Shown here: positions 1-64,000 of the stretch, in pieces
How the letters are laid out: each line of letters opens with the position of its first letter
Position numbering within the stretch: the stretch's first letter is position 1
NCBI GenBank assembly: GCA_963676915.2
Contig: CAXXVK010000019.1
Location: 1 to 64,000 of the forward strand
Source: Myxococcota bacterium
Lineage (GTDB): Bacteria; Myxococcota_A; SURF-8; G963663525
Length of the DNA: 64,000 bases
Reading direction: 5' to 3'
Made by a program: the position numbers and the translations under genes
The notes under the pieces: generated by a model
Told to the model about the DNA's origin: nothing
The model's input: only the letters and a program-made list of their open reading frames with translations
Database searches by the model: none

Positions 1-807
1 ATCTGGGACCAAAAACTTCGTCCCGATGATCAGCAGTTTTGGCAAAGTCCAGAAAAATCCCATGCCATTTTTACAATCGGAGACCTTCCGAACATCACCG
101 CAAAAGTAGGCTATAGGTCAGGGGAAAGAGTATTTCCGGGTCCGGTTCAGAACGGTCTCGCGGTAATGGAACAAAGACATCCGAAAATCGTATATCTTTT
201 TCGACATGGCTCATTTTACTGGATAACCGCACCTAAAAAAGACTATTTGGCGGGGCGTATTGTAAATATAACGAAAGAAAGTGAACCCGCGCTGGAATTG
301 CTTCGCGATCCAGAAAAGACCACCATAGAGGTTACATGGCAAAATCTGTCATACGCGGATGAATTCTGCCTCCAAATCAAACGAAGAGCGTCTACGATTA
401 AATGGCGTTATCACGATCAATTGAGCGCATACTGGCAGAATAAGCAATCAAGGGAGCACAATCTTCGAACTCACAATGCTTCAACCGGTCCTCTTTTCTT
501 TGAAAATGTCCAAGGACGAGAAAGAGGCACACAATCGGTTTTACGATATAGTAAGTATAACCTTTACCGTTTCGGATATCCTTATGCAAGTTTGATTTCC
601 TCACTGGTACTATCGCGAAATCACCAGCTCGAAGTCACCATTGTTGGTGTAAGCGATGATGAAGGGCTTTGGATAGAACTAGCTCCAGGTAGAGTCGTTG
701 AGGTTCCTATCGGCATGATGGACTGGAAAACCGAAACGGTACAATTGCGATGGACAAGCTCGATAACAAAAACTTCAACCTGGGAGACTCTCTGGAATTG
801 GAACTGA
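1..807 (+). CDS. 5'-partial large hypothetical protein (possible S1/OB-fold repeats); upstream segment of a frameshifted gene
   Basis: Frame 1 is open from base 1 (IWDQKLRPDD...) to the stop at 807. The segment VTIVGVSDDEGLWIELAPGRVVEVP resembles S1/OB beta-strands. It apparently continues into the 750..2936 frame at the A4 run 727-730. Confidence 0.6.
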   Translation: MWDQKLRPDDQQFWQSPEKSHAIFTIGDLPNITAKVGYRSGERVFPGPVQNGLAVMEQRHPKIVYLFRHGSFYWITAPKKDYLAGRIVNITKESEPALELLRDPEKTTIEVTWQNLSYADEFCLQIKRRASTIKWRYHDQLSAYWQNKQSREHNLRTHNASTGPLFFENVQGRERGTQSVLRYSKYNLYRFGYPYASLISSLVLSRNHQLEVTIVGVSDDEGLWIELAPGRVVEVPIGMMDWKTETVQLRWTSSITKTSTWETLWNWN

Positions 808-2936
808 ACCACGAAGACGCTTATGGAGTCGAACGCGTTTTTGTAACTGATTGGAAGGCTGGTCCTCGTGGTCTGTTCGGTCATAGTCCAACAATTAAAG
901 GAGGTATAGACCAAGAAGAATCCGAAACCTACAGTCCAGCTATGCTTCCCATATTGGAAAGAAATCATCAGCTTGGAGGTTTACTTTTAGGTTCAGGATC
1001 TATTCGTTTGAAAAGACCTATACCTGTTAATGATTTTCCGCCGGAAAATATGCAGGTGGCAAACCTATTTTACGACAATCGGATCGAACGTTCCGACAAG
1101 AGAGTACAGATCGATATGGTTGTCTTGCTTGAAGAAGAGAACGGGCGCTTGAAAATTTCAGGCATGGATCATTCTCTACAAGTTTATCCTGAATCACGAA
1201 CCTGGAATTGGGAAAGAGATCCTTTGGGAAGATTCTTTATTCAACCGGATAGTGAAGAGGTAAATCTCAACTGGAAGAAATTACCCGAATTGATTCGTGT
1301 TGCAGGAGGAGCGTTGCCTGTTACCGTTACGGGAATTTCGAACTACGCGGTTTTCTTTTCACGAAAATATCAGGCGAAATATTCTCGTCTATCTAAGAAT
1401 AAGCTTGCGCTAGCCAGCGTTGCAGGTCTTGTGCCATCTGAAAATAAAACGGTGATTATGAATTGGGGTTCGAGTCTATTTGAGATGGATCGAAACGAAC
1501 TGATATATGGTTTGCCGGATAGATTGATTCCCGCTGCAATTGAAATACTATCCGAAAAAGACGTACCAATTTGGTGTCGTGGTACGGATAAAAAAATTAC
1601 CACAGGAACGATGAAGGAGGATGCTTCGGAAATCGCCATCTGTCCGATACTCGCCATAGACCGCAAAGGTATCATTTGCAGATCAATGAAAACAGAGCGT
1701 TTATACTGGCTTCCTTCTAGGGAATGTTCTCATAGTCGCGATCTTGCCGAAAATACGCTTGAAGCTACAGTACGTTTTTGGAGACAACGAGGAAGTGTTC
1801 TCAAGGCTAGAGTTTCGCGAAATCCTTCTGAAGATCACTTTGGTATTTCACTCTTGAAAACTCGTCGAGCCACTCTCGAAGGACAGGAACTGGTTCCTGG
1901 AAACCAGCTTCATGCCAGAATGATTGTTGATCTTGATCAGGAAATGGAAGAAAAACTTCCTCCAGGAGCCAGAAAAAAAATCCTTGTGGAATCTCTGAAA
2001 ACCAACAGACTTATGACTTGCATGGTTGCGGCTTCTTCATCCATCAATCAGGGAAATGAATTTCCTATAGAAATTGAAAGGTTATACAGAAGGGTTCCAA
2101 TTACTGCAAAGATAGGTGAACGTCACTATTATCTCGATGTTCCCGAACAGGAGAAAGGCATTGATTTATGGGAGAATGATACGTTACCAGATTCGTTTGT
2201 GCGTTTTCTTGATGCCGCCAGAGGCCCTAAAGTAGTACATCCAAGATTCAACTTCGAAACTTGTTCTAGACACGATTTAGAAGATCTGCTGAATTCTAAA
2301 GCTTTCGACGCCGTTAAAGGCAACAACTTTGATTCATGGTGTCCAAAAGCAGCCTTGTGCTGGTTCGACCGGTTCTCAAAACACAACAAGATCGATGCGC
2401 ATGTGGCGGTTATAGTCATTCTGATTTTACACAGATTTAATCTTGTTGAAGAATCCACCGATTTACTCCTCACGATTGGTAAACGTGCGTTGAGAAGTCA
2501 ACACTGGGAAGCACTTTGCCGTTTATGGCTTTCCGATGAGAGCCTGAAATCAAGAACCGACGGATATTGGTTTTGGCTTAATAAAATTTTGAAAACAACT
2601 CTTGGAAATTCTACGGAATTATCTGAAAATGATTTACAAATGCTGCGAACGGTCATCCATACAATGACCTTGCGTTATAGCTTTGACAACAGTGCGCTTT
2701 TGCATGCTCTAAAAGCTTCGGCTGGCATGACATGCAATCCGAAAAAATATGCGAGTTCCTGCACTGTTACAAGGGATTTAAGCCAATTTTACATTCAACT
2801 CGAAACTGGAAGAGACCTGAAACCATGCCTAATTACATATGGTCAGATTCTTAAACTTCGTGATATTCTAAATACTATTGTAAAAAATTCAAATTACATA
2901 TGCTTGAGTGAACCGATACCTGAAAATCTATGTTAA
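750..2936 (+). CDS. C-terminal part of the same large hypothetical protein (OB-like beta region followed by helical tail)
   Basis: 728-aa ORF in an AT-richer region. Its frame is open upstream of the ATG (NRNGTIAMDKLD..NLGDSLEL), completing the S1-like repeat started in the previous frame. Confidence 0.65.
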   Translation: MDKLDNKNFNLGDSLELELNHEDAYGVERVFVTDWKAGPRGLFGHSPTIKGGIDQEESETYSPAMLPILERNHQLGGLLLGSGSIRLKRPIPVNDFPPENMQVANLFYDNRIERSDKRVQIDMVVLLEEENGRLKISGMDHSLQVYPESRTWNWERDPLGRFFIQPDSEEVNLNWKKLPELIRVAGGALPVTVTGISNYAVFFSRKYQAKYSRLSKNKLALASVAGLVPSENKTVIMNWGSSLFEMDRNELIYGLPDRLIPAAIEILSEKDVPIWCRGTDKKITTGTMKEDASEIAICPILAIDRKGIICRSMKTERLYWLPSRECSHSRDLAENTLEATVRFWRQRGSVLKARVSRNPSEDHFGISLLKTRRATLEGQELVPGNQLHARMIVDLDQEMEEKLPPGARKKILVESLKTNRLMTCMVAASSSINQGNEFPIEIERLYRRVPITAKIGERHYYLDVPEQEKGIDLWENDTLPDSFVRFLDAARGPKVVHPRFNFETCSRHDLEDLLNSKAFDAVKGNNFDSWCPKAALCWFDRFSKHNKIDAHVAVIVILILHRFNLVEESTDLLLTIGKRALRSQHWEALCRLWLSDESLKSRTDGYWFWLNKILKTTLGNSTELSENDLQMLRTVIHTMTLRYSFDNSALLHALKASAGMTCNPKKYASSCTVTRDLSQFYIQLETGRDLKPCLITYGQILKLRDILNTIVKNSNYICLSEPIPENLC

Positions 2937-3210
2937 CAGCAAGTCTGGTTGAAAAAATCAATCTCTGATTTCCTGTACGTTTGGCCAAGGAGAGAGTTTA
3001 TGTAGTTTCAAGCTTGTAAGTGATTGAAAAAGAAAGTAAATTTGAAACAATGATTTTAGCCTAGAATCGAATCCTATGCCCTGTCCCGTAAGGATGTTCG
3101 TGCTGGCTGAGCATATTCAGATGCCGGTTGACAGCCAAGGATTTGCTAAATGAGTTACGGTAATATAGGAATCTCATTCCCGAATTACATATTACCAGCT
3201 GGAGGAAGCT

Positions 3211-6200
3211 GTGTTGATTTATCAATTTCGATATTGGCGGTTTTGTTGTTTCTTGTCTTTTCTTTTGCCTTTTTTCCTAACACTTAGCAATTGTTCAGAA
3301 CCGGTGTATCCGACACATATTGCCGATAATTCCGATGGTGATACCGATCCTGGTCTCGATGAACCCCAACAGGATATCTGTAATGGCTGTCTGCTTGATA
3401 ATATCTGCATTGATCAAAACGATAATCACCCGGAACATCTGTGTCTGAAATGTATTTACACCTCCAAAGGGTATACCTGGGAAACCGATCAGGGCTATTC
3501 AATATGCCGGCCATCTGTTGGTGTATGCGACAAAGAAGAAATATGTGATGGTGTATCAAAAGATTGTCCTGATGATTCATATTTTGATGAAAGCTATAAA
3601 TGTAGATCTTCAAACGGCAAATGTGATCGTGAAGAGTACTGCACAGGAGATAGCTGGTTATGTCCTGCCGATACCTTTGCTGAAGGAGAGATTTGTAGAG
3701 AAAGTACCTCCGTCTGCGATGTTCCTGAATATTGTATCGGAGACAGCCCCCATTGCCCTGATGACCTTTTTGAAGTCGATAAAGTTTGCAGGGAAGCTGC
3801 AGGCCTATGTGATAAGGAGGAATTTTGCACAGGAGAAAGTCCTGAATGTCCACCCGATGGTTTTTTGACCCGCAATACGGTATGCAGAGTAGCTAAAGGT
3901 CAATGTGACAAAGTTGAATTCTGTACGGGAAGTAGAAGCGATTGCCCGTATGATCAGGTGGCCGATTACGGAACAACTTGTGACGACCACAACTCATGTA
4001 CCGAAAATGAATTTTGTGATGGTTTTGGCAAAGGTTCTCACCATTGCAGCACTTATTCAAGAGAATGCAATGGCAATGGTATTTGTGAAAATGGATCGTG
4101 CATCTGTGAAACCGGCTACTTGGGAGATTATTGTGAAAGTTGTGATCAGAATTTTCAAGACAATGATTCCGACGGCGTTTGCCTGCCTGCTTGCACCCAT
4201 GAAGATGCCTGCCAAGAACCATATGAATGTAGTGATATATACGGTGTAGCAGAGTGTGAATGCCAGGTGTTCAGCGAGGATAATCAAAATGGAATGAAAA
4301 GTCTCGGAGTGATAGGCTCCAGTATCAAGAAAGTCGTGGCTGTCGACGGTATTTTATATGCAGCCGCAGGTAATGACGGCCTGAGGATTTTTAAAGTGAT
4401 TGGTAATCAGCCCGTTCCGATTGGACAATTTGAGGTGCAAGGAGAGACCTCTAGTGTATTCGTAAAAAATGGGATTGCATATTTTTCAGATTCTGAATTG
4501 GGTCTGATCATGGCGGAAATTTCCAATTTTGAAACACCTGTACTTTTAGGACAGTATCCGGTCGCACAAGCAGTGCAAGATATCTTTGTGCAAGACGGAC
4601 TGGCTTTTGTAGCCTCAGGTTACGGTGGGGTGGAAATTGTCGACGTTTCGGATGTCTATCAACCCGTCAAACTGGGTGAAATCGAACTACACTGTTCAGT
4701 ACATAAGATTGAGGTATCGGGATACCTTGCTTTTGCTGTATGTCTGGATGATCTATACATTCTGGATATATCTGAAACGACCTCGCCCGAAATCGTAAAA
4801 AAAATTACGGCACGCAAAATATCCGATGCTGTGGTATTCGACGATTATCTTGTTACTAGTAATTTGTACGATGGAATAAAAATATACGACGTAAGCACTC
4901 CCAGCGAACCTGAATTACTTGGGAGATATGATGAATTGGCGTGGTACACGTATGGAATATCCGTTGTAGATGGACTCCTATATGCTTCTGTATCAAGCGA
5001 TGGACTGCAAATTCTGGATATTAGCGATCCTGCGAACATAAAGGTTCTGGGAGAACTGGAAACACCGGGTTATGCCAAAGATGTGGCGGTATTGGGATCA
5101 AAGGCTATTGTGGCGGAAGGGGCAAGTGGTTTACAAGTCGTTGATGTAGCGAATCCAGCTTTACCGAAGCTGCTTGACCGCTGGGACAGTCATGGAAAAT
5201 TGAAAGATATCGTATTAAGAGGTGACTTGCTGCTTGCTGTCGATTACCTTGTTGGTCTGGTAATTTTAGATATGCAAAACCCGAGCCGTCCCGTGATCGT
5301 TGGAAAGATAGAGTTACCTGGCGTCTCAGCGATGGATATTTCCGGTTCATTGGCTCATTTCTCTGTTAGAGATGGATCATATTTTTCCGTAGATATTTCA
5401 GATCCGTCAGATCCAGTGATAGTAGGCACTTACATTGACGATAGCGACTGGTTTTCAGACTACTTAGATATTGCGGTTTACGAAAACAATGTTGTTCTGG
5501 TTGATGATTTTGGAGATGTCATTGTTTTGGATGTATCCGACCCGGCATATCCGGAACTGGTTTCCGAATTTTACATCAGTTTGCCTGAGGGAATCGAAAG
5601 ATACAAGAATGTGGTTTATATCAATACTCTATCATATGGAGTTTCTCGCATAAGCCTCTCAAAACACCGTCCTCCGAGACTATTGGAAAAAGAAAGGCTC
5701 TTTACTGATGCTCATGATATTTGTTTCAGCAACAATACAGCCTATGTTTCCAAAGGGTATTATGGGTTGGAAATCTATGACATGACCACTATAGATCATC
5801 CAGTACTGGTAGGCACATACACGCCACCATATTTCCAATATATAGATAGCGTTGCTGTAAATGATGGCAAAGCCTTTCTCGATGTCTCTAACATGATAAG
5901 AGTGCTCGATATAAGCGATAAGAATAATATAGTGATTTTAGGAGACTACTCTCTGTTTGGTAAAGATTCCAATCTTTTCGATGGATATATATATGATATT
6001 ACAGTAGATAAAAACAAACTCTATGCAAGAACCTCCAAAGGTACATTCATAATGCAGAGCATGAATAATATCGGGTCTTCTTACGATTTGCTGGGACATG
6101 TCGATACCGAAGACAATCCATATGATGCTTATTTAGTTGACCAAACCGCTTACGTTGCGGATTTCCTGGGAGGTTTGTTGATTTTTGATGTGTCGGATCC

Positions 6201-7527
6201 TAGTGAGCCTGTTTTGCTGGGAAACCTTTCGACAAATAATGCCACGCAGGGGGTAAGTGTAATGGGTAATATTGCTTATCTGACCGATGGCTACGGTGAT
6301 TTCAAGATTGTAGATGTAAGTGATCCATCCAAGCCCACTCTCATGTCCAGACTCAGTCTGTCCGGCTATGCCTATGAAGTCGCAATTTCTGGAAATCTGG
6401 CATACATCGCTTCCGGGCAATACAGGTTTCACATCGTTGACATCAGTGATCCGTATGATCCTGTAGCGATAGGCAATGGCAGTGTTCCCGGCTTTGCCCA
6501 GGATATATTCGTGTCTGGTGATGTTTTATACGTTCTGGGTTATAATGATATTCTTCATGTTTTTGATGTTTCCGATCCAACGGATCCTCAACCGCTGTCC
6601 AGCTACGACCCGCGTCACGATACTGGAAAAATTTTCGTGCAGGATTCCATTGCTTATCTTGCTGCAGGCAAAGGCGGTCTGCATATTCTGGATATGTCCG
6701 ATCCGAGTGAGCCGGAACTCTTGAGCATATTCAGCACCTTCGATGCTCAAGCCGTTACCGTTTCTCACGGTATTGCAATTGTTGCTGATTCCGATAATGG
6801 AATATTGCTTATAGATGTGTCAGATCCCATGGCTCCGGTTTTTGCCGGAAAACTTGATTCCGGAACTGAGGTAATTGACGTCAATGTTTCCGGTGAGGCT
6901 ATCTATGCCTTTTATTGGGACGGTATGGGTATTTTTAAAAAGCCAGGCTGTGAGTGTGCTGCAGGTTATGTAAAGCTTGGAGGAAGCTGCGAGGAAGCAC
7001 TCTTGGCAACCGTCGATTCCATTGTAATTTCAGAGCTAATGGTGAAAAGCCAACATCTTGAGCCAGATACTGGAGAATGGATAGAATTGACAAATCCCGG
7101 CGATACACCTGTCAGCCTGGAAGATTGTGTAATTGAAACCGGATTTTCAACTGTTCCCGTTCCGGGGCAATCCGGCATTATGCCACAGGAAAGACTGATA
7201 CTGAGCAACGGTGGGCATGTATTCGAAACCCATGGCGTTGAGCCGGACTTTGTGCTGTACGGGCTTTCTCTGGATGATTCAGGGGACACCATCTCTCTTA
7301 TTTGTGATGGTGTAACAATTGACAGCATGGAGTATACTCAAGATCAGGTCATGCTTGGTAAAACCATATCTCTGAATCCTGATTATATTGATGCGCAAAT
7401 GAATGATAATCCTGCTAACTGGTGTGTGGAAGAAGTCCAAAGCTATGGAGACTGGTGCGCTTATGACCTGTTTGGGACACCTGGAGAGATTAACGAAATC
7501 TGCGGAAGCGAAGCAAAGAAATTTTAA
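3211..7527 (+). CDS. Large surface lipoprotein: disintegrin-like Cys repeats, EGF-like domain, LVIVD repeats, C-terminal lamin-tail domain
   Basis: GGAGG RBS at 3201; signal peptide ending LSNC; five CR....CD..E.C.G.S..CP.D repeats; CNGNGIC..C.C..GY.GDYC EGF motif; many GLxIxDVSDPxxP (LVIVD) repeats; IVISELM...GEWIELTN (LTD). Confidence 0.9.
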   Translation: MLIYQFRYWRFCCFLSFLLPFFLTLSNCSEPVYPTHIADNSDGDTDPGLDEPQQDICNGCLLDNICIDQNDNHPEHLCLKCIYTSKGYTWETDQGYSICRPSVGVCDKEEICDGVSKDCPDDSYFDESYKCRSSNGKCDREEYCTGDSWLCPADTFAEGEICRESTSVCDVPEYCIGDSPHCPDDLFEVDKVCREAAGLCDKEEFCTGESPECPPDGFLTRNTVCRVAKGQCDKVEFCTGSRSDCPYDQVADYGTTCDDHNSCTENEFCDGFGKGSHHCSTYSRECNGNGICENGSCICETGYLGDYCESCDQNFQDNDSDGVCLPACTHEDACQEPYECSDIYGVAECECQVFSEDNQNGMKSLGVIGSSIKKVVAVDGILYAAAGNDGLRIFKVIGNQPVPIGQFEVQGETSSVFVKNGIAYFSDSELGLIMAEISNFETPVLLGQYPVAQAVQDIFVQDGLAFVASGYGGVEIVDVSDVYQPVKLGEIELHCSVHKIEVSGYLAFAVCLDDLYILDISETTSPEIVKKITARKISDAVVFDDYLVTSNLYDGIKIYDVSTPSEPELLGRYDELAWYTYGISVVDGLLYASVSSDGLQILDISDPANIKVLGELETPGYAKDVAVLGSKAIVAEGASGLQVVDVANPALPKLLDRWDSHGKLKDIVLRGDLLLAVDYLVGLVILDMQNPSRPVIVGKIELPGVSAMDISGSLAHFSVRDGSYFSVDISDPSDPVIVGTYIDDSDWFSDYLDIAVYENNVVLVDDFGDVIVLDVSDPAYPELVSEFYISLPEGIERYKNVVYINTLSYGVSRISLSKHRPPRLLEKERLFTDAHDICFSNNTAYVSKGYYGLEIYDMTTIDHPVLVGTYTPPYFQYIDSVAVNDGKAFLDVSNMIRVLDISDKNNIVILGDYSLFGKDSNLFDGYIYDITVDKNKLYARTSKGTFIMQSMNNIGSSYDLLGHVDTEDNPYDAYLVDQTAYVADFLGGLLIFDVSDPSEPVLLGNLSTNNATQGVSVMGNIAYLTDGYGDFKIVDVSDPSKPTLMSRLSLSGYAYEVAISGNLAYIASGQYRFHIVDISDPYDPVAIGNGSVPGFAQDIFVSGDVLYVLGYNDILHVFDVSDPTDPQPLSSYDPRHDTGKIFVQDSIAYLAAGKGGLHILDMSDPSEPELLSIFSTFDAQAVTVSHGIAIVADSDNGILLIDVSDPMAPVFAGKLDSGTEVIDVNVSGEAIYAFYWDGMGIFKKPGCECAAGYVKLGGSCEEALLATVDSIVISELMVKSQHLEPDTGEWIELTNPGDTPVSLEDCVIETGFSTVPVPGQSGIMPQERLILSNGGHVFETHGVEPDFVLYGLSLDDSGDTISLICDGVTIDSMEYTQDQVMLGKTISLNPDYIDAQMNDNPANWCVEEVQSYGDWCAYDLFGTPGEINEICGSEAKKF

Positions 7528-7836
7528 TGTAAACGGTGGTCTAAGAGAGCGAGTGGGGGCGGGGCGGTTGAAAATTGCGGTACTGACCATCGACGGATCT
7601 GCTTAGGTTTTGCTTCACATTTCTGTACCACTAGGTATGAGAAAAAACTAGCCCGGATCTTACATCGAATAACGCAGGGAAATAGGCTTGGAGCGTAGCG
7701 GAAGGCAGTTTCTCATGCGGCTCTCCCACCAAAAACCCTGACCTGATATTTTACAGACTATTTTCCGTAAAATATTAGATGCACATTCATCATAACCAGC
7801 CTGTCAAAACGACCAGACTAAATCGAGGGAGTCGGG

Positions 7837-8988
7837 TTAGCGGCGTGTGTCGGAGTCTGCAAATAAACGCGAGGCAAAACGCAAAAGAGTAGGGATATCA
7901 GCGATGTCGCGGTCGAGGATGGGCGCTTGAATCGTTGGTGGCTTGAAAGGGAATTCGGTGAAAAAGCTCTGAAGATTCGCTTTTTGACGGGTGGCCAGCC
8001 GGTTCCAGTTGCCGTATTCCTTCAGCAATTTTTCGGGTAGATCCTGAGGCAAGTCCAGAGCATCGAACGGTGGTGCCGCCAAGGTGTTTCGTAAGTGGCC
8101 GAGATCGCAGGGAGGATTTCCGGTATTGAGTACCCGGTTGATGACGAACGCACCAAACGGCATTCGTTTGCGTGCCAGTTCGCGGTAGAATTTGCGGGCT
8201 TCGATCAGCGAGTTGGGCTGCCAGGACGAGACAATCAGAAAGATCGTGTCGGGAGCGTGCAGCAGGGCTTCCACGGCTTCGGCGCGTTCACGGAAGCCAT
8301 CGAACATGCCCTTGAAATTACTGACATATTCGCTTAGATCCTGAAGCATCCGACCGCCGATAAAGGTGGTCAGCGTTTTGAAAATATAGGCCGATCCGAA
8401 CGACAGCACCTGCACGCTGGCCTTGCCGGTGAGCAGGTAGGGTTTGGCCAGCCAGCGGAAGATGGAGCGGTCCACGACGTGGATCAGTCGTTGAGGAGCT
8501 TCGAGAAAATCCAGAGCATGCACGGTCGGCGGCGTGTCGAGAATGATGCGGTCCCAGCGGTTTTCCTCCAACAATTCGTACAGGCGTTCCATGGCGATGA
8601 ATTCCTGCGTGCCGCCCACTGCGCCGGAAAACGTCCGGTAGAACTTGTTGGCGAGGATTTTTTCGTATTGCTCTTTCGAGGTGGCGTAGCGTTCCACGAG
8701 GCGGTCGAAGGTGGATTTGGGGTCGAGCATCAGCGCGTGAAGGGTTCCCGAATGCTCGCCTCCCGCCTCTGTCGGAAGCGGGACTTCCACCGGCTCGCCC
8801 ACCTTTTGCTCTTCGAGGTGCAGCGAGGTGGCCAGTCGTCGTGCCGGATCGATGGTCAGCACCGCGACCCGCTCGCCCCGGCGGGCCAGTTCGATGCCGA
8901 TCGCCGCCGCCAGCGTGGTTTTTCCGACCCCTCCCGGTCCGCAAGTGATGATCACCCGCTTGTTGGTCAGCCTGCGTTCGAAATTCAT
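7837..8988 (-). CDS. ArsA/Get3-family ATPase, second subunit (Rv3680-like)
   Basis: GPGGVGKTT Walker A, LTIDPARRL, LDTPP. Start MNFERRL overlaps the upstream stop (ATGA at 8985-8988). Confidence 0.9.
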   Translation of the reverse strand: MNFERRLTNKRVIITCGPGGVGKTTLAAAIGIELARRGERVAVLTIDPARRLATSLHLEEQKVGEPVEVPLPTEAGGEHSGTLHALMLDPKSTFDRLVERYATSKEQYEKILANKFYRTFSGAVGGTQEFIAMERLYELLEENRWDRIILDTPPTVHALDFLEAPQRLIHVVDRSIFRWLAKPYLLTGKASVQVLSFGSAYIFKTLTTFIGGRMLQDLSEYVSNFKGMFDGFRERAEAVEALLHAPDTIFLIVSSWQPNSLIEARKFYRELARKRMPFGAFVINRVLNTGNPPCDLGHLRNTLAAPPFDALDLPQDLPEKLLKEYGNWNRLATRQKANLQSFFTEFPFKPPTIQAPILDRDIADIPTLLRFASRLFADSDTRR

Positions 8989-9935
8989 CGGTCCACCATG
9001 CCTTGTTCGATCAGTCGCGACATTCGCTCGATAGCCTCGCCGTCGAAGCATTCCGCGAAAATGTAGGGCAATTCCACCGTCGGCAGCGGAATGTCCCGGC
9101 GCAGGGTCGATAGAAAGCGTTCGGTGAGTTTCCTCCAGGAGATTTTCATTTTTGCCGTGTCGAGCACGTTTTTTAGGGCCGAATGCGCCGTGTCTGTTTC
9201 GGCGGCGGTGGTCGCGATTCGTTCGATGGCCTGTTCGTCGCTTTCATCCAGCACTTTTTCGTAAACGCCGTTGATGAACAGATAGCCCATCGGCATGTGC
9301 AACTCGTCCCGGATTTTCTCGTACATTTCCAGGCTTTCAGCGACGGGCATTTCCTCGGGCAGCGTCACGAGATTGATGGCGGTAATCGCGGGATCGCGCA
9401 ACATGGCGAGCATGTTGGTGGCTTCTCGGAATACCGGCCCGCGCTGCACGGCCTGAATCATCACTTCGGGAAGTCGCAAAAGCTGCAATCCGTGACCGGT
9501 GGCCGGGGCATCCACGATGACGAGATCGTACAAGGGTTGCCCTGCGTCGTCTTTTTGCATGACGTGGTAGTAAATTTTCCCCAGCACCACAAGGTCATTC
9601 AAAGCGGGAACCGCCCGCAGAAAATATTTGACAGCCCGGTTTTCGAAGACCAGGCGGTAAATCATTTCCAGGCGCACTTGGAGCAGAACGTATTCCTTCA
9701 ACGCCGCCGGTGGCTGAATGTTGACGCTGAACAGGTTGGGAAAGACTTCCCGGACGTTTTCGTCGGCCGGTGGCGTGCCCAGATACATGGAGGTTTTGTC
9801 CTGGGTGTTGACCTGTACCAGCAGCAGCTTTTTGCCGCGCTCCAAAGCCAGACGTGTCAGGGCGCAAGAAACGGCGCTCTTGCCGACTCCGCCTTTCCCC
9901 ATGGTGAACAACAACCTTTTGGCAAACAGATCCAT
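8985..9935 (-). CDS. ArsA/Get3-family ATPase, first subunit (Rv3679-like)
   Basis: GKGGVGKS deviant Walker A, VDAPATGH, VTLPEEMPV. Confidence 0.9.
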   Translation of the reverse strand: MDLFAKRLLFTMGKGGVGKSAVSCALTRLALERGKKLLLVQVNTQDKTSMYLGTPPADENVREVFPNLFSVNIQPPAALKEYVLLQVRLEMIYRLVFENRAVKYFLRAVPALNDLVVLGKIYYHVMQKDDAGQPLYDLVIVDAPATGHGLQLLRLPEVMIQAVQRGPVFREATNMLAMLRDPAITAINLVTLPEEMPVAESLEMYEKIRDELHMPMGYLFINGVYEKVLDESDEQAIERIATTAAETDTAHSALKNVLDTAKMKISWRKLTERFLSTLRRDIPLPTVELPYIFAECFDGEAIERMSRLIEQGMVDR

Positions 9936-9958
9936 CCGACCTCCGAACTAAGACCTGT

Positions 9959-9987
9959 ACCATACGTCGGACCGGGCGCGGGGTCAA
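9959..9987 (-). promoter_or_regulatory. sigma70-type promoter for the ArsA pair
   Basis: TTGACC-17 nt-TATGGT on the minus strand just upstream of the ATG at 9935. Confidence 0.5.
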
Positions 9988-10007
9988 GCAGGGAAGGGGG
10001 ACTTCGC

Positions 10008-10036
10008 TTGACATCGTTCCGACCCACCGTTAACGT
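10008..10036 (+). promoter_or_regulatory. sigma70-type promoter, divergent, for the 10168 lipoprotein
   Basis: TTGACA-17 nt-TAACGT. Confidence 0.5.
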
Positions 10037-10167
10037 AGCACCATCGATATTCGATTAGGCTGAACGGAAAAACCCGATTTCGTTACTCCGAAAACGAGGT
10101 TCGTTGACGTTCGGAACGGTTGATAAGGACGTATGACAACCCCATGAAAAGTGGAATCAGATCGCGT

Positions 10168-11487
10168 ATGAATTGGAACAAATCAGCACAATTTCTATCT
10201 ATTCGACACGTTTTCCTGTTGTGGATTGTCTTGGGGTGGGTGCTTGGTTGCTCCGACAATTCTGGAATCGCCTCGGATGGGGATACAGAATCGGAGCTTT
10301 CTGATGTTGAAGAAGAAATAGAAGAAACGGAAGAGGAAGTTCGAGAAAGACCGGAAAAAGGTTCAAAAGATTACCCTAAAACTTTATGGCGAGATGAAGT
10401 AGAAACAGGGCACACATTTACCTGGGGATTTTTACCACGCGAACATTTTACACGCAATGTAAAAACAAATTTTCCGATGGTTTGGGATGAAGAAAACCAG
10501 CGGATTCTTGCTGTAGATCCAGGTATTTATAACCTTTTGCAACCAGAACATGATTACGTACTATATTCTTTAACGGAAGAAAAATCAGAAATAGTAGATT
10601 ATATTGACTTGCCTGATATAGACCTATCGATGTGGGAATGGACAGTAGATCCAGCAGAAATCTATAGCATGGTACTTATAGAGGATAAGTTAATTTTTTC
10701 TTTTAGAAAAAGTGCTTATTACAACTATAATTCAGATTACAATCTCATTGGTCTGTTGTCTTACGACCTTTCATCGAAAAATGTTCGATATGTTTATGCA
10801 TATGCAGATACATGGGACAAGCTGAACATATTGGGAATGATACGACAAGATTCAAGTGAGGCGTTATTTTTAAGAACAATAACTGGTTTTGCAATATTTG
10901 ATCTGGTGGAAGAAAAATTTACACCTGTGAAGACAGAATGTAATTCGGATCAAGATTATTTATTATCATGTCAGGAATATCCTTTCGAAACAAACTATAT
11001 CCCCCCAATAATGGTGCCTTTTAAAGGGCGAGATGGATTGGCTCTTTACGGTGGTAGACTTGCATCTCTTGAGCGTAAAAGTAACGATGATATCATCATT
11101 ACTTCTTTGTACGCGAACATAGATCATAGCTGTAAAAATTGGTTACTTTACGAAGAATGTGAAGAATCAGAGCTTCCCTTTTCTCGAGATTGCTGCATGT
11201 ATAGTCGAAATCTGTGGCAATATAAAGATTCAACCTATGTTCTTTCTTATCAACAGGAAACGTTCTATAAAATTGATCTGGAAAACAGAGTATATGAAAG
11301 AATATCAGGAAAATCCGGTCGGATCACTCAATATGGTCTTTCTCCTGACGGAACTCCTGCTTCTGAAGCCATTTTGGGAACCCCGCAAGATTGGCTTATT
11401 ACCCCCGATGGCGACCTGATGTGGTTTTCCCCCTGGGATTTTTCCGTACGTGGCATAGCCGGTCCGTTGGACGAATGGGCGGAATGA
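10168..11487 (+). CDS. Hypothetical lipoprotein (low GC, possible beta-propeller)
   Basis: Lipobox VLGC, then SDGDTESE and an acidic linker; visibly AT-rich body. Start uncertain (10120/10144/10168). Confidence 0.75.
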   Translation: MNWNKSAQFLSIRHVFLLWIVLGWVLGCSDNSGIASDGDTESELSDVEEEIEETEEEVRERPEKGSKDYPKTLWRDEVETGHTFTWGFLPREHFTRNVKTNFPMVWDEENQRILAVDPGIYNLLQPEHDYVLYSLTEEKSEIVDYIDLPDIDLSMWEWTVDPAEIYSMVLIEDKLIFSFRKSAYYNYNSDYNLIGLLSYDLSSKNVRYVYAYADTWDKLNILGMIRQDSSEALFLRTITGFAIFDLVEEKFTPVKTECNSDQDYLLSCQEYPFETNYIPPIMVPFKGRDGLALYGGRLASLERKSNDDIIITSLYANIDHSCKNWLLYEECEESELPFSRDCCMYSRNLWQYKDSTYVLSYQQETFYKIDLENRVYERISGKSGRITQYGLSPDGTPASEAILGTPQDWLITPDGDLMWFSPWDFSVRGIAGPLDEWAE

Positions 11488-11737
11488 CGGCAAAGTTCTC
11501 GAATCGGTCGAACTCTGTCTGATTTTCAGTATATTGTTCTTGACAAGAAAATGAATTCGATGGATTATCCGCATGTGGATAATTTTTGTGTTAATGCGCT
11601 TTTTTTGACGCTTTTTTACTAAAATTTCATTCAGAAATTGTTTCTTGGCATGGTTTGTATGGGTGAAATAGTTTTTCACTTCAATGACCGAAGATGTTTG
11701 GATTTGTCTACTTTATCCTATGTGCAAAGGAGTTCAA

Positions 11738-13513
11738 ATGAAGACCAAACTATGGCTATCTCTCATGGTGTTGTTGGCTGCGGTTCTCGTTTTCACGGCT
11801 TGTTCCTCTGATAGTGACAATCAAGAGGAGGTCTATACATTTACGGTGGATACCCAAGGGGGACAGATACAGGTTCCCGATGGTGGTCCGACCCTCGATA
11901 TTCCGGCAGGTTCGTTGACCGAGGAAGTCGAAATTACGATTACGAAAAGCAAAAACGTCGGCACGCTCAGTGCTGGAGACGTATCGGACCCATTTCAAGA
12001 CGCAAACGGCGGATCGTTGACCTATTTCGATAGCACGGGCAACGAAGTTGCAGTCGAAGACGTGGATGTCGAAGAAGTCAGCGACGTGTACGAATTCGGT
12101 CCTGAAGGGCTGGTTTTCGAGCAACCCGTGACCGTTACCATTTCCTATTTCACTGATCGCGTTCAGGAAGGCGCCAACCTGCACTTTTTCTGGACCAAAC
12201 TTAATGATAAGAGCGTTTTCGAGGAAATAGAAGATGCCACGTTTGCCAGTGGAACGGCAACGGCGGCCGTCGAGCATTTCTCGGATGGCAAGGTTATCAT
12301 CACGATTCCCAAAGCCGATGGCGATGTAGAAGAAGAGCAGGAAGAACAACCGTTGGATTGGCCGACCGAACTGACGATCAGCCCCGCCAGAGACGCAGAG
12401 GATGTCGGTCTGGTTACGCCGATCATTATCGAAGCCAGCGAAGCTCTGGACCCGGATACGCTGAATTTCGAGTTCAGCGACGGAACCTCCAGTGTCGAGG
12501 GTTGGTACAAATTCGGTAAAGACAACATGGCGTTTTACTTCTTCCCGACCAATATTCTTGCTACCGACCAAACCTTCACGGCAACGCTGACTTTCGATGG
12601 TGTCGAGTACGAGTCCTCGTTTACCACGGTAGGCGACGCCGGACAGAACACGCTTGCAGGCACGACCGCAACGGGCACGGATTCGTTGGTCAGCTTCCTT
12701 TTCGATATGTCCAGTGTGTTTGAGCCCGCAGAATATGAAGAATCCATTCTTGGCGCAAAAAACATCGTTAAATACCTTTTCGCTCCGGTATTCGTAGACG
12801 ATACGGCAGGTGAAACGGTTTATGGCATGGGTGAAGCCAATACGCTCGCAGGCGATGATAAACCATTGGTGTTGAACTATGGCGCTTTGGGATTTCATCT
12901 CGACGTTCAAACCGAAGGTTCGTACTTCCTGTTTTCCAAACCTGTTTCATTCCTATATCGTGAAGCCGAAATTGAAGCGAACAACGTCTTTTTCGGTGGA
13001 AAGGTTGTGGAAGGTACGGGAGGCAATCCCGAAATCGTGGATGGTTTCGCAGGCATTTTCATGGAGGACTGCTCGGACCTGACCGTTGCGTTCCCGCAAG
13101 TGGCTTTTGCTGTGATTCTGTCACAGATCTGTGATTCGGATTCCGGCAATATGTTCCTCGCGAGTGATTTCAGCGGATCGTACAACGAACTTTCCGAGAC
13201 CGGATTCGAGGTTACAACCACGGCAGAGTACATCGAGTTCACCGCTTCTTCTCCGTTGTGGACCGACTGGGTGGGTGTCAACAAGTATCATGCCAACCTG
13301 ACAATCCTCGATGGAACCACGACCGTGTTCGATTCCGACGATGCCGCCGATTCCATGAGCATAACCGATATGGGCGCTGCGGATGGAACCGACTACTACA
13401 ACTTCACCAAAATCCGCTTCGATCTTCCCACCGCTCTAAGTGCGGGAAATTACGATCTGCGGCTGATCTTCGGCCTGGAGGGCGTAGACCATTCGTTCAC
13501 CATCGGTGACTGA
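11738..13513 (+). CDS. Lipoprotein with ZU5-like domain and Ig-like (Big_5-like) domain
   Basis: AAAGGAG RBS; lipobox FTAC; GG.I..PDG..LDIPAG, VYEFGPEGLVFEQPVTVTI and VEHFS (ZU5-like); ISPARDAEDV...FTT (Ig-like). Confidence 0.8.
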   Translation: MKTKLWLSLMVLLAAVLVFTACSSDSDNQEEVYTFTVDTQGGQIQVPDGGPTLDIPAGSLTEEVEITITKSKNVGTLSAGDVSDPFQDANGGSLTYFDSTGNEVAVEDVDVEEVSDVYEFGPEGLVFEQPVTVTISYFTDRVQEGANLHFFWTKLNDKSVFEEIEDATFASGTATAAVEHFSDGKVIITIPKADGDVEEEQEEQPLDWPTELTISPARDAEDVGLVTPIIIEASEALDPDTLNFEFSDGTSSVEGWYKFGKDNMAFYFFPTNILATDQTFTATLTFDGVEYESSFTTVGDAGQNTLAGTTATGTDSLVSFLFDMSSVFEPAEYEESILGAKNIVKYLFAPVFVDDTAGETVYGMGEANTLAGDDKPLVLNYGALGFHLDVQTEGSYFLFSKPVSFLYREAEIEANNVFFGGKVVEGTGGNPEIVDGFAGIFMEDCSDLTVAFPQVAFAVILSQICDSDSGNMFLASDFSGSYNELSETGFEVTTTAEYIEFTASSPLWTDWVGVNKYHANLTILDGTTTVFDSDDAADSMSITDMGAADGTDYYNFTKIRFDLPTALSAGNYDLRLIFGLEGVDHSFTIGD

Positions 13514-13560
13514 TACCGATCCTTCCTTGGCGGGGCTTTGGGCTTTGCCGTGAATCTTTA

Positions 13561-13595
13561 CGAAATCCCCGTTTTTAACGGGGATTTCGCTTTTT
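13561..13595 (+). terminator. Rho-independent terminator
   Basis: CGAAATCCCCGTT-TTT-AACGGGGATTTCG followed by CTTTTT. Confidence 0.85.
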
Positions 13596-13735
13596 GCGGT
13601 CTTTTCTTTGGATACGAAGAGAAATTCTGCTACTCTCGAAAAACCGAGAAAGCTTGGTGCAAAACGACGTAGGTTTGACCATGAACCTTTTTTCGTTTGC
13701 ACGACGTGAAAAGGATTCCATCGAGGCACCGTAAC

Positions 13736-14641
13736 ATGAAAATCTCCCGGAAGGTTCCCAGGCGATGGACGGGGGGAGGGATAGCGCTGCTTGGATTGCT
13801 CCTGGTCTGCGCCTGTTCCGATTTCTCTCGAAAATCCGCCGATTTCGAAGCGGACCAGCCCCCTGCAAGGTTGCTCTACAACCCCGATTCCATCGAAGTC
13901 CCATTACCAAACGATTTGCTCAATCCTGTCTTGAAATATGACCTGGACGTGCAAATACCCGGAATGGAAAGTCCGACGTCACGACCGGAAGAAATGGATT
14001 TGTGGATTATCGATGAGGATAAGGTTCAGGAATCCTACGAGAGAGGGTATGTCGTCGAAGAGGATTCCTTGACTACCCAGGATCTCAAAAAGGGCATGAA
14101 CGCTCGAAACGGCTTCATTCCCGAATTTTTCACGCCGGAAATTCCTTTTTCCCGACCTCTCGATCCTGGATCGTTGATTCCATACGTAACGACAGGTGGT
14201 GGCAACCTGGACAAAGCCAACTTCTTTTTTCTCGATATCACCGATGCCGAAAACCCAGTGGTTATCGAGCCTGAAAGCTACCATCTACTATTCAATCTGT
14301 CAGGTAAAACCGAGCCTCCCTATCCCCTGACGTTTCGTAATCGCTCCCCCATGATTACGATGATGCCGGAGCGCTTCGCCTCGGGTCATAGCTTTCTGAT
14401 CGTACTCACGGGAGGGGAAGCCAGTGGATTGCGGGACACGGAAGGCAACGTTTTTCAATCCGACAGTGTATTTACGCTGCTGTCCTCTGAAGAATCGTTT
14501 CTGGCCTCCGACGGTGCGAGGCGATTCAATTTATTCAAGGATATCGAAAGAATTCAAGAACTTGAGGAAGCCCGCGTCGTAACCAATCACGGCTTGACGA
14601 TTTGGGAAACGCTTACGAACGGTAAAAAAAACGCGACATGA
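13736..14641 (+). CDS. N-terminal fragment of a lipoprotein resembling the Pla-1/VolA lipase N-terminal region (frameshifted at A8)
   Basis: Lipobox VCAC; VPLPNDLL and MNARNGF motifs. Ends right after the A8 run at 14624-14631. Confidence 0.7.
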   Translation: MKISRKVPRRWTGGGIALLGLLLVCACSDFSRKSADFEADQPPARLLYNPDSIEVPLPNDLLNPVLKYDLDVQIPGMESPTSRPEEMDLWIIDEDKVQESYERGYVVEEDSLTTQDLKKGMNARNGFIPEFFTPEIPFSRPLDPGSLIPYVTTGGGNLDKANFFFLDITDAENPVVIEPESYHLLFNLSGKTEPPYPLTFRNRSPMITMMPERFASGHSFLIVLTGGEASGLRDTEGNVFQSDSVFTLLSSEESFLASDGARRFNLFKDIERIQELEEARVVTNHGLTIWETLTNGKKNAT

Positions 14642-14729
14642 CGCTATTTCCGCGTTTCAATTCACCATTGCCACCAATGCGCAAGCCTGGTTTTTCGATC
14701 CTACCAAAGTCGTACTCGGTCACAATCCG

Positions 14730-15365
14730 ATGCGACAGGAAGCCGCACTTGGCTACGCGTTTAAAGATGGTGAAGCCGTGGAACTCTGCGAAGCGTCTGG
14801 AACGGATTTCGAACCGTCGTTTACCGTTTCGGACGCTGTGGATGCCCAAACCGCCACATCGGAAACCGTCCGACTTTTCCGCGTGTCTGACGATGAAACG
14901 CTTGTGGCCGTAGATGCAACGGTTGCCGTGGAATCGCTGGAAACCGGAGAATGTACGGTCCGCCTGACTCCGGCGGCTCCCCTCGACGAACAGGCAACGT
15001 ATCTGGTTGCTGCCAACAACGATTTGATGGGAGAAAATCAAGCTCGCATCGCAGCGGAAGTGTATCTCGATCTTGCACGATCGGTTTTCCCGCTTGTGGA
15101 AGGAGACACCTGGCTTTCGCCGTATCTCGACGTTCGAGCCGACGTGCTGATCACCTTGGGTCTGCTGGAGGGTGACGGTCCCATTTACAACGTATCCGAG
15201 GAAAACCTCGAAACGGCCACGAATACCTTTCTCGATATTTTGCGAGTGCTCGAAACCATGCGTCTTGCCCGGAAAGATGACATCGATGCCTTGCTGAATC
15301 TCGGATTTATCGAGGAAAAAGAAGACCTTGTTATGCTGTATCGCTTCAGGACATCAGGATGCTGA
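14730..15365 (+). CDS. C-terminal fragment of the same lipoprotein (second Ig-like/helical repeat)
   Basis: Frame is open back to the A8 run (TRHDAISAFQFTIATNAQAWFFDP...). LTPAAPLDEQATYLV is Ig-like, and the end EDLVMLYRFRT parallels HDAISAFQFTI. Confidence 0.7.
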   Translation: MRQEAALGYAFKDGEAVELCEASGTDFEPSFTVSDAVDAQTATSETVRLFRVSDDETLVAVDATVAVESLETGECTVRLTPAAPLDEQATYLVAANNDLMGENQARIAAEVYLDLARSVFPLVEGDTWLSPYLDVRADVLITLGLLEGDGPIYNVSEENLETATNTFLDILRVLETMRLARKDDIDALLNLGFIEEKEDLVMLYRFRTSGC

Positions 15366-16711
15366 AATCACGTTTTAACGGTTCGAAGTTCGAGGGGATG
15401 TTTCGACGAAGGCTAGGAATTGTTTTCGGATTGTGTCTGATGTTCTCATTCGGAACCATCCGCGAAAGTCGGGCCGCGTATCTCCTGTTGCAAGAAGTAT
15501 CCGCCGAATCGGTGGGACAAGCCGGAGCGACGACCGCAGCGGGAGGGCGACCTTCCACGCAGTATGCGAATGCTTCGAATATTTCTTATTTGAACGACGA
15601 ACTATGGCTCGAAGCCGCGTTGACGCTGTATTTGCCAACCAGCACGTATACCAACAACGACGGGCAATCCACCGACTCGGATGTCGTGCCGAAATTCGCA
15701 CCGCACGTCTATGCCTCCTACAAGCCTATCGATTGGCTTGCGGTCGGTCTGGCCGTATTTCCCAACTACGGCAAAATTCTGGAATGGCCGGAAAACTGGG
15801 AAGGTGGGTTTGATGTCGTCCAGAATTCCGTCAGTTCGATAACCATCAATCCCAACGTATCTTTTGGACCGTTCGAGGGGTTTTCCTTCGCCGCCGGTTT
15901 TGACGTAGTGTGGAGTCATATCGTCGGAGCCAGAAATCTTACCGTCGGTACAGCACCAACAACAGAAGATTCAATAGACAACCGGATGTCTTTCAAAGGA
16001 CAGGGATGGTGCTGGGGCGCCAACGCCGGTTTGAGCTATCAACCGACCGACTGGCTTCGTTTTGGGGCAGGATACCGTTCGAGCGTAACTCTCGTGTTTG
16101 ACGGCAAAATGGATTTCGACGCGATTACTCCCTGGGCCTGGCGTTTCCCGGATCAGGATTTTCATTTGGAAATGGTTGTACCGCATCAGGTGTCATTTGG
16201 TGTGAGAGCCTGGCTGTGGGAAAACTTTTCCATGGAACTGGATGCCTGGTACTTCAGTTGGTCCCAATACAAAACCTTGAACATACAGATGGAAAACGGT
16301 TTGTACGAAGGTCCGACCAAAATTCGCATGGATGACGTAACCCCTCAAAACCTCCATGATGGCTACCAGGTCTCGCTAGGAGCGGAACTCGGTTTTCTGG
16401 AGCATTACACAGTTCGCTCCGGGGTGGCGTTCGATGGAAATGTCCTGCCCGATTCGGCAGTGGGTCCGATTCAACCGGATAATCACCGTATCAACGTTGC
16501 CGCCGGTTTCGGTGTGGAATGGGACGGATTTTTCGCCGATGCCGGGTACATGCTGAGCATCATCGTTCCTCGAGACGTTCCCGTAAGCAGTGGAAGCCCA
16601 CTACCGGGGAAATACGATTCGTTCAAGCACGCCGGTTCGATTTCCATCGGCTACCATTTCGATCCCTTCAACCCTCGGGGGGAATCGCAGATGGACTCTT
16701 CCGAACTGTAA
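15359..16711 (+). CDS. FadL/OmpP1-family long-chain fatty acid outer-membrane transporter
   Basis: Signal peptide; LQEVSAESVGQAGA plug motif; NYG..LEWPENWEG; GW..GAN.GL.Y; RFGAGYRS; PDNHR; C-terminal GYHF. Confidence 0.9.
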   Translation: MLKSRFNGSKFEGMFRRRLGIVFGLCLMFSFGTIRESRAAYLLLQEVSAESVGQAGATTAAGGRPSTQYANASNISYLNDELWLEAALTLYLPTSTYTNNDGQSTDSDVVPKFAPHVYASYKPIDWLAVGLAVFPNYGKILEWPENWEGGFDVVQNSVSSITINPNVSFGPFEGFSFAAGFDVVWSHIVGARNLTVGTAPTTEDSIDNRMSFKGQGWCWGANAGLSYQPTDWLRFGAGYRSSVTLVFDGKMDFDAITPWAWRFPDQDFHLEMVVPHQVSFGVRAWLWENFSMELDAWYFSWSQYKTLNIQMENGLYEGPTKIRMDDVTPQNLHDGYQVSLGAELGFLEHYTVRSGVAFDGNVLPDSAVGPIQPDNHRINVAAGFGVEWDGFFADAGYMLSIIVPRDVPVSSGSPLPGKYDSFKHAGSISIGYHFDPFNPRGESQMDSSEL

Positions 16712-16757
16712 CGGACCCACACATCCAGAGAAAAATTGGGTTGCTTCTTTTCCCGGA

Positions 16758-16938
16758 TAGTCCTGAAAATTCATGAAGAATCTACTGCGACTTGAAAACT
16801 CTCGATCTTTCACTCGTTTCCCGATTTTTTATACTCAACAACCTGTCAAGGTTGCTTCCGTTAAAAAATCGCTCCAACATCATGAAAGTTCTTCGGTTTC
16901 CTACGTCTCGCAACGATCCTCATGAATTTTCAGGACTA
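16758..16938. mobile_element. MITE with terminal inverted repeats flanked by TA
   Basis: Perfect 19-bp inverted repeat TAGTCCTGAAAATTCATGA at 16758-16776 and 16920-16938. No coding capacity. A degenerate relative occurs at about 41676-41753. Confidence 0.75.
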
Positions 16939-16978
16939 GATTTTCATTCACGCTCGCTTTTGAGTGGGTTATGGTTGA

Positions 16979-19090
<2,112 letters not shown>

Positions 19091-19214
19091 ATTCGCCTCA
19101 GATTTTCCTGATGGCTTGTTCAATCTTCAGACATGAAATGCTTTTATCTTTGTCAGATGCAAAAATCTGTACAAAAAATTTCCTCTAACCTCTTTTGAAA
19201 TTTAGGGAATTGTC

Positions 19215-19243
19215 TTGAAAATGCACAAAATCCTCAGTATAAT
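19215..19243 (+). promoter_or_regulatory. sigma70 promoter
   Basis: TTGAAA-17 nt-TATAAT about 45 nt before the ATG at 19288. Confidence 0.65.
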
Positions 19244-19287
19244 GTAAAATAATTTACTTTTCCTGTCAAAGCGACGAAAGGAACAAT

Positions 19288-20136
19288 ATGGATCGCCGTA
19301 GCCTTTTTCCGTTGTTGGTTGTGTGTTTCGTGCTGGTCGCTTTCCAATCTTCGGCCTGGGCACAAGTGCAGATGATTCTCCCCTCAACGTCTGTTGTCGA
19401 AGAAAGCGGAGACAAGAAAATTCGGCTGGATATTCGTTTTGCGTACCCCTTCAAGGGGAACGTCGTTGCGATGGAAAAACCCAAGAAATTCGGTGTGATG
19501 CGGCAGGGAAAAAAGCTTGATCTGATGTATCTCGTCAAGCCGATCCCGGTTAAAGGTCTACAGGCATTCGAGGTGTATTATCCCCTCAATGATCCGGGCG
19601 ATTATGTGTTTTATCTCCAGCCGAACACCTGGTTCGACAGCACACAAAAAACCTTGCACGTACAACCAACCAAAGTCGTAGTCAATGCTTACGGAGAGGA
19701 ATCCGGGTGGGATGCCGAATTGCAGGAACCCGCCGAGATCCTGCCTTTGGCCCAACCGTATGCGCTTTGGACTGGCAATTCTTTTCGGGGTGTCGTGAAG
19801 TACCGCCAGAAAGCCGTTCCTTTTACCAAAGTTCATGTCGTGTATTTCAACGAAAATCAAACCCTTACCGCGCCGACCTTACCGCTGGTCGATCAAGTCA
19901 TCAAAACCGATGCAAACGGCGTTTTTTCGTACACGCTTCCCAAATCCGGCTGGTGGGGATTCAAAGCGGATATTCGCACCGGAAAGCGCTGGAATCACCA
20001 GGGACGAGCTTATCCTTTGTATTACAATCCTGTAATCTGGGTGCAGGTCACCGATCTTCCCACCCCGAAAACGGAAACCGAACCTCAGCCTGAAACGGCG
20101 ACACCAAGCGAAGAAACTTTGCTTGAAATCGAGTGA
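19288..20136 (+). CDS. DUF4198-family periplasmic protein (COG5266-like, Co/Ni uptake-associated family)
   Basis: Signal peptide; PGDYVFY.QP; VNAYGEESGWD; EILPLAQPYALWTGNSFRG; IKTDANGVFSY..P.SGWWGF. Confidence 0.85.
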   Translation: MDRRSLFPLLVVCFVLVAFQSSAWAQVQMILPSTSVVEESGDKKIRLDIRFAYPFKGNVVAMEKPKKFGVMRQGKKLDLMYLVKPIPVKGLQAFEVYYPLNDPGDYVFYLQPNTWFDSTQKTLHVQPTKVVVNAYGEESGWDAELQEPAEILPLAQPYALWTGNSFRGVVKYRQKAVPFTKVHVVYFNENQTLTAPTLPLVDQVIKTDANGVFSYTLPKSGWWGFKADIRTGKRWNHQGRAYPLYYNPVIWVQVTDLPTPKTETEPQPETATPSEETLLEIE

Positions 20137-20160
20137 ATTCGGACGTTTCCAATCAAAAGC

Positions 20161-20192
20161 AACGGCGAGGTGCAACCCCGCCGTTTTTTTTG
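20161..20192 (+). terminator. Rho-independent terminator
   Basis: AACGGCGAGG-TGCAA-CCCCGCCGTT followed by a T run. Confidence 0.8.
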
Positions 20193-20339
20193 TTCTTTTT
20201 CAAGGGGTAATTCCTCGTCCCATCAAGGCCAACGTAGATTTTGATTTCATTTGGTGATTTTACCTGGAAAAGCATTCCGTTCGACGTCTCGCCCCGGACT
20301 ATGCTATGCTAAGCCTGATCAACAGAATGGAGGCAACCC

Positions 20340-21152
20340 ATGAGAGCATGGCTTCGAGTCGGTGGGCTTTTGTTTTTCGTCGTTTTTCTCATTGCTTGTA
20401 GTGAACAAAGGGCCGATCGTCCGTCTTCCGTCCCGGATGTTTCCTTTTCCGCAACGAAAGGACCGTTCGAGATCCGCAGCGCTCGTCTTGCGATCCAGGT
20501 GTCGGATTTTCTCGTAGCCGACCGCAGTATCCGTGAATATGCCGAGCAGCAAAAAGGTTTCGTCTTGCGGGCCGAACGCAAACGAAACGCGGGCAACGGT
20601 TTTTCGGGAACGTTGGTGGTCAAGCTTCCTGTGGATAAGTACCGGGAAAACCTCGATTTCTTTTCGTCACTGGGAAAAGTGTTCGAGCAAGAGGAGCAGA
20701 CCGAGAACGTCGGAGACAATGTTACGGACCTGGCGCTACGTCTGCGCAATCAGCAGGCGTTGGAGCAACGCATCCTGACTTTGATCGAACGGCCTGATTC
20801 CAACCTCGCCGATTTGTTGCAGGCCGAACGAGAGTTGGCCCGGGTACGGGAAACTATCGAAAAACTTCAAGGAAAACAGCAGGATCTTGAGCGACGGATT
20901 CGCTTCGCGACATTTACACTCAATCTTTTCGTTACCGCGACCCGCGATATGGAAACCCGAACCTGGTATGGACCGTTTTTACATCAATTGCGGGAAGCCG
21001 GTCGGACGCTGGCCGGATCGGTAGGGATGCTGTTTACCGTGGCGTTGGCCGTCTTACCCTGGATTTTTGCCCTTTGGGGACTGTTGCATTGGCGAAAAAT
21101 GCGTCGTGAGCGCATGCGCTTGGAGGCGAAGAAGTCATCTGACGTTCCCTGA
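20340..21152 (+). CDS. DUF4349-domain lipoprotein
   Basis: Lipobox LIAC; ENVG...DL..RL; LLQAERELARVRETIE; C-terminal TM segment. Confidence 0.85.
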   Translation: MRAWLRVGGLLFFVVFLIACSEQRADRPSSVPDVSFSATKGPFEIRSARLAIQVSDFLVADRSIREYAEQQKGFVLRAERKRNAGNGFSGTLVVKLPVDKYRENLDFFSSLGKVFEQEEQTENVGDNVTDLALRLRNQQALEQRILTLIERPDSNLADLLQAERELARVRETIEKLQGKQQDLERRIRFATFTLNLFVTATRDMETRTWYGPFLHQLREAGRTLAGSVGMLFTVALAVLPWIFALWGLLHWRKMRRERMRLEAKKSSDVP

Positions 21153-21202
21153 TTTTCAAACCTTTGAGCCTCTTGCATACATCCCGAATATAAATCTTCG
21201 GG

Positions 21203-21293
21203 GTGCCATAGCCTCACGGACCGGAAGGTCCGGGAGACTGTGCAAACCATTGAAAACACAGCCTTCCACGCTTCGCGCGTAAGACTATGGCAC
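21203..21293 (-). other. Highly structured intergenic element (multi-stem hairpin), function unknown
   Basis: 16-bp outer stem GTGCCATAGTCTTACG/CGTGAGGCTATGGCAC (two G-T pairs on the minus strand) enclosing three inner hairpins. Confidence 0.5.
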
Positions 21294-21428
21294 ACATGGG
21301 TTTTATAAAAACCATCAAAATCCTGATTTATGTAAAAGCCACCTTTGTGACAGTTTTGTGTAGCTCCGGTGTTTTCTTGCATGAAAGCCGCGAAAAACGA
21401 CGCGGTCTTTATGGCAAGGAGACAGAAT

Positions 21429-21866
21429 ATGCGACGAATCGTGATGGGATTGGCGTTTTGGATGGTGCTGTTGCCGAGTCTTTCGGTTGTGGCTGAAGAA
21501 CCAACGGACGTGCCAGGAAAAAACACCGATGGAAACTGCGGATTGCACGGAACGCTTTTCGAAAAAGGCACTCGGCGACCTCTATCCGGGTTGACTGTGG
21601 CTCTTTATCCTGTGGGCTATTCCGCCATCACCGATGCACAAGGGGCGTTTCATTTCGATCGACTCGTAGCGGGAGAGTATCGTCTGGTTGTCCGTTCCGC
21701 CGATCATGAACGCCTTTTAACGGTTAAAACCCTGAAAAACGATCAAACGGCAGTGGTTCGGGAATACCTCGCGACGAAGCGGTACAAAACGGACTATTTT
21801 GTGAAAACGCACGTTGACAATGGCAAAGACCGGATGGCGTTCGAGTCGAAAGCCTCTTCCTGGTGA
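21429..21866 (+). CDS. Stand-alone carboxypeptidase-regulatory-like domain protein (resembles TonB-dependent receptor N-terminus)
   Basis: AAGGAG RBS; signal peptide; GTLFEKGTRRPLSG..V; TDAQGAFHF..L.AGEY. Confidence 0.75.
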   Translation: MRRIVMGLAFWMVLLPSLSVVAEEPTDVPGKNTDGNCGLHGTLFEKGTRRPLSGLTVALYPVGYSAITDAQGAFHFDRLVAGEYRLVVRSADHERLLTVKTLKNDQTAVVREYLATKRYKTDYFVKTHVDNGKDRMAFESKASSW

Positions 21867-21867
21867 G

Positions 21868-22632
21868 TTATTTTCCCGTCCATTTCGGCGGACGTTTTTC
21901 GATAAACGCCCGGATGCCTTCTTTGGAGTCCTCCGTTTGCATCAAGGCGATCAGTTCGTTTTTCAAGGCCTGAACCGCTTCGCTGAACGGAAGATCGGCG
22001 GTTTTGAAATAGGCTTTCTTGCCCAAACCGACGATTTTCGTGCTGAAACGTGTGAAACGTTGTGCGAGGGCGTCGGCTTCGTCGTCTACGGTATCGGATG
22101 GAACGCAGCGGTTGAGCCAGCCTGCTTCCAAGGCTTGAGAGGCCGAAAGCGGTTCGCCCGAAAATACGAGTTCCATTCCCTTCTTACGACCCATGTGACG
22201 GAAAATCAGGGCCATGATCATCATTGGAAACATACCGACCTTGATTTCCGGTGTTGTGAAGGTTGCTTCCTCGGAAGCGACGGCGAGATCGCAGGCCAGC
22301 ACCAGCCCGATACCACCCCCCATCGCCGGGCCTTTAATTTTGGCGACGAGGGGAAGGGCTATGGTCTGCATTTTCTCGATCAAAGCGGCGTAAGCGTCGA
22401 TTCCGGCGACCATTTCGCGTGGATCGGCGCTGCCGAGTTCGGCTCCCGAACAGAAAATCGGTCCGGCACCTGTAAGAATCGCCGAGGAAATGTTCGGGTC
22501 GTTTTCGGCGGTATCCAGAGCTTCGGAAAGCAGTCGAATCGTTTCGTTGGATAGTGCATTGCGGCGTTTCGGGCGGTTAAGGGTGATTGTCGCCACGCCA
22601 TGATTCGTTTCGTAAAGCACATCCTGGCCCAT
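21868..22632 (-). CDS. Enoyl-CoA hydratase/isomerase (crotonase) family protein
   Basis: ITLNRPKRRNALS, FCSGAEL, AMGGG.GL..ACDL, PEIKVG, EGIRAFIEKRPPKWTG. Confidence 0.93.
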   Translation of the reverse strand: MGQDVLYETNHGVATITLNRPKRRNALSNETIRLLSEALDTAENDPNISSAILTGAGPIFCSGAELGSADPREMVAGIDAYAALIEKMQTIALPLVAKIKGPAMGGGIGLVLACDLAVASEEATFTTPEIKVGMFPMMIMALIFRHMGRKKGMELVFSGEPLSASQALEAGWLNRCVPSDTVDDEADALAQRFTRFSTKIVGLGKKAYFKTADLPFSEAVQALKNELIALMQTEDSKEGIRAFIEKRPPKWTGK

Positions 22633-22676
22633 GTTGATCTCCTCGTCGTTTCGTTGCAAGAGCCTTCCGCTCTGTC

Positions 22677-22842
22677 TAGAAGCCATCCTAAAAATACACT
22701 CCTGTCGTCTTTCGGACGCTTGCGGTCGACTTCGCCGCCGGTCTCGACTTGAAAGACTCCCGGTATTCCGCGTCTCGCCAACGACGAATTCGTCTCGAAA
22801 TCACCTCGAAATCCTCGGTCGGTATTTTTAGGATGACTTCTA
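22677..22842. mobile_element. MITE (second family) with 21-bp terminal inverted repeats beginning with TA
   Basis: TAGAAGCCATCCTAAAAATAC (22677-22697) versus reverse complement of 22822-22842, TAGAAGTCATCCTAAAAATAC; 1 mismatch. Confidence 0.75.
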
Positions 22843-23325
22843 ATATGGCGGTTGGTTGCAGGTATACCAAAGCGTTGCGTCTCCGGATTCCCAAGCGATG
22901 AAGGTGCCTTGTACTGTGAAATCTTCATCCAACCAGACTTCCACTTCTTCTCCATTTATCGTGCCTGTGTAGCGTCCCCAGGGTACTACGAACGTTCCGT
23001 TTTCGATGGTGGATGAAATATTTTTCGGTGGGCTGGTGCAGTCGCAAACGTCGAAGTATCCCTCGGCAACGCAGCTTCGACTGCTGATTTCATCATCGTC
23101 GCATATACACAGGAGTTCTTCACCCTCTTCACAGCTACAGTCGCAAGGAAGGAGAGCGCCGCTATCGCTACAGGATTGTTGCCCAAAACCACCGTTTTCA
23201 CAGTAGCAGGTAACGGAACCCTCAAACGCACAGAGCGCATTGTCATCATTATCACTGCTTCCACAAGCGACGAATGCGAGCATTACAATAAACATCAGAG
23301 CAGTGACTTCGACTCTACGGATCAT
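22840..23325 (-). CDS. Small Cys-rich lipoprotein
   Basis: GAAGGAG RBS; lipobox FVAC; two C..G....C.C......G...C repeats. Stop TAG coincides with the MITE end. Confidence 0.75.
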   Translation of the reverse strand: MIRRVEVTALMFIVMLAFVACGSSDNDDNALCAFEGSVTCYCENGGFGQQSCSDSGALLPCDCSCEEGEELLCICDDDEISSRSCVAEGYFDVCDCTSPPKNISSTIENGTFVVPWGRYTGTINGEEVEVWLDEDFTVQGTFIAWESGDATLWYTCNQPPY

Positions 23326-23673
23326 TTTGGTTTCTCCTTCCCCGAATGTCCTCAATTGTGATTGTTTCATTGTTTGATTCATAGAGTAAGGGTTTTGTAG
23401 GCAAATGTCTATAAAAAGCAAAAAGGTGGGATGGGTAAGGCAATAATCTCCGATTGATCCACAATTTCCCCTTCCTGTTTTAGAAATCCTTGGGTTTTAC
23501 AAAAAGGATCGACGTTCTACGAAAATGTGACATCTCATTCATTTTCGCGAATCTTTCCGAAAAGTTGTTGAGCCTGATGTCGGTTTGGAGGTACAGTGGT
23601 CCATGTTCCGAAAAGAGACGAACGTTCCAATCCGGATGCCATGTGCGTGCGTCCAAAGAACACAGGAGGAGCG

Positions 23674-24198
23674 ATGAATCGGTTCCTGATCGCCAAACAG
23701 GCGAAAGTCGTAACGTCCCAGGTGTCTTTGCTGGCGTTGGGTGCGACATTTGAGTTGGCCAGCCGCTACGTAGAGGCGATGCAAAAAGAAATCGCCGATT
23801 GGGAGGAAGGACGGCGCGTTGCAATCGGTGTGCTGCCGCACGGGCCGTATATCACCATTCGCAAGACGGGCGATTGTATCGAATGCCTGGGGTTGGGGAG
23901 CAAAGAGCCGGAGCTTTCGATCCTTTTCAAAAATCTCGATTCCGCCGTGATGCTCTTCACCGGTCAGTTGGGGGCACCCAAGGCGGTGGCAGAGAACCGC
24001 GTGATCATTCAGGGAGACAACGGTCAGGCCATGCAGGTCACGCGTGCCATGGCGATTGTGCAAACCTATCTGTTTCCCGGTCTGATTCTCAACAAGACGT
24101 TTAAACGCCCCCCGAAACTCACGTTGCCGCAATTGGCGACGAAGGCGAAGATCATGGCCCTGCTCACGCCGGGATTGATCGGCAATGCGATGAAATAA
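23674..24198 (+). CDS. SCP2-like (sterol carrier/lipid-binding fold) hypothetical protein
   Basis: AGGAGG RBS; ELSILFKNLDSA..LFTGQ...AVAENRVIIQGD resembles SCP2 domains; co-oriented with Fe-ADH. Confidence 0.65.
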   Translation: MNRFLIAKQAKVVTSQVSLLALGATFELASRYVEAMQKEIADWEEGRRVAIGVLPHGPYITIRKTGDCIECLGLGSKEPELSILFKNLDSAVMLFTGQLGAPKAVAENRVIIQGDNGQAMQVTRAMAIVQTYLFPGLILNKTFKRPPKLTLPQLATKAKIMALLTPGLIGNAMK

Positions 24199-24229
24199 TG
24201 AAGCTTTTATATAATTCAAGGAGATCGAT

Positions 24230-25408
24230 ATGAAACCGGATTATTACGAGTTTTTCTGCCCTGTCAAAATCCTGAGCGGTCGTAAGGCGCTGGCCAATCT
24301 TCCGCACGAATTGACGCAGCTTGGTTCGAAACATCCCTTGATCATCACGGATAAAGGGGTTGCCGGAGCCAAACTCCTGGATAAGGTACAAGCTGCCCTG
24401 ACCGAGGGAGATATGCCCGTAGGAGCCATTTACGATGACGTACCGCCCGATTCCGGCAACCGTGTCGTCAACGAGGTTGCACGGCTGTATCAGGACAAAG
24501 GTTGTGACAGCATTGTGGCCGTGGGTGGCGGCAGTGTGATCGATACGGCCAAGGGCGTCAATATCGTCGTGTCCGAAGGGACTGATGATCTGCTCAAGTT
24601 TCAAGGTGTGGATCGCATCAAAGCTACGATGCAGCCTTTCGTCGTGATTCCCACCACGGCGGGTACGGGGTCCGAGGCTACGGCGGCGGCGGTGATTGCC
24701 AACCAGGAAAAGGGAATGAAAATGGCGTTGGTGTCCAATCGCCTGTATCCCCACGTCGCGTTGATCGATCCGGTGATGATGTTGACGATGCCGGCGAAAA
24801 TCACGGCAGCGACCGGTATGGATGCCCTGACCCATGCCTGTGAAGCATTCTACTGCTTGCAGAAAAATCCGGTGTCGGATGCTTTCGCCGCCTCGGCGAT
24901 TCGTTTGATTCGAGACAATCTGGTCGAGGCGACCCGCAACGGCGAGAACGAAGACGCACGTATCGCCATGGCCGACGCTGCGTTGCTGGCGGGTATAGCG
25001 TTTTCCAATTCGATGGTGGGAGCGGTGCACTCCATGGCTCACGCGTGTGGCGGTGTGGCTCATGTGCCGCACGGAGTGGCCAATAGCATCCTGTTGCCGT
25101 TCGGTATCGAATACAACATGGAGACAGTTCCCGAATACTTGGCGGAAATCGCTGAGATGCTCGTGCCGGATCTCGATCCCAAACTCAGTGTGAAAGAAAA
25201 AGCGCAAAAAGCCGCCGGTGGCGTTCGTGCGTTGAGCACCCAATTGGCCGGAATTTCAGGTCTGCCTCAAACGTTGAGCGAAGCGGGTGTGAAAGAAGAT
25301 CAACTCGAAGCCATTGCCAAACTGGCCATCGATGACGGTTCGTTGACCTACAACCCGGCAGAAGCGACGTTCGAGGAAGTCCTTGCAGTGCTGAAAAAGG
25401 CTTTTTAG
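24230..25408 (+). CDS. Iron-containing alcohol dehydrogenase
   Basis: AVGGGSVIDTAK, IPTTAGTGSE, GMDALTHACE, HSMAH, HG.AN. Confidence 0.95.
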   Translation: MKPDYYEFFCPVKILSGRKALANLPHELTQLGSKHPLIITDKGVAGAKLLDKVQAALTEGDMPVGAIYDDVPPDSGNRVVNEVARLYQDKGCDSIVAVGGGSVIDTAKGVNIVVSEGTDDLLKFQGVDRIKATMQPFVVIPTTAGTGSEATAAAVIANQEKGMKMALVSNRLYPHVALIDPVMMLTMPAKITAATGMDALTHACEAFYCLQKNPVSDAFAASAIRLIRDNLVEATRNGENEDARIAMADAALLAGIAFSNSMVGAVHSMAHACGGVAHVPHGVANSILLPFGIEYNMETVPEYLAEIAEMLVPDLDPKLSVKEKAQKAAGGVRALSTQLAGISGLPQTLSEAGVKEDQLEAIAKLAIDDGSLTYNPAEATFEEVLAVLKKAF

Positions 25409-25435
25409 TTCGGAAGGTTATAAAGCAGTCGTGTG

Positions 25436-25464
25436 AAAAGGCGGGAAATATTCCCGCCTTTTTT
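25436..25464 (+). terminator. Rho-independent terminator (possibly bidirectional)
   Basis: AAAAGGCGGGAA-ATA-TTCCCGCCTTTTTT. Confidence 0.85.
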
Positions 25465-25477
25465 CGTGTAAGTTTTC

Positions 25478-25695
25478 GTAGGTCGGGCAAATTTCTTGCC
25501 CGACAATACTAAAAATTAGCCCGACTGAGATGGAGCAGGATTGCATCCTGCTCCTCACGTTTTGAATTGCTCACTTGTTGCTATACTACCCATTTGTTAG
25601 CGAGGTGTTAAAGTCATGAACGTTTGGACCAGGATACAATCCTGCTCCATCGTTGGGAAAACATCCATCTTGTCGGGTGAAATCACCCGACCTAC
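25478..25695. repeat. Nested REP pairs (REPIN-like): outer GTAG-type pair, inner GATG-type pair
   Basis: Outer: GTAGGTCGGGCAAATTTCTTGCCCGACA (25478-25505) and an inverted variant at 25671-25695. Inner: GATGGAGCAGGATTGCATCCTGCTCC (25529-25554) and an inverted variant at 25626-25651. Confidence 0.8.
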
Positions 25696-25705
25696 GAGAA
25701 AAGAC

Positions 25706-25740
25706 AAAAAAAGACGCGATCCGCATTTGGACCGCGCCTT
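25706..25740 (-). terminator. Terminator of rplM-rpsI
   Basis: Minus strand AGGCGCGGTCC-AAATGC-GGATCGCGTCT followed by a T run. Confidence 0.8.
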
Positions 25741-25766
25741 GAATTCCTGAAAGAATTTCCGTGGGT

Positions 25767-26156
25767 TTACCGCTTGGAGAACTGGAAGCGGCGACGGGCA
25801 CCACGAAGACCGTATTTTTTCCGTTCCTTGACCCGAGCGTCGCGGGTGAGGAATCCGGCTTTTTTCAGAGCAGAGCGCAGTTCGGGGTTTTGCAGCAACA
25901 GCGCACGGGAAATTCCGTGGCGAATCGCTTCGGCCTGGCCGGTGATGCCGCCGCCTTTGGCGTTGACCATCACGTCGAACTGTCCTTGGGTCTGAGTAAT
26001 TTCAAAGGGCTGGCGCATGATTATGCTCAGGCCCGCATGATTGAAATAATTTTTGTCGTCAACGCCATTGACATTGATGACACCGGTTCCCGCTGTCAAA
26101 TAGACACGACATACGGCAGATTTTCTACGTCCTACAGCATGAAAGGTCTGGCTCAT
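25767..26156 (-). CDS. rpsI: 30S ribosomal protein S9
   Basis: [40 protein letters not shown]. Confidence 0.99.
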
Positions 26157-26175
26157 CGAAAATTCCTCCTGCCGA

Positions 26176-26610
26176 TCAATCGTTCAGTTCGAGAACTTTG
26201 GGTTGCTGGGCCTGATGCGGATGCTCTGATCCGGCGAAAACCCGAAGTTTTTTCAATTGCTTGCGACCAAGAATCCCCTTGGGAAGCATTCCGCGTACGG
26301 CGTGCTTGATGACCGCGCCCGGATCTTTTTGGAGCAGTTTTTCAAGCGAGATCTCTTTCAAACCACCCATGTATCCGGTGTAGTGATAGTATTTTTTCTG
26401 GATCAGCTTGTTGCCGGTGACGCGGATTTTATCGGCATTGACGGCAACTACGAAATCGCCGGTGTCCACATGGGGCGTGAACGTCGGTTTGTTTTTTCCT
26501 CTTAATACCATGGCGATTTGGCTGGCGACACGACCGAGGGTTTTCCCTTCGAGATCGACGACATACCATTCGCGTTCCACTTCGCCGGGTTTGGCGCTAT
26601 AAGTCTTCAA
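26176..26610 (-). CDS. rplM: 50S ribosomal protein L13
   Basis: [46 protein letters not shown] start after a GGAGG RBS. Confidence 0.98.
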
Positions 26611-26679
26611 GATAACCTCCTTCATTACCGTGACGCAACCTCGGCGTTCGAATCGCCCGGTCACGCTTCGAGAGGGCAT

Positions 26680-26708
26680 TTATTACAGGAAGGCTCTTTT
26701 TCTGTCAA
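26680..26708 (-). promoter_or_regulatory. sigma70 promoter of rplM-rpsI
   Basis: TTGACA-17 nt-TAATAA. Confidence 0.65.
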
Positions 26709-26831
26709 GCCTTTTGTCATTATTTATCCATAACTTTCGAAGATTTCCGCTCCTTTTTCCTTCTCTTCGAAGCCAACGGGTCAAAAGAGACGAAAAAGGC
26801 TCGAAAACTTTCGTATTTCTCCCGGTTCCGT

Positions 26832-28835
26832 TTACCAAGATGGCAGCACTTCCATTTTGTCTTTGCTGCCGAAAATCGAACAGGCGCTACGGAATTGACC
26901 GGTACAAAGGCCGAAATTCGTGGGGTTCAAGTCGCCCACTTCCTCACCCATCATTTTGATTTTCGTGCCTTGGAAAAACAGCCGTGTAGGCTCGGTCGGT
27001 TGATCCTCTTCTTCGCCTTTCATACGTACGAAAGCTCGAGGATTGGTCAGCACCCAGGTCAGGCTTTCCGGCTCCAGGTATTCGAAATCATAGTTGTCGT
27101 TGAACGGAATCGGGAATTCTTTCCATTCGCCGTCCGGCATTTCATCGTCTTTTACGCGGCGCATGTAAGGACGCGGAAATTCGATGTAAATTTCATTGCG
27201 TTCCGGTTCGAAGCGCAACGAGCAGAGCATGGCATACGATCCCGAGCAGAGGTACAATTCGCCAGTCGAGGACAACTCGCCCACATCGTCTCCATCGAAC
27301 TGCAATACGCCCGAACCGGATACGGGATCGAGCGCCAAAGCGTTGGTGAATTCCGCATCGCTACGAATGATCACACGAACCATGGTTTGACCGTTTTGAG
27401 AAGCGGTCTGGGCGCGGTAATAGGATTCGTTGGGTCCGAAAAGCTGGGCTTCGGCCCAGGAAATCGTCGGTTCGGGATCGGGCTCGGGGATGATATCCTC
27501 TTCTTCTTCGGTAGGATCTTCCACCGGATCGGGTTCGTCGACCGGGGTTTCGTCTTCGATCACGCCATCCTCGTTTTCGGGGGGCAGTTCCGTTTCGTCG
27601 GGCACGTCCGGCGGCATTTCGTCTTCGGCTTCCTCATTGTTGACAACACCGGTTTCCAGTAGGTCTTCCCGGATTTCCACATCCATGATCAGCGGTTGAG
27701 ACAGGTAGTATCCGAACGTCCAATGCTGCACCCAGGCCAGCGTCATGCAACTGTAGCCGTTAACGCCCCAGCCCGTGCCCCAGGAATTCTTGATGATGAA
27801 GCACATGCCGCCTTCTTCGGGCATGTTAGGCAGCTTTTTGTAGCCGACGATCAGGTAAGCATGTCCCGGAGCGTGGCTGGTGTCGCCGGACTGGTCCGAG
27901 TCCGCCAGGGTGATCAGGCCGCTGTTGCGCTCCCAGTTTCCGCTGAGCGGACTTGCGTAAGGCACCGGAAGCTTTTCGCTTTCGAGTCGATCGACGATTT
28001 CCTGCGGCGTCGTGGCGTACTCCAGGCCGAGGATGCGTACCGCACCGTTGGAACAGCTCGAAATCTGTGGCGACTGCACATCGTTGTCGCCCAGCGAGGC
28101 GTTGTACGGGCAGTCGGTTTCCGTGGGAATATCCAGGTCGTTATTGCCGGAACTCGCGCTGAACCCGGTTCCATACCAAGAACCTTGTTCGTCGGTCGTG
28201 CATCCCGTTTCCTGGCAGTCGGGCTTGCTCATCCAGTAAAAACGTTGCTCGGATAGATCGATCGTTCCCAACTCCGGGTATTTGCCGAGCACGGTGTATT
28301 CCAGATGTCCAATGCCGGTGAAGGCGGCGCAGGTTCCGCGATATCCTTGATTTCGCACGGGAATCGCATCGAGATTGTCGATGTAGAACTCCTCCTGCAA
28401 GGAGTCCAAATCTACGTTGTCGCTGGAATCCTTGCGAACCATCGTTCCCGCTTTGGCGGTAGCGGCCCATTCTTCGAAAGAAAACCGCACGTATTTATCG
28501 GGATCGAGGTTTTTACGCGGAATGACGGTCTTTTTGAGGAGTTTGATCGTTTCCTCACCAGGGGCGGCGCGTTCCGTGTCGATGTCTTCCGAGAGGATTT
28601 TTTTTCGTGCCGAGCCGGTGGCTTGCGCGTCGTCGATGGCCCAGTCCATGACTTTTTTAATCGATTCCACATCGGTTTTCGGAGCGCTGGCAAAATCTTT
28701 GCGTATGTAATCGAACGCGCTTTCGCCGGTCAATTCCACTTCGCCGTCATCGGCGCAGCCCCAAGCCGTAATGAGGATCAATCCCAGAAAAATAAAAGAC
28801 AACGGGATAATTCCCCCGAAATAACGCTGTTTCAT
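26832..28835 (-). CDS. Papain-like (C1 family) cysteine peptidase lipoprotein with acidic linker and duplicated C-terminal domain
   Basis: Lipobox AWGC; VRNQGYRGTCAAF (catalytic Cys), DLSEQ, GHAYLIVGY (His), IKNSWGTGWG (Asn). Confidence 0.9.
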   Translation of the reverse strand: MKQRYFGGIIPLSFIFLGLILITAWGCADDGEVELTGESAFDYIRKDFASAPKTDVESIKKVMDWAIDDAQATGSARKKILSEDIDTERAAPGEETIKLLKKTVIPRKNLDPDKYVRFSFEEWAATAKAGTMVRKDSSDNVDLDSLQEEFYIDNLDAIPVRNQGYRGTCAAFTGIGHLEYTVLGKYPELGTIDLSEQRFYWMSKPDCQETGCTTDEQGSWYGTGFSASSGNNDLDIPTETDCPYNASLGDNDVQSPQISSCSNGAVRILGLEYATTPQEIVDRLESEKLPVPYASPLSGNWERNSGLITLADSDQSGDTSHAPGHAYLIVGYKKLPNMPEEGGMCFIIKNSWGTGWGVNGYSCMTLAWVQHWTFGYYLSQPLIMDVEIREDLLETGVVNNEEAEDEMPPDVPDETELPPENEDGVIEDETPVDEPDPVEDPTEEEEDIIPEPDPEPTISWAEAQLFGPNESYYRAQTASQNGQTMVRVIIRSDAEFTNALALDPVSGSGVLQFDGDDVGELSSTGELYLCSGSYAMLCSLRFEPERNEIYIEFPRPYMRRVKDDEMPDGEWKEFPIPFNDNYDFEYLEPESLTWVLTNPRAFVRMKGEEEDQPTEPTRLFFQGTKIKMMGEEVGDLNPTNFGLCTGQFRSACSIFGSKDKMEVLPSW

Positions 28836-29074
28836 TCGTTTTCTCCCTGATTTGTCTATTCATTGGTGAAACATACGGACGTATTCAATGATACTGTTAC
28901 GGATTGGAAATGCAACCTCGGAGCTTCTATAAATGCATTTTCATCCCCAAATGGGTGTGAATTTTTTTGTAGGAAAACATCCTATTCCTGTTTCTTGCAT
29001 TTTCGGAGCAACAATTGCTAGTATTCATTATCAAAACAGATAATGTTCTGATTCCAGATGGTTACGTGAAATAT

Positions 29075-29106
29075 GATGGGGCAGGATTGTATCCTGCCCC
29101 CAAACG
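29075..29106 (+). repeat. GATG-type REP copy
   Basis: GATGGGGCAGGATTGTATCCTGCCCCCAAACG, same family as 25529 and 25626, with a compensatory stem change. Confidence 0.75.
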
Positions 29107-29344
29107 TTTCGATTCAGGTTGAAAACCTGAACCAACGGATTTCGTGCGAGAAGTGCCATTTTCCCACATCTCATTCACACCCTCCCCAAATGTTCATTTG
29201 CGAAAAAAGAAAAACCCGGTTTCGTGGATCATTGGAACCGCAAAACCGGGCGCACCAATTGTCGAACGAGAGTCTTGTTCGACCTCACCGAACGGAGGAT
29301 GGAACCTGTCCATCACATCCTATGGTAAACGTTGCTTAAAAAGA

Positions 29345-29743
29345 TCAGGAAACCTTGGTTACGACCTCGAATTCCGGAGGATCGAGAATGGTTTTCTTCA
29401 CGGCGCACTGGTCGGCGACGCGAACGAGGGCCGAATGGTATTTTTCGGGAAATTCCGGCGGTACCTGAATCTCGATCTGGATTTTTTCGAGCCGGGTGCC
29501 TTTCTCGTTCCATGCCATCTTCTGGATGAGTCGTACGCCCTCGGTTGGGATCTGCCGAGCTTCCATGAAACGAAGCACGTAAATTCCGGCGCAGGTGCCG
29601 ATAGACCCAAGAAAATGCATGTAGGGTTCCGGGGCGCTGCCTTCACCACCGCTTTTCACCGACTGGTCCGTCTCGATGACCGTATCCTGAAACGTCGCAT
29701 TGATTTTCGCGCCGCCTAAAAACTCGATAATCATTTCCATCAT
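29345..29743 (-). CDS. OsmC/YcaO-associated OsmC-like protein
   Basis: TDQS...[18 protein letters not shown]; [17 protein letters not shown]. Confidence 0.9.
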
Positions 29744-29911
29744 GTCAGCCTTCCTTTCTCTTTTCCCTTTAGCCTTTCGGTCATAGAACCGAAAAAATTT
29801 TATTTTCACTCTTTTCGAACCACCTTGAAGCGAAACGGTTGCGAAAAAAATGAAATTGCGCAAGGATTCGCTATTGTATGGATTCGATCCGAAAATCAAA
29901 GGAGTTTATTT

Positions 29912-30880
29912 ATGTTTCCTACCCATCGCCCAAGACGACTGAGGGAACATCCCCTGATGCGGGAATTTGTTCGTGAAACACGGCCTCGGCCCGAAGACTT
30001 CGTGTATCCGGTTTTCGTTAAAGAAAATCTGAAAGGTAAAGAGCCTATCGATGCCATGCCCGGACAATTTCGCCACGGCATCGACTCTCTGCTTCAGTGT
30101 CTCGACGAGGCGGTGGAAGCCGGAGTCAAAGCGACGATCCTTTTCGGAATTCCCGACCAAAAGGACGAGCAGGGCAGGGGGGCATGGGAAGAGGACGGCA
30201 TCGTTCAGCAAGCCTTGAAAGCCTTGAAAAAACGAGACTTTCCCCTGTTGCTGATGGCCGATACCTGCTTGTGTGAATATACCTCGCACGGCCATTGCGG
30301 CGTGGTTCATGAAGGTAGGGTGCTCAATGACCCATCGTTGCAACTCCTGGCGCGCACGGCGTTGTCTCAGGCGCAGGCCGGGGCGGATGTGATTGCGCCC
30401 AGCGACATGATGGACGGCAGGATTGCCGCGATTCGGGCGATTCTCGACGAAAACGGCTTCGATTTCCTCCCCATCATTTCCTATGCCGTAAAATATGCCA
30501 GTGCGTATTACGGACCGTTTCGTGAGGCTGCCGGGTCGGCTCCCCAGTTCGGCGATCGTCAAGGCTACCAGATGGACCCCGCCAACGCTCGGGAAGGTCT
30601 GCGGGAAGCGGCTTTCGATGTCGAAGAAGGCGCGGACGTGTTGATGGTCAAGCCTGCTCTGGCCTATTTGGACGTGCTTCATTCCTTACGTGAGCGTTTC
30701 GATGTACCGTTGGCGGCCTACAATGTCAGTGGCGAGTACGCGATGATCGAGTTCGCGGCGAAGGCCGGAGCGATTGACCGGGAACGTGTGGCCCGTGAAA
30801 CGCTGCTTTCGATTCGTAGAGCCGGAGCGGATATGATCTTCACCTATCATGCGCCGGAAGCGGTGAAGTGGTTCAAGTGA
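29912..30880 (+). CDS. hemB: Porphobilinogen synthase (Zn-type ALAD)
   Basis: [44 protein letters not shown]. Confidence 0.98.
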
Positions 30881-31060
30881 CGAAGGTTGCCCGAATTTGA
30901 AAAAATAGGTGCACCAAACTTTTGTCGCCGAAATGGTTGAACATGCAGTTTTCGTGAGCAATTTAGTTAAATAGAACGGATGTTATGGGTTTGAAATTTT
31001 TTGGTGACGAATTGTGCAAAACCTTTAGAAATTAAAGAGAAATCGAATAGGAGTTCTAAA

Positions 31061-31594
31061 ATGAGCATTACCACCAAGACCGGCGACCGTGGACAGGCGA
31101 GTATTTATTCCGGGGAACGTGTTTCGAAAAACTCCGATCGATTGGAAGCGATTGGGACGGTCGATGAGCTTGTGTCCATTCTGGGGATTGCCCGCTGTCA
31201 CAGCAAAGAGTCCGTAACCGAAGAAGCGGTTTTGTACCTGCAACGAATGTTGTTTACCTTTGCGTCCGAATTGGCTACGTCAGCGGAAAAACTGGAGAAA
31301 CTGTCCAAACGCCTGGATCAGGACGCCATGGACGAGCTTGACCGCCGTCGTGACAAACTCGAAGCCGAAACGACCTTGCCCAACGGATTCATAGTTCCCG
31401 GAGGTAATTTGGGATCGGCCCATCTGGACCACGCTCGTACGGTGGCAAGGAGAATCGAGCGTCGGGTTGTGGGGATGAACGAAGCCGGTATTCTCCCCAA
31501 TCCTGTCGTACTTTCCTGGATCAATCGCCTGTCGGATTACTTGTATTTGCTGGCAAGAACGGAAGAGGACAAACCGTTGCTGGTAAAATTTTAA
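31061..31594 (+). CDS. PduO-type cob(I)alamin adenosyltransferase
   Basis: TKTGDRG, GTVDEL, ARTVARRIER, NRLSDYL. Confidence 0.93.
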   Translation: MSITTKTGDRGQASIYSGERVSKNSDRLEAIGTVDELVSILGIARCHSKESVTEEAVLYLQRMLFTFASELATSAEKLEKLSKRLDQDAMDELDRRRDKLEAETTLPNGFIVPGGNLGSAHLDHARTVARRIERRVVGMNEAGILPNPVVLSWINRLSDYLYLLARTEEDKPLLVKF

Positions 31595-31631
31595 CGAATT
31601 GTAGAGAATGAACTGAGATTCCCGTAATCGG

Positions 31632-32381
31632 TTACATCAAAAACTGTTCGTGATCGCGTCCCTTGAATTGGAGCACGCCTTCTTTCGAGGATTGATAGAA
31701 ATCCTGCAACTTCATGAAATCCGGGTCGTTTCGGAAAGATGACGTATCGCCGTCCGTGCCGATCGTTCGTAAAATGTCGCTAATCTGCTCGATGCGGTTT
31801 TCCGGGAAACCTCGTCGATGAAGTCCGACCTCGTTGATATCCACCAGGAAAGCCCGATCTCCGCGAGCCATGGCGTAGTGGGGAACATCGAAACGCACCA
31901 TGGCTCCCGCTCCGACGAACGCGCTTTCTCCGATACGAACGTACTGATGGATTCCCGCCAGCCCGCCGAAATGGGCAAAACGGAAAACCTCGACATGACC
32001 CGCTAGTTGGACACTGTTGGACATGATGATATCGTCGGCCAGCTTGCAGTCGTGTCCGACGTGAGAATAAGCCATGAGGTAGTTGCGGTCGCCGATGATC
32101 GTCGAGCCGCCGCCGTGGATCGTTCCCCGATGAATCGTGGAAAACTCACGGATCACGTTTCCCGTACCGATCACGACCTCGGTGGCTTCATCCCGGTATT
32201 TCAAATCCTGGGGATGCGCTCCGATAACGACATGATGACTGATGTGATTGAGAGAGCCGATGGTTACGCGCCCCTCGATGACGCTGTAAGCTCCAACAGT
32301 GGTTCCGGCTCCGATTTCTACATCATCGCCGATTATTGCGGTTGCATCGATTTTCGCACTGGCGTCGATTTTTGGCGACAT
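31632..32381 (-). CDS. lpxA: UDP-N-acetylglucosamine O-acyltransferase
   Basis: Hexapeptide repeats; PQDLKY, IREFSTIHRGT, YSHVGHDC, LAGHV, HQ. Confidence 0.93.
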   Translation of the reverse strand: MSPKIDASAKIDATAIIGDDVEIGAGTTVGAYSVIEGRVTIGSLNHISHHVVIGAHPQDLKYRDEATEVVIGTGNVIREFSTIHRGTIHGGGSTIIGDRNYLMAYSHVGHDCKLADDIIMSNSVQLAGHVEVFRFAHFGGLAGIHQYVRIGESAFVGAGAMVRFDVPHYAMARGDRAFLVDINEVGLHRRGFPENRIEQISDILRTIGTDGDTSSFRNDPDFMKLQDFYQSSKEGVLQFKGRDHEQFLM

Positions 32382-32401
32382 CACTTCACCTCATTCCTAC
32401 A

Positions 32402-33415
32402 CTACTCGTGATTCGTGTCACCCCCGCAGTTCTTTGGTTGTACCATATTCTTTAGAAGGTCTTGAAGCTTTTTCCACTCTTTGTGATGCATTGCCGGATA
32501 TCCGGTGTACACGGCGTGGGCGGGAACGTCGCGGGTGACCCCGGATTTTCCCCCGACTACAGCCCCTTCACCAATGTGCAGATGGTCCGAAACGCCTACC
32601 TGGCCTGCCAAGGTAACGTGATGATCCAACTCGACCGAACCTGCAAGACCCACTTGGGCCACCAGCAGACAATCGCTTCCCACGAAGCAATTATGGCCGA
32701 TTTGGATCAAATTATCCGTTTTCGTTCCACGACCGACCACCGTTTCCCCGAACGTTGCCCGATCCACGCAGGCGTTGGCTCCGATTTCCACATCGTCCTC
32801 GATGCGCACGATACCCAACTGCGGGATTTTCTCGTAGCGACCGTTTTCGTTGCGTGCGAAACCGTAGCCGTCCGCGCCGATCCGGCAGCCATCCTGCAAA
32901 ATTACGCGGTTACCGATGCGGCAGTTTTCACGAACGGTGACGTGGGAATGAAACAGGCAGTTTTTGCCGATATGTACGTCTTTTCCAATATAGACGTGGG
33001 ATACCAGCCGACACCCGGAGCCTAGGACCGTGCCTTCGTCGACGTGGCAAAACGGACCTATGGAGACGTTTTCACCCACTGTCGCTTTTTCATGGATAAA
33101 AGCCGAAGGATGGCGCTCGGAGACGGTTGGAACAGGTTCGGACAAAGCTTGCATGAGGCGGGCGAACGCCAGATGCGGATCGTCCACGACAAGCTGATTG
33201 GCCAAGATGTTGCTCAGTTCTGTTCCGCAAAGAATCGCCCCGGCTTTCGTGGCGCTCAATGCGGCTGTAAAGCGTTCGCCGATATAGAAAGAGGTATCCG
33301 ACGGTCCCGCCTTTTCCAAAGGTGCGAAACGTTCGATGCGGAACCGCGAATCCCCAATGACGCGACCGCCCAGTTTTTTTGCGGCTTCGGCCAGCGTCAG
33401 CGATCGGCGTTTCAT
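32402..33415 (-). CDS. lpxD: UDP-3-O-acylglucosamine N-acyltransferase
   Basis: IGADGYGF, KIPQLG.V.IEDDVEIGAN, DRA, DNLIQIGHN. Confidence 0.96.
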   Translation of the reverse strand: MKRRSLTLAEAAKKLGGRVIGDSRFRIERFAPLEKAGPSDTSFYIGERFTAALSATKAGAILCGTELSNILANQLVVDDPHLAFARLMQALSEPVPTVSERHPSAFIHEKATVGENVSIGPFCHVDEGTVLGSGCRLVSHVYIGKDVHIGKNCLFHSHVTVRENCRIGNRVILQDGCRIGADGYGFARNENGRYEKIPQLGIVRIEDDVEIGANACVDRATFGETVVGRGTKTDNLIQIGHNCFVGSDCLLVAQVGLAGSVELDHHVTLAGQVGVSDHLHIGEGAVVGGKSGVTRDVPAHAVYTGYPAMHHKEWKKLQDLLKNMVQPKNCGGDTNHE

Positions 33416-33419
33416 GGCG

Positions 33420-33953
33420 TTATTTCTTGGTTTTCTTGGCTTTGAATTTTTCGTCGTACCGGCGGATCAACTCGTTGGTCAGATCGTGCTTGCTCGGAGC
33501 ATAGATAATGCCGGACGTGGATTTTTCAAGAATCAGCTTATAGCCCTGCGTTTCCCCGATGTTGCGGAGAATATTGTACATCTTCTCGAAAATGGGACGG
33601 GTCGCCAGATCTTCTTTGGACTTCAACTCTTTTTCGAGATCCATGAAGGTTTTTTGCAGAACCATCAATTCCCGCTGCAATTCTTCTTCTTGGCGTCGTT
33701 GCTCGTCTGCCGTAAGAAGTTCTTTTTTGCGCTGATAATCCTCGGTTTTTTTCTTCAGACCTTCTTGTTCTTTGTCCAAAAACGTCTGTTTTTCATCGAA
33801 GTATTTTTTCAACTCGGCTTTGGCCGATTTGCCTTCTTCGACTTCCAGCAGCGCCCGCTGAAGATCCACGTACCCGATTTTTTCTTCAGCAGCCCAGGCG
33901 AAAGACGGAATCAGAAGGGCGAACAAAACCAACCATATCGTGCTCCGAAGCAT
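33420..33953 (-). CDS. skp: OmpH/Skp periplasmic chaperone
   Basis: Signal peptide; KIGYVDLQ, coiled coil, GYKLIL, DLT; upstream of lpxD. Confidence 0.9.
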   Translation of the reverse strand: MLRSTIWLVLFALLIPSFAWAAEEKIGYVDLQRALLEVEEGKSAKAELKKYFDEKQTFLDKEQEGLKKKTEDYQRKKELLTADEQRRQEEELQRELMVLQKTFMDLEKELKSKEDLATRPIFEKMYNILRNIGETQGYKLILEKSTSGIIYAPSKHDLTNELIRRYDEKFKAKKTKK

Positions 33954-34305
33954 TGCAATCCTCCCGCAAATTCGGAAATGAAATTCGTAACGATCTTTGT
34001 ACTACGCCGTTCTTTCTAGCGTTTCGCCCGATGGGTTGCAAGAAAAAAGCGTGGGCGTGGAATTTATCGATCCATTTACAAACAATTCTTGCTAAATTGC
34101 CAATGATGGATCATTTGAAAAACAAACCGACGAAAATTCCTCCTTTCGACAGTTGATTAAACCCACGTTTCTGCTACCATGAAAAACTTCAGAATGTTTT
34201 CAAGTGGCGATCTTCATCGGGATACGGACTTTCATATTGTCCTCGTTAGACTGTTGAAGCTGCAAACGTGTTGGTATTACAGAGAAATTTTAGAAGAGTG
34301 TGCTT

Positions 34306-34794
34306 ATGGCTGAATATTCCATCGATTTTCTGGAGCCTGAAGTTCTTGGCGTGGAAGGACGTATCGGACTGACGGTTCTGCCGCAAAGCGAACAAGACAT
34401 CGCCCGACTGAAAAACGAATTTGCCGTGGATCGATTGATTACGCTCATCGAGTACAAGTACCAGGCGACGGCTATCTGGCAGTGGGCGCATCAGGCTCGG
34501 ATGATCAACGAATGGTTCGCTATCGATGACTTCGACGTTCCGTCCGATATGGACGCCTACACCGAGTTGATCGAAGGGATACTGGAAGCGTTGGAAGACG
34601 GCGAAACCGTGGCAATTCATTGTCTCGCTGGATTGGGACGTACCGGTATGGTGGCGGCAAGTTGTCTGGTGGCATTGGGAAGGGAACCGAAGGAAGCGAT
34701 CAAGATGCTTCGTGAGGTGCGCAGAGGGTCCGTGCAGACGAAAGCCCAGGAAAAGTTTGTCCAAAAATTCCAGAAAGCCTGGTCCAAACGATAA
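34306..34794 (+). CDS. Dual-specificity/CDKN3-like protein phosphatase
   Basis: IDDFDVP general-acid loop, HCLAGLGRTG P-loop, VQT.AQ. Confidence 0.9.
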   Translation: MAEYSIDFLEPEVLGVEGRIGLTVLPQSEQDIARLKNEFAVDRLITLIEYKYQATAIWQWAHQARMINEWFAIDDFDVPSDMDAYTELIEGILEALEDGETVAIHCLAGLGRTGMVAASCLVALGREPKEAIKMLREVRRGSVQTKAQEKFVQKFQKAWSKR

Positions 34795-34860
34795 CGAAAC
34801 GGCGTTGAATCGTCGTTACTACATAAAGGTGTTCGATTTTTTCTCGAAAGCCTGTTGCCT

Positions 34861-35736
34861 ATGAAATCTATCGATACGAAGTTTTTTAGCCGATACGGCC
34901 TGCCGGTGGTGTTGATTCTCATCTTGATTTTGCTTCTTCCATTTTCCGAGGCTTGGGCGTTTAATGAATTTGAAAGCTGGGAGGAACCTCAGCCGTCAAC
35001 TCCGAGCCCTACGCCGCAGCCACCACCCCAAAAAACAGTGGATCAAACCGAGAAAAAAGACACCGAATCGTCAAAAGATGCATCGAAGCATGAGGAGTCT
35101 ACCGATTCCAAGGCCTCGGAAAAAGAGGATAGAGAAGGAAAAATTTATCGCATCGGATCGTTCGGGGTGTCGCCGAAATTGGGATATGCCTGGCTGGAAA
35201 AGATGGAATCTTCGGAGAATTTCGATGTTCCCACCCGTGACGCCTTTAAAGTGATGCTCGACCTGGATTTCGGGGGCGACGGCTTCGGCTTCCGGCTATC
35301 TCCCTATTTCAGCTACCAGACCGCCCAGGCTCGTAAATGCACCACCACGATCTTGAATGGGATTTTACCTTCGCAGAATTGCAGCGATGACGATAAAGTT
35401 CCCATTGATTATCATTTTAAAGCTTTGGGTTTGTATTTTGGCTCTATGTACCGTTTTCGAATCTGGAACATTCACCCAAGCATCGGTTTGGGAACCCAGG
35501 CGGCATATTTATGGGACGATAACATCGAGCATGGGATAGAGCTTTTCGGTCGTCTTCCGCTGGAAATCCTGTGGTATCCCACCGATCACCTCGCCGTAGT
35601 GGTGGAAGTGGCGTTTCTCTACGGAATCACGGGAATACAAAACAGCAACAAATTGAAAAACTACGCCATCAATCTTGATTTCAACGTAGGGCAGGGCTTT
35701 GGAGTGGACGCCTTGGTCGGTATACGTTTTCCGTAA
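34861..35736 (+). CDS. Hypothetical exported protein, probable small outer-membrane beta-barrel
   Basis: Signal peptide, Pro/charged linker, alternating amphipathic strands, C-terminal VGIRFP. Confidence 0.65.
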   Translation: MKSIDTKFFSRYGLPVVLILILILLLPFSEAWAFNEFESWEEPQPSTPSPTPQPPPQKTVDQTEKKDTESSKDASKHEESTDSKASEKEDREGKIYRIGSFGVSPKLGYAWLEKMESSENFDVPTRDAFKVMLDLDFGGDGFGFRLSPYFSYQTAQARKCTTTILNGILPSQNCSDDDKVPIDYHFKALGLYFGSMYRFRIWNIHPSIGLGTQAAYLWDDNIEHGIELFGRLPLEILWYPTDHLAVVVEVAFLYGITGIQNSNKLKNYAINLDFNVGQGFGVDALVGIRFP

Positions 35737-35769
35737 CCCGTAACTTTTTAGTGGATGCTCAAGGGGAGT

Positions 35770-36546
35770 TTATTGAGGTTGGCGAATCACGAACTCCCGA
35801 CTGCACCGAGGGCATTCGATACGGAGTGATTCCTGACCCTCCCACAACTCTTCCTGTTGCGAAATCGGTAAGGATGTCAGCATGTTGAGCACGTACTCAT
35901 CCGTACAGAGGCATTCGTAGAACATCCGGTGTTCGGCTAGACGGGTCAGTTTTTCATCTTCGAGCAGTTTTTCCACAAGGTTTAGCAACTCTTCGGCTGA
36001 AGCCTCTTGCAATTCTTCTAAATGACCTTCGGGCATGGACTGAAACAGCACGCCTTTCGCCGTGGTCGGGTCGAGAGCGATTCGACATTCCCTTTGCTCG
36101 CTGGTTTCAAAATATTGCTCGAACACTCGTACGGGATCGCCGCCTTTTTTCGGAAGAAAACTGGACTGGCTCGGTTGTTCACCGGTTTTGGCTCGCTGTA
36201 CGGTGACCATCCATTCCTTGCGGGTGGTGGGCAAGTGACGGGCGACGATCATTCCTTGAGGCTCGGCAGCCACGAAAAATCCCGTACCGATATCGAGCTT
36301 GGAGTCCGGCGTATTGATGGAAAACGCCCAGGAGAACGGGTCCGGCTGGGAACAGGCTGTCAACGCTGCAAGACAGGCCAAAGCGTCGAGTGTCTCGCCG
36401 TGGTTTTGTGAATCGATGCCGTGGTGGGCTTCATATTCTTTACGACCCCGAAGCAACTCCGAGAAAGTCCCTTTGACCACAATCAGGTTCTTTTCTTTCC
36501 ACAAATAGCGTTCCACGGGAGCTAAAGGGATGCCATCGAAGTTCAT
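35770..36546 (-). CDS. hslO: Hsp33-family redox-regulated chaperone
   Basis: C-terminal CxC...CxxC zinc motif (ECLC...ECPRC); YFETSEQ. Confidence 0.8.
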   Translation of the reverse strand: MNFDGIPLAPVERYLWKEKNLIVVKGTFSELLRGRKEYEAHHGIDSQNHGETLDALACLAALTACSQPDPFSWAFSINTPDSKLDIGTGFFVAAEPQGMIVARHLPTTRKEWMVTVQRAKTGEQPSQSSFLPKKGGDPVRVFEQYFETSEQRECRIALDPTTAKGVLFQSMPEGHLEELQEASAEELLNLVEKLLEDEKLTRLAEHRMFYECLCTDEYVLNMLTSLPISQQEELWEGQESLRIECPRCSREFVIRQPQ

Positions 36547-36620
36547 GATTTTACCGTCCGTTCGTTACGATATTCCCTGCAAATGAATTCATTCTCAACA
36601 CGAGGTTTTCTCAACGAAAA

Positions 36621-36654
36621 ACACCGGTTCCGACGAGGGCGTCGAAACCGGTGT
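36621..36654 (-). terminator. Hairpin/terminator upstream of hslO
   Basis: Minus strand ACACCGGTTTCGACG-CCCT-CGTCGGAACCGGTGT followed by TTTT. Confidence 0.5.
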
Positions 36655-36882
36655 AAATATTTTTGGCGGTCCAAAGCCTTCCTAGTTGGAACCAAATAGA
36701 GGGATGGATTCGGGAAATCAAAGGATTTCAGCAGACTTTGGAGGATGACCCGAACCGACACAACTATGTCCACCTTCTATCATGAATGGAGAAAATGAAG
36801 CAAGTACATTCCTTGAAACTGATGGTTTGTCCGGAATCTTATTTGTTATCAATGGTTTGCGCGAGTACGTGGAAGCCGTCTG

Positions 36883-37242
36883 ATGAGCGTCACAAGAAAG
36901 CCGTTCGAGATGCATTCGTTTTCGGCTGAAAAAGTCATCGAAATTACAACGGTTATGATCATGAAGTTTACATCCGACTTTGGAGGGAAGCAATTTACAA
37001 TACCACGTGACATCGGTCATGTGAAGGCGATAAAGCTGGATAGCTTGTCGAAGAGCGCAGCAGGCATTAATGATTTTGTCGTTGATCGAGGTGAAGTTTC
37101 CATGACCGAATGCAATGCAATCCTACTTCAGAGTCGTCGAACGCTTCAGAGGAATATGAAGGTACTTGTCGAGATGGAATTGATCCAGATTATCAAAGCA
37201 GGTTCCACTGATCCACGAAAACGATACAAGGCGATAATCTAG
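36883..37242 (+). pseudogene. Degenerate C-terminal wHTH remnant, resembling Fic-family proteins
   Basis: RRTLQRNMKVLVEMELI...GSTDPRKRY resembles the HTH tail of Fic proteins; no HPFxxGNG Fic motif upstream. Confidence 0.5.
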
Positions 37243-37382
37243 GTGTTTTTTTGAGCCGTGACAAAGCTGTGACATGTTTTTAATCGCTTTTCGAGATCCA
37301 TTTTCCTCCTGATCTCACGAGTAAGCTTTGACATACTGACAATGCTTGGGATATCAAGTTCGAGGCTGGTTGTTCTGGCTCC

Positions 37383-39881
37383 TTAATGGAGAGACCTACA
37401 AAGACGGAAGCCGACACCGTAGCCACGGTATGAAGGCGAACCGCTGGTGCGTGTTGCTGACCGGCAGCTCTTAGCGCCGTTGCTCCAAAAGCCGCCACGC
37501 ACGACGTGGCTTGTGCCAGAGCTCTGACCTATGGGATCGGTTGCTACATCGTCCTCATAGGAACTCTGATTGAAGTTCCAGGTCCATTCTGCAAGATTGC
37601 CGCTCATATCGTAAAGATCCCAGTCGTTAGGCTCTTTGGTACCCACAGGCTTTGTGCCATAGTCCGGAGTTTCCGGGTTGCCATTGTTCCCACAGAACCA
37701 ACCGATCCGGTCCAAGTTGGAATCAACAGGAACACAGTATTGTTGTGTGATCGTTCCATCGTTTTCATCATTCTGATAAAACGCCGTATATTGATTCCCT
37801 GCTCGAATCGCATATTCCCATTCTGCCTCCGTCGGCAACCGATATCCCTCACAATCCTGTGGTTTTTCCACACCATCGGCCAAGGTCACTGTCGCCGACT
37901 CAATCCCGCCGTAGGTCAAATCATCATCGAAGCAATCCATATAATCAGTGCCTACGCTTCCGCCGTATTTGCATTCCACGGCCGTCAGTGCATAGCAGGT
38001 AGGGCGTTCGGCATTCAAGGACAACCGATTCGCATATGCCAGGGTATCATACCAACTCACGTACTTTATCGGATGATCGTCACCGCAGCCATTTGCACAT
38101 TCGGAATAGTAGGTATCCATTGCATTCCAACCTGTTAACGCCTCGAATTCCTTTTCCGTGATCTCATACCTGTTCAATTCGAAGTCGTAGGTCAATGTTA
38201 CTTGATGAAGCGTTTCATTGGAAAATCGCCCCAATTCCTCTGTGCAAGCGCCTGGATATCCCTCCGGGCAGTCGCCGTCCGGCGAACCCATCCAGAACGT
38301 TCCAGCGGTGATGGAAACAAAACTTGGAGTCGGGATCAACTGACAATTGGGATAATCCGAATAGCCTTGCGCACATTCGGTACAGTAATCGCCGGCATAA
38401 CCGGTCGCGCAAGTGCAGAAATCGTCTTCGCTGTTACAAGTACCGTGATCGTTGCAGGAGTACGTCGTTCCCGAGCATATACCGCCCGTTCCGCAGATAT
38501 CCGTATGCGTGCAGGCGTTGGCGTCGTTGCAGTTTCCCGATTCTTTCGTTGTCCATGCGTTCCAGGCTGAGACCGATTCACAAATCCGACATGTGCCATC
38601 TCCTGATGCGGTTTCCGTCGTGCCCTCGTCGAAGCAGGCTTCAGCAATGTAACAGCCCGCATTTGTACCGCTTACCACACAGTCACCACTGCTGCATGCT
38701 GTTTGTGTGCAACCGATTTCGTCCGTGCAGGGGTTCGTGTCGTCGTTGACCGCTACACATACGCCACCATTGCATACATTGTCCGTACAGGGGCGACCGT
38801 CATCTGTCACCGCACAGGTCGCCCCGTCCATGTTCGACCATCCTCGATCATCGTTGTCGGGATCGCAAGCCACGCAGCCGTCAGTATCCTGGCTGGTACC
38901 TTCCGCCACACAGTTTCCATCGATCAAGCAGCCCGTCGTTACCGTTTCCACCACACAAGAGCCGTCCACACAATGATCATTCGTGCATTCGTGATCCAAG
39001 TCACAAGTGTTTTCGTTGTCGTTTGTGTCCGTGCAGGTGTTGGCTACGCATGAAAGGTCCGTGCAGGGGTTGTCATCCTCAGCATAGTCGGTACAACCAA
39101 GTGCATCGTAGCAATCTTTGCAAATCCCGGAAACGCACTGGTCGGTATTATCCTCACCACAGGATGTACCGTCCGAAGCGTTTGGATTCGTACAAATTCC
39201 AGAGGCGATATCGCAGGCTCCGGCAACGTGGCAATCATCCGAAGCGGTGCAGATTACCGGAGCCGTAGTTTCGTTGCACGAGCCGCTGACACAGGTGCTT
39301 ACTCCGTTGCAAGCGTTGGAATCGTCATTGCAGATTTCACCGTCCGCAACAAAAGTATCCACCGGGCAATCTTCGTCTATGCCATCGCAGACTTCCGCGA
39401 TATCGCATTCCCCGGCAGAAGCGCGGCACTCAAAATCCACTTCATGCAACGTCCAGTCGTTTTTCATCATGGTAGAATCACAGACGAGGCACGCGTGTTC
39501 AGGGTTATTGGTCCCGTCGGCAACGCAAACTGCGTTTATGTCGCAGAAGCCGGTATCGCAAATACAATGCCCGGTCTCTGCGTCGCAAACGCGGTGATCG
39601 GTTTCATCGCAGGTGTTCGAAGAGCAAAGTTCGTCTGTTTCCTCTTCTTGATCGTTAGTGACAGTATCGTCGTCTGCATCACCATCACCATCGGTATCGA
39701 CATCATTATCGGTAGAACCATCGCCATCGGCAATCGGATCATCACTATCCGTCGTCTGTTGGTCACTATCTCCAATGGTCGAACCGGTGTTACCCTCCGA
39801 GGCACAACCTGAAAACACGATTAACAGCATCACGATACAAATACCTGACATACAACCTGATCTTGTCATTATTGCACTCAC
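37383..39881 (-). CDS. Lipoprotein with Cys-rich stalk and C-terminal FGE-sulfatase/SUMF1 (CLec-fold) domain
   Basis: Lipobox FSGC; DGD-rich linker; disintegrin-like and EGF repeats; GTFWMGSP, YRLPTEAEWEYA, LYDMSGN..EW, RGGFW...GFR. Confidence 0.9.
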   Translation of the reverse strand: MSAIMTRSGCMSGICIVMLLIVFSGCASEGNTGSTIGDSDQQTTDSDDPIADGDGSTDNDVDTDGDGDADDDTVTNDQEEETDELCSSNTCDETDHRVCDAETGHCICDTGFCDINAVCVADGTNNPEHACLVCDSTMMKNDWTLHEVDFECRASAGECDIAEVCDGIDEDCPVDTFVADGEICNDDSNACNGVSTCVSGSCNETTAPVICTASDDCHVAGACDIASGICTNPNASDGTSCGEDNTDQCVSGICKDCYDALGCTDYAEDDNPCTDLSCVANTCTDTNDNENTCDLDHECTNDHCVDGSCVVETVTTGCLIDGNCVAEGTSQDTDGCVACDPDNDDRGWSNMDGATCAVTDDGRPCTDNVCNGGVCVAVNDDTNPCTDEIGCTQTACSSGDCVVSGTNAGCYIAEACFDEGTTETASGDGTCRICESVSAWNAWTTKESGNCNDANACTHTDICGTGGICSGTTYSCNDHGTCNSEDDFCTCATGYAGDYCTECAQGYSDYPNCQLIPTPSFVSITAGTFWMGSPDGDCPEGYPGACTEELGRFSNETLHQVTLTYDFELNRYEITEKEFEALTGWNAMDTYYSECANGCGDDHPIKYVSWYDTLAYANRLSLNAERPTCYALTAVECKYGGSVGTDYMDCFDDDLTYGGIESATVTLADGVEKPQDCEGYRLPTEAEWEYAIRAGNQYTAFYQNDENDGTITQQYCVPVDSNLDRIGWFCGNNGNPETPDYGTKPVGTKEPNDWDLYDMSGNLAEWTWNFNQSSYEDDVATDPIGQSSGTSHVVRGGFWSNGAKSCRSATRTSGSPSYRGYGVGFRLCRSLH

Positions 39882-40074
39882 TTAAAAGAAAAGGAAGGTA
39901 GAATGTGGCTTTATGTGGCAAACATATGTCCATACTGGATTGAAGTCAACGATTCTCGCTTAAAGGGTACAACGACCCATTATCTGGGACATTATTCGAA
40001 ATTCGTGCATTTCGTTACATCCTTCCTTCAGACTGTAGGTTTTGATGCGAAAACCACGCAGGATGTGCATGATG

Positions 40075-40362
40075 AAGGAAAAGCAGGTGAGGTCGAAAGA
40101 TGGTCCAAATGGCCGATATGAACGGTATCCGGTTGAACCGATTCTAGAACCTCAACAAAGCGTTGATCCACCTTTACATGTCGGTAACGATCTTTGCTTC
40201 GCGGAATGTTGACGAGACGCAGTTTGATTCGAGCGCCATCACGGTCGGTCTCTTCGGGCATCTCGAAATCTGGCGCAAAGCTGTTTTCTTCTCTGGTCAA
40301 AACATGCACTTCGTGCCGATCATCCAGACCGTGACAGAGCGTTTGGGTATATACCTCCGAAC
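40075..40362 (-). pseudogene. Internal fragment of a GT4 glycosyltransferase N-terminal domain
   Basis: SEVYTQTLCHGL..RHEVHVLTREE...PDTVHIGHLDHLS; lacks the normal start and the C-terminal GT domain. Confidence 0.7.
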
Positions 40363-40514
40363 GGGAAAATTCAGCCGGATTTCATTCCAATTCGAGAGAC
40401 ATAAGTTTACGTGATAAGAAAATATAAAGGCGTGCAGTCAGTAGGGAAAAGCTTTATAATTACGATAATTACATTTCTACAATGCGTACAATACGTGCGC
40501 GTTGATCCTTGCAT

Positions 40515-41246
40515 TTATCCCGCTTCGCCTTGATCGATCAATTCTTGGATGGAAGTCCTTGTGCGTTCCATCAAGCTTTCGACCGTCTCGTTTTCTTTGA
40601 GTTCAATCGGATTGCCGAACCGCAATATGGCCGAACCGGAGTGAATCCGTCTCGAACCCGGAGGAAGGATTCGTTCCGTTCCCAAGACGACCATCGGCTG
40701 AATGGGGACGCCTGCCGAAAGAGCCAAGTAGAAGGCTCCCTTTTTGAACGGCAACAAGCCTTCTCCGGGCTGGCTACGCCTTCCTTCCGGGCAAACCATG
40801 ACATGGGTTCCATGTTGAATCAGACGCCTGGCTTCTTCCATCGTGGCTCTTGCTTGCTGGGAATCGTCACGATCCACGAACAGCATTCCGACTTTTTCCA
40901 CGACCGGACCGAAAAGCGGAACTTCACGAATAGATCGTTTGCCGATGAAAGAGAGAAAAACTGGCTCATGCAACAAAATCATCGGCGTATCGTACAAACT
41001 TCGATGGTTGACGATCCAGACCATGGGTCTTGAAAGATCCAGGTTGTCCCGACCCTCCACAAAAGGTTTGACTCCCGCCAGAACCAGAAAGCATTTCGAC
41101 CATGGATACACGATCCAATGCCGAAGCGTGGACTTCGAAGCGCCCAAAGCAGAAATGGTCAGAGCGAAAATGGCGAAAATGAAGGTAACAACTCCTACAA
41201 AGGTTATTGCATAGGCTTCGATCAACAGGTTTTTGAGTGCTTTCAT
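40515..41246 (-). CDS. plsC: 1-acyl-sn-glycerol-3-phosphate acyltransferase (PlsC family)
   Basis: NHRSLYD, FVDR, PEGRRS, PFKKGAF. Start could be 41288. Confidence 0.88.
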   Translation of the reverse strand: MKALKNLLIEAYAITFVGVVTFIFAIFALTISALGASKSTLRHWIVYPWSKCFLVLAGVKPFVEGRDNLDLSRPMVWIVNHRSLYDTPMILLHEPVFLSFIGKRSIREVPLFGPVVEKVGMLFVDRDDSQQARATMEEARRLIQHGTHVMVCPEGRRSQPGEGLLPFKKGAFYLALSAGVPIQPMVVLGTERILPPGSRRIHSGSAILRFGNPIELKENETVESLMERTRTSIQELIDQGEAG

Positions 41247-41301
41247 GCTTGAATTTTGCCTGTAAATAGCCTTTGGAATGGGTGCCATATGAGAACCATG
41301 C

Positions 41302-41337
41302 AAAAAGAAAGGGTTCATGCAAACTGCATAAACCCTT
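41302..41337 (-). terminator. Terminator after tRNA-Asn
   Basis: AAGGGTTTATGCA-GTT-TGCATGAACCCTT followed by TCTTTTT. Confidence 0.75.
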
Positions 41338-41345
41338 GAAATCAT

Positions 41346-41421
41346 TGGCTCCGGCGGTAGGACTCGAACCTACGACCTAGTGGTTAACAGCCACCCGCTC
41401 TACCGATTGAGCTACGCCGGA
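41346..41421 (-). tRNA. tRNA-Asn (GTT)
   Basis: TCCGGCGTAGCTCAATCGGTAGAGCGGGTGGCTGTTAACCACTAGGTCGTAGGTTCGAGTCCTACCGCCGGAGCCA; 76 nt, CCA encoded. Confidence 0.98.
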
Positions 41422-41450
41422 TCAAAAGTTTCTTTGACGAAACCAAGTGG

Positions 41451-41479
41451 GTAATAATCGTTAAAATGTTGTTTGTCAA
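41451..41479 (-). promoter_or_regulatory. sigma70 promoter of tRNA-Asn
   Basis: TTGACA-17 nt-TATTAC. Confidence 0.7.
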
Positions 41480-41675
41480 GAGGATTCTTTTCGGTCCGTT
41501 GAAAATGAGCTTTTTTCTACAGGAAAAATCAGGCGGGTATTGTTAAATTTCGAAAAAGTCTCTCTTTATGTCGGATTTGATTCATACACGTTGAACACTC
41601 GAAAAGGCAGATCGTAAACAAGCAACAGTGTATTTTGAACATGGTTATTTACGATTTTGACCAACACAATTGCCC

Positions 41676-41753
41676 GACCCGAATAATTCATGAAAAACCT
41701 GCTGAGATTTGAAAACGTTCTCGTTTCCCGATTTTTGTGAATTCTTCAGGTTG
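41676..41753. mobile_element. Degenerate, internally deleted copy of the 16758 MITE
   Basis: AATTCATGAAAAACCTGCTGAGATTTGAAAAC matches the 16.77 kb copy at 27/32. Shared CTCGTTTCCCGATTTTT; right end TGAATTCTTCAGG resembles the TIR. Confidence 0.6.
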
Positions 41754-41970
41754 TGGGAGTATCGGAATGTGTTTCAACAAACTTGTACTATGGTTTTGTA
41801 ATGATTCCTTCGTTTTCTAGAAATCGGAAAGCAGATGGTTTTGTTGACCGGATATGGAAAAATTGTTGAAAAGATTCACTGTTGTAGAAGCAAGCTTGTC
41901 GTTGGCGGTGGTCTTGTCTATACTTTCTTCGTATTTGGTGAATTCGTTTGTAAATAGTAAGGAATTGCGT

Positions 41971-44547
41971 ATGAGGATACGAACCAAATTCCTGGTTCCG
42001 GCGATTGTCGGGATGATGGTCCTTGGATGCACGGTCTATGTGATCGCCGCCAACGTGTTTCAGAGCACGATAGAAGAAAGCGTCAATCGCAGGATTCGAG
42101 ATCTGATTGCCGCCACAGAGCGGGAATCGGACCTGCTGGCAGAGCGCGCCGTGCAGCTTTCGAGTATCCTGGCCGATCTTCCCGAAGTAAAAGAAGCTTA
42201 CAAGTCGATGCAGGAGGGAAACCTCGATAACGAGAGTGACCCGGTAGTTCAAAAGGCTCGGGAAAAATTACGTCGGGATCTCGTGCGCTATCTTGCGTCA
42301 TTTCGGAACATGTCGCATGGAAACGTACTCAAGGCACATTTTCATTTGCCGACCATCCGAAGTTTTTTACGTGTATGGCGTACCAGGCAAGCATTGAGGG
42401 AAGGGCAATGGATCGACGTTTCGGACGATCTCAGTAGCTTTCGGCAAACCGTCGTTGTGGTCAATCAAAAACGAAGTCCCATCAAAGGGTTGGAATTGGG
42501 GCGAGGGGGATTCACCATTCGTGGGTTGGTCCCGATAACCATGGAAGATGGGCGTCACGCAGGGTCGGTAGAAGTTCTGTATGCCTACGAAGATGTTCTC
42601 CACAGTGTTCTCGATCCGGCCAATACTCGTTTTGCCCTATTCATGAATAAACGATTCCTTCCGATTACAACCGCTTTTGAAAATCGCGAGACTTTCCCTA
42701 TTGTGCCGGATGAGACGGGCGAATACGTATTGTTGGCTTCCACATTGGATAAAGATACAAAACCGCGTTTTCGAACGGAAACATTGTCTCGTGGATACGG
42801 ACAACGTTTTTCCGAACGGAGCGGTGACCTGTTTCGTGCCTATTTTCCCGTCAAAGATTACAATGGGAAACCCATTGGCGTCGTGCAGTTGGAAACGGAC
42901 ATTTCTGCCGTTCATCAAACGATGACGATGTTTCGCCTGTATGTGATAGGAACAACGATTGGGTTGATCGTTTTATTGACGTTTTTGCTCGTGCTGATCG
43001 GGCAGCGCATCACTCGTCCGGTGCAAGTGATGATGGATCGGCTCAATAATATCGCGTATGCCGATGGGGATTTGAGCAGCCGTTTGGTTGTTCGCAGTAC
43101 GGACGAAATCGGCGGCGTTGCGGTGCTTTTCAACGCTTTCGTGGCGAGGCTTCAGGCTTCGTTTTCCGAGATTACGGCAGATCTGGTGGAATTGCAGAAA
43201 AAAGTCAACGCTTTGCTTTCGAACGCGAGTCTACCAACCGGTGAAGCAAAAAACGACGCGAAGAAGGAAGACTCGCCGATTCAGGTTCATTCTATTGCCG
43301 AGGCCACGAGGGCTGTGGGTAAAATCATCGATAAAGTGGAAATCGCTATTGCTCAACGCAGCCGAATAGAAGAGGCACAGCGGCTCCTTGTGGCTATCGT
43401 CGAATCTTCCAACGATGCCATTATGGCGGTGGATCGGGAAGGTTGCATCCTTACATGGAACCTCGGGGCTACCCGGTTGTACGGGTATGAGGAAAAAGAG
43501 ATCCTCGGACAACCGCTGGCGACATTGATCGACGGCAGCCGTACGGAAGAATTGAAAAGTATCCGCGAGGCGATTGAAAGCGGCGTAGTATTTAGGAATT
43601 ACGAGACGATTCGTCGAACGAAAGAAGGCCGGAGTTTTCCTGTATCCATGCTGATTTCACCGATTCTCTCGGAAAGTGGGGAACGAAAAGGTGCGGCGGT
43701 TATCGAGCGAGATATTACCCGACGCAAAGAGCTGGAAAAGTCGGCGGAAATACGACGGAAACAGTTGATGCAAGCCGACAAGTTGGCTTCTCTGGGAACG
43801 CTGGTGGCGGGCATGGCTCACGAAATCAGCAATCCAAACAGTTTCATCATGCTCAATTCTCCGATTATTCTCGAAATCTGGCAAGGTGTATTGCCTGTAT
43901 TGGATCGCTACTACGAGGAAAACGGAGATTTCCAAATCGGAAAAATGAACTATTCCTCCTGTCGTGAATGGGTTCCGATGTTGCTGGAAGACATCGGAAA
44001 AGGTGCGGATAGGATCAAGGGTATTGTGAGTAATCTCAAGGACTTTGCTCGACAGGACATTTCTTCGATGGACCAGGATGTGGATCTGAATGAGGTTGTG
44101 GATTCTGCCATTACATTGACCGGTAACCGCCTGAAGAAAACCACACGAAAGCTGTCGGTTGAACTGGAAGAAAAGCTGCCGAAAGTAAAAGGCAATTTCC
44201 AGAGAATCGAGCAGGTGGTCATCAATTTGATCCTCAATGCTTGCGATGCTCTGCCCGATATGGACCGGGCCTTGCGGATTTCGACACGAATGGAAGAGGG
44301 AACTCCTACAAGGGTGCTGCTTTGCGTTGAGGATGAGGGCGAGGGAATTGAGTCGGAAATTATGGATCGCATCAAAGACCCGTTTTTCACGACCAAGCGC
44401 GAAAGTGGCGGAACGGGACTGGGGCTTTCGATTTCGGATGGAATCATCAAAGATCACGATGGCGTTTTGAGCTTCGATTCCATCGTGGGAAAAGGTACGA
44501 AAGTAACGATCGGTATTCCGGTTTCGGAGGATGGGACGGATCGATGA
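41971..44547 (+). CDS. Sensor histidine kinase (dCache-like periplasmic domain, HAMP, PAS, NtrB-like kinase)
   Basis: Two TM segments; DEIG..A..FN (HAMP); WNLGA..LYGY (PAS); GMAHEISNP H-box; NLILNA, DEGEG, PFFTTK, GTGLGL. Confidence 0.95.
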   Translation: MRIRTKFLVPAIVGMMVLGCTVYVIAANVFQSTIEESVNRRIRDLIAATERESDLLAERAVQLSSILADLPEVKEAYKSMQEGNLDNESDPVVQKAREKLRRDLVRYLASFRNMSHGNVLKAHFHLPTIRSFLRVWRTRQALREGQWIDVSDDLSSFRQTVVVVNQKRSPIKGLELGRGGFTIRGLVPITMEDGRHAGSVEVLYAYEDVLHSVLDPANTRFALFMNKRFLPITTAFENRETFPIVPDETGEYVLLASTLDKDTKPRFRTETLSRGYGQRFSERSGDLFRAYFPVKDYNGKPIGVVQLETDISAVHQTMTMFRLYVIGTTIGLIVLLTFLLVLIGQRITRPVQVMMDRLNNIAYADGDLSSRLVVRSTDEIGGVAVLFNAFVARLQASFSEITADLVELQKKVNALLSNASLPTGEAKNDAKKEDSPIQVHSIAEATRAVGKIIDKVEIAIAQRSRIEEAQRLLVAIVESSNDAIMAVDREGCILTWNLGATRLYGYEEKEILGQPLATLIDGSRTEELKSIREAIESGVVFRNYETIRRTKEGRSFPVSMLISPILSESGERKGAAVIERDITRRKELEKSAEIRRKQLMQADKLASLGTLVAGMAHEISNPNSFIMLNSPIILEIWQGVLPVLDRYYEENGDFQIGKMNYSSCREWVPMLLEDIGKGADRIKGIVSNLKDFARQDISSMDQDVDLNEVVDSAITLTGNRLKKTTRKLSVELEEKLPKVKGNFQRIEQVVINLILNACDALPDMDRALRISTRMEEGTPTRVLLCVEDEGEGIESEIMDRIKDPFFTTKRESGGTGLGLSISDGIIKDHDGVLSFDSIVGKGTKVTIGIPVSEDGTDR

Positions 44548-45950
44548 ATTCACAGATCAAACAACAGACGGTACTTTTGGTGGATGACGAAATCCAGATT
44601 CTGCGAAGCTACGAAATGACGTTGCGGATGGAAGGCTACACTCGTGTGATTTCCAATCAGGACAGCCGTGAAACACTGGCAGCCTTCAAAAAATCGCAGC
44701 CGAGTCTTGTATTGCTCGATCTAACGATGCCGCATGTATCCGGTGAAGAGTTGTTGAAAGATATCAAGGCTGACTCTCCACAGACGCCGGTGGTGATCAT
44801 TACCGGAAACGATGCCGTCGAAACGGCGGTGGATTGCATGAAGAACGGCGCCGAGGATTATCTCGTCAAGCCGGTTTCGAAAGATCGCCTCCTTCGTACC
44901 GTAGAGCGCGTTCTTGCCTCCAACGAGTGGCGGAAGCACGTTCAATTGCTCGAACGAAAAGTAAAATCTCCACAATTGGAAAATCCCGAGGCGTTTTCGG
45001 AAATCGTTACGAATCATTACAAAATGTTGTCCCTGTTCCGTTATGCCGAAACTATCGCCGATTCTTCCGAGCCGGTGTTGATCGTCGGAGATACAGGAGT
45101 CGGTAAAGAACTGATGGCGCAAGCCATATACAAAGCGGGAGGTAGTAGAGGAGAGTTCGTCGCCGTAAATATCGCAGGAGTCAATGAACAGGTATTCGAC
45201 GATACGCTTTTCGGGCACATCAAAGGAGCTTTTACCGGGGCTGAAAAATCGCGAGCCGGGTTGGTCGAAAAAGCGTCGGGAGGCACGCTTTTCCTCGATG
45301 AAATCGGTGACTTGCCTATGGAATCGCAAGTAAAGCTATTACGACTGATTCAGGAAGGGGAGTATTTTCCGTTGGGTCAGGACATTCCGAAAAGTGCGGA
45401 TATTCGTATTGTTGCGGCAACCAATCAACCGTTGCAAACACGTTGCGAAGCGGGAACATTTCGTAAAGACCTGTTTTTCCGTCTCAACACGCACAATATT
45501 GCTTTGCCGCCTTTGAGCGAGCGAGCCTGCGACATCCCCTTGCTTGTCGAGGTGTTTCTTCAGGAAGCCACAAAAAGTCGTCCTGATGCCGTAGAACTGG
45601 AATTCGAGACGATTCTACCGGATCTCGTTGCGTATGCATTTCCCGGCAATGTCCGAGAATTGCGCTCGATGGTTTTCGATGCCGTAGCCAGTGGGTCGCT
45701 TGATGTTCTCGCCGAACGATTGGGAACGAATCGCGAGAAATGTCTTCTTCAACCACTACCTGAGGTTTGCAGAGATCAGCAACAAGGCCAGCTTGCCTTT
45801 CCACAATCTTTGCCGACGATGGAAGACGCCAAGGATATGCTTATCGAAGAAGCTTTGAGACGTAGCGGTGGAAACAAAACCATGGCGGCAAAATTGCTGG
45901 GAATGACACGACAGGCGTTGAATAAGCGATTGAGGAAAAACGAAGTGTAA
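44544..45950 (+). CDS. sigma54-dependent response regulator (NtrC family)
   Basis: Receiver domain; GDTGVGKE, LFGHIKGAFTGA, LFLDEIG, FPGNVREL; Fis-type HTH. Confidence 0.97.
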   Translation: MNSQIKQQTVLLVDDEIQILRSYEMTLRMEGYTRVISNQDSRETLAAFKKSQPSLVLLDLTMPHVSGEELLKDIKADSPQTPVVIITGNDAVETAVDCMKNGAEDYLVKPVSKDRLLRTVERVLASNEWRKHVQLLERKVKSPQLENPEAFSEIVTNHYKMLSLFRYAETIADSSEPVLIVGDTGVGKELMAQAIYKAGGSRGEFVAVNIAGVNEQVFDDTLFGHIKGAFTGAEKSRAGLVEKASGGTLFLDEIGDLPMESQVKLLRLIQEGEYFPLGQDIPKSADIRIVAATNQPLQTRCEAGTFRKDLFFRLNTHNIALPPLSERACDIPLLVEVFLQEATKSRPDAVELEFETILPDLVAYAFPGNVRELRSMVFDAVASGSLDVLAERLGTNREKCLLQPLPEVCRDQQQGQLAFPQSLPTMEDAKDMLIEEALRRSGGNKTMAAKLLGMTRQALNKRLRKNEV

Positions 45951-46056
45951 CGGAAACATTTTTCCCGCCTCGGTAATTTTCGTTCCATCAACTGAAAGTT
46001 CTTGAAATTTCTCGTTTTTATGGAAAGTTTCCAAAATCGCGGAAACTAAGTTTCCG
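45951..46056 (+). promoter_or_regulatory. Candidate enhancer (UAS) palindromes for the NtrC-type activator
   Basis: Perfect CGGAAAC-TAA-GTTTCCG (46040-46056); TGGAAA-G-TTTCCA (46021-46033); degenerate copies at 45951 and 45971. Confidence 0.55.
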
Positions 46057-46134
46057 GAATCCCGAGTTTTCCTTCCTAATGTTGAAAATCTCTTAACGTA
46101 TTGAAAATATAGAGCAAACATCCTTTTTGTAGGC

Positions 46135-46150
46135 TGGCATTTCTTTTGCT
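46135..46150 (+). promoter_or_regulatory. sigma54 -24/-12 promoter
   Basis: TGGCAT-TTCTT-TTGCT with GG and GC 12 nt apart, directly after an NtrC gene. IHF-like TTTCAA-TACG-TTA on the minus strand near 46097-46109. Confidence 0.8.
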
Positions 46151-46204
46151 CTATCTGGTGCTCATTGACCATGCCGTCCGATGCGGCGGCTTGAATTGGA
46201 TGCA

Positions 46205-46615
46205 ATGAACGCCAGCCCTCACATTTTAATCGTAGACAACCAGCGAAGCATACGCTTTTCGGTTCGGTTATCGCTGGAATCGATCGGCTACGCCGTCACG
46301 GTCCGTTCCATGGAAGCGGCTTTCGAAGCGCTTCAAGCCAATTCCACACCCTACGATCTGCTCATTGCCGATTTTCAAATCGAGACGATGAACTGCACGG
46401 ATTTTATCTCAAAGCTTCGAACCTATCGAAACGACTTGCCTATTTTACTGCTGGTCGGTACGCGCTGCCGTAAAGAGATCGAAAAACTTTCTCGACTCCC
46501 GGCTATTCATCTTTTGCAAAAGCCATTGGATCGTAGCCGCCTTTTCACTTCCGTTCAAACGGTGCTTGGCGGAAACGAGACGGATTCTTCCTCTAAAAAT
46601 TCCCATCAGTCTTGA
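46205..46615 (+). CDS. Single-domain response regulator receiver (atypical)
   Basis: HILIVDNQ, DLLIADFQI, LQKP; conserved Thr/Ser appears replaced (LLVG). Confidence 0.75.
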   Translation: MNASPHILIVDNQRSIRFSVRLSLESIGYAVTVRSMEAAFEALQANSTPYDLLIADFQIETMNCTDFISKLRTYRNDLPILLLVGTRCRKEIEKLSRLPAIHLLQKPLDRSRLFTSVQTVLGGNETDSSSKNSHQS

Positions 46616-46637
46616 AGAATGTGAAAGGAGTTCCTGC

Positions 46638-47954
46638 ATGTTTCAAACGCAACGACCGAAACCATTGATTGGATTCAAACGATTTGTTCTCGTGATTTGT
46701 GTGTTCTTTCTGGGATTCGGTTCTTTGGCATATGCTCAGGAACCTACAGACGAAAAAAGCAAAGTGGAGCCTGCCTCACAACCGCTGAAAGCAAAGCCTC
46801 TCAAGCTGGAAAGCTCCGACGGCAGGTTGTCGATGGTCTTCGGCTTTGCGGCACAAATGCAATATGACGCTACTTGGAGCAACGTCAATGAGGCGAATGC
46901 TTCCAAAACGTCGTTTGACCATCTGTTCACTTTCAAAAGAATTCAGCCGAGTATCAAAGGTCATTTGTTCAGTAAAGACCTTACCTACAAATTCCAAATA
47001 GAAACGATTCCCGGAAAAATCACCCTGATGGACCTGTTCCTCGATTACAAAGCCAACGAGCAGGTTCGGTTCCGTATGGGTGCTCACAAGCCTGGATTCT
47101 CTCGTAAGCGTATGAATTCATGGAAGAATCAACAGTTGGTCGATTTTTCCAACGCTCCGCGATACTACGGCACCGAGAGGGCGCTTGGACTCACGATGCA
47201 CAACGGATACGGCAAAAAAACCGAGCATGAATACGAGATCGGTGTGTACGGCGGTATGCCTTGGCGTCCCAATTGCGCCAAAGGAATCGCTACCGTCAGC
47301 AAACGAGGCATGGACAATCCAAGCCTCTTATCCGATAAAAGCAAGCCGTACAACGAGCTTCACCCGGAAATCATCGGCCATTACGCCTATAACGCCAACG
47401 GGATCGATGTGTCCACCGAAACAGACTGGGAGAGACGAGACTTTCGCTATTCTCTAGGTATCGGTTTTTCTTACGATTTCCGCCCCCAACCGTTCCGTGA
47501 TCCAGCAGCGCGCACGGCGGTCGAAGCGATGATCAAGTCCCACGGATTCAACTTTTTCGGAACGTTCTTCACGGCTTTCCACGATCCTAAATCCGGCCTT
47601 GCCACGGACATCGAACCGGCATTTATCGGTGGATTCGCGCAGGTGGGATACCTCTTCCCGGTTCCGGTCGAAGTGGCCTTGCGCTATTTCGGCAACATGA
47701 CGATGAAAGATTTTCGGGACAGTTCCAAAGCCAATGCCACGGCACAAATCGCGGCTGATGCCGCCCTGGCGAGCCAGTACAAAGGCGCGGGCGACTTGAA
47801 AAGCGAGCATGAGCTTGCCGCCGGTTTCAATTATTACCCCTTCGGTCGTCACGTAAAGCTGGCTACGGACGTTAGCTGGATCATGAAGGATTACGACTCC
47901 AAAGATGCTCAAAGCGACGCCCGCTGGCGAATGCTGATGCAGTTCTACTTCTAA
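46638..47954 (+). CDS. OprO/OprP-like (anion-selective) porin
   Basis: AAAGGAG RBS; signal peptide; FKRIQPSIKG, RFRMG.HK.GFSR, RALG.T.H, AGFNYY..GRHVKL, terminal MQFYF. Confidence 0.8.
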   Translation: MFQTQRPKPLIGFKRFVLVICVFFLGFGSLAYAQEPTDEKSKVEPASQPLKAKPLKLESSDGRLSMVFGFAAQMQYDATWSNVNEANASKTSFDHLFTFKRIQPSIKGHLFSKDLTYKFQIETIPGKITLMDLFLDYKANEQVRFRMGAHKPGFSRKRMNSWKNQQLVDFSNAPRYYGTERALGLTMHNGYGKKTEHEYEIGVYGGMPWRPNCAKGIATVSKRGMDNPSLLSDKSKPYNELHPEIIGHYAYNANGIDVSTETDWERRDFRYSLGIGFSYDFRPQPFRDPAARTAVEAMIKSHGFNFFGTFFTAFHDPKSGLATDIEPAFIGGFAQVGYLFPVPVEVALRYFGNMTMKDFRDSSKANATAQIAADAALASQYKGAGDLKSEHELAAGFNYYPFGRHVKLATDVSWIMKDYDSKDAQSDARWRMLMQFYF

Positions 47955-47988
47955 AATCCCATAAACCTCCCAAAAAGGAGCCTACAAA

Positions 47989-49344
47989 ATGAAACGAGCG
48001 GTGAACCTGGCGGTATTTGTCTTATTGACGGCGATGTTGGTGCTGGCCACGGGATCTCTGGCCAGTGTACATGCACAGGCCGATGGCGGATCGACTTCCT
48101 TGATTCGTAACGAGATGCCCGAGCGTATTCAACAGGCGATTCAAAAGAGCCTTGAAAATCCCACCCATGCGGCGAAAACGAAAGAAGTAATCAAACCGGC
48201 AGAAAATCCGGGGCTTTTCGGTATTCCCGGCGCTCCGAATCCCTCCTATTTTCTGGGGTTCCTCTGGGCTATCTGGGTTGGTTGGATCTTTTCGACGGTC
48301 GGTGCATTCGGTGGAATCATGGCCGGTGTCGGGCACATCACGATTTTCGGTCTGGGTGATTACGCCAAAAGCTTTGGCAGCGGAAATCCGCTGAACAAGC
48401 TGTTGACCGATAGCATTCGCGTGTCCAACCAATGGCTTGTGGGAATCAGCGGAGCGATTTCGAGTTTCAACTACTACAAAATGAAACGGTTGGTTCTACC
48501 GATTGCCGTTAGCCTCGCGGTGGGGTCTGTTGCCGGTTCCTACTTGGCCCCGCGACTGACCGCCGGACAGGTCAACCTTAAAGACTACCTGGGATTTTTC
48601 GGGCTGATCGTGTTGATTCTCGGAGGGTACCTGTTTTACCAGACGACGCCTCGTGGGCGTGCCAAGCAGAAAGCGGCCAAAGCAGCGGCTGAAGCTTTTG
48701 AAAAAGCCCAGAAAGAAAAGAAATCCGACGATGACAGCGTAGAAGGCGTAGAAGTGCTGGAAGGCAGCATGGGGATGATGTTCGGAGCCTTGGCGCTCGT
48801 ACTTGTCGGCGTTTTGTTCGGAAACCTTGGAGAAAATCTGTTCGAAGGCGCGTTGTACGTAAGTTACGGCATCGTCGGCTTGGGATTGTCTCTGATGTTT
48901 TTCCTTCCCAAGAAAAACATCCGTTTCACATTCTTCGGTGTCGAGTTCGGATTCAAAGCGTACATTCCCGCCGTAGGTGGTTTTTTTATCGCCGCTATCG
49001 CCAGTTTCCTGGGGGTTGGCGGTGGATTCCTGCTGGTTCCTTTCCTGACCAGCGTGGCAGGATTGCCGATGTTCCTGGTTGCCGGAACCAGTGCGCTGGC
49101 CGTGCTCGTCGGGATGATCGTCAGTATCTTCACCTACATCGTGGGTAAGGGCGTTATCGTTCCCTGGACGTTGATCGGTGTGGAATTGATCGGAATTTTC
49201 GTCGGTTCGATGATCGGACCGCGAACTCAGAAATACATCCCCGATATCTGGCTGAAACGGCTGTTTATCGTCCTCGCATTTTATGTGGGTATTCGATACT
49301 GCACGAAGGGCTTTTTGGGATACAGCATTCTTCCGCCGTTTTGA
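47989..49344 (+). CDS. TauE/SafE-family sulfite/sulfur-oxyanion transporter
   Basis: WVGWIFSTVGAFGG and FLGVGGGFLLVP repeats; GTS; many TM segments. Confidence 0.88.
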   Translation: MKRAVNLAVFVLLTAMLVLATGSLASVHAQADGGSTSLIRNEMPERIQQAIQKSLENPTHAAKTKEVIKPAENPGLFGIPGAPNPSYFLGFLWAIWVGWIFSTVGAFGGIMAGVGHITIFGLGDYAKSFGSGNPLNKLLTDSIRVSNQWLVGISGAISSFNYYKMKRLVLPIAVSLAVGSVAGSYLAPRLTAGQVNLKDYLGFFGLIVLILGGYLFYQTTPRGRAKQKAAKAAAEAFEKAQKEKKSDDDSVEGVEVLEGSMGMMFGALALVLVGVLFGNLGENLFEGALYVSYGIVGLGLSLMFFLPKKNIRFTFFGVEFGFKAYIPAVGGFFIAAIASFLGVGGGFLLVPFLTSVAGLPMFLVAGTSALAVLVGMIVSIFTYIVGKGVIVPWTLIGVELIGIFVGSMIGPRTQKYIPDIWLKRLFIVLAFYVGIRYCTKGFLGYSILPPF

Positions 49345-49368
49345 TCGTCAGAAAGAGGAGCGGCCTGC

Positions 49369-49890
49369 ATGAGCACTCTGGAACATATCATCTTTCAGCC
49401 GTTTCTCTGGGTCGGCGAGCCGATCTCGGCCTTTTGGCTGGGATCGGCGACGCTGGCTCTTATCGCTCTTGCCATGGGACAGGTTACGGCCAAAGTTGCG
49501 TTGGCGGTGAACGGGAGTCATCTCGACCGTCATGTTGCAGATGCCCAGTCCTATGAAAACACGTATCTGGAGATGCTGAAGCAGGGTGAGGCGGAACATC
49601 GTTCCGGTGTCAACCAATTGGCGAACGAAGCTTTCGGCAAGGCGTTTTTCATGGGGATTGCCATTAGCGCCGCCAGTCTCTGGCCATTGTTTCTCGCCGC
49701 CGGGTGGATCGACGCACGTTTTGCGGGGATACGTCTTCCCATCGCAGGATTGAATACGAGTCTGAGCAATATTGCTCCATTGATTATTGCCTATATCGTT
49801 TTTTACATTCTTTTCGTAAAAATGGGTAAAATGATGCGAAAATTCCGAACGAGTCGTGCCGATACCAGTGGAAAACGAGGTGACCGATGA
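49369..49890 (+). CDS. Small membrane protein of the TauE-molybdoenzyme cluster
   Basis: GAGGAG RBS; about 3 TM segments; NQLANEAFGK.FF; ATGA overlap with the next gene. Confidence 0.75.
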   Translation: MSTLEHIIFQPFLWVGEPISAFWLGSATLALIALAMGQVTAKVALAVNGSHLDRHVADAQSYENTYLEMLKQGEAEHRSGVNQLANEAFGKAFFMGIAISAASLWPLFLAAGWIDARFAGIRLPIAGLNTSLSNIAPLIIAYIVFYILFVKMGKMMRKFRTSRADTSGKRGDR

Positions 49891-51977
49891 GGAAGTCTGT
49901 TTATACGTTGTGTGGAATGTGTTCGGTTCGCTGTCCGATTCGTTGCGAAGTCGAAGACGGTCGCGTCGTCTGGGTGGAAGGAAATCCCTATCTTTTGGAC
50001 GGAGCATTGTGCGGCAAAGGTTCCGCCGGTCCGAACATGATCTATCGCGAGGAACGTCCGCAAGGACCGATGATTCGTCAGGGAAAACGCGGCAGCGGAC
50101 AATGGAAACGAGTAGGCTGGGATGAAGCCCTGGACTATACGGCCGAAAAGCTTTCGAAAATTATCGAAAGGTTCGGTGGACGCTCGGTGCTGTTCAGTTG
50201 TCGAGGCGGTCCTTTTCAGGATTTGCCGAAAACGTTTCTAAAAGCATTGGGATCGCCCAATTACACCAACCACGATGCTGCGTGCGGAATCAACGTTCAT
50301 CACGCAAGTCAGTCGGTGTATGGTTTGGGTCGAAAAGGTTTCGGGTATGACATCAAGAATGCGAAGCATCTGGTTGTGCTCGGACGGAACCTGTTGGAAT
50401 CGCTGCAAGTCGGCGAAGCTCGCAATGTGATCCACGCACTGAAAAACGGGATGAAACTCACGTACATCGACGTACGGGCGACGGTTACGGCGAGCAAGGC
50501 GTCACGGTTCTGGATGATTCGTCCCGGTACGGATTACGCGCTGCTTCTTGGACTGATTCGCGAAATTCTCGAACAAAAAGCCTACGATGTAGATTTTATA
50601 TCCAAATATACCCTTGGTCTGGACTATTTGGAGGCGTCCACCAAACATTACACGCCTGAGTGGGTCGAGCATCAGACCGGCATTCCCGCCGAGCAGATTC
50701 GGGAATTCGTTCGGGAAATCGCAGGGCAGCGTCCTCAGGTGATTTTCCATCCTGGGTGGATGTTTTCCCGGTATCGCAACAGTTTTTACGTCAGTCGTGC
50801 GCTTCACATCCTGAATGTCCTGATGGGTAATATCGAAGTCGAAGGCGGACAGATTTTGATGAAAGGCATGTCGGATGCCGGATACGAAGGTTTAAACGCT
50901 CTAGCGGATCGTCTGCCGTCACCGAGAGACAAGCGGGCTGATGGAGTTGGCTGGAAATACAAGCATTTCGATTCCGGTCCGGGATTGTACCAGCTATTTC
51001 AGAACGCCATCATGAACGGCGAACCGTATCCGTTGAAAGCTTACTTCTTTTATCGGCATGACCCGCTTGTCTGTTTCCCGGACCGGGAAGCGCAACTTAC
51101 GATGCTGGATCGTATGGACTTGCTGGTGTCCATCGATGCCAAATATGGTGAAACGACCTGGTACGCCGACGTAATTTTACCAAACTCGACATATCTGGAA
51201 AAAGGATCGCCGATTGCTGTCAAAAAAGGGCCGAAACCACTATTGATTCGGCGCAAGCAAGTTGTCGAGCCGGTTCACGACAGCAAACCCGAATGGTGGA
51301 TTTTCAAAGAGTTGGCCAAACGACTTGGCCATGCCGAGGCTTTCCCTTACGAAACCGTTGAGGATCTCTGGCGTTTTCAACTCGAAGGAACTGGGATCGA
51401 ACTGGAGGATTTCGACGAGAAGGGTTATGTCCAACTGGCGGACGAATCGATTATGGCAGATCGGGAGACACTAAAATTTTCCACGCCAAGCGGGAAAATC
51501 GAATTTAAATCCGGCAAGCTCGATGATGCCGGATTTGAATCCTTGCCCCCCTATCAGGAACCGGAAACACCACCGGAACAGGCGTTTCGGCTCATTTTCG
51601 GACGACATGCGATTCATGCACACGCACACACCCAAAACAATGAATATCTTCACGAGGTTATGCCGCACAACCAGCTATGGATCAACAGCGAAAAAGCCAA
51701 GGAACTGGATATCCGTTCCGGTGATGACGTGTTGGTCAGTTGCATGGGTGGCGCTACCCGATTCAAGACCAAAGCCATGGTGACCGATGCCATCCATCCC
51801 GATGCTGTGTTTACCTATCATGGATTCGGGCGTACGGTGCCGATTCTCAAACGGGCTTATGCCTGTGGAATGGCGGACCAGCGGCTTTGCAAAGGAAAAC
51901 TGACCGATTTCGATCCGGTCGGTGGGGGTATCGCCAATCAGGAAACGTTCGTGAAGATTCGCAAGATTGCGTCATAA
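49887..51977 (+). CDS. Thiosulfate/polysulfide reductase-like molybdopterin oxidoreductase (PhsA/PsrA type), no Tat signal
   Basis: CGMCSVRC...LCGKG FeS motif at the extreme N-terminus; HDAAC (likely Mo ligand Cys); IRPGTDYA; ADVILP..TYLE; C-terminal MopB_CT. Confidence 0.9.
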   Translation: MRKSVYTLCGMCSVRCPIRCEVEDGRVVWVEGNPYLLDGALCGKGSAGPNMIYREERPQGPMIRQGKRGSGQWKRVGWDEALDYTAEKLSKIIERFGGRSVLFSCRGGPFQDLPKTFLKALGSPNYTNHDAACGINVHHASQSVYGLGRKGFGYDIKNAKHLVVLGRNLLESLQVGEARNVIHALKNGMKLTYIDVRATVTASKASRFWMIRPGTDYALLLGLIREILEQKAYDVDFISKYTLGLDYLEASTKHYTPEWVEHQTGIPAEQIREFVREIAGQRPQVIFHPGWMFSRYRNSFYVSRALHILNVLMGNIEVEGGQILMKGMSDAGYEGLNALADRLPSPRDKRADGVGWKYKHFDSGPGLYQLFQNAIMNGEPYPLKAYFFYRHDPLVCFPDREAQLTMLDRMDLLVSIDAKYGETTWYADVILPNSTYLEKGSPIAVKKGPKPLLIRRKQVVEPVHDSKPEWWIFKELAKRLGHAEAFPYETVEDLWRFQLEGTGIELEDFDEKGYVQLADESIMADRETLKFSTPSGKIEFKSGKLDDAGFESLPPYQEPETPPEQAFRLIFGRHAIHAHAHTQNNEYLHEVMPHNQLWINSEKAKELDIRSGDDVLVSCMGGATRFKTKAMVTDAIHPDAVFTYHGFGRTVPILKRAYACGMADQRLCKGKLTDFDPVGGGIANQETFVKIRKIAS

Positions 51978-51987
51978 GGGATGAATT

Positions 51988-52461
51988 ATGGGAAAATATC
52001 GTATCCATCATGATGTGGAAACCTGCATCGGCTGCTATGCCTGCGAAATTCATTGCAAGGCGAACAAGCAGCTTTGCGAGGGGCCTAGGCTATGCCGCAT
52101 TTTTCCCCACGGACCTTCCTGGGATGAAGAAGGCATTCCGAAAATGGCTTTCGTTTTCATCACTTGCCTGCATTGTGAAAAAGCCTGGTGCGTGTCGGCC
52201 TGTCCCTCTGGTGCCATTCGAAAACGGCCCGAGGATGGCATCGTTTACGTTGATTCCGAAGCCTGTATCGGTTGTCGTTTGTGCATGCACGCCTGTCCTT
52301 GGGGAATTCCGCAATACGACGAAAAGCAGCACAAAGTCGTCAAATGCGACCTTTGCAAAGATCGCATCGATAAAGGGTTGAAACCGGCCTGTGTTTCGAA
52401 CTGTGTCACGGGAAGTCTTACGCTCGATGTGCTCCACCCAGAGAACCGGGAGGGAAAATGA
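51988..52461 (+). CDS. 4Fe-4S dicluster subunit (PhsB/DmsB type)
   Basis: CIGCYACEIHC, CLHCEKAWCVSACP, CIGCRLCMHACP, KCDLC...PACVSNC. Confidence 0.93.
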   Translation: MGKYRIHHDVETCIGCYACEIHCKANKQLCEGPRLCRIFPHGPSWDEEGIPKMAFVFITCLHCEKAWCVSACPSGAIRKRPEDGIVYVDSEACIGCRLCMHACPWGIPQYDEKQHKVVKCDLCKDRIDKGLKPACVSNCVTGSLTLDVLHPENREGK

Positions 52462-54311
52462 ACGGAACTAAAACCAACACGCCGGCACCATGCCAGGCAG
52501 CTTGTCCCGCCGGAATCGATGTTCCAAGCTATGTCGCTCTGATCGGCCATGCCCGCTACCGTGAAGCGATCGATCTGATTCGAAGAGACAACCCGTTTCC
52601 TTGGGTTTGTGGCCTTGTTTGTCCGCATCCTTGCGAATCTGCCTGTGTCAAAGGCTATCAGGATGCGCCGATTTCGATTCGCGCTCTCAAAGGTTTTGTA
52701 GCTTCGACCGTTGAAAAGCTGGAAAACGAGGTGGTTTATCATGCACCGTCTCGTTTTTTGGGGAAAGTGGCGGTGATCGGCTCCGGTCCCGCCGGACTCA
52801 CGGCAGCCTATTTTCTCGCGAAAATGGACTACAAAGTAACCATGTTCGAGGCTTTGCCCGTTGCGGGAGGGATGATGGCGGTGGGGATTCCGGCGTATCG
52901 TCTGCCGCGCCACGTTCTGGAAAAAGAGATTCGGAATATCGAGAACCACGGCGTGGAAATCCGCCTGAATACTCCCGTTGGTGGTGATGTGACCCTGAAA
53001 AGCCTGAGGGAAGATGGATACCAGGCCATTTTCGTCGCTTCCGGAGCGCACCATTCGAATGTGATGCGTGTGGATGGCGAATCCGATTACTCGCAGGTTG
53101 TCAGTGCTACGGAATTTCTGAAAAGCCAGCAGATCGGTCACCGTGAGCGACTGGGTAAACGAGTCGTCGTGATTGGTGGTGGCAATAGCGCTTTCGATGC
53201 GGCACGGACCTCACTTCGTCTGGGAAGTAGCGACGTGCACTTGCTTTATCGACGCACCCGGCAGGAAATGCCCGCCCTGGAAGAAGAAATCGAACAGGCG
53301 GAAGAAGAAGGCGTTCGGATTCACTATCTTACGATGCCTACACGCGTTGTTGGAGATGGTGTTTCCGTGGTGGGTATAGAATGTCTTAAAGCTGAATTGG
53401 GCGCGGCGGACCGTTCTGGCCGCCAACGTCCCGTGCCGGTGCAAGGGTCCGATTTCACGATTGAAGCTGACGGAGTGATTGTCGCCATCGGTCAATCTCC
53501 CGACATGGAATGGCTGGATAAAAATGAGGCGATGGAGTTGACGAAGTGGGGAAATCCGATCGTCAACCGCTACAGTCAGCAGACCTCTATACCGGACGTT
53601 TTCGCCGGAGGTGATGCCGTATCCGGTCCTGCTACGGTAATTGAAGCTGTGGCGATGGGGAAACGTGCGGCGCATTCCATTGACAAGTATATCCGGGGAC
53701 TTCCCTTGCCGGATCGACCTGAGCAGGCTGCTCCACGCATGAAGGTGGAAACGATTAAGCTGGAGGCCAAAGACAAAGTACGAATTCCTCCCGCGCCGAT
53801 TCCTCTTCTTCCTGTCGATGAGAGGATTCTTGGATTCGAGCAGATCGAATGCGAGTGGGATGAGGATCGCGCTCGTGACGAAGCTCGACGTTGTTTACGT
53901 TGCGACTTGTGTATCGGTTGCGGCGAATGCGCCCGAATCTGTCGTACGAAAGTGGAAGTCGATGCCTTGCGCTTCGTGGATGCCGGTGGGGATCGGGTGG
54001 TGATCGCGGATATGCTTCGTCCACAGGACAAATGTATCGGTTGTGGAAGCTGTGCCAATGTCTGCCCAACCGGGGCGATCAAAATCGTGGACGAAGGTCA
54101 TACTCGGAAACTGGTCAAATGCGGAGCGACGCTGGCCAAGCTCGAACTGTTGCAATGTTCCAGTTGTGGCGCTTTATTCACGACCAAACGCATGATGGAG
54201 TACATCAAACGTGTGGTCGATGCCGATCGCAAACGCGAGCTGGCTCGGATGCTTTGTCCCGATTGCGCTCGGAAAAAACATGCCGATCACCTTGCTATGC
54301 GGCACCTGTAA
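52458..54311 (+). CDS. GltD/NfnB/DsrL-like FAD- and NAD(P)H-dependent oxidoreductase with extra C-terminal FeS/Cys motifs
   Basis: PCQAACP...VCGLVCPHPCE..C; GSGPAG; GGGNSA and YRRTR; RCLRCDLCIGCGEC; CIGCGSCANVCP; CSSCG...CPDC. Confidence 0.92.
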   Translation: MNGTKTNTPAPCQAACPAGIDVPSYVALIGHARYREAIDLIRRDNPFPWVCGLVCPHPCESACVKGYQDAPISIRALKGFVASTVEKLENEVVYHAPSRFLGKVAVIGSGPAGLTAAYFLAKMDYKVTMFEALPVAGGMMAVGIPAYRLPRHVLEKEIRNIENHGVEIRLNTPVGGDVTLKSLREDGYQAIFVASGAHHSNVMRVDGESDYSQVVSATEFLKSQQIGHRERLGKRVVVIGGGNSAFDAARTSLRLGSSDVHLLYRRTRQEMPALEEEIEQAEEEGVRIHYLTMPTRVVGDGVSVVGIECLKAELGAADRSGRQRPVPVQGSDFTIEADGVIVAIGQSPDMEWLDKNEAMELTKWGNPIVNRYSQQTSIPDVFAGGDAVSGPATVIEAVAMGKRAAHSIDKYIRGLPLPDRPEQAAPRMKVETIKLEAKDKVRIPPAPIPLLPVDERILGFEQIECEWDEDRARDEARRCLRCDLCIGCGECARICRTKVEVDALRFVDAGGDRVVIADMLRPQDKCIGCGSCANVCPTGAIKIVDEGHTRKLVKCGATLAKLELLQCSSCGALFTTKRMMEYIKRVVDADRKRELARMLCPDCARKKHADHLAMRHL

Positions 54312-54316
54312 ACGGA

Positions 54317-54961
54317 TCAAATGTCGATAAACCATCCGATTTTCAACGAGATTTCTCCCATGATCGGAAATGGATCGTAGGTTTTGCCTGCTAGGGTAAC
54401 GTCTGGTGAATTCATGGTGACGTGACCTGCAACCCATGGTTCGATGTAAAAATTCCCGTATACGCGCCAGATATATCCGCCGCCGATGGTCCAGACGACG
54501 TTCGACCATTCGGCTTGTTGTCCTGGAGCTTTTTCGTGTCCGATCGTGTTTTGCCAGTATTCGAAGCCGGTGCCGATCCACCACTCGTCGAAATGGCTAC
54601 CAAACACATAATCGACGATGACCGCCCCAACGGTAGTGCTTTTGTCCTCGAAACCGTTTTGGGCAGCGATCCAATTCGGTAAAGAAAAAGAACCCCCGAC
54701 GAGACGAAGCCGTATTGGTTCGATGCCTACCCAGATTTGACCGGTCATACCGAATTCTTCACTCATCGCAGACATGGCGATGGGGAGAAGGTCCAAGGTG
54801 AAACCCAAGGCCATATCACGATTCTGAGTCAAAGAGAGATTTCTCGTAGAATTGGAAATCTTGGGATCGATAAGGGTTTTCTCGGTTCGTTCTCTGGCTT
54901 GCAGTGTCGAGTTGAAAAAAAGCAAAAGCACGAAAATTACAGCATAAAAGTACTGTTTCAT
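54317..54961 (-). CDS. Hypothetical exported protein, probable 8-stranded outer-membrane beta-barrel
   Basis: Signal peptide; amphipathic strands (GGGYIW, FYIEPW, SLKIGWF). Confidence 0.7.
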   Translation of the reverse strand: MKQYFYAVIFVLLLFFNSTLQARERTEKTLIDPKISNSTRNLSLTQNRDMALGFTLDLLPIAMSAMSEEFGMTGQIWVGIEPIRLRLVGGSFSLPNWIAAQNGFEDKSTTVGAVIVDYVFGSHFDEWWIGTGFEYWQNTIGHEKAPGQQAEWSNVVWTIGGGYIWRVYGNFYIEPWVAGHVTMNSPDVTLAGKTYDPFPIMGEISLKIGWFIDI

Positions 54962-56145
54962 TGGATTTTTCCTTCCAGGTTAAGGATTTGTCCGACCGAG
55001 CGGCGGGGACTGACGGGGGCAGGGAAACTTTCGACCGTTCCGCAACGTAGGATAAACTGAACAGGATTCGAAAATCCGAGATCGATTGCCAATTCTTCTC
55101 GCCAAGGAGTTTCTTCAAGCGCTTGAGACATGGGATGCAGGGCCAGGTGTTGTTCTTGCGCTGCCAGTGCGAGCCGTTGGAAACGTCGGCCTGTATCGAT
55201 GAGTTCGGCTACGGAATCTCCCTGACTTTCCAGAACTAACCAACCCGCGCCTTCATTGGATTGTTTTTCCGTTTTTTCAATACCTTTCTGGCGAAAATCC
55301 GCAGAAAGGACATCCGAAGGTTTGTAAAAATGTCGAACAATCCACCCAGCGAAACCTTCAATTTCCATAGACGCTGGAGTCAAGCCATCACGGTGCTTTG
55401 CAATGTCTTTTTCGGAAAATCGTATCCATCGCGATAGTTCCGCCTGCGCTTTGTCGTTTTGGGTTTGCTGGCGAAACGCATCGCATGTTGCTTCCGCAAT
55501 TCGTTTGGACATAGCGGAGTTGAGAGGAAAATAGCGAAACGAAGTTTGAGTTTTTTTGCGCAATCTGGTGATAAAAGCCGAATTCAGTTCATGGTTGATT
55601 AAACCCTCGCGAAGGGTGCGGCGTGATTCCAGTTGACGAGACGAAAAGATCGTTTTGGAACACGATGTTTTGAAGTCAACACGGACTTCCCAAGGTGAAG
55701 AGGGTTGGGCATTCGGTAGGGATAGCTCTGGCGATAAACCGTGCAAAGCTGCGGCGATATGCAAACTTTCGAGAAATGCTCCGACAGAGAGACAAAGTTC
55801 GCGTCGATTCGGATCGATTATCGGTAAGCATCTTGGTGGGTCGGGAGAGACGATCCAATGGTGATCGTCAAGAATTTTGACATTCCACGGTTGTGAATTA
55901 TGGCTACTGGGTGCCAACGAAGCCAACCGAAGAATTTCAACTGATTCCGGAGATAAACCGAAGCTTGCGTTTTTGGCTTGTCGGTGTTCCTGCCGTAAAT
56001 CAGAAGAGGAAGCACAGGCCTGCAAATCCGGTAAAAGCAGCAACCCAACTCCTCCAATGCAAAGCGACTGAAGCAAATGGCGACGAGTGGGATTGATAGG
56101 TGTTTCATCAAAGTTTTTCGGTACTTGAAAAGTTGGGGACAACAT
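54958..56145 (-). CDS. Acg-type nitroreductase-family protein with Tat/lipoprotein-like signal
   Basis: TRRHLL...LQAC; LAPSSHNSQPW; GRRFQRL.L.A....LALHPMSQALEE. Confidence 0.85.
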   Translation of the reverse strand: MLSPTFQVPKNFDETPINPTRRHLLQSLCIGGVGLLLLPDLQACASSSDLRQEHRQAKNASFGLSPESVEILRLASLAPSSHNSQPWNVKILDDHHWIVSPDPPRCLPIIDPNRRELCLSVGAFLESLHIAAALHGLSPELSLPNAQPSSPWEVRVDFKTSCSKTIFSSRQLESRRTLREGLINHELNSAFITRLRKKTQTSFRYFPLNSAMSKRIAEATCDAFRQQTQNDKAQAELSRWIRFSEKDIAKHRDGLTPASMEIEGFAGWIVRHFYKPSDVLSADFRQKGIEKTEKQSNEGAGWLVLESQGDSVAELIDTGRRFQRLALAAQEQHLALHPMSQALEETPWREELAIDLGFSNPVQFILRCGTVESFPAPVSPRRSVGQILNLEGKIQ

Positions 56146-56160
56146 AAGCGATACCTCTAA

Positions 56161-56176
56161 GTCACTGAGGGGTGAC
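56161..56176. promoter_or_regulatory. Candidate TetR operator copy 3
   Basis: GTCACTGAGGGGTGAC (GTCAC-N6-GTGAC) just upstream of the nitroreductase RBS. Confidence 0.65.
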
Positions 56177-56191
56177 AATGCGGACAAAAAA

Positions 56192-56785
56192 TTATTTGAA
56201 TACGGTTTCCACCAATTTTTCTATCGCTTTGGTGAGGCGTTTGGCTCCCTCGTCGGTATTCAATTCGATTCCAAGATACACATCCGCCGTTTTTCCTCGA
56301 AGTACGAGGTACGAAATACCTGCGTGTAGGATTGCTGCCATGGCTGCGAGGTCGCGATCATCGTCAGGGTTGCCATTCGGAAGCTGTTGCAGGATCTCCA
56401 TGCCTTGTTGTTCACGGAAGCGGGCCAATTCGTCAGTAAGTTCGTTTCGTTCCAGCAACTCCCACCTCATGATTTCCTGAGTCGTGGGTCGTTGTCGAAG
56501 TTCCCGGAAATGTCCTAGCAAAATGGCTTTTCCAGCTTCCATCAGGTTTCCAAAACGTTCCATGGGTTTTCCCAATAACTCTCCCAGAGATGGCCAGAAA
56601 TTTCCCTGGCTGGCAAATTGGCGCAGCAATTCAGGTAACCCACCGAAATAGCGGTAGATCAAAACCTTATCGACACCAGCTTCGCGAGCAATGGCGTTGA
56701 TGCCTATACCGCCGAAACCTTTTTGCGACAACAGCTTGCCGACCGCTTCAACGATTTTCTTTTTGGTTTGTTCCGTATCACGCAT
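56192..56785 (-). CDS. TetR/AcrR-family transcriptional regulator
   Basis: GINAIAREAGVDKVLIYRYFGG HTH. Confidence 0.95.
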   Translation of the reverse strand: MRDTEQTKKKIVEAVGKLLSQKGFGGIGINAIAREAGVDKVLIYRYFGGLPELLRQFASQGNFWPSLGELLGKPMERFGNLMEAGKAILLGHFRELRQRPTTQEIMRWELLERNELTDELARFREQQGMEILQQLPNGNPDDDRDLAAMAAILHAGISYLVLRGKTADVYLGIELNTDEGAKRLTKAIEKLVETVFK

Positions 56786-56799
56786 GGTTTCCTCTTGAA

Positions 56800-56846
56800 G
56801 TCACTGTGTGGTGACAAAAATATGTCACTAGCAGGTGACTTGTCAA
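56800..56846 (-). promoter_or_regulatory. tetR promoter with two candidate operators
   Basis: TTGACA at 56841-56846 (minus); GTCACTAGCAGGTGAC (56824-56839) and GTCACTGTGTGGTGAC (56800-56815). Confidence 0.7.
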
Positions 56847-56873
56847 GGTATTCTTTTCAAATCTTTAAACCAT

Positions 56874-58298
56874 CTACTTTTTCGGAAGAATTTCAGGGTG
56901 TTGGCTAAGCCACTTTTTCAGTCTTATTCGCATGGCGTGGGTGTGGGGAATACGTTGGCGACCCGGTATGTTGGCGTATTTCGCCATTTGATCGCGGGAC
57001 CATTCGCAGCAACTGAAGTTGTCCCTGCCCGCCACGTAAAAAGCGTGGGCGCGGTCGTTCAATTCAGCAAAAGAAAGCAGGTTGCCCAGATACATATGAG
57101 CGAGAATCGGAGCATCCTTGAAGGCTTCGCCCGGTGAGTGAGCTTTTTTCACAAGGTAAGCAAGCTGCTTTTCGTCGTTGCGGATTGCGCAGGAGGCATA
57201 CGCAAGACGAAGCCTGTTGAGTTCGGCGGAAAAACCCCAGGTTTCGTCCTTGTAACTGCCCGGAGGAGCGGAAAGAAGCTTGAGAACCGTTTCGAAGGTT
57301 TTTTGGGCGGCGGCGAATTTTCCCATTTTCATGAGCACGTAGCCATGGATCAAATGAGAATCGGGTTGTTTCGGGTACCATTTGACGAATTTTTGCGCTT
57401 CTTTCTCTGCAACGTGATGAAGCCGCCTAAATGGCGCGTTGATGTGGACATGGAACATCTGAGCGAAGAAGTGCAGGGGACCGGCAGCGGCGGCGGATTG
57501 CTCGATCTGTTTGAATCCCAGGTGTTTATCTCCCGGTTTGATTCCCGCCAGCGTCAGCATGGCTTTCGAAAATTTTCCAAGCCTTCCCGTGTAAAAATTA
57601 TAAATACCCATCGCGAGAAGGGGACCGCTGGCCTTCGGGCGAGAATTTAACGTGCGTCGGAAGCCATCCAATGCACGAATTCCGTAATACCGTGCTTTGA
57701 GGAAATCCCGCCGGATACCATAAAACATCCCCAGACCGGCTTGACAGGCGGCCCCATAGAAAACCGCGCCGTCTTTGTAATAGGGAACGCTTTGCTCGAC
57801 CGCCTTGGACACCACAATACATTGCTCGAACATCTGCTTGATGTCTTTATCGTATTTGCGATTTTCCGTGTCCAGCAGCAAGCGGCGCACGCGCACGAAT
57901 CCGCCCCAGAAATGGGTGGAAGGAATATTGGGGCTTTTTGCAATTTCTTTTGCCGTCAGGTCGTCCATATCTTCGATCACGCCGTTGACGTAGTTGCGCA
58001 TCATATCGGCCAGACCGGGGGTGAAAATATACAAATCGTTTTCGACGAACTGAGTCATCGAAGATGTTTTTTGGGGAGAAATGGTTGGTTTGGGGAGAGT
58101 TTTGGTGGGCAGCGACTGTACGGCCTCACCTTTTTTATACATAAGCTCTGTCGTTTCGGAGGCTTGCAACTCGCCGACCAACGTAAGGCACGATCCGTCA
58201 CAGGAAGGAGAAACGAAGTTCCAAACAAAAGCCAAACCGAAAATACCCCCTAGAACCACCAAAGACAGGACCAGCCAACGTGCTTTTTTTCTTGTCAT
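56874..58298 (-). CDS. Membrane-anchored TPR-like helical hypothetical protein
   Basis: N-terminal TM segment; helical repeats (LLAMGIYNFY, HLIHGYVLMKMGKFAAAQKTF, AHMYLGNL). Start uncertain. Confidence 0.7.
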   Translation of the reverse strand: MTRKKARWLVLSLVVLGGIFGLAFVWNFVSPSCDGSCLTLVGELQASETTELMYKKGEAVQSLPTKTLPKPTISPQKTSSMTQFVENDLYIFTPGLADMMRNYVNGVIEDMDDLTAKEIAKSPNIPSTHFWGGFVRVRRLLLDTENRKYDKDIKQMFEQCIVVSKAVEQSVPYYKDGAVFYGAACQAGLGMFYGIRRDFLKARYYGIRALDGFRRTLNSRPKASGPLLAMGIYNFYTGRLGKFSKAMLTLAGIKPGDKHLGFKQIEQSAAAAGPLHFFAQMFHVHINAPFRRLHHVAEKEAQKFVKWYPKQPDSHLIHGYVLMKMGKFAAAQKTFETVLKLLSAPPGSYKDETWGFSAELNRLRLAYASCAIRNDEKQLAYLVKKAHSPGEAFKDAPILAHMYLGNLLSFAELNDRAHAFYVAGRDNFSCCEWSRDQMAKYANIPGRQRIPHTHAMRIRLKKWLSQHPEILPKK

Positions 58299-58394
58299 CG
58301 ATCGAACTCCCAATTTCATTTCATCCGTAGTCAAAACATCCTGGTTCCGTTGATCCTATAAAGGAAAGAATACCATTCTTTGGGGATTCAAAAC

Positions 58395-58433
58395 AACAGG
58401 GATACTTATCACGTTTGGATAAGTATCCCTGTT
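58395..58433 (-). terminator. Perfect 16-bp hairpin after the RND gene
   Basis: AACAGGGATACTTATC-ACGTTTG-GATAAGTATCCCTGTT. Confidence 0.65.
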
Positions 58434-58462
58434 AAAATGAAAAGTCTAAAGATATCAGAAGT

Positions 58463-60772
58463 TTATCTTGGGTTTGTGATAAACTTCGGTTTGAACCATG
58501 CCACCAGCGCCGGAAGCAGAATCAGGCCGCCCAGCATACTGACGATCATCCAGAAAACAAGCAGCAATCCCATTTCGGCCTGGAAACGCAGGAAGCTGAA
58601 GGTCCAGAAGACGACGCCGGCAACCATGGTTGTCGCCGTAAAGGCAACGGCTCGTCCCGCCGTAGTGATTCCTTTGACCACCGCTTCATCCAAGTCTTGC
58701 GTTTCTTGGTATTCCTCCTTGATACGACCTACCACATATAAGCCGTAGTCCACACCAAGTCCGACTCCAAGCGCAACGACGGGTAGCACGTTGACATCCA
58801 AACCAATTCCTTTGTACCCCATCAGCGCGTAGGTTAGGTAGTTGGAAATCAACAGAGGAAGCATGAACAGCAATCCCGCCAGCACGGAACGATATGCCAG
58901 ACCGCAGAAAATGACGATGATGCCGAAGGCGAAGATTGTCACCTGCGCTTGATGTATGGCTACCACTTCATTGATTGCTGCGAGCAAACCGCCAAATCCT
59001 CCGGCCAGACGGAAATTCGCCTGCTGCATCGGGTGGCTGTCGATGAAGGTTTTCGCATGGGAAAGCACTTTTCGCAGTGTCGTGCCTTTGTGATCCTTCA
59101 AGTACAGAGTGATATTGGCATTTTGCCGGTCGTTGGTGATGAATCGCACGAGGTCGGAAGGTTCCGAGTTGGTGTAGATCAATTCAAGGAAAAAGCCTGT
59201 CGCCTGGGGATCGTCGGGAATCATCTCCCATTTCGGGTCCGAACCGTGCAGAATCGAAATAATACCCGGTAGCAGATCCGCAATCGAGGCGGTGGAACTC
59301 ACTTCGTCCAGTTGTTCCATATGCTTTTGGAAGGCATCCATCGTTCGTAGCACTTCGGGGTCTTTGATGGCTCCCCGCGTCTTGCCTTCGATGACCACTG
59401 TCATCTGTTCGGTATTGTTGAACAATTCCGCAATGCGGAACGTGGCCTGGTTGTATTCTGAATCCGGCCAGAGCATTGGCGTACCCACATGTACGTCACC
59501 GATCACAAGGCGGCTCGTGAATACGTATCCAACGATAAACACCCCAACCGCGATGATCATAACTCCGATGCGCGCTTTGCCGAAGCACAGTCTCGCCACC
59601 TGGTGCAGTGCGAAATCGAAGAGGCCGCGTTTGGAGAGTTTGTCGGGATTGGGTGGAGGGAAGAAGCTCAACAGGATCGGGTTGAGGATCATGTCGCTGA
59701 CGATAATCGACAGCACCCAGAAGCTACCCATCAGTGCCAGTTTTTGCAGCAAGGGAATCGGCGTGAACCAGACGAGAAACACTCCGGCGGCGTCGGTGAT
59801 GATGGCCACCATGCCTGGGGCGAACAGACCGGAAAAGGTTTTGGCCGAGGCTATGGTGCGGTCTTTGTGCACCATATATTCCTCACCGAAGCGCTCGACG
59901 ACCTGCACCGAGTGACTTAGTGCCCGTGCTGAAATAATGAAGGGGATAACGATTACCAGCGGATCGAAATTGTAACCCAGTACCCCAAGAAATCCCAGAC
60001 CCCAGATTGCCGAAACGCCCGCTGTTGTCAGCGGGATGATGGTTCCGCGTAAGTCCCTGAAATATAACAGTAATACGAAGAGAATCGAAAACACCGTCAT
60101 GAAAAACAGGTTTTGAATCTGCGGAGACTGGCTGAGAATGTGCCCTAGCAGGAAGGGGCGACCGATGACGTGCAGCTCGGTTTTATCGTCCCGTTCGGCC
60201 TCCACGATTTTGTCGATTCCTTCAAAGACTTCCTCGATTTTCATTTTATGCTCGAAAAAGCCTGCCAGGATCAGCGCCGCTTTACCGTCCAGACTGACCA
60301 ATGTTCCATTGTAACGGGGAGAGGTCAGGATGGTGGTGCGTAATTTGTCGATACCTGCTTGATCTTCGGGGATATCCGGCCACATAACCGGTACGCCGCG
60401 AAAGCCACGTTCGTTGTCTACACGCAAGGTTTTGACCTTACGTTGAGCAATGGAAAGCACCTGATAGTTATTGATGGCCGGAAGAAGTTCCAACTCCTTG
60501 GTAATACGCTTGATTTTAGCCAGCGTTTCCAGGTTGTAAATATCGCCGTCTTTCACTTCCAAGGCGATCAACACCGTGCTTGCACCGCCGAAGATGTCTT
60601 TGTATTTCACAAAGGTTTCGACGTAAGGGTGATCGGAGGGAAACAGGTCGATCGTCGGACTTTCCACCGGTACGAGGGTGGCTTTCCAGGCAAAGAAGCC
60701 TGTTAGAGCCAAAATCACGATCAATACGGGAACCCGCCAGCGAAGAATAGACTGGCCTAGCTTTTCATACAT
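58463..60772 (-). CDS. MMPL/RND-superfamily transporter (COG1033-like)
   Basis: Two repeats of 1 TM + periplasmic loop + 5 TM; ISARALSHSVQ; GVGLGVDYGLY. Confidence 0.93.
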   Translation of the reverse strand: MYEKLGQSILRWRVPVLIVILALTGFFAWKATLVPVESPTIDLFPSDHPYVETFVKYKDIFGGASTVLIALEVKDGDIYNLETLAKIKRITKELELLPAINNYQVLSIAQRKVKTLRVDNERGFRGVPVMWPDIPEDQAGIDKLRTTILTSPRYNGTLVSLDGKAALILAGFFEHKMKIEEVFEGIDKIVEAERDDKTELHVIGRPFLLGHILSQSPQIQNLFFMTVFSILFVLLLYFRDLRGTIIPLTTAGVSAIWGLGFLGVLGYNFDPLVIVIPFIISARALSHSVQVVERFGEEYMVHKDRTIASAKTFSGLFAPGMVAIITDAAGVFLVWFTPIPLLQKLALMGSFWVLSIIVSDMILNPILLSFFPPPNPDKLSKRGLFDFALHQVARLCFGKARIGVMIIAVGVFIVGYVFTSRLVIGDVHVGTPMLWPDSEYNQATFRIAELFNNTEQMTVVIEGKTRGAIKDPEVLRTMDAFQKHMEQLDEVSSTASIADLLPGIISILHGSDPKWEMIPDDPQATGFFLELIYTNSEPSDLVRFITNDRQNANITLYLKDHKGTTLRKVLSHAKTFIDSHPMQQANFRLAGGFGGLLAAINEVVAIHQAQVTIFAFGIIVIFCGLAYRSVLAGLLFMLPLLISNYLTYALMGYKGIGLDVNVLPVVALGVGLGVDYGLYVVGRIKEEYQETQDLDEAVVKGITTAGRAVAFTATTMVAGVVFWTFSFLRFQAEMGLLLVFWMIVSMLGGLILLPALVAWFKPKFITNPR

Positions 60773-60832
60773 GCTCTACCTGCTTTGTCTCTGCCACCGA
60801 TGCCAAATCAGCTTCAAGTGTGAAAAGGTACG

Positions 60833-61852
60833 TTATTTGCCTGAAATTCGCTTCCAACTGCGTCCGCCATCACGAGTGACGAGAATGTGCCCGCGCCCTC
60901 CCGCAACGAAACCGGTCTGGTCGTCGAGAAAGGCGATGGTCGAAAGCCACGTATAGATTTCATTGGGCAGATTCTTCCAATTGCGCAGGATGCGTCCTTC
61001 CTGTCCGACCGAGAAAATGACGGGATTCTCTTCGGTGCCGGGTAGGATCGTGAAATCGAACAAGTGAAGTTCCGATTCCGAAGGCCGACGAACCCAGGTC
61101 ACACCGGCGTCCTCAGTCGTTAGTACAGTGGTTTCCGCACCGACGATCATTCCATGGGTCGGCGATTGAAATTGGATACTGTACAGCGGTTTGACGAGGT
61201 TGGTCACCTGTTTCGTCCAGGTTTCGCCACCGTCTTCGGTATGAATCACCGTACCGAACTCGCCTGCGATCCAACCGGTTTTTCGGTCGAGGAAGTAGAC
61301 GCTGTTGAAGCCCGGTTCGTCCACTTCATCCTCGGGCAGCACGTATTCTTGTCGAACCCAGGTTTCGCCACCGTCTTGGGTGTGGAAAATCGTGCTGAAG
61401 TGACCCACGGCCCAGCCGAATTTATCGTCTACCATGAACAGCTCGAACAGCGGTTCTTTGCACAGAGAATCCAGCAATTTCCAAGTCTTGCCGCCGTCCG
61501 TCGTGCGCAGGACAACTCCTCGGCTGCCAACGGCTACGCCAAGTTTCTCGGTGGGGAACTTCAGCGAGAAAATCGCCTCGACCGTCTTGGTTTCATGCAA
61601 GCGGAAGGTTTTGCCTTTATCGTTGGAACTCAGCATGCGTCCCGGTGAGCCGACAACCCAGACCGTTCCGGTTTTCTCTACGTACTCGATGTCGTAGAAG
61701 CGGTCTCGGTGGTCGATCATCTCCAAAACGCTCTTGGTCTTTTCTTCTCCTTCGATCAGGCGTTTCAAGACCTTCCCCGCAAATGCGGAAGAAGCGAGCG
61801 AATTGGAGATCAACAGGCAGGACAGAACGAGAAAAAATGTCCGTACCCGCAT
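60833..61852 (-). CDS. YCF48/BNR-repeat beta-propeller protein (COG4447-like)
   Basis: Repeated T.DGG.TW Asp-boxes; GWAVG..G.I. Confidence 0.9.
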   Translation of the reverse strand: MRVRTFFLVLSCLLISNSLASSAFAGKVLKRLIEGEEKTKSVLEMIDHRDRFYDIEYVEKTGTVWVVGSPGRMLSSNDKGKTFRLHETKTVEAIFSLKFPTEKLGVAVGSRGVVLRTTDGGKTWKLLDSLCKEPLFELFMVDDKFGWAVGHFSTIFHTQDGGETWVRQEYVLPEDEVDEPGFNSVYFLDRKTGWIAGEFGTVIHTEDGGETWTKQVTNLVKPLYSIQFQSPTHGMIVGAETTVLTTEDAGVTWVRRPSESELHLFDFTILPGTEENPVIFSVGQEGRILRNWKNLPNEIYTWLSTIAFLDDQTGFVAGGRGHILVTRDGGRSWKRISGK

Positions 61853-63153
61853 TAACGGCTCCTTTTACGTAAGGCAGCGGTGGTGAAGTCGGCCGGGTCG
61901 AGATCGACGTTGACTTTGTTCTCGAACCACGGAAACGCGGTGGCGTGTTCCGCTTGCAGGTCGATGGCGACGCAGGTTCCCAGTTCCGGCGGCAATTCGT
62001 CCATATCGGGCGATTCGTTGAAGCCGATAATCACGACTTTCCAAAGGTCTCCCTTTTTGTCGTAGGCTTCTTTGTAGGGCAGCAGGAAGGTTTCTGCATC
62101 GATGTAAAACAGTTGCTTGCTGTACGGATATTCCGACATTTTCGGAGTGACTTCAACGATGTACACCGGGCGAGGTTCCCAGCTCATTTTGGGATTCCAA
62201 TGGGGATAGTTTTTGAAGTCGTAGGTATCTTCGATGTGCTCTTTGCCAAGTTTGACTTCCGCATGCATCGGCATCAGCATGGTGTCTTTCTTGACGAGTT
62301 TCCAGTTCATCCATTCCGGATAACCCAGGTAGCCGCGTACGTCTTCATACAGCAGGTCGGTGGAGTTCCAGGTGTCGCCACGGGTTCCGAAGGTGTTTTT
62401 CAGGATGCGGCGCATCTGGGGAACGTAAATGACGCCCTGTTGGTCGCGGGGTTCGACCGAGCGACTGTAAACCGCGCCGAATCCGCGTTTGTCCAGCGGA
62501 GAAAGCGCATACGTGATAGCCGTGTACTGTTCCTGCTTCTTCTCGAAGTGGGGAAGGTGGGGTTTGGGGTCCATGTCGGTGCGGTACATGGTCCGCATGA
62601 TGAAGGCCCAACGCCATTCTTCGTGATGTTCTACGCCGCCGGAGGCCGAAATCCAGTAGACGCCATACAGGTTGTCTCCGGTGTCCCCGTTGTATCCATA
62701 GATGAAGTTCCAGGAGATTTCCAATCCGTTTTTCGGCTGCGGGAAGGGCAGTCCGGCCGTATAGTTGGCAAGACCGCGTTTGCGAATGCTGTTTCCGATA
62801 TCTATCAGCTTGGGTTGACCGTTATACTTGTTCGTTGCCTCGATATATCCCTCGGAAGGATGAATCGGTTTGTAGGCGTTGACTTTCATGGTCAGGTTGT
62901 ATTTGTCGATGAGCAGTTTCAGAGCCGGGGCGATGTACCCATCCATACCTCGGTATTTGCCTTTTTTGATTTTTTTGCCGACTGCGACGGTTCCTTTGGA
63001 GAAATCAGGCTTGAAACCAACCTGTTCTCCCCATTTGTCCGAGGTGAATTTCGGTCCCGCAGATACGAGAGATAATCCAATACTTACTGAAATCACTAGG
63101 GAAAATAGACCGAGAAAGACAAGCTTCCTTGAAAAAGAAGTCCGCATAGCCAT
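61852..63153 (-). CDS. DUF1329-family (LolA-like) periplasmic protein
   Basis: [14 protein letters not shown]; IYVPQMRR; [13 protein letters not shown]; YDKKGDLWK. Start 63153 or 63147. Confidence 0.88.
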
Positions 63154-63364
63154 TATCCTCTCCTCTGGTTTGAAAAATTCTACAGTGCCTATTCATTTTT
63201 GTACGCTTCTTATTGAATACCATGATCCCTTACTATTTGAAATTTTTTTTATCCAACTTCTGGACTCCATACTTGATTTTCTTCCGATTTTCCGTGATGG
63301 TCTGAAAGAAAAAAAGGATGTCCAACCCTTGTCATCCGCCGTTCGGTGGGAAACAGGATACGTG

Positions 63365-64000
63365 ATGCCGTCAATTGTCGTTCAGAAATATGGTGGATCG
63401 TCCCTGGCGGACGAAGAGAAAATCAAAGCCGTAGCCAAAAGGATCGTCGCCACGAAAGAAAAGGGTTATGCACCCGTGGCTGTGGTTTCCGCAATGGGCA
63501 AAACCACGGACCAGCTTTTACGTCAGGCCAAGGCGATCACGGAAAATCCCTCCAGCCGCGAACTGGATATGCTGTTGTCCGTCGGTGAACGTATCACGAT
63601 GAGTTTGTTATCCCTGGCGATTCAAGAACTGGGATACACGGCGGTTTCACTGACAGGGAGCCAGTGTGGCATCATTACGTCTGATTCTCATTCGAACGCC
63701 AAAATCATCGATATCCGTCCTGTGCGAGTTGAAGATGAGGTACGGCGAGGAAATATCGTGATCGTCGCCGGATTCCAAGGAATGAGCTATCGGCGTGAAA
63801 TCACGACGTTGGGACGTGGCGGGTCCGATACGACCGCTGTTGCTTTAGCTGCTGCTCTGGACGCCCAATGGTGCGAAATCTGTTCGGATGTCGAAGGCGT
63901 TTTTACCACGGACCCAAATGCGGTGCCGGAAGCCCGTTTGCTTTCGGAAATCAGTTACGACGAAATGGAAGCTTTGGGAGTCGCCGGGGCAAAGGTGCTC
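63365..64000 (+). CDS. lysC: Aspartate kinase (3'-partial; absent from the supplied ORF track)
   Basis: Read from the sequence: [73 protein letters not shown]. Confidence 0.96.

Follow-up and report, generated by a model that had tools for sequence, protein, structure and literature searches.

PhsAB-like protein pairs that have neither a Tat signal nor PhsC have been discussed as a candidate for the cytoplasmic reduction of thiosulfate in sulfur disproportionators (PMC13490349, PMC9751629). During thiosulfate disproportionation by Dissulfuribacter thermophilus, such a Tat-less pair was up 2.45 and 3.51 log2-fold, and TauE and its associated membrane protein were up 1.56 and 1.79 (PMC13490349). 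PhsA proteins were scarce in Desulfolithobacter dissulfuricans during thiosulfate disproportionation (PMC9751629), and Desulfovibrio alaskensis mutated in phsAB showed no more than mild defects with thiosulfate (PMC4215793); these proteins may be orthologues of subunit A of the present locus. Thermotoga maritima has a cytoplasmic polysulfide reductase that uses NAD(P)H and also acts as a thiosulfate reductase (PMC9431562).

The locus analyzed here had been presented in an earlier note as a candidate undescribed system, a claim that is only partly borne out: a PhsAB core lacking both Tat signal and PhsC has already been discussed, whereas neither the NADPH flavoprotein subunit nor the porin–TauE cassette was found described in the literature. 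The operon is probably a cytoplasmic route for reducing a sulfur oxyanion.

Layout and recurrence of the cassette

The window, i.e. the whole 64,000-nt stretch of DNA analyzed, includes nine genes of the locus, all on the plus strand and at or near the positions described earlier. The entire anatomy of the earlier description was recovered: a 5' pair of sensor kinase and NtrC-type activator, then a -24/-12 element, and then seven close-packed genes in the order receiver, OprO/P-like porin, long TauE permease, 3-TM protein and subunits A, B and C.

41854..44547, plus strand: sensor histidine kinase (Pfam: periplasmic dCache_3, HAMP, PAS, HisKA, HATPase_c)
44544..45950, plus strand: NtrC-type sigma-54 activator (Pfam: receiver, Sigma54_activat 6.5e-57, HTH_8)
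45952..46055, no strand assigned: three GGAAA-N(1-5)-TTTCC palindromes, candidate activator binding sites (motif count and conservation)
46135..46150, plus strand: sigma-54 promoter element TGGCAT-N5-TTGCT, TGGCATTTCTTTTGCT (motif and conservation)
46181..46615, probable start 46205, plus strand: stand-alone receiver, operon gene 1 (Pfam Response_reg 4.1e-14)
46566..47954, probable start 46638, plus strand: OprO/P-like outer-membrane anion porin (Pfam Porin_O_P 34.1 bits, cut-off 20.9)
47989..49344, plus strand: TauE/SafE (TSUP) family inner-membrane anion permease, 451 aa (Pfam TauE 1.1e-21)
49369..49890, plus strand: 3-TM protein, 173 aa (position after TauE, hhalign, Atlas)
49887..51977, plus strand: Mo/W-bisPGD catalytic subunit A, MopB, 696 aa (Pfam; NCBIfam PhsA; PDB 2vpw_A)
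51988..52461, plus strand: FeS subunit B, 157 aa (Pfam Fer4_11 3e-26)
52458..54311, plus strand: flavoprotein C, DsrL/NfnB/GltD-like (Pfam; NCBIfam PRK12771 521.3 bits, cut-off 516; PDB relatives)

From first to last, the seven operon genes are spaced by 22, 34, 24, -4, 10 and -4 nt, the negative values being the overlaps of the 3-TM protein stop with the A start and of the B stop with the C start. Terminator-like sites occur at chance level (20 against 18.0 expected), and the seven genes would form one transcript. The absence of a membrane anchor, also claimed earlier, was confirmed: the cassette includes no NrfD/PsrC-type gene, and the four NrfD-family matches of the genome are all on other contigs (C53, C2, C8 and C9).

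The search for the porin–TauE–A–B–flavoprotein cassette suggested in the earlier note found it whole in three related genomes (L001, L096 and L097), the receiver orthologue being present in L001 and L096 and not in L097. Five genes flanking the cassette in the window, three downstream and two upstream, were not found at any of these three loci. The cassette is a conserved unit, and also the promoter and the palindromes are kept in all four genomes.

Regulation and transport

The dCache_3, HAMP, PAS and HATPase_c domains of the kinase exceed their Pfam cut-offs, and HisKA reaches 21.9 bits, under its cut-off of 26.9. The kinase start given earlier, 41971, is an internal ATG of the 41854–44547 frame, yet an equally plausible start. 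Kinase orthologues with 49–63% identity adjoin the cassette in L001, L096 and L097. The activator gene overlaps the kinase stop by 4 nt.

The proposed sigma-54 control gains support from several sides: the activator translation includes both GAFTGA and Walker A, rpoN is encoded in the genome (434.8 bits, above cut-off), and the promoter and its upstream sites are conserved. By itself the -24/-12 motif is within chance (the window has 4 matches with at most one mismatch where 1.63 are expected, and 8 of 100 shuffles also reach 4), so that the promoter call rests on position and on conservation in three other genomes. The counterpart in L001 is TGGCAC-N5-TTGCT, that in L096, TGGCATCCGCCTTGCT, is the sole exact match in 19.5 kb (0.04 expected), and that in L097, TGGCACGTCTTCTGCC, was read by eye some 85 nt upstream of the gene for the porin. 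The palindromes, situated 80–185 nt upstream of the element, are more frequent than expected: the 64 kb include eight matches against 1.66 expected, three of them at 45952..46055, and none of 100 shuffles reached eight. The GGAAA-N5-TTTCC form (GGAAAC-N3-GTTTCC) is present also in the corresponding intergenic region of L001, L096 and L097, and the activator may bind at these palindromes. Single-domain receivers (cluster c14) lie between the kinase and A in ten other loci.

With the start at 46638, the porin has a signal peptide ending in AYAQE. Its structure model (pLDDT 71.6) has OprP 2o4v (2e-13) and OprO 4rjw (1e-12) as the top two fold matches, and only nine homologues were found in a set of 5.8 billion proteins. 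At its N-terminus the TauE protein has a signal-like segment, and its long central loop is charged; a TauE gene adjoins A–B in 29 of 80 loci at a coverage of at least 50%. The 3-TM protein has no Pfam match, but its family follows TauE in all five loci holding it. Compared by hhalign with other families following TauE, it reached 88.9% with c8 and 46.5% with c22, these two reaching 96.8% with each other, and Atlas gave a lead to DUF106 (0.92). We read it as an accessory protein of TauE, a DUF106/EMC3–TMCO1-like type being a lead. Passage through TauE and the porin could take place in either direction, export of sulfite being an equally allowed role of TauE.

The proposed soluble ABC complex

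The frame of A opens at 49887 with the first start codon that follows a stop, and the first of its FS0 cysteines (C9/C12/C16/C42) is already residue 9, which leaves no space for a twin-arginine leader and makes a Tat signal, whose absence had been claimed earlier, impossible. Also the claimed affinity to Phs/Psr is supported. The best solved relative is PsrA 2vpw_A (7.3e-115; residues 3–693 against chain residues 38–743), which scores 388 bits while the next match, acetylene hydratase, scores 198, and the top NCBIfam model is PhsA with 535.9 bits, followed by one with 252.9. The PhsA score is under the curated cut-off of 694, and A is therefore Psr/Phs-like and not a certified PhsA. It is the only Psr/Phs-type gene of the genome, the two other MopB matches being 27% identical. 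In the MopB phylogenies, called for in the earlier note, A falls into a clade without Tat signals that lies within Psr/Phs relatives bearing them, both in the FastTree tree (92 of 135 rows, support 100) and in the IQ-TREE tree (41 of 54 rows, SH-aLRT 100). All six members of the subclade that includes the A of the window have the order A–B–GltD.

C133 of A, the candidate metal ligand, has Cys173 as its counterpart in the 2vpw chain. His at position 145 and Arg at position 332 of that chain, which we take to be substrate-site (polysulfide-site) residues of PsrA, a role for which no confirming literature was found, align with R106 and W291, both invariant in the family; the pocket of A may therefore differ from that of PsrA.

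Subunit B has no signal peptide and includes four Cys4 motifs, i.e. four [4Fe-4S] clusters, all 16 cysteines being invariant. Its DmsB score in NCBIfam (138.4 bits) is under cut-off, and it adjoins A in 78 of the 80 loci. Flavoprotein C consists of an N-terminal two-cluster domain, FAD and NAD(P)H domains, a C-terminal two-cluster ferredoxin domain and a 4-Cys tail, with 9bov, NfnA 9n5u, 8oh5_C and NfnB 4ylf_B as relatives in PDB. Its invariant motif Y264-R265-R266, situated in the FAD and NAD(P)H domains, is the NADP-type YRR motif, which in DsrL-2 is associated with a preference for NADP(H) (PMC7596348).

The earlier note had suggested modelling the ABC complex; the structure model of B–C scored 0.76 against 0.00 for the best control, with at least 90% of the contacts agreeing between runs and a partner pLDDT of 86. 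Of 80 solved complexes 58 attained that score, as did 2 of the 110 mismatched pairs, a calibration only rough for B–C because own alignments were used, and the score may partly derive from similar solved FeS complexes. C is thus predicted to bind B, docking through its C-terminal domain. Together with the B/C overlap, the conserved A–B–GltD order and the YRR motif, the model supports the earlier proposal of a pyridine-nucleotide flavoprotein link, and NAD(P)H would be the electron donor. A GltD-type gene of at least 40% identity follows A–B in 15 of 80 loci, across three clades, but is present in only 11 of the 54 loci having at least 3.5 kb downstream of A, and the NADPH coupling would therefore be a trait of some clades and not of the whole family.

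Substrate and direction of the reaction

At about an even chance, we read the operon as a self-contained, substrate-induced module by which an inorganic sulfur oxyanion, thiosulfate being the likeliest, is reduced in the cytoplasm with NADPH. The dCache_3 domain would perceive an extracytoplasmic signal, and the activator, phosphorylated by the kinase and acting on the GGAAAC-N3-GTTTCC sites, would open the promoter at 46135–46150. The resulting single transcript would give the receiver, a possible phosphate sink, as well as the porin, TauE with its accessory protein and the soluble heterotrimer ABC. The anion would pass both membranes via the porin and TauE. In the cytoplasm NADPH would reduce the FAD of C, and electrons would pass from there to the FeS clusters of C, on to the four of B and to FS0 of A, finally reaching the Mo/W centre with its ligand Cys133, where thiosulfate would be converted to sulfite and sulfide. 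The sulfite could be taken over by DsrAB or AprAB, both encoded in the genome (dsrA and aprA were found along with rpoN). The thiosulfate/sulfite plus sulfide couple lies at about -400 mV and NADPH at about -320 mV under standard conditions, and the potential of menaquinol is much too positive to serve the thiosulfate couple. A low-potential cytoplasmic donor would sidestep this mismatch, but since the reaction from NADPH is slightly uphill at standard potentials, it would need product removal. The low abundance of PhsA in D. dissulfuricans (PMC9751629) and the mild phsAB phenotype in D. alaskensis (PMC4215793) speak against this reading.

A possible but unlikely alternative keeps the architecture and takes polysulfide, persulfide or zero-valent sulfur as the substrate, ABC then being an NADPH:polysulfide reductase serving as a cytoplasmic electron sink or a reductive disproportionation branch. 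Transfer from NADPH to polysulfide is downhill, the closest solved enzyme, 2vpw, is a polysulfide reductase (with the deposited molecule name 'thiosulfate reductase'), and the T. maritima enzyme (PMC9431562) is a functionally analogous case. However, the operon has an anion porin of phosphate-porin type and TauE, and neither a rhodanese nor TusA, YedE or a Sud-type sulfur carrier was found among its genes; the presumed polysulfide-site residues of PsrA are not conserved in A, and the published proteomic tie of the family is to thiosulfate (PMC13490349).

That the cassette would be a detoxification or assimilation module for a non-sulfur oxyanion (selenite, tellurite, arsenate, chlorate or nitrate) seems rather improbable. 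As anion routes the porin and TauE are generic, A is under the PhsA cut-off, and the selenite reductase SrrA is a member of the Psr/Phs group. The substrate of a MopB protein is unreadable from its sequence, CISM enzymes not being discriminable by sequence alone (PMC12998232). Against this, the ArrA, YnfE/F, NasC, NapA and Fdh models score far below PhsA, the cassette has no ars, selenium or nitrogen genes at its flanks, and the named relatives are all from sulfur-metabolising Desulfobacterota lineages. The dsr check proposed earlier found dsrA in all 11 hosts tested (the window genome and, above cut-off, 10 of 10 other A–B–GltD hosts), which is weak evidence because every host is from a dsrAB-rich lineage.

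An oxidative direction, in which reduced sulfur would be condensed or oxidised (e.g. sulfide and sulfite to thiosulfate), the low-potential electrons passed to NADP+ and the product exported through TauE and the porin, has a low probability. It would be downhill under standard conditions, the thiosulfate couple being more negative than NADP+/NADPH, the TauE family includes exporters by its Pfam name, and DsrL-type flavoproteins are bidirectional (PMC7596348), but induction by a periplasm-sensing kinase and an outer-membrane porin better suit the acquisition of an external substrate, the cassette includes no sulfide- or sulfite-generating partner, and published data link the family to the consumption of thiosulfate (PMC13490349). 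Slightest is the chance that tetrathionate or another polythionate is reduced to thiosulfate with NADPH in the cytoplasm: this would be strongly downhill, and in D. thermophilus an OprO/P-like porin adjoins a Ttr homologue (PMC13490349), but A scores only 78 bits with the TtrA model against 535.9 with PhsA, and such a reduction of a high-potential acceptor in the cytoplasm conserves no energy.

Gene layout and probable sigma-54 control

Nine genes, all on the + strand, filled positions 41854-54311 of the window, and their open reading frames and domain matches bear out the gene order set out in the earlier note. The genes of a sensor kinase and an NtrC-type activator were followed, after a gap of 230 nt, by an operon of seven genes with successive spacers of 22, 34, 24, -4, 10 and -4 nt. 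Terminator-like sites were no commoner within the operon than in shuffled sequences (20 vs 18.0).

Genes of the cassette and of its flanks
41346-41421, - strand: tRNA-Asn (GTT), approximately 430 nt upstream of the kinase gene
Upstream flank: acyltransferase gene
From 41854 or 41971, + strand: sensor kinase with dCache_3, HAMP, PAS and HATPase_c domains, HisKA staying under the Pfam cut-off
Overlapping the kinase gene by 4 nt, + strand: NtrC-type activator with receiver, Sigma54_activat (6.5e-57, with GAFTGA) and HTH_8
Operon gene 1, + strand: stand-alone receiver
Operon gene 2, + strand: Porin_O_P protein with signal peptide
Operon gene 3, + strand: TauE permease, 451 aa
Operon gene 4, 49369-49890, + strand: three-helix membrane protein (3-TM protein), 173 aa, without a Pfam match
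Operon gene 5, 49887-51977, + strand: MopB enzyme A, 696 aa
Operon gene 6, 51988-52461, + strand: FeS subunit B, 157 aa, with four Cys4 motifs
Operon gene 7, 52458-54311, + strand: GltD/NfnB-type flavoprotein C, 617 aa, with an extra C-terminal ferredoxin domain
Downstream flank, strand opposite to the operon: 214-aa protein without assignment, nitroreductase-like protein, TetR regulator

The flanks were unrelated in content. Since they differ between relatives, the tRNA-Asn gene may mark an integration site. Elsewhere in the window, positions 37383-39881 (- strand) encoded an 832-aa protein that ends in an FGE-sulfatase (formylglycine-generating enzyme-like) domain and is otherwise, over its long N-terminal part, without a match. 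The G+C content within positions 1-12000 was 0.41-0.44 (1-6000 and 10001-12000) and 0.58 (8001-10000), against approximately 0.51 in the rest of the window.

A -24/-12 element, TGGCATTTCTTTTGCT, was present at 46135-46150, 30-55 nt upstream of the receiver gene. The bare motif was not above chance: four sites with one mismatch or none were present where 1.63 were expected, and four were reached in 8 of 100 shuffles. The element is raised above the bare motif by rpoN together with the contact loop of the activator, by the palindromes upstream and by conservation in three genomes. The activator carries a receiver, an AAA+ domain with the sigma-54 contact loop GAFTGA and a DNA-binding domain, and rpoN was detected in the window's genome (TIGR02395, 434.8 bits against a cut-off of 277.35). 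Three GGAAA-N(1-5)-TTTCC palindromes lie 80-185 nt upstream of the element; this pattern had eight sites in 64 kb against 1.66 expected, none of 100 shuffles reached eight, and three of the eight sites were those upstream of the promoter. An inverted-repeat search of the promoter region found none, the palindrome arms being just 6 nt long, and a pattern search was used instead.

Both the -24/-12 element and the palindromes were kept in the matching intergenic regions of the three related genomes that hold the whole cassette (loci L001, L096 and L097), while the remaining spacer had diverged. The region included TGGCAC-N5-TTGCT and GGAAAGTAAGTTTCC in L001, the sole exact -24/-12 match in 19.5 kb (0.04 expected) and two palindromes in L096, and two palindromes and TGGCACGTCTTCTGCC in L097, the last read by eye approximately 85 nt upstream of the porin gene and with CTGCC at -12. 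The earlier proposal of sigma-54 control through the NtrC activator and a -24/-12 promoter is supported by the GAFTGA loop, rpoN and the conservation of the promoter in these loci; the operon would then depend on sigma-54, with the activator presumably binding the palindromes. In L097, the most distant of the relatives with the cassette, where the kinase and activator genes are divergent from the operon, also a second -24/-12-like site, TGGCATGAATGCTGCT at 13408-13423 (+), faced the kinase gene, which hints at autoregulation.

Enzyme subunits and transport proteins

The catalytic subunit A matched the Molybdopterin (9.1e-38), Molydop_binding (9.7e-15) and N-terminal Fe4S4 (7.3e-11) domains of Pfam. 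Its frame opens at 49887, is not extendable upstream and has the first FeS cysteine already at residue 9; the reported lack of a twin-arginine signal was confirmed by this, and the leader was likewise absent in all 80 A sequences derived from loci of other genomes and the window, and in the 12 nearest representative clusters. In the alignment with 2vpw_A, a solved polysulfide reductase chain (7.3e-115), residues 3-693 of A faced residues 38-743 of the chain, and the signal region of the chain therefore has no counterpart in A. The matches placed A with Phs/Psr, as had been claimed, even if under the curated PhsA equivalog cut-off (NF012032; 535.9 vs 694 bits). Among the PDB matches, 2vpw reached 388 bits and the next, acetylene hydratase, about half of that (198 bits), and among the NCBIfam models PhsA led with 535.9 bits, ahead of Fdh-alpha at 252.9; TtrA gave 78. 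By sequence, A is closest to Psr/Phs and not to Fdh, Dms, Nap, Arr or Ttr. C133 of A, invariant in 20 of the 20 aligned relatives, faces Cys173 of the 2vpw chain, which we take to be the Mo ligand; R106 and W291, both invariant, face His145 and Arg332, presumably substrate-site residues.

B is a four-cluster DmsB/PsrB-type protein with 16 invariant cysteines in four motifs and without a signal peptide. Also the absence of a PhsC/PsrC/NrfD anchor held for the cassette: Pfam gave no NrfD match there, and the four NrfD matches of the genome were all on other contigs (C53, C2, C8 and C9). As the cassette lacks an NrfD/PsrC anchor, the enzyme would not be coupled to quinol.

The flavoprotein C consisted of N-terminal two-[4Fe-4S], FAD and NAD(P) Rossmann domains (Fer4_20, 4.6e-19; Pyr_redox_2, 9.6e-42), a C-terminal two-cluster ferredoxin domain with conserved CxxCxxCxxxC motifs at 479-495 and 526-536, and a conserved extra tail with four cysteines. 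It passed PRK12771 (521.3 against a cut-off of 516), and its best solved relatives were the NfnB-type modules 9bov, NfnA 9n5u, 8oh5_C and 4ylf_B (NfnB, 1.5e-94). The motif Y264-R265-R266 was invariant in seven of the seven sequences compared. In DsrL-2, YRR has been tied experimentally to NADP(H) specificity (PMC7596348, accessible part), which suggests that C, too, prefers NADP(H).

The complex of B and C was predicted from alignments of 10 and 7 rows, respectively, with three controls. The model scored 0.76 against 0.00 for the best control. Solved complexes attained this mark in 58 of 80 cases and mismatched pairs in 2 of 110, a calibration that is only rough because custom alignments were the input. 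The runs shared at least 90% of the contacts (partner pLDDT 86), and the modelled interface set residues 494-617 of C, that is, the ferredoxin domain and the Cys tail, against the surroundings of the third cluster motif of B (residues 94-109). The model supports binding of B and C, and may owe something to likeness with solved FeS complexes. The suggested pyridine-nucleotide flavoprotein partner is in this way supported by YRR, by the B-C model and by the overlap of the C gene with the B gene.

The porin passed PF07396 with 34.1 bits (cut-off 20.9). The two best fold matches of its model (pLDDT 71.6, loops of low confidence) were OprP (2o4v) and OprO (4rjw) with TM-scores of 0.59-0.64, general porins ranking close behind. 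The porin family is tiny, with nine proteins in a set of 5.8 billion. The permease matched PF01925 over residues 263-436 (78 bits, cut-off 32.6) and is by this match a member of the TauE/SafE (TSUP) family. Sequence searches of the PDB with the porin and with TauE gave no meaningful match.

The 3-TM protein stood after TauE in every locus having it. More widely, TauE beside the A and B genes was almost always followed by a three-helix protein of 170-220 aa (49369-49890 in the window; the membrane-protein families c8 and c22 in L007, L034, L079 and other loci). In profile comparison the 3-TM protein proved related to c8 (88.9%) and gave just 46.5% with c22, and c8 gave 96.8% with c22. The protein can be read as an accessory subunit of TauE, with a tethering role for AB as a further possibility. 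The anchor or tether idea stems from the 4-nt overlap of its stop with the start of A; a hidden membrane anchor of AB is unlikely, as at five other loci the protein follows TauE (at two of them on the strand opposite to A) and lacks NrfD similarity. Weak leads for the three-helix TauE followers pointed to DUF106/EMC3-TMCO1 (Oxa1-superfamily-like) proteins, a kind that one would not usually expect in bacteria: c8 had a sub-threshold EMC3_TMCO1 match, and the Atlas gave DUF106-named clusters at 0.92 for the 3-TM protein.

Relatives, gene neighbourhoods and spread

The A family was large, 3485 of 7999 candidates scoring at E <= 1e-30. The 120 best relatives were 642-771 aa long and mostly from Desulfobacterota; those with a name at source are thiosulfate/polysulfide reductase chain A or molybdopterin oxidoreductase. 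Of the 582 stretches matched in the GTDB species genomes, 570 encoded a relative, and neighbours were counted by tblastn with the window proteins over the best 80 of these 570 loci, the counts being lower bounds because many loci lie on short contigs. A was found at all 80 loci, with B beside it at 78, TauE (coverage >= 0.5) and the kinase at 29 each, the NtrC-type activator at 17, the 3-TM protein at five and the porin at one. A GltD-type gene downstream of A on the same strand, with at least 40% identity, was present at 15 of the 80 loci (a weak match in L035, 25% identity, was left out), and of the 54 loci in which A is followed by 3.5 kb or more, 11 had the GltD gene.

Once ORFs had been called and clustered in a crude way and the cluster representatives searched against Pfam, four recurrent contexts could be told apart. 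Context (a) was A-B-GltD with a short C, as in the window. Context (b) was A-B-NuoE-[fusion of approximately 1010 aa, NuoF/GltD-type]-x-NuoE-NuoF-[Fer2_4 + GcvH]. Context (c) was A-B followed by nuoA-B-C-D-H-I-J... without nuoEFG, the spacing to nuoA being 8-13 nt in L061, L062 and L057 and 99 nt in L070. In context (d), a kinase, a single receiver and A-B occurred either with TauE and a membrane protein of approximately 210 aa or without a conserved partner.

Context (b) was met in two other clades (L052:348-11109, L074:10001-20813 and L071:5666-14838; also L028, L055 and L059). Its order is a NuoE-like protein, the fusion ending in a GltD module, a 261-aa protein, NuoE, NuoF and a Fer2_4/4Fe-4S/GcvH fusion. 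In the PDB, the GltD module was closest to NfnA (9n5u) and chain C of 8oh5, and the whole looks from its genes like a HydABC/Bfu-type module, possibly an electron-bifurcating input. The Nuo-linked paralogues (A approximately 694 aa, B 167 aa) formed a clade of ten rows with a support of 100, including L057, L060, L061, L062, L067, L069, L070, L076 and second copies in L011 and L047; their operon runs nuoA-B-C-D-H-I-J-K-L-M without nuoEFG (e.g. L061:9971-21171). Judging from this layout, AB may replace the NADH-input module there, giving a cytoplasmic sulfur-oxyanion reductase coupled to the proton motive force. A further protein family without a Pfam match, c4 (approximately 160 aa, 22 ORFs, e.g. 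L039:19715-20215 and L049), preceded a kinase of approximately 520 aa next to A-B. Of these ORFs, 19 were within five genes of A, and the protein may be a sensor partner.

For the trees, the loci supplied 80 A sequences, none shorter than 640 aa (77 of the 80 loci, second copies of L011, L016 and L047, and the window; L042, L051 and L053 were dropped, having a shorter ORF or none). From the all-protein search, 55 representatives of 640-830 aa were added, drawn from P0121-P0170 and 11 more distant ones after dropping fragments. Tat status was set by a simple regular expression, which mislabels at least P0130 (SRRTFTKL, 66-residue leader). With the ten most distant leaderless representatives chosen as outgroup to set the root, FastTree on the 135 rows and IQ-TREE (LG+G4, quick) on 54 chosen rows agreed in the main groupings. 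One clade (92 rows, support 100; 41 rows, SH-aLRT 100) took in every locus protein together with the leaderless representatives nearest to them, and it was nested among Tat-bearing proteins. A of the window joined L001 first and L002-L005 next, in a group of six rows (support 100 and 99); A-B-GltD was found in all six members, L002 and L004 ending inside the GltD gene. This subclade was sister to a large TauE/kinase clade; the Nuo-linked clade and the two remaining GltD-linked clades branched below. The deep branching order is unsure because many representatives have long branches.

The window's genome (G000; 5.18 Mb, 74 contigs, 90.8% complete) had one Psr/Phs-type gene and two other MopB matches at 27% identity. 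The second MopB gene, at G000:C72:229583-231493, had one in-frame TGA in an open frame of 911 aa and probably encodes a selenocysteine formate-dehydrogenase-type enzyme. The same genome carried dsrA (567.9 bits) with dsrB adjacent on contig C53, and aprA (901.1 bits).

Among 30 relatives, a close match was found in three of the nine genomes of the same order (82, 85 and 65% identity) and in none of the 21 same-phylum genomes outside it, three of which had just 33-35% matches with longer frames. The genome of the same genus was less similar (82%) than one of another family (85%). The block from the porin to C was intact in all three close relatives, with kinase and activator adjoining; in L097 the regulators were divergent and a separate receiver was lacking. 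Five flank genes of the window (three downstream, two upstream) were not found in those three loci. The next relatives of A were in Desulfobacterota MAGs at 57-63% identity. From the patchy distribution we infer that the cassette entered the window's order laterally, and that it moves as a unit. The search that the earlier note had called for, for a recurring cassette in dsrAB-bearing hosts, turned up the cassette in L001, L096 and L097 and dsrA above the cut-off in 10 of the 10 other hosts of A-B-GltD loci; this co-occurrence is weak evidence, since the lineages concerned generally carry dsr.

Substrate, electron input and known systems

In general terms, the cassette is likely to encode a sensed, sigma-54-induced, cytoplasmic and NADPH-linked reductase of the Psr/Phs type with its own route across two membranes. 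For thiosulfate as the substrate the case is evenly balanced. It is favoured because the sole experimental link of the family is to thiosulfate and because a small divalent anion fits the transport parts. The potential of the thiosulfate couple is very negative, near -400 mV, and a low-potential cytoplasmic donor is thermodynamically sensible for it, which also speaks for thiosulfate. The reading is weakened as A misses the PhsA cut-off, its pocket is possibly altered, NADPH is slightly too positive for the couple under standard conditions, and other species give a mixed picture in abundance and fitness.

The nearest rival is polysulfide or sulfane sulfur: the best solved match of A is a polysulfide reductase chain, and the absence of sulfur-carrier genes favours thiosulfate instead. 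A non-sulfur oxyanion and a complex running in the reverse direction are less likely rivals. Tetrathionate is the weakest candidate, the TtrA score of A being far below that for PhsA.

To our knowledge, biochemistry has not yet assigned an enzyme to the first step of thiosulfate reduction and disproportionation in anaerobes with dsrAB. A wider reading, which we regard as doubtful when taken whole, would make Tat-less AB a plug-in cytoplasmic sulfur-oxyanion reductase core that evolution has wired to at least three low-potential inputs. These would be the DsrL-like NADPH flavoprotein of the window, the NuoE/NuoF/GltD-fusion module of the electron-bifurcating HydABC type, and a NuoEFG-less Nuo complex whose nuoA begins 8-13 nt (99 nt in L070) after the AB genes; each would answer the very negative thiosulfate couple in its own way. 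ABC would then be the soluble thiosulfate reductase, linked to pyridine nucleotides, that has long been sought in dissimilatory sulfur metabolism, and the whole sensor-to-enzyme cassette would have come laterally from Desulfobacterota.

In the window, the donor module comes encoded with AB, translationally coupled and predicted to dock on B, and sensing, promoter, porin and permease parts are joined in one transferable cassette, the regulator-promoter pair of which might report the true substrate. The three alternative partner modules give a comparative frame for how a reaction near -400 mV can be driven. Should thiosulfate be the substrate, hundreds of Desulfobacterota annotations as "thiosulfate/polysulfide reductase chain A" could be split into periplasmic quinol-linked enzymes and cytoplasmic NADPH-, bifurcation- or Nuo-linked ones.

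Compared with the membrane-bound polysulfide and thiosulfate reductases PsrABC (Thermus thermophilus, 2vpw) and PhsABC (Salmonella), A aligns end to end, FS0 motif included, and has a cysteine facing chain position 173. It differs in lacking the Tat leader (the first 37 chain residues are unmatched), in having Arg and Trp at chain positions 145 and 332 of PsrA, and in the flavoprotein that takes the place of the anchor. The porin resembles the phosphate and polyphosphate porins OprP/OprO of Pseudomonas in its Porin_O_P match and its two best fold matches, but has approximately 11% identity to them, and its partner is a sulfur-type reductase and not the pho regulon. The NADP-dependent formate dehydrogenase of acetogens, a cytoplasmic MopB protein fed by NADPH through a GltD-like beta subunit, is built on the same principle as the cassette; in the cassette, however, A groups with Psr/Phs (PhsA 535.9 vs Fdh-alpha 252.9 bits) and a separate four-cluster B is interposed. 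C has the domain order of DsrL (N-terminal two-cluster domain, FAD domain with embedded NAD(P) domain, linker, C-terminal two-cluster ferredoxin domain) and the YRR of DsrL-2, with a linker of approximately 65 residues against the approximately 100 quoted for DsrL (PMC7596348, accessible part). Unlike dsrL, the C gene overlaps the B gene and lies beside a molybdoenzyme gene and not beside dsrAB, which is on contig C53, and the protein has an extra 4-Cys tail at its C-terminus, which makes up much of the modelled interface with B.

The MOLY cluster (MolyABC) of Desulfobacterota, proposed as a marker of sulfur disproportionation, likewise combines a MopB A and an FeS B without a classical membrane anchor (PMC12998232). 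It is taken as a different system, since in the accessible part of that paper MolyAB is predicted to be extracellular with a TorD-type Tat chaperone, whereas AB of the window is without a Tat signal and the cassette without a chaperone gene. The 'FdhA-HydB-HydG' cluster of Desulfurivibrio dismutans was set aside as a possible published instance, its partners being named sulfhydrogenase subunits and not GltD-type proteins.

Also close are the cytoplasmic PhsAB-like pairs of sulfur-disproportionating Desulfobacterota, by description a Tat-less A and a B without PhsC: DITHS69_2027/2028 of Dissulfuribacter thermophilus (PMC13490349) and PhsA-1/2 of Desulfolithobacter dissulfuricans (PMC9751629). 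In D. thermophilus, the pair was among the most-increased proteins during thiosulfate disproportionation, and TauE and a 'transmembrane protein co-occurring with TauE' were co-regulated with it; the authors propose cytoplasmic thiosulfate cleavage and ask for characterisation, and the accessible part of the paper names no flavoprotein partner (PMC13490349). The locus tags of PhsA-1/PhsB-1 (GF1_30490/30500) and NuoB (GF1_30520) in the accessible text on Desulfolithobacter (PMC9751629) fit the Nuo-linked context (c). Elsewhere, phsAB was highly transcribed in an epibiont (PMC7117923), and phsAB mutants of D. alaskensis had mild thiosulfate defects (PMC4215793), as far as the accessible parts of these papers go. 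Named relatives of A in Desulfolithobacter, Dissulfurimicrobium, Desulfocapsa and Desulfurivibrio had 54-57% identity to A of the window, and the D. thermophilus protein was not identifiable among the named matches of the family.

The earlier idea of a wholly undescribed system thus has to be narrowed. The Tat-less PhsAB-like core is already in print, while searches of open-access main texts turned up no account of a PhsAB-GltD/NfnB/DsrL-type trimer, of this porin-TauE cassette or of a Nuo-linked PhsAB. The remaining interpretation is supported in part, namely in the anatomy, the Psr/Phs-like enzyme without a Tat signal, the flavoprotein link and the sigma-54 control. Where the published pairs, in the parts of the papers accessible, have two subunits and leave the donor open, the window adds a third, NADPH-type subunit translationally coupled to B, brings the transport and regulatory genes into the cassette and has its A in a separate six-member subclade. 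The known kind is the uncharacterised PhsAB-like pair, and new here is its three-subunit, NADPH-type form with a sensor, porin and permease cassette of its own.
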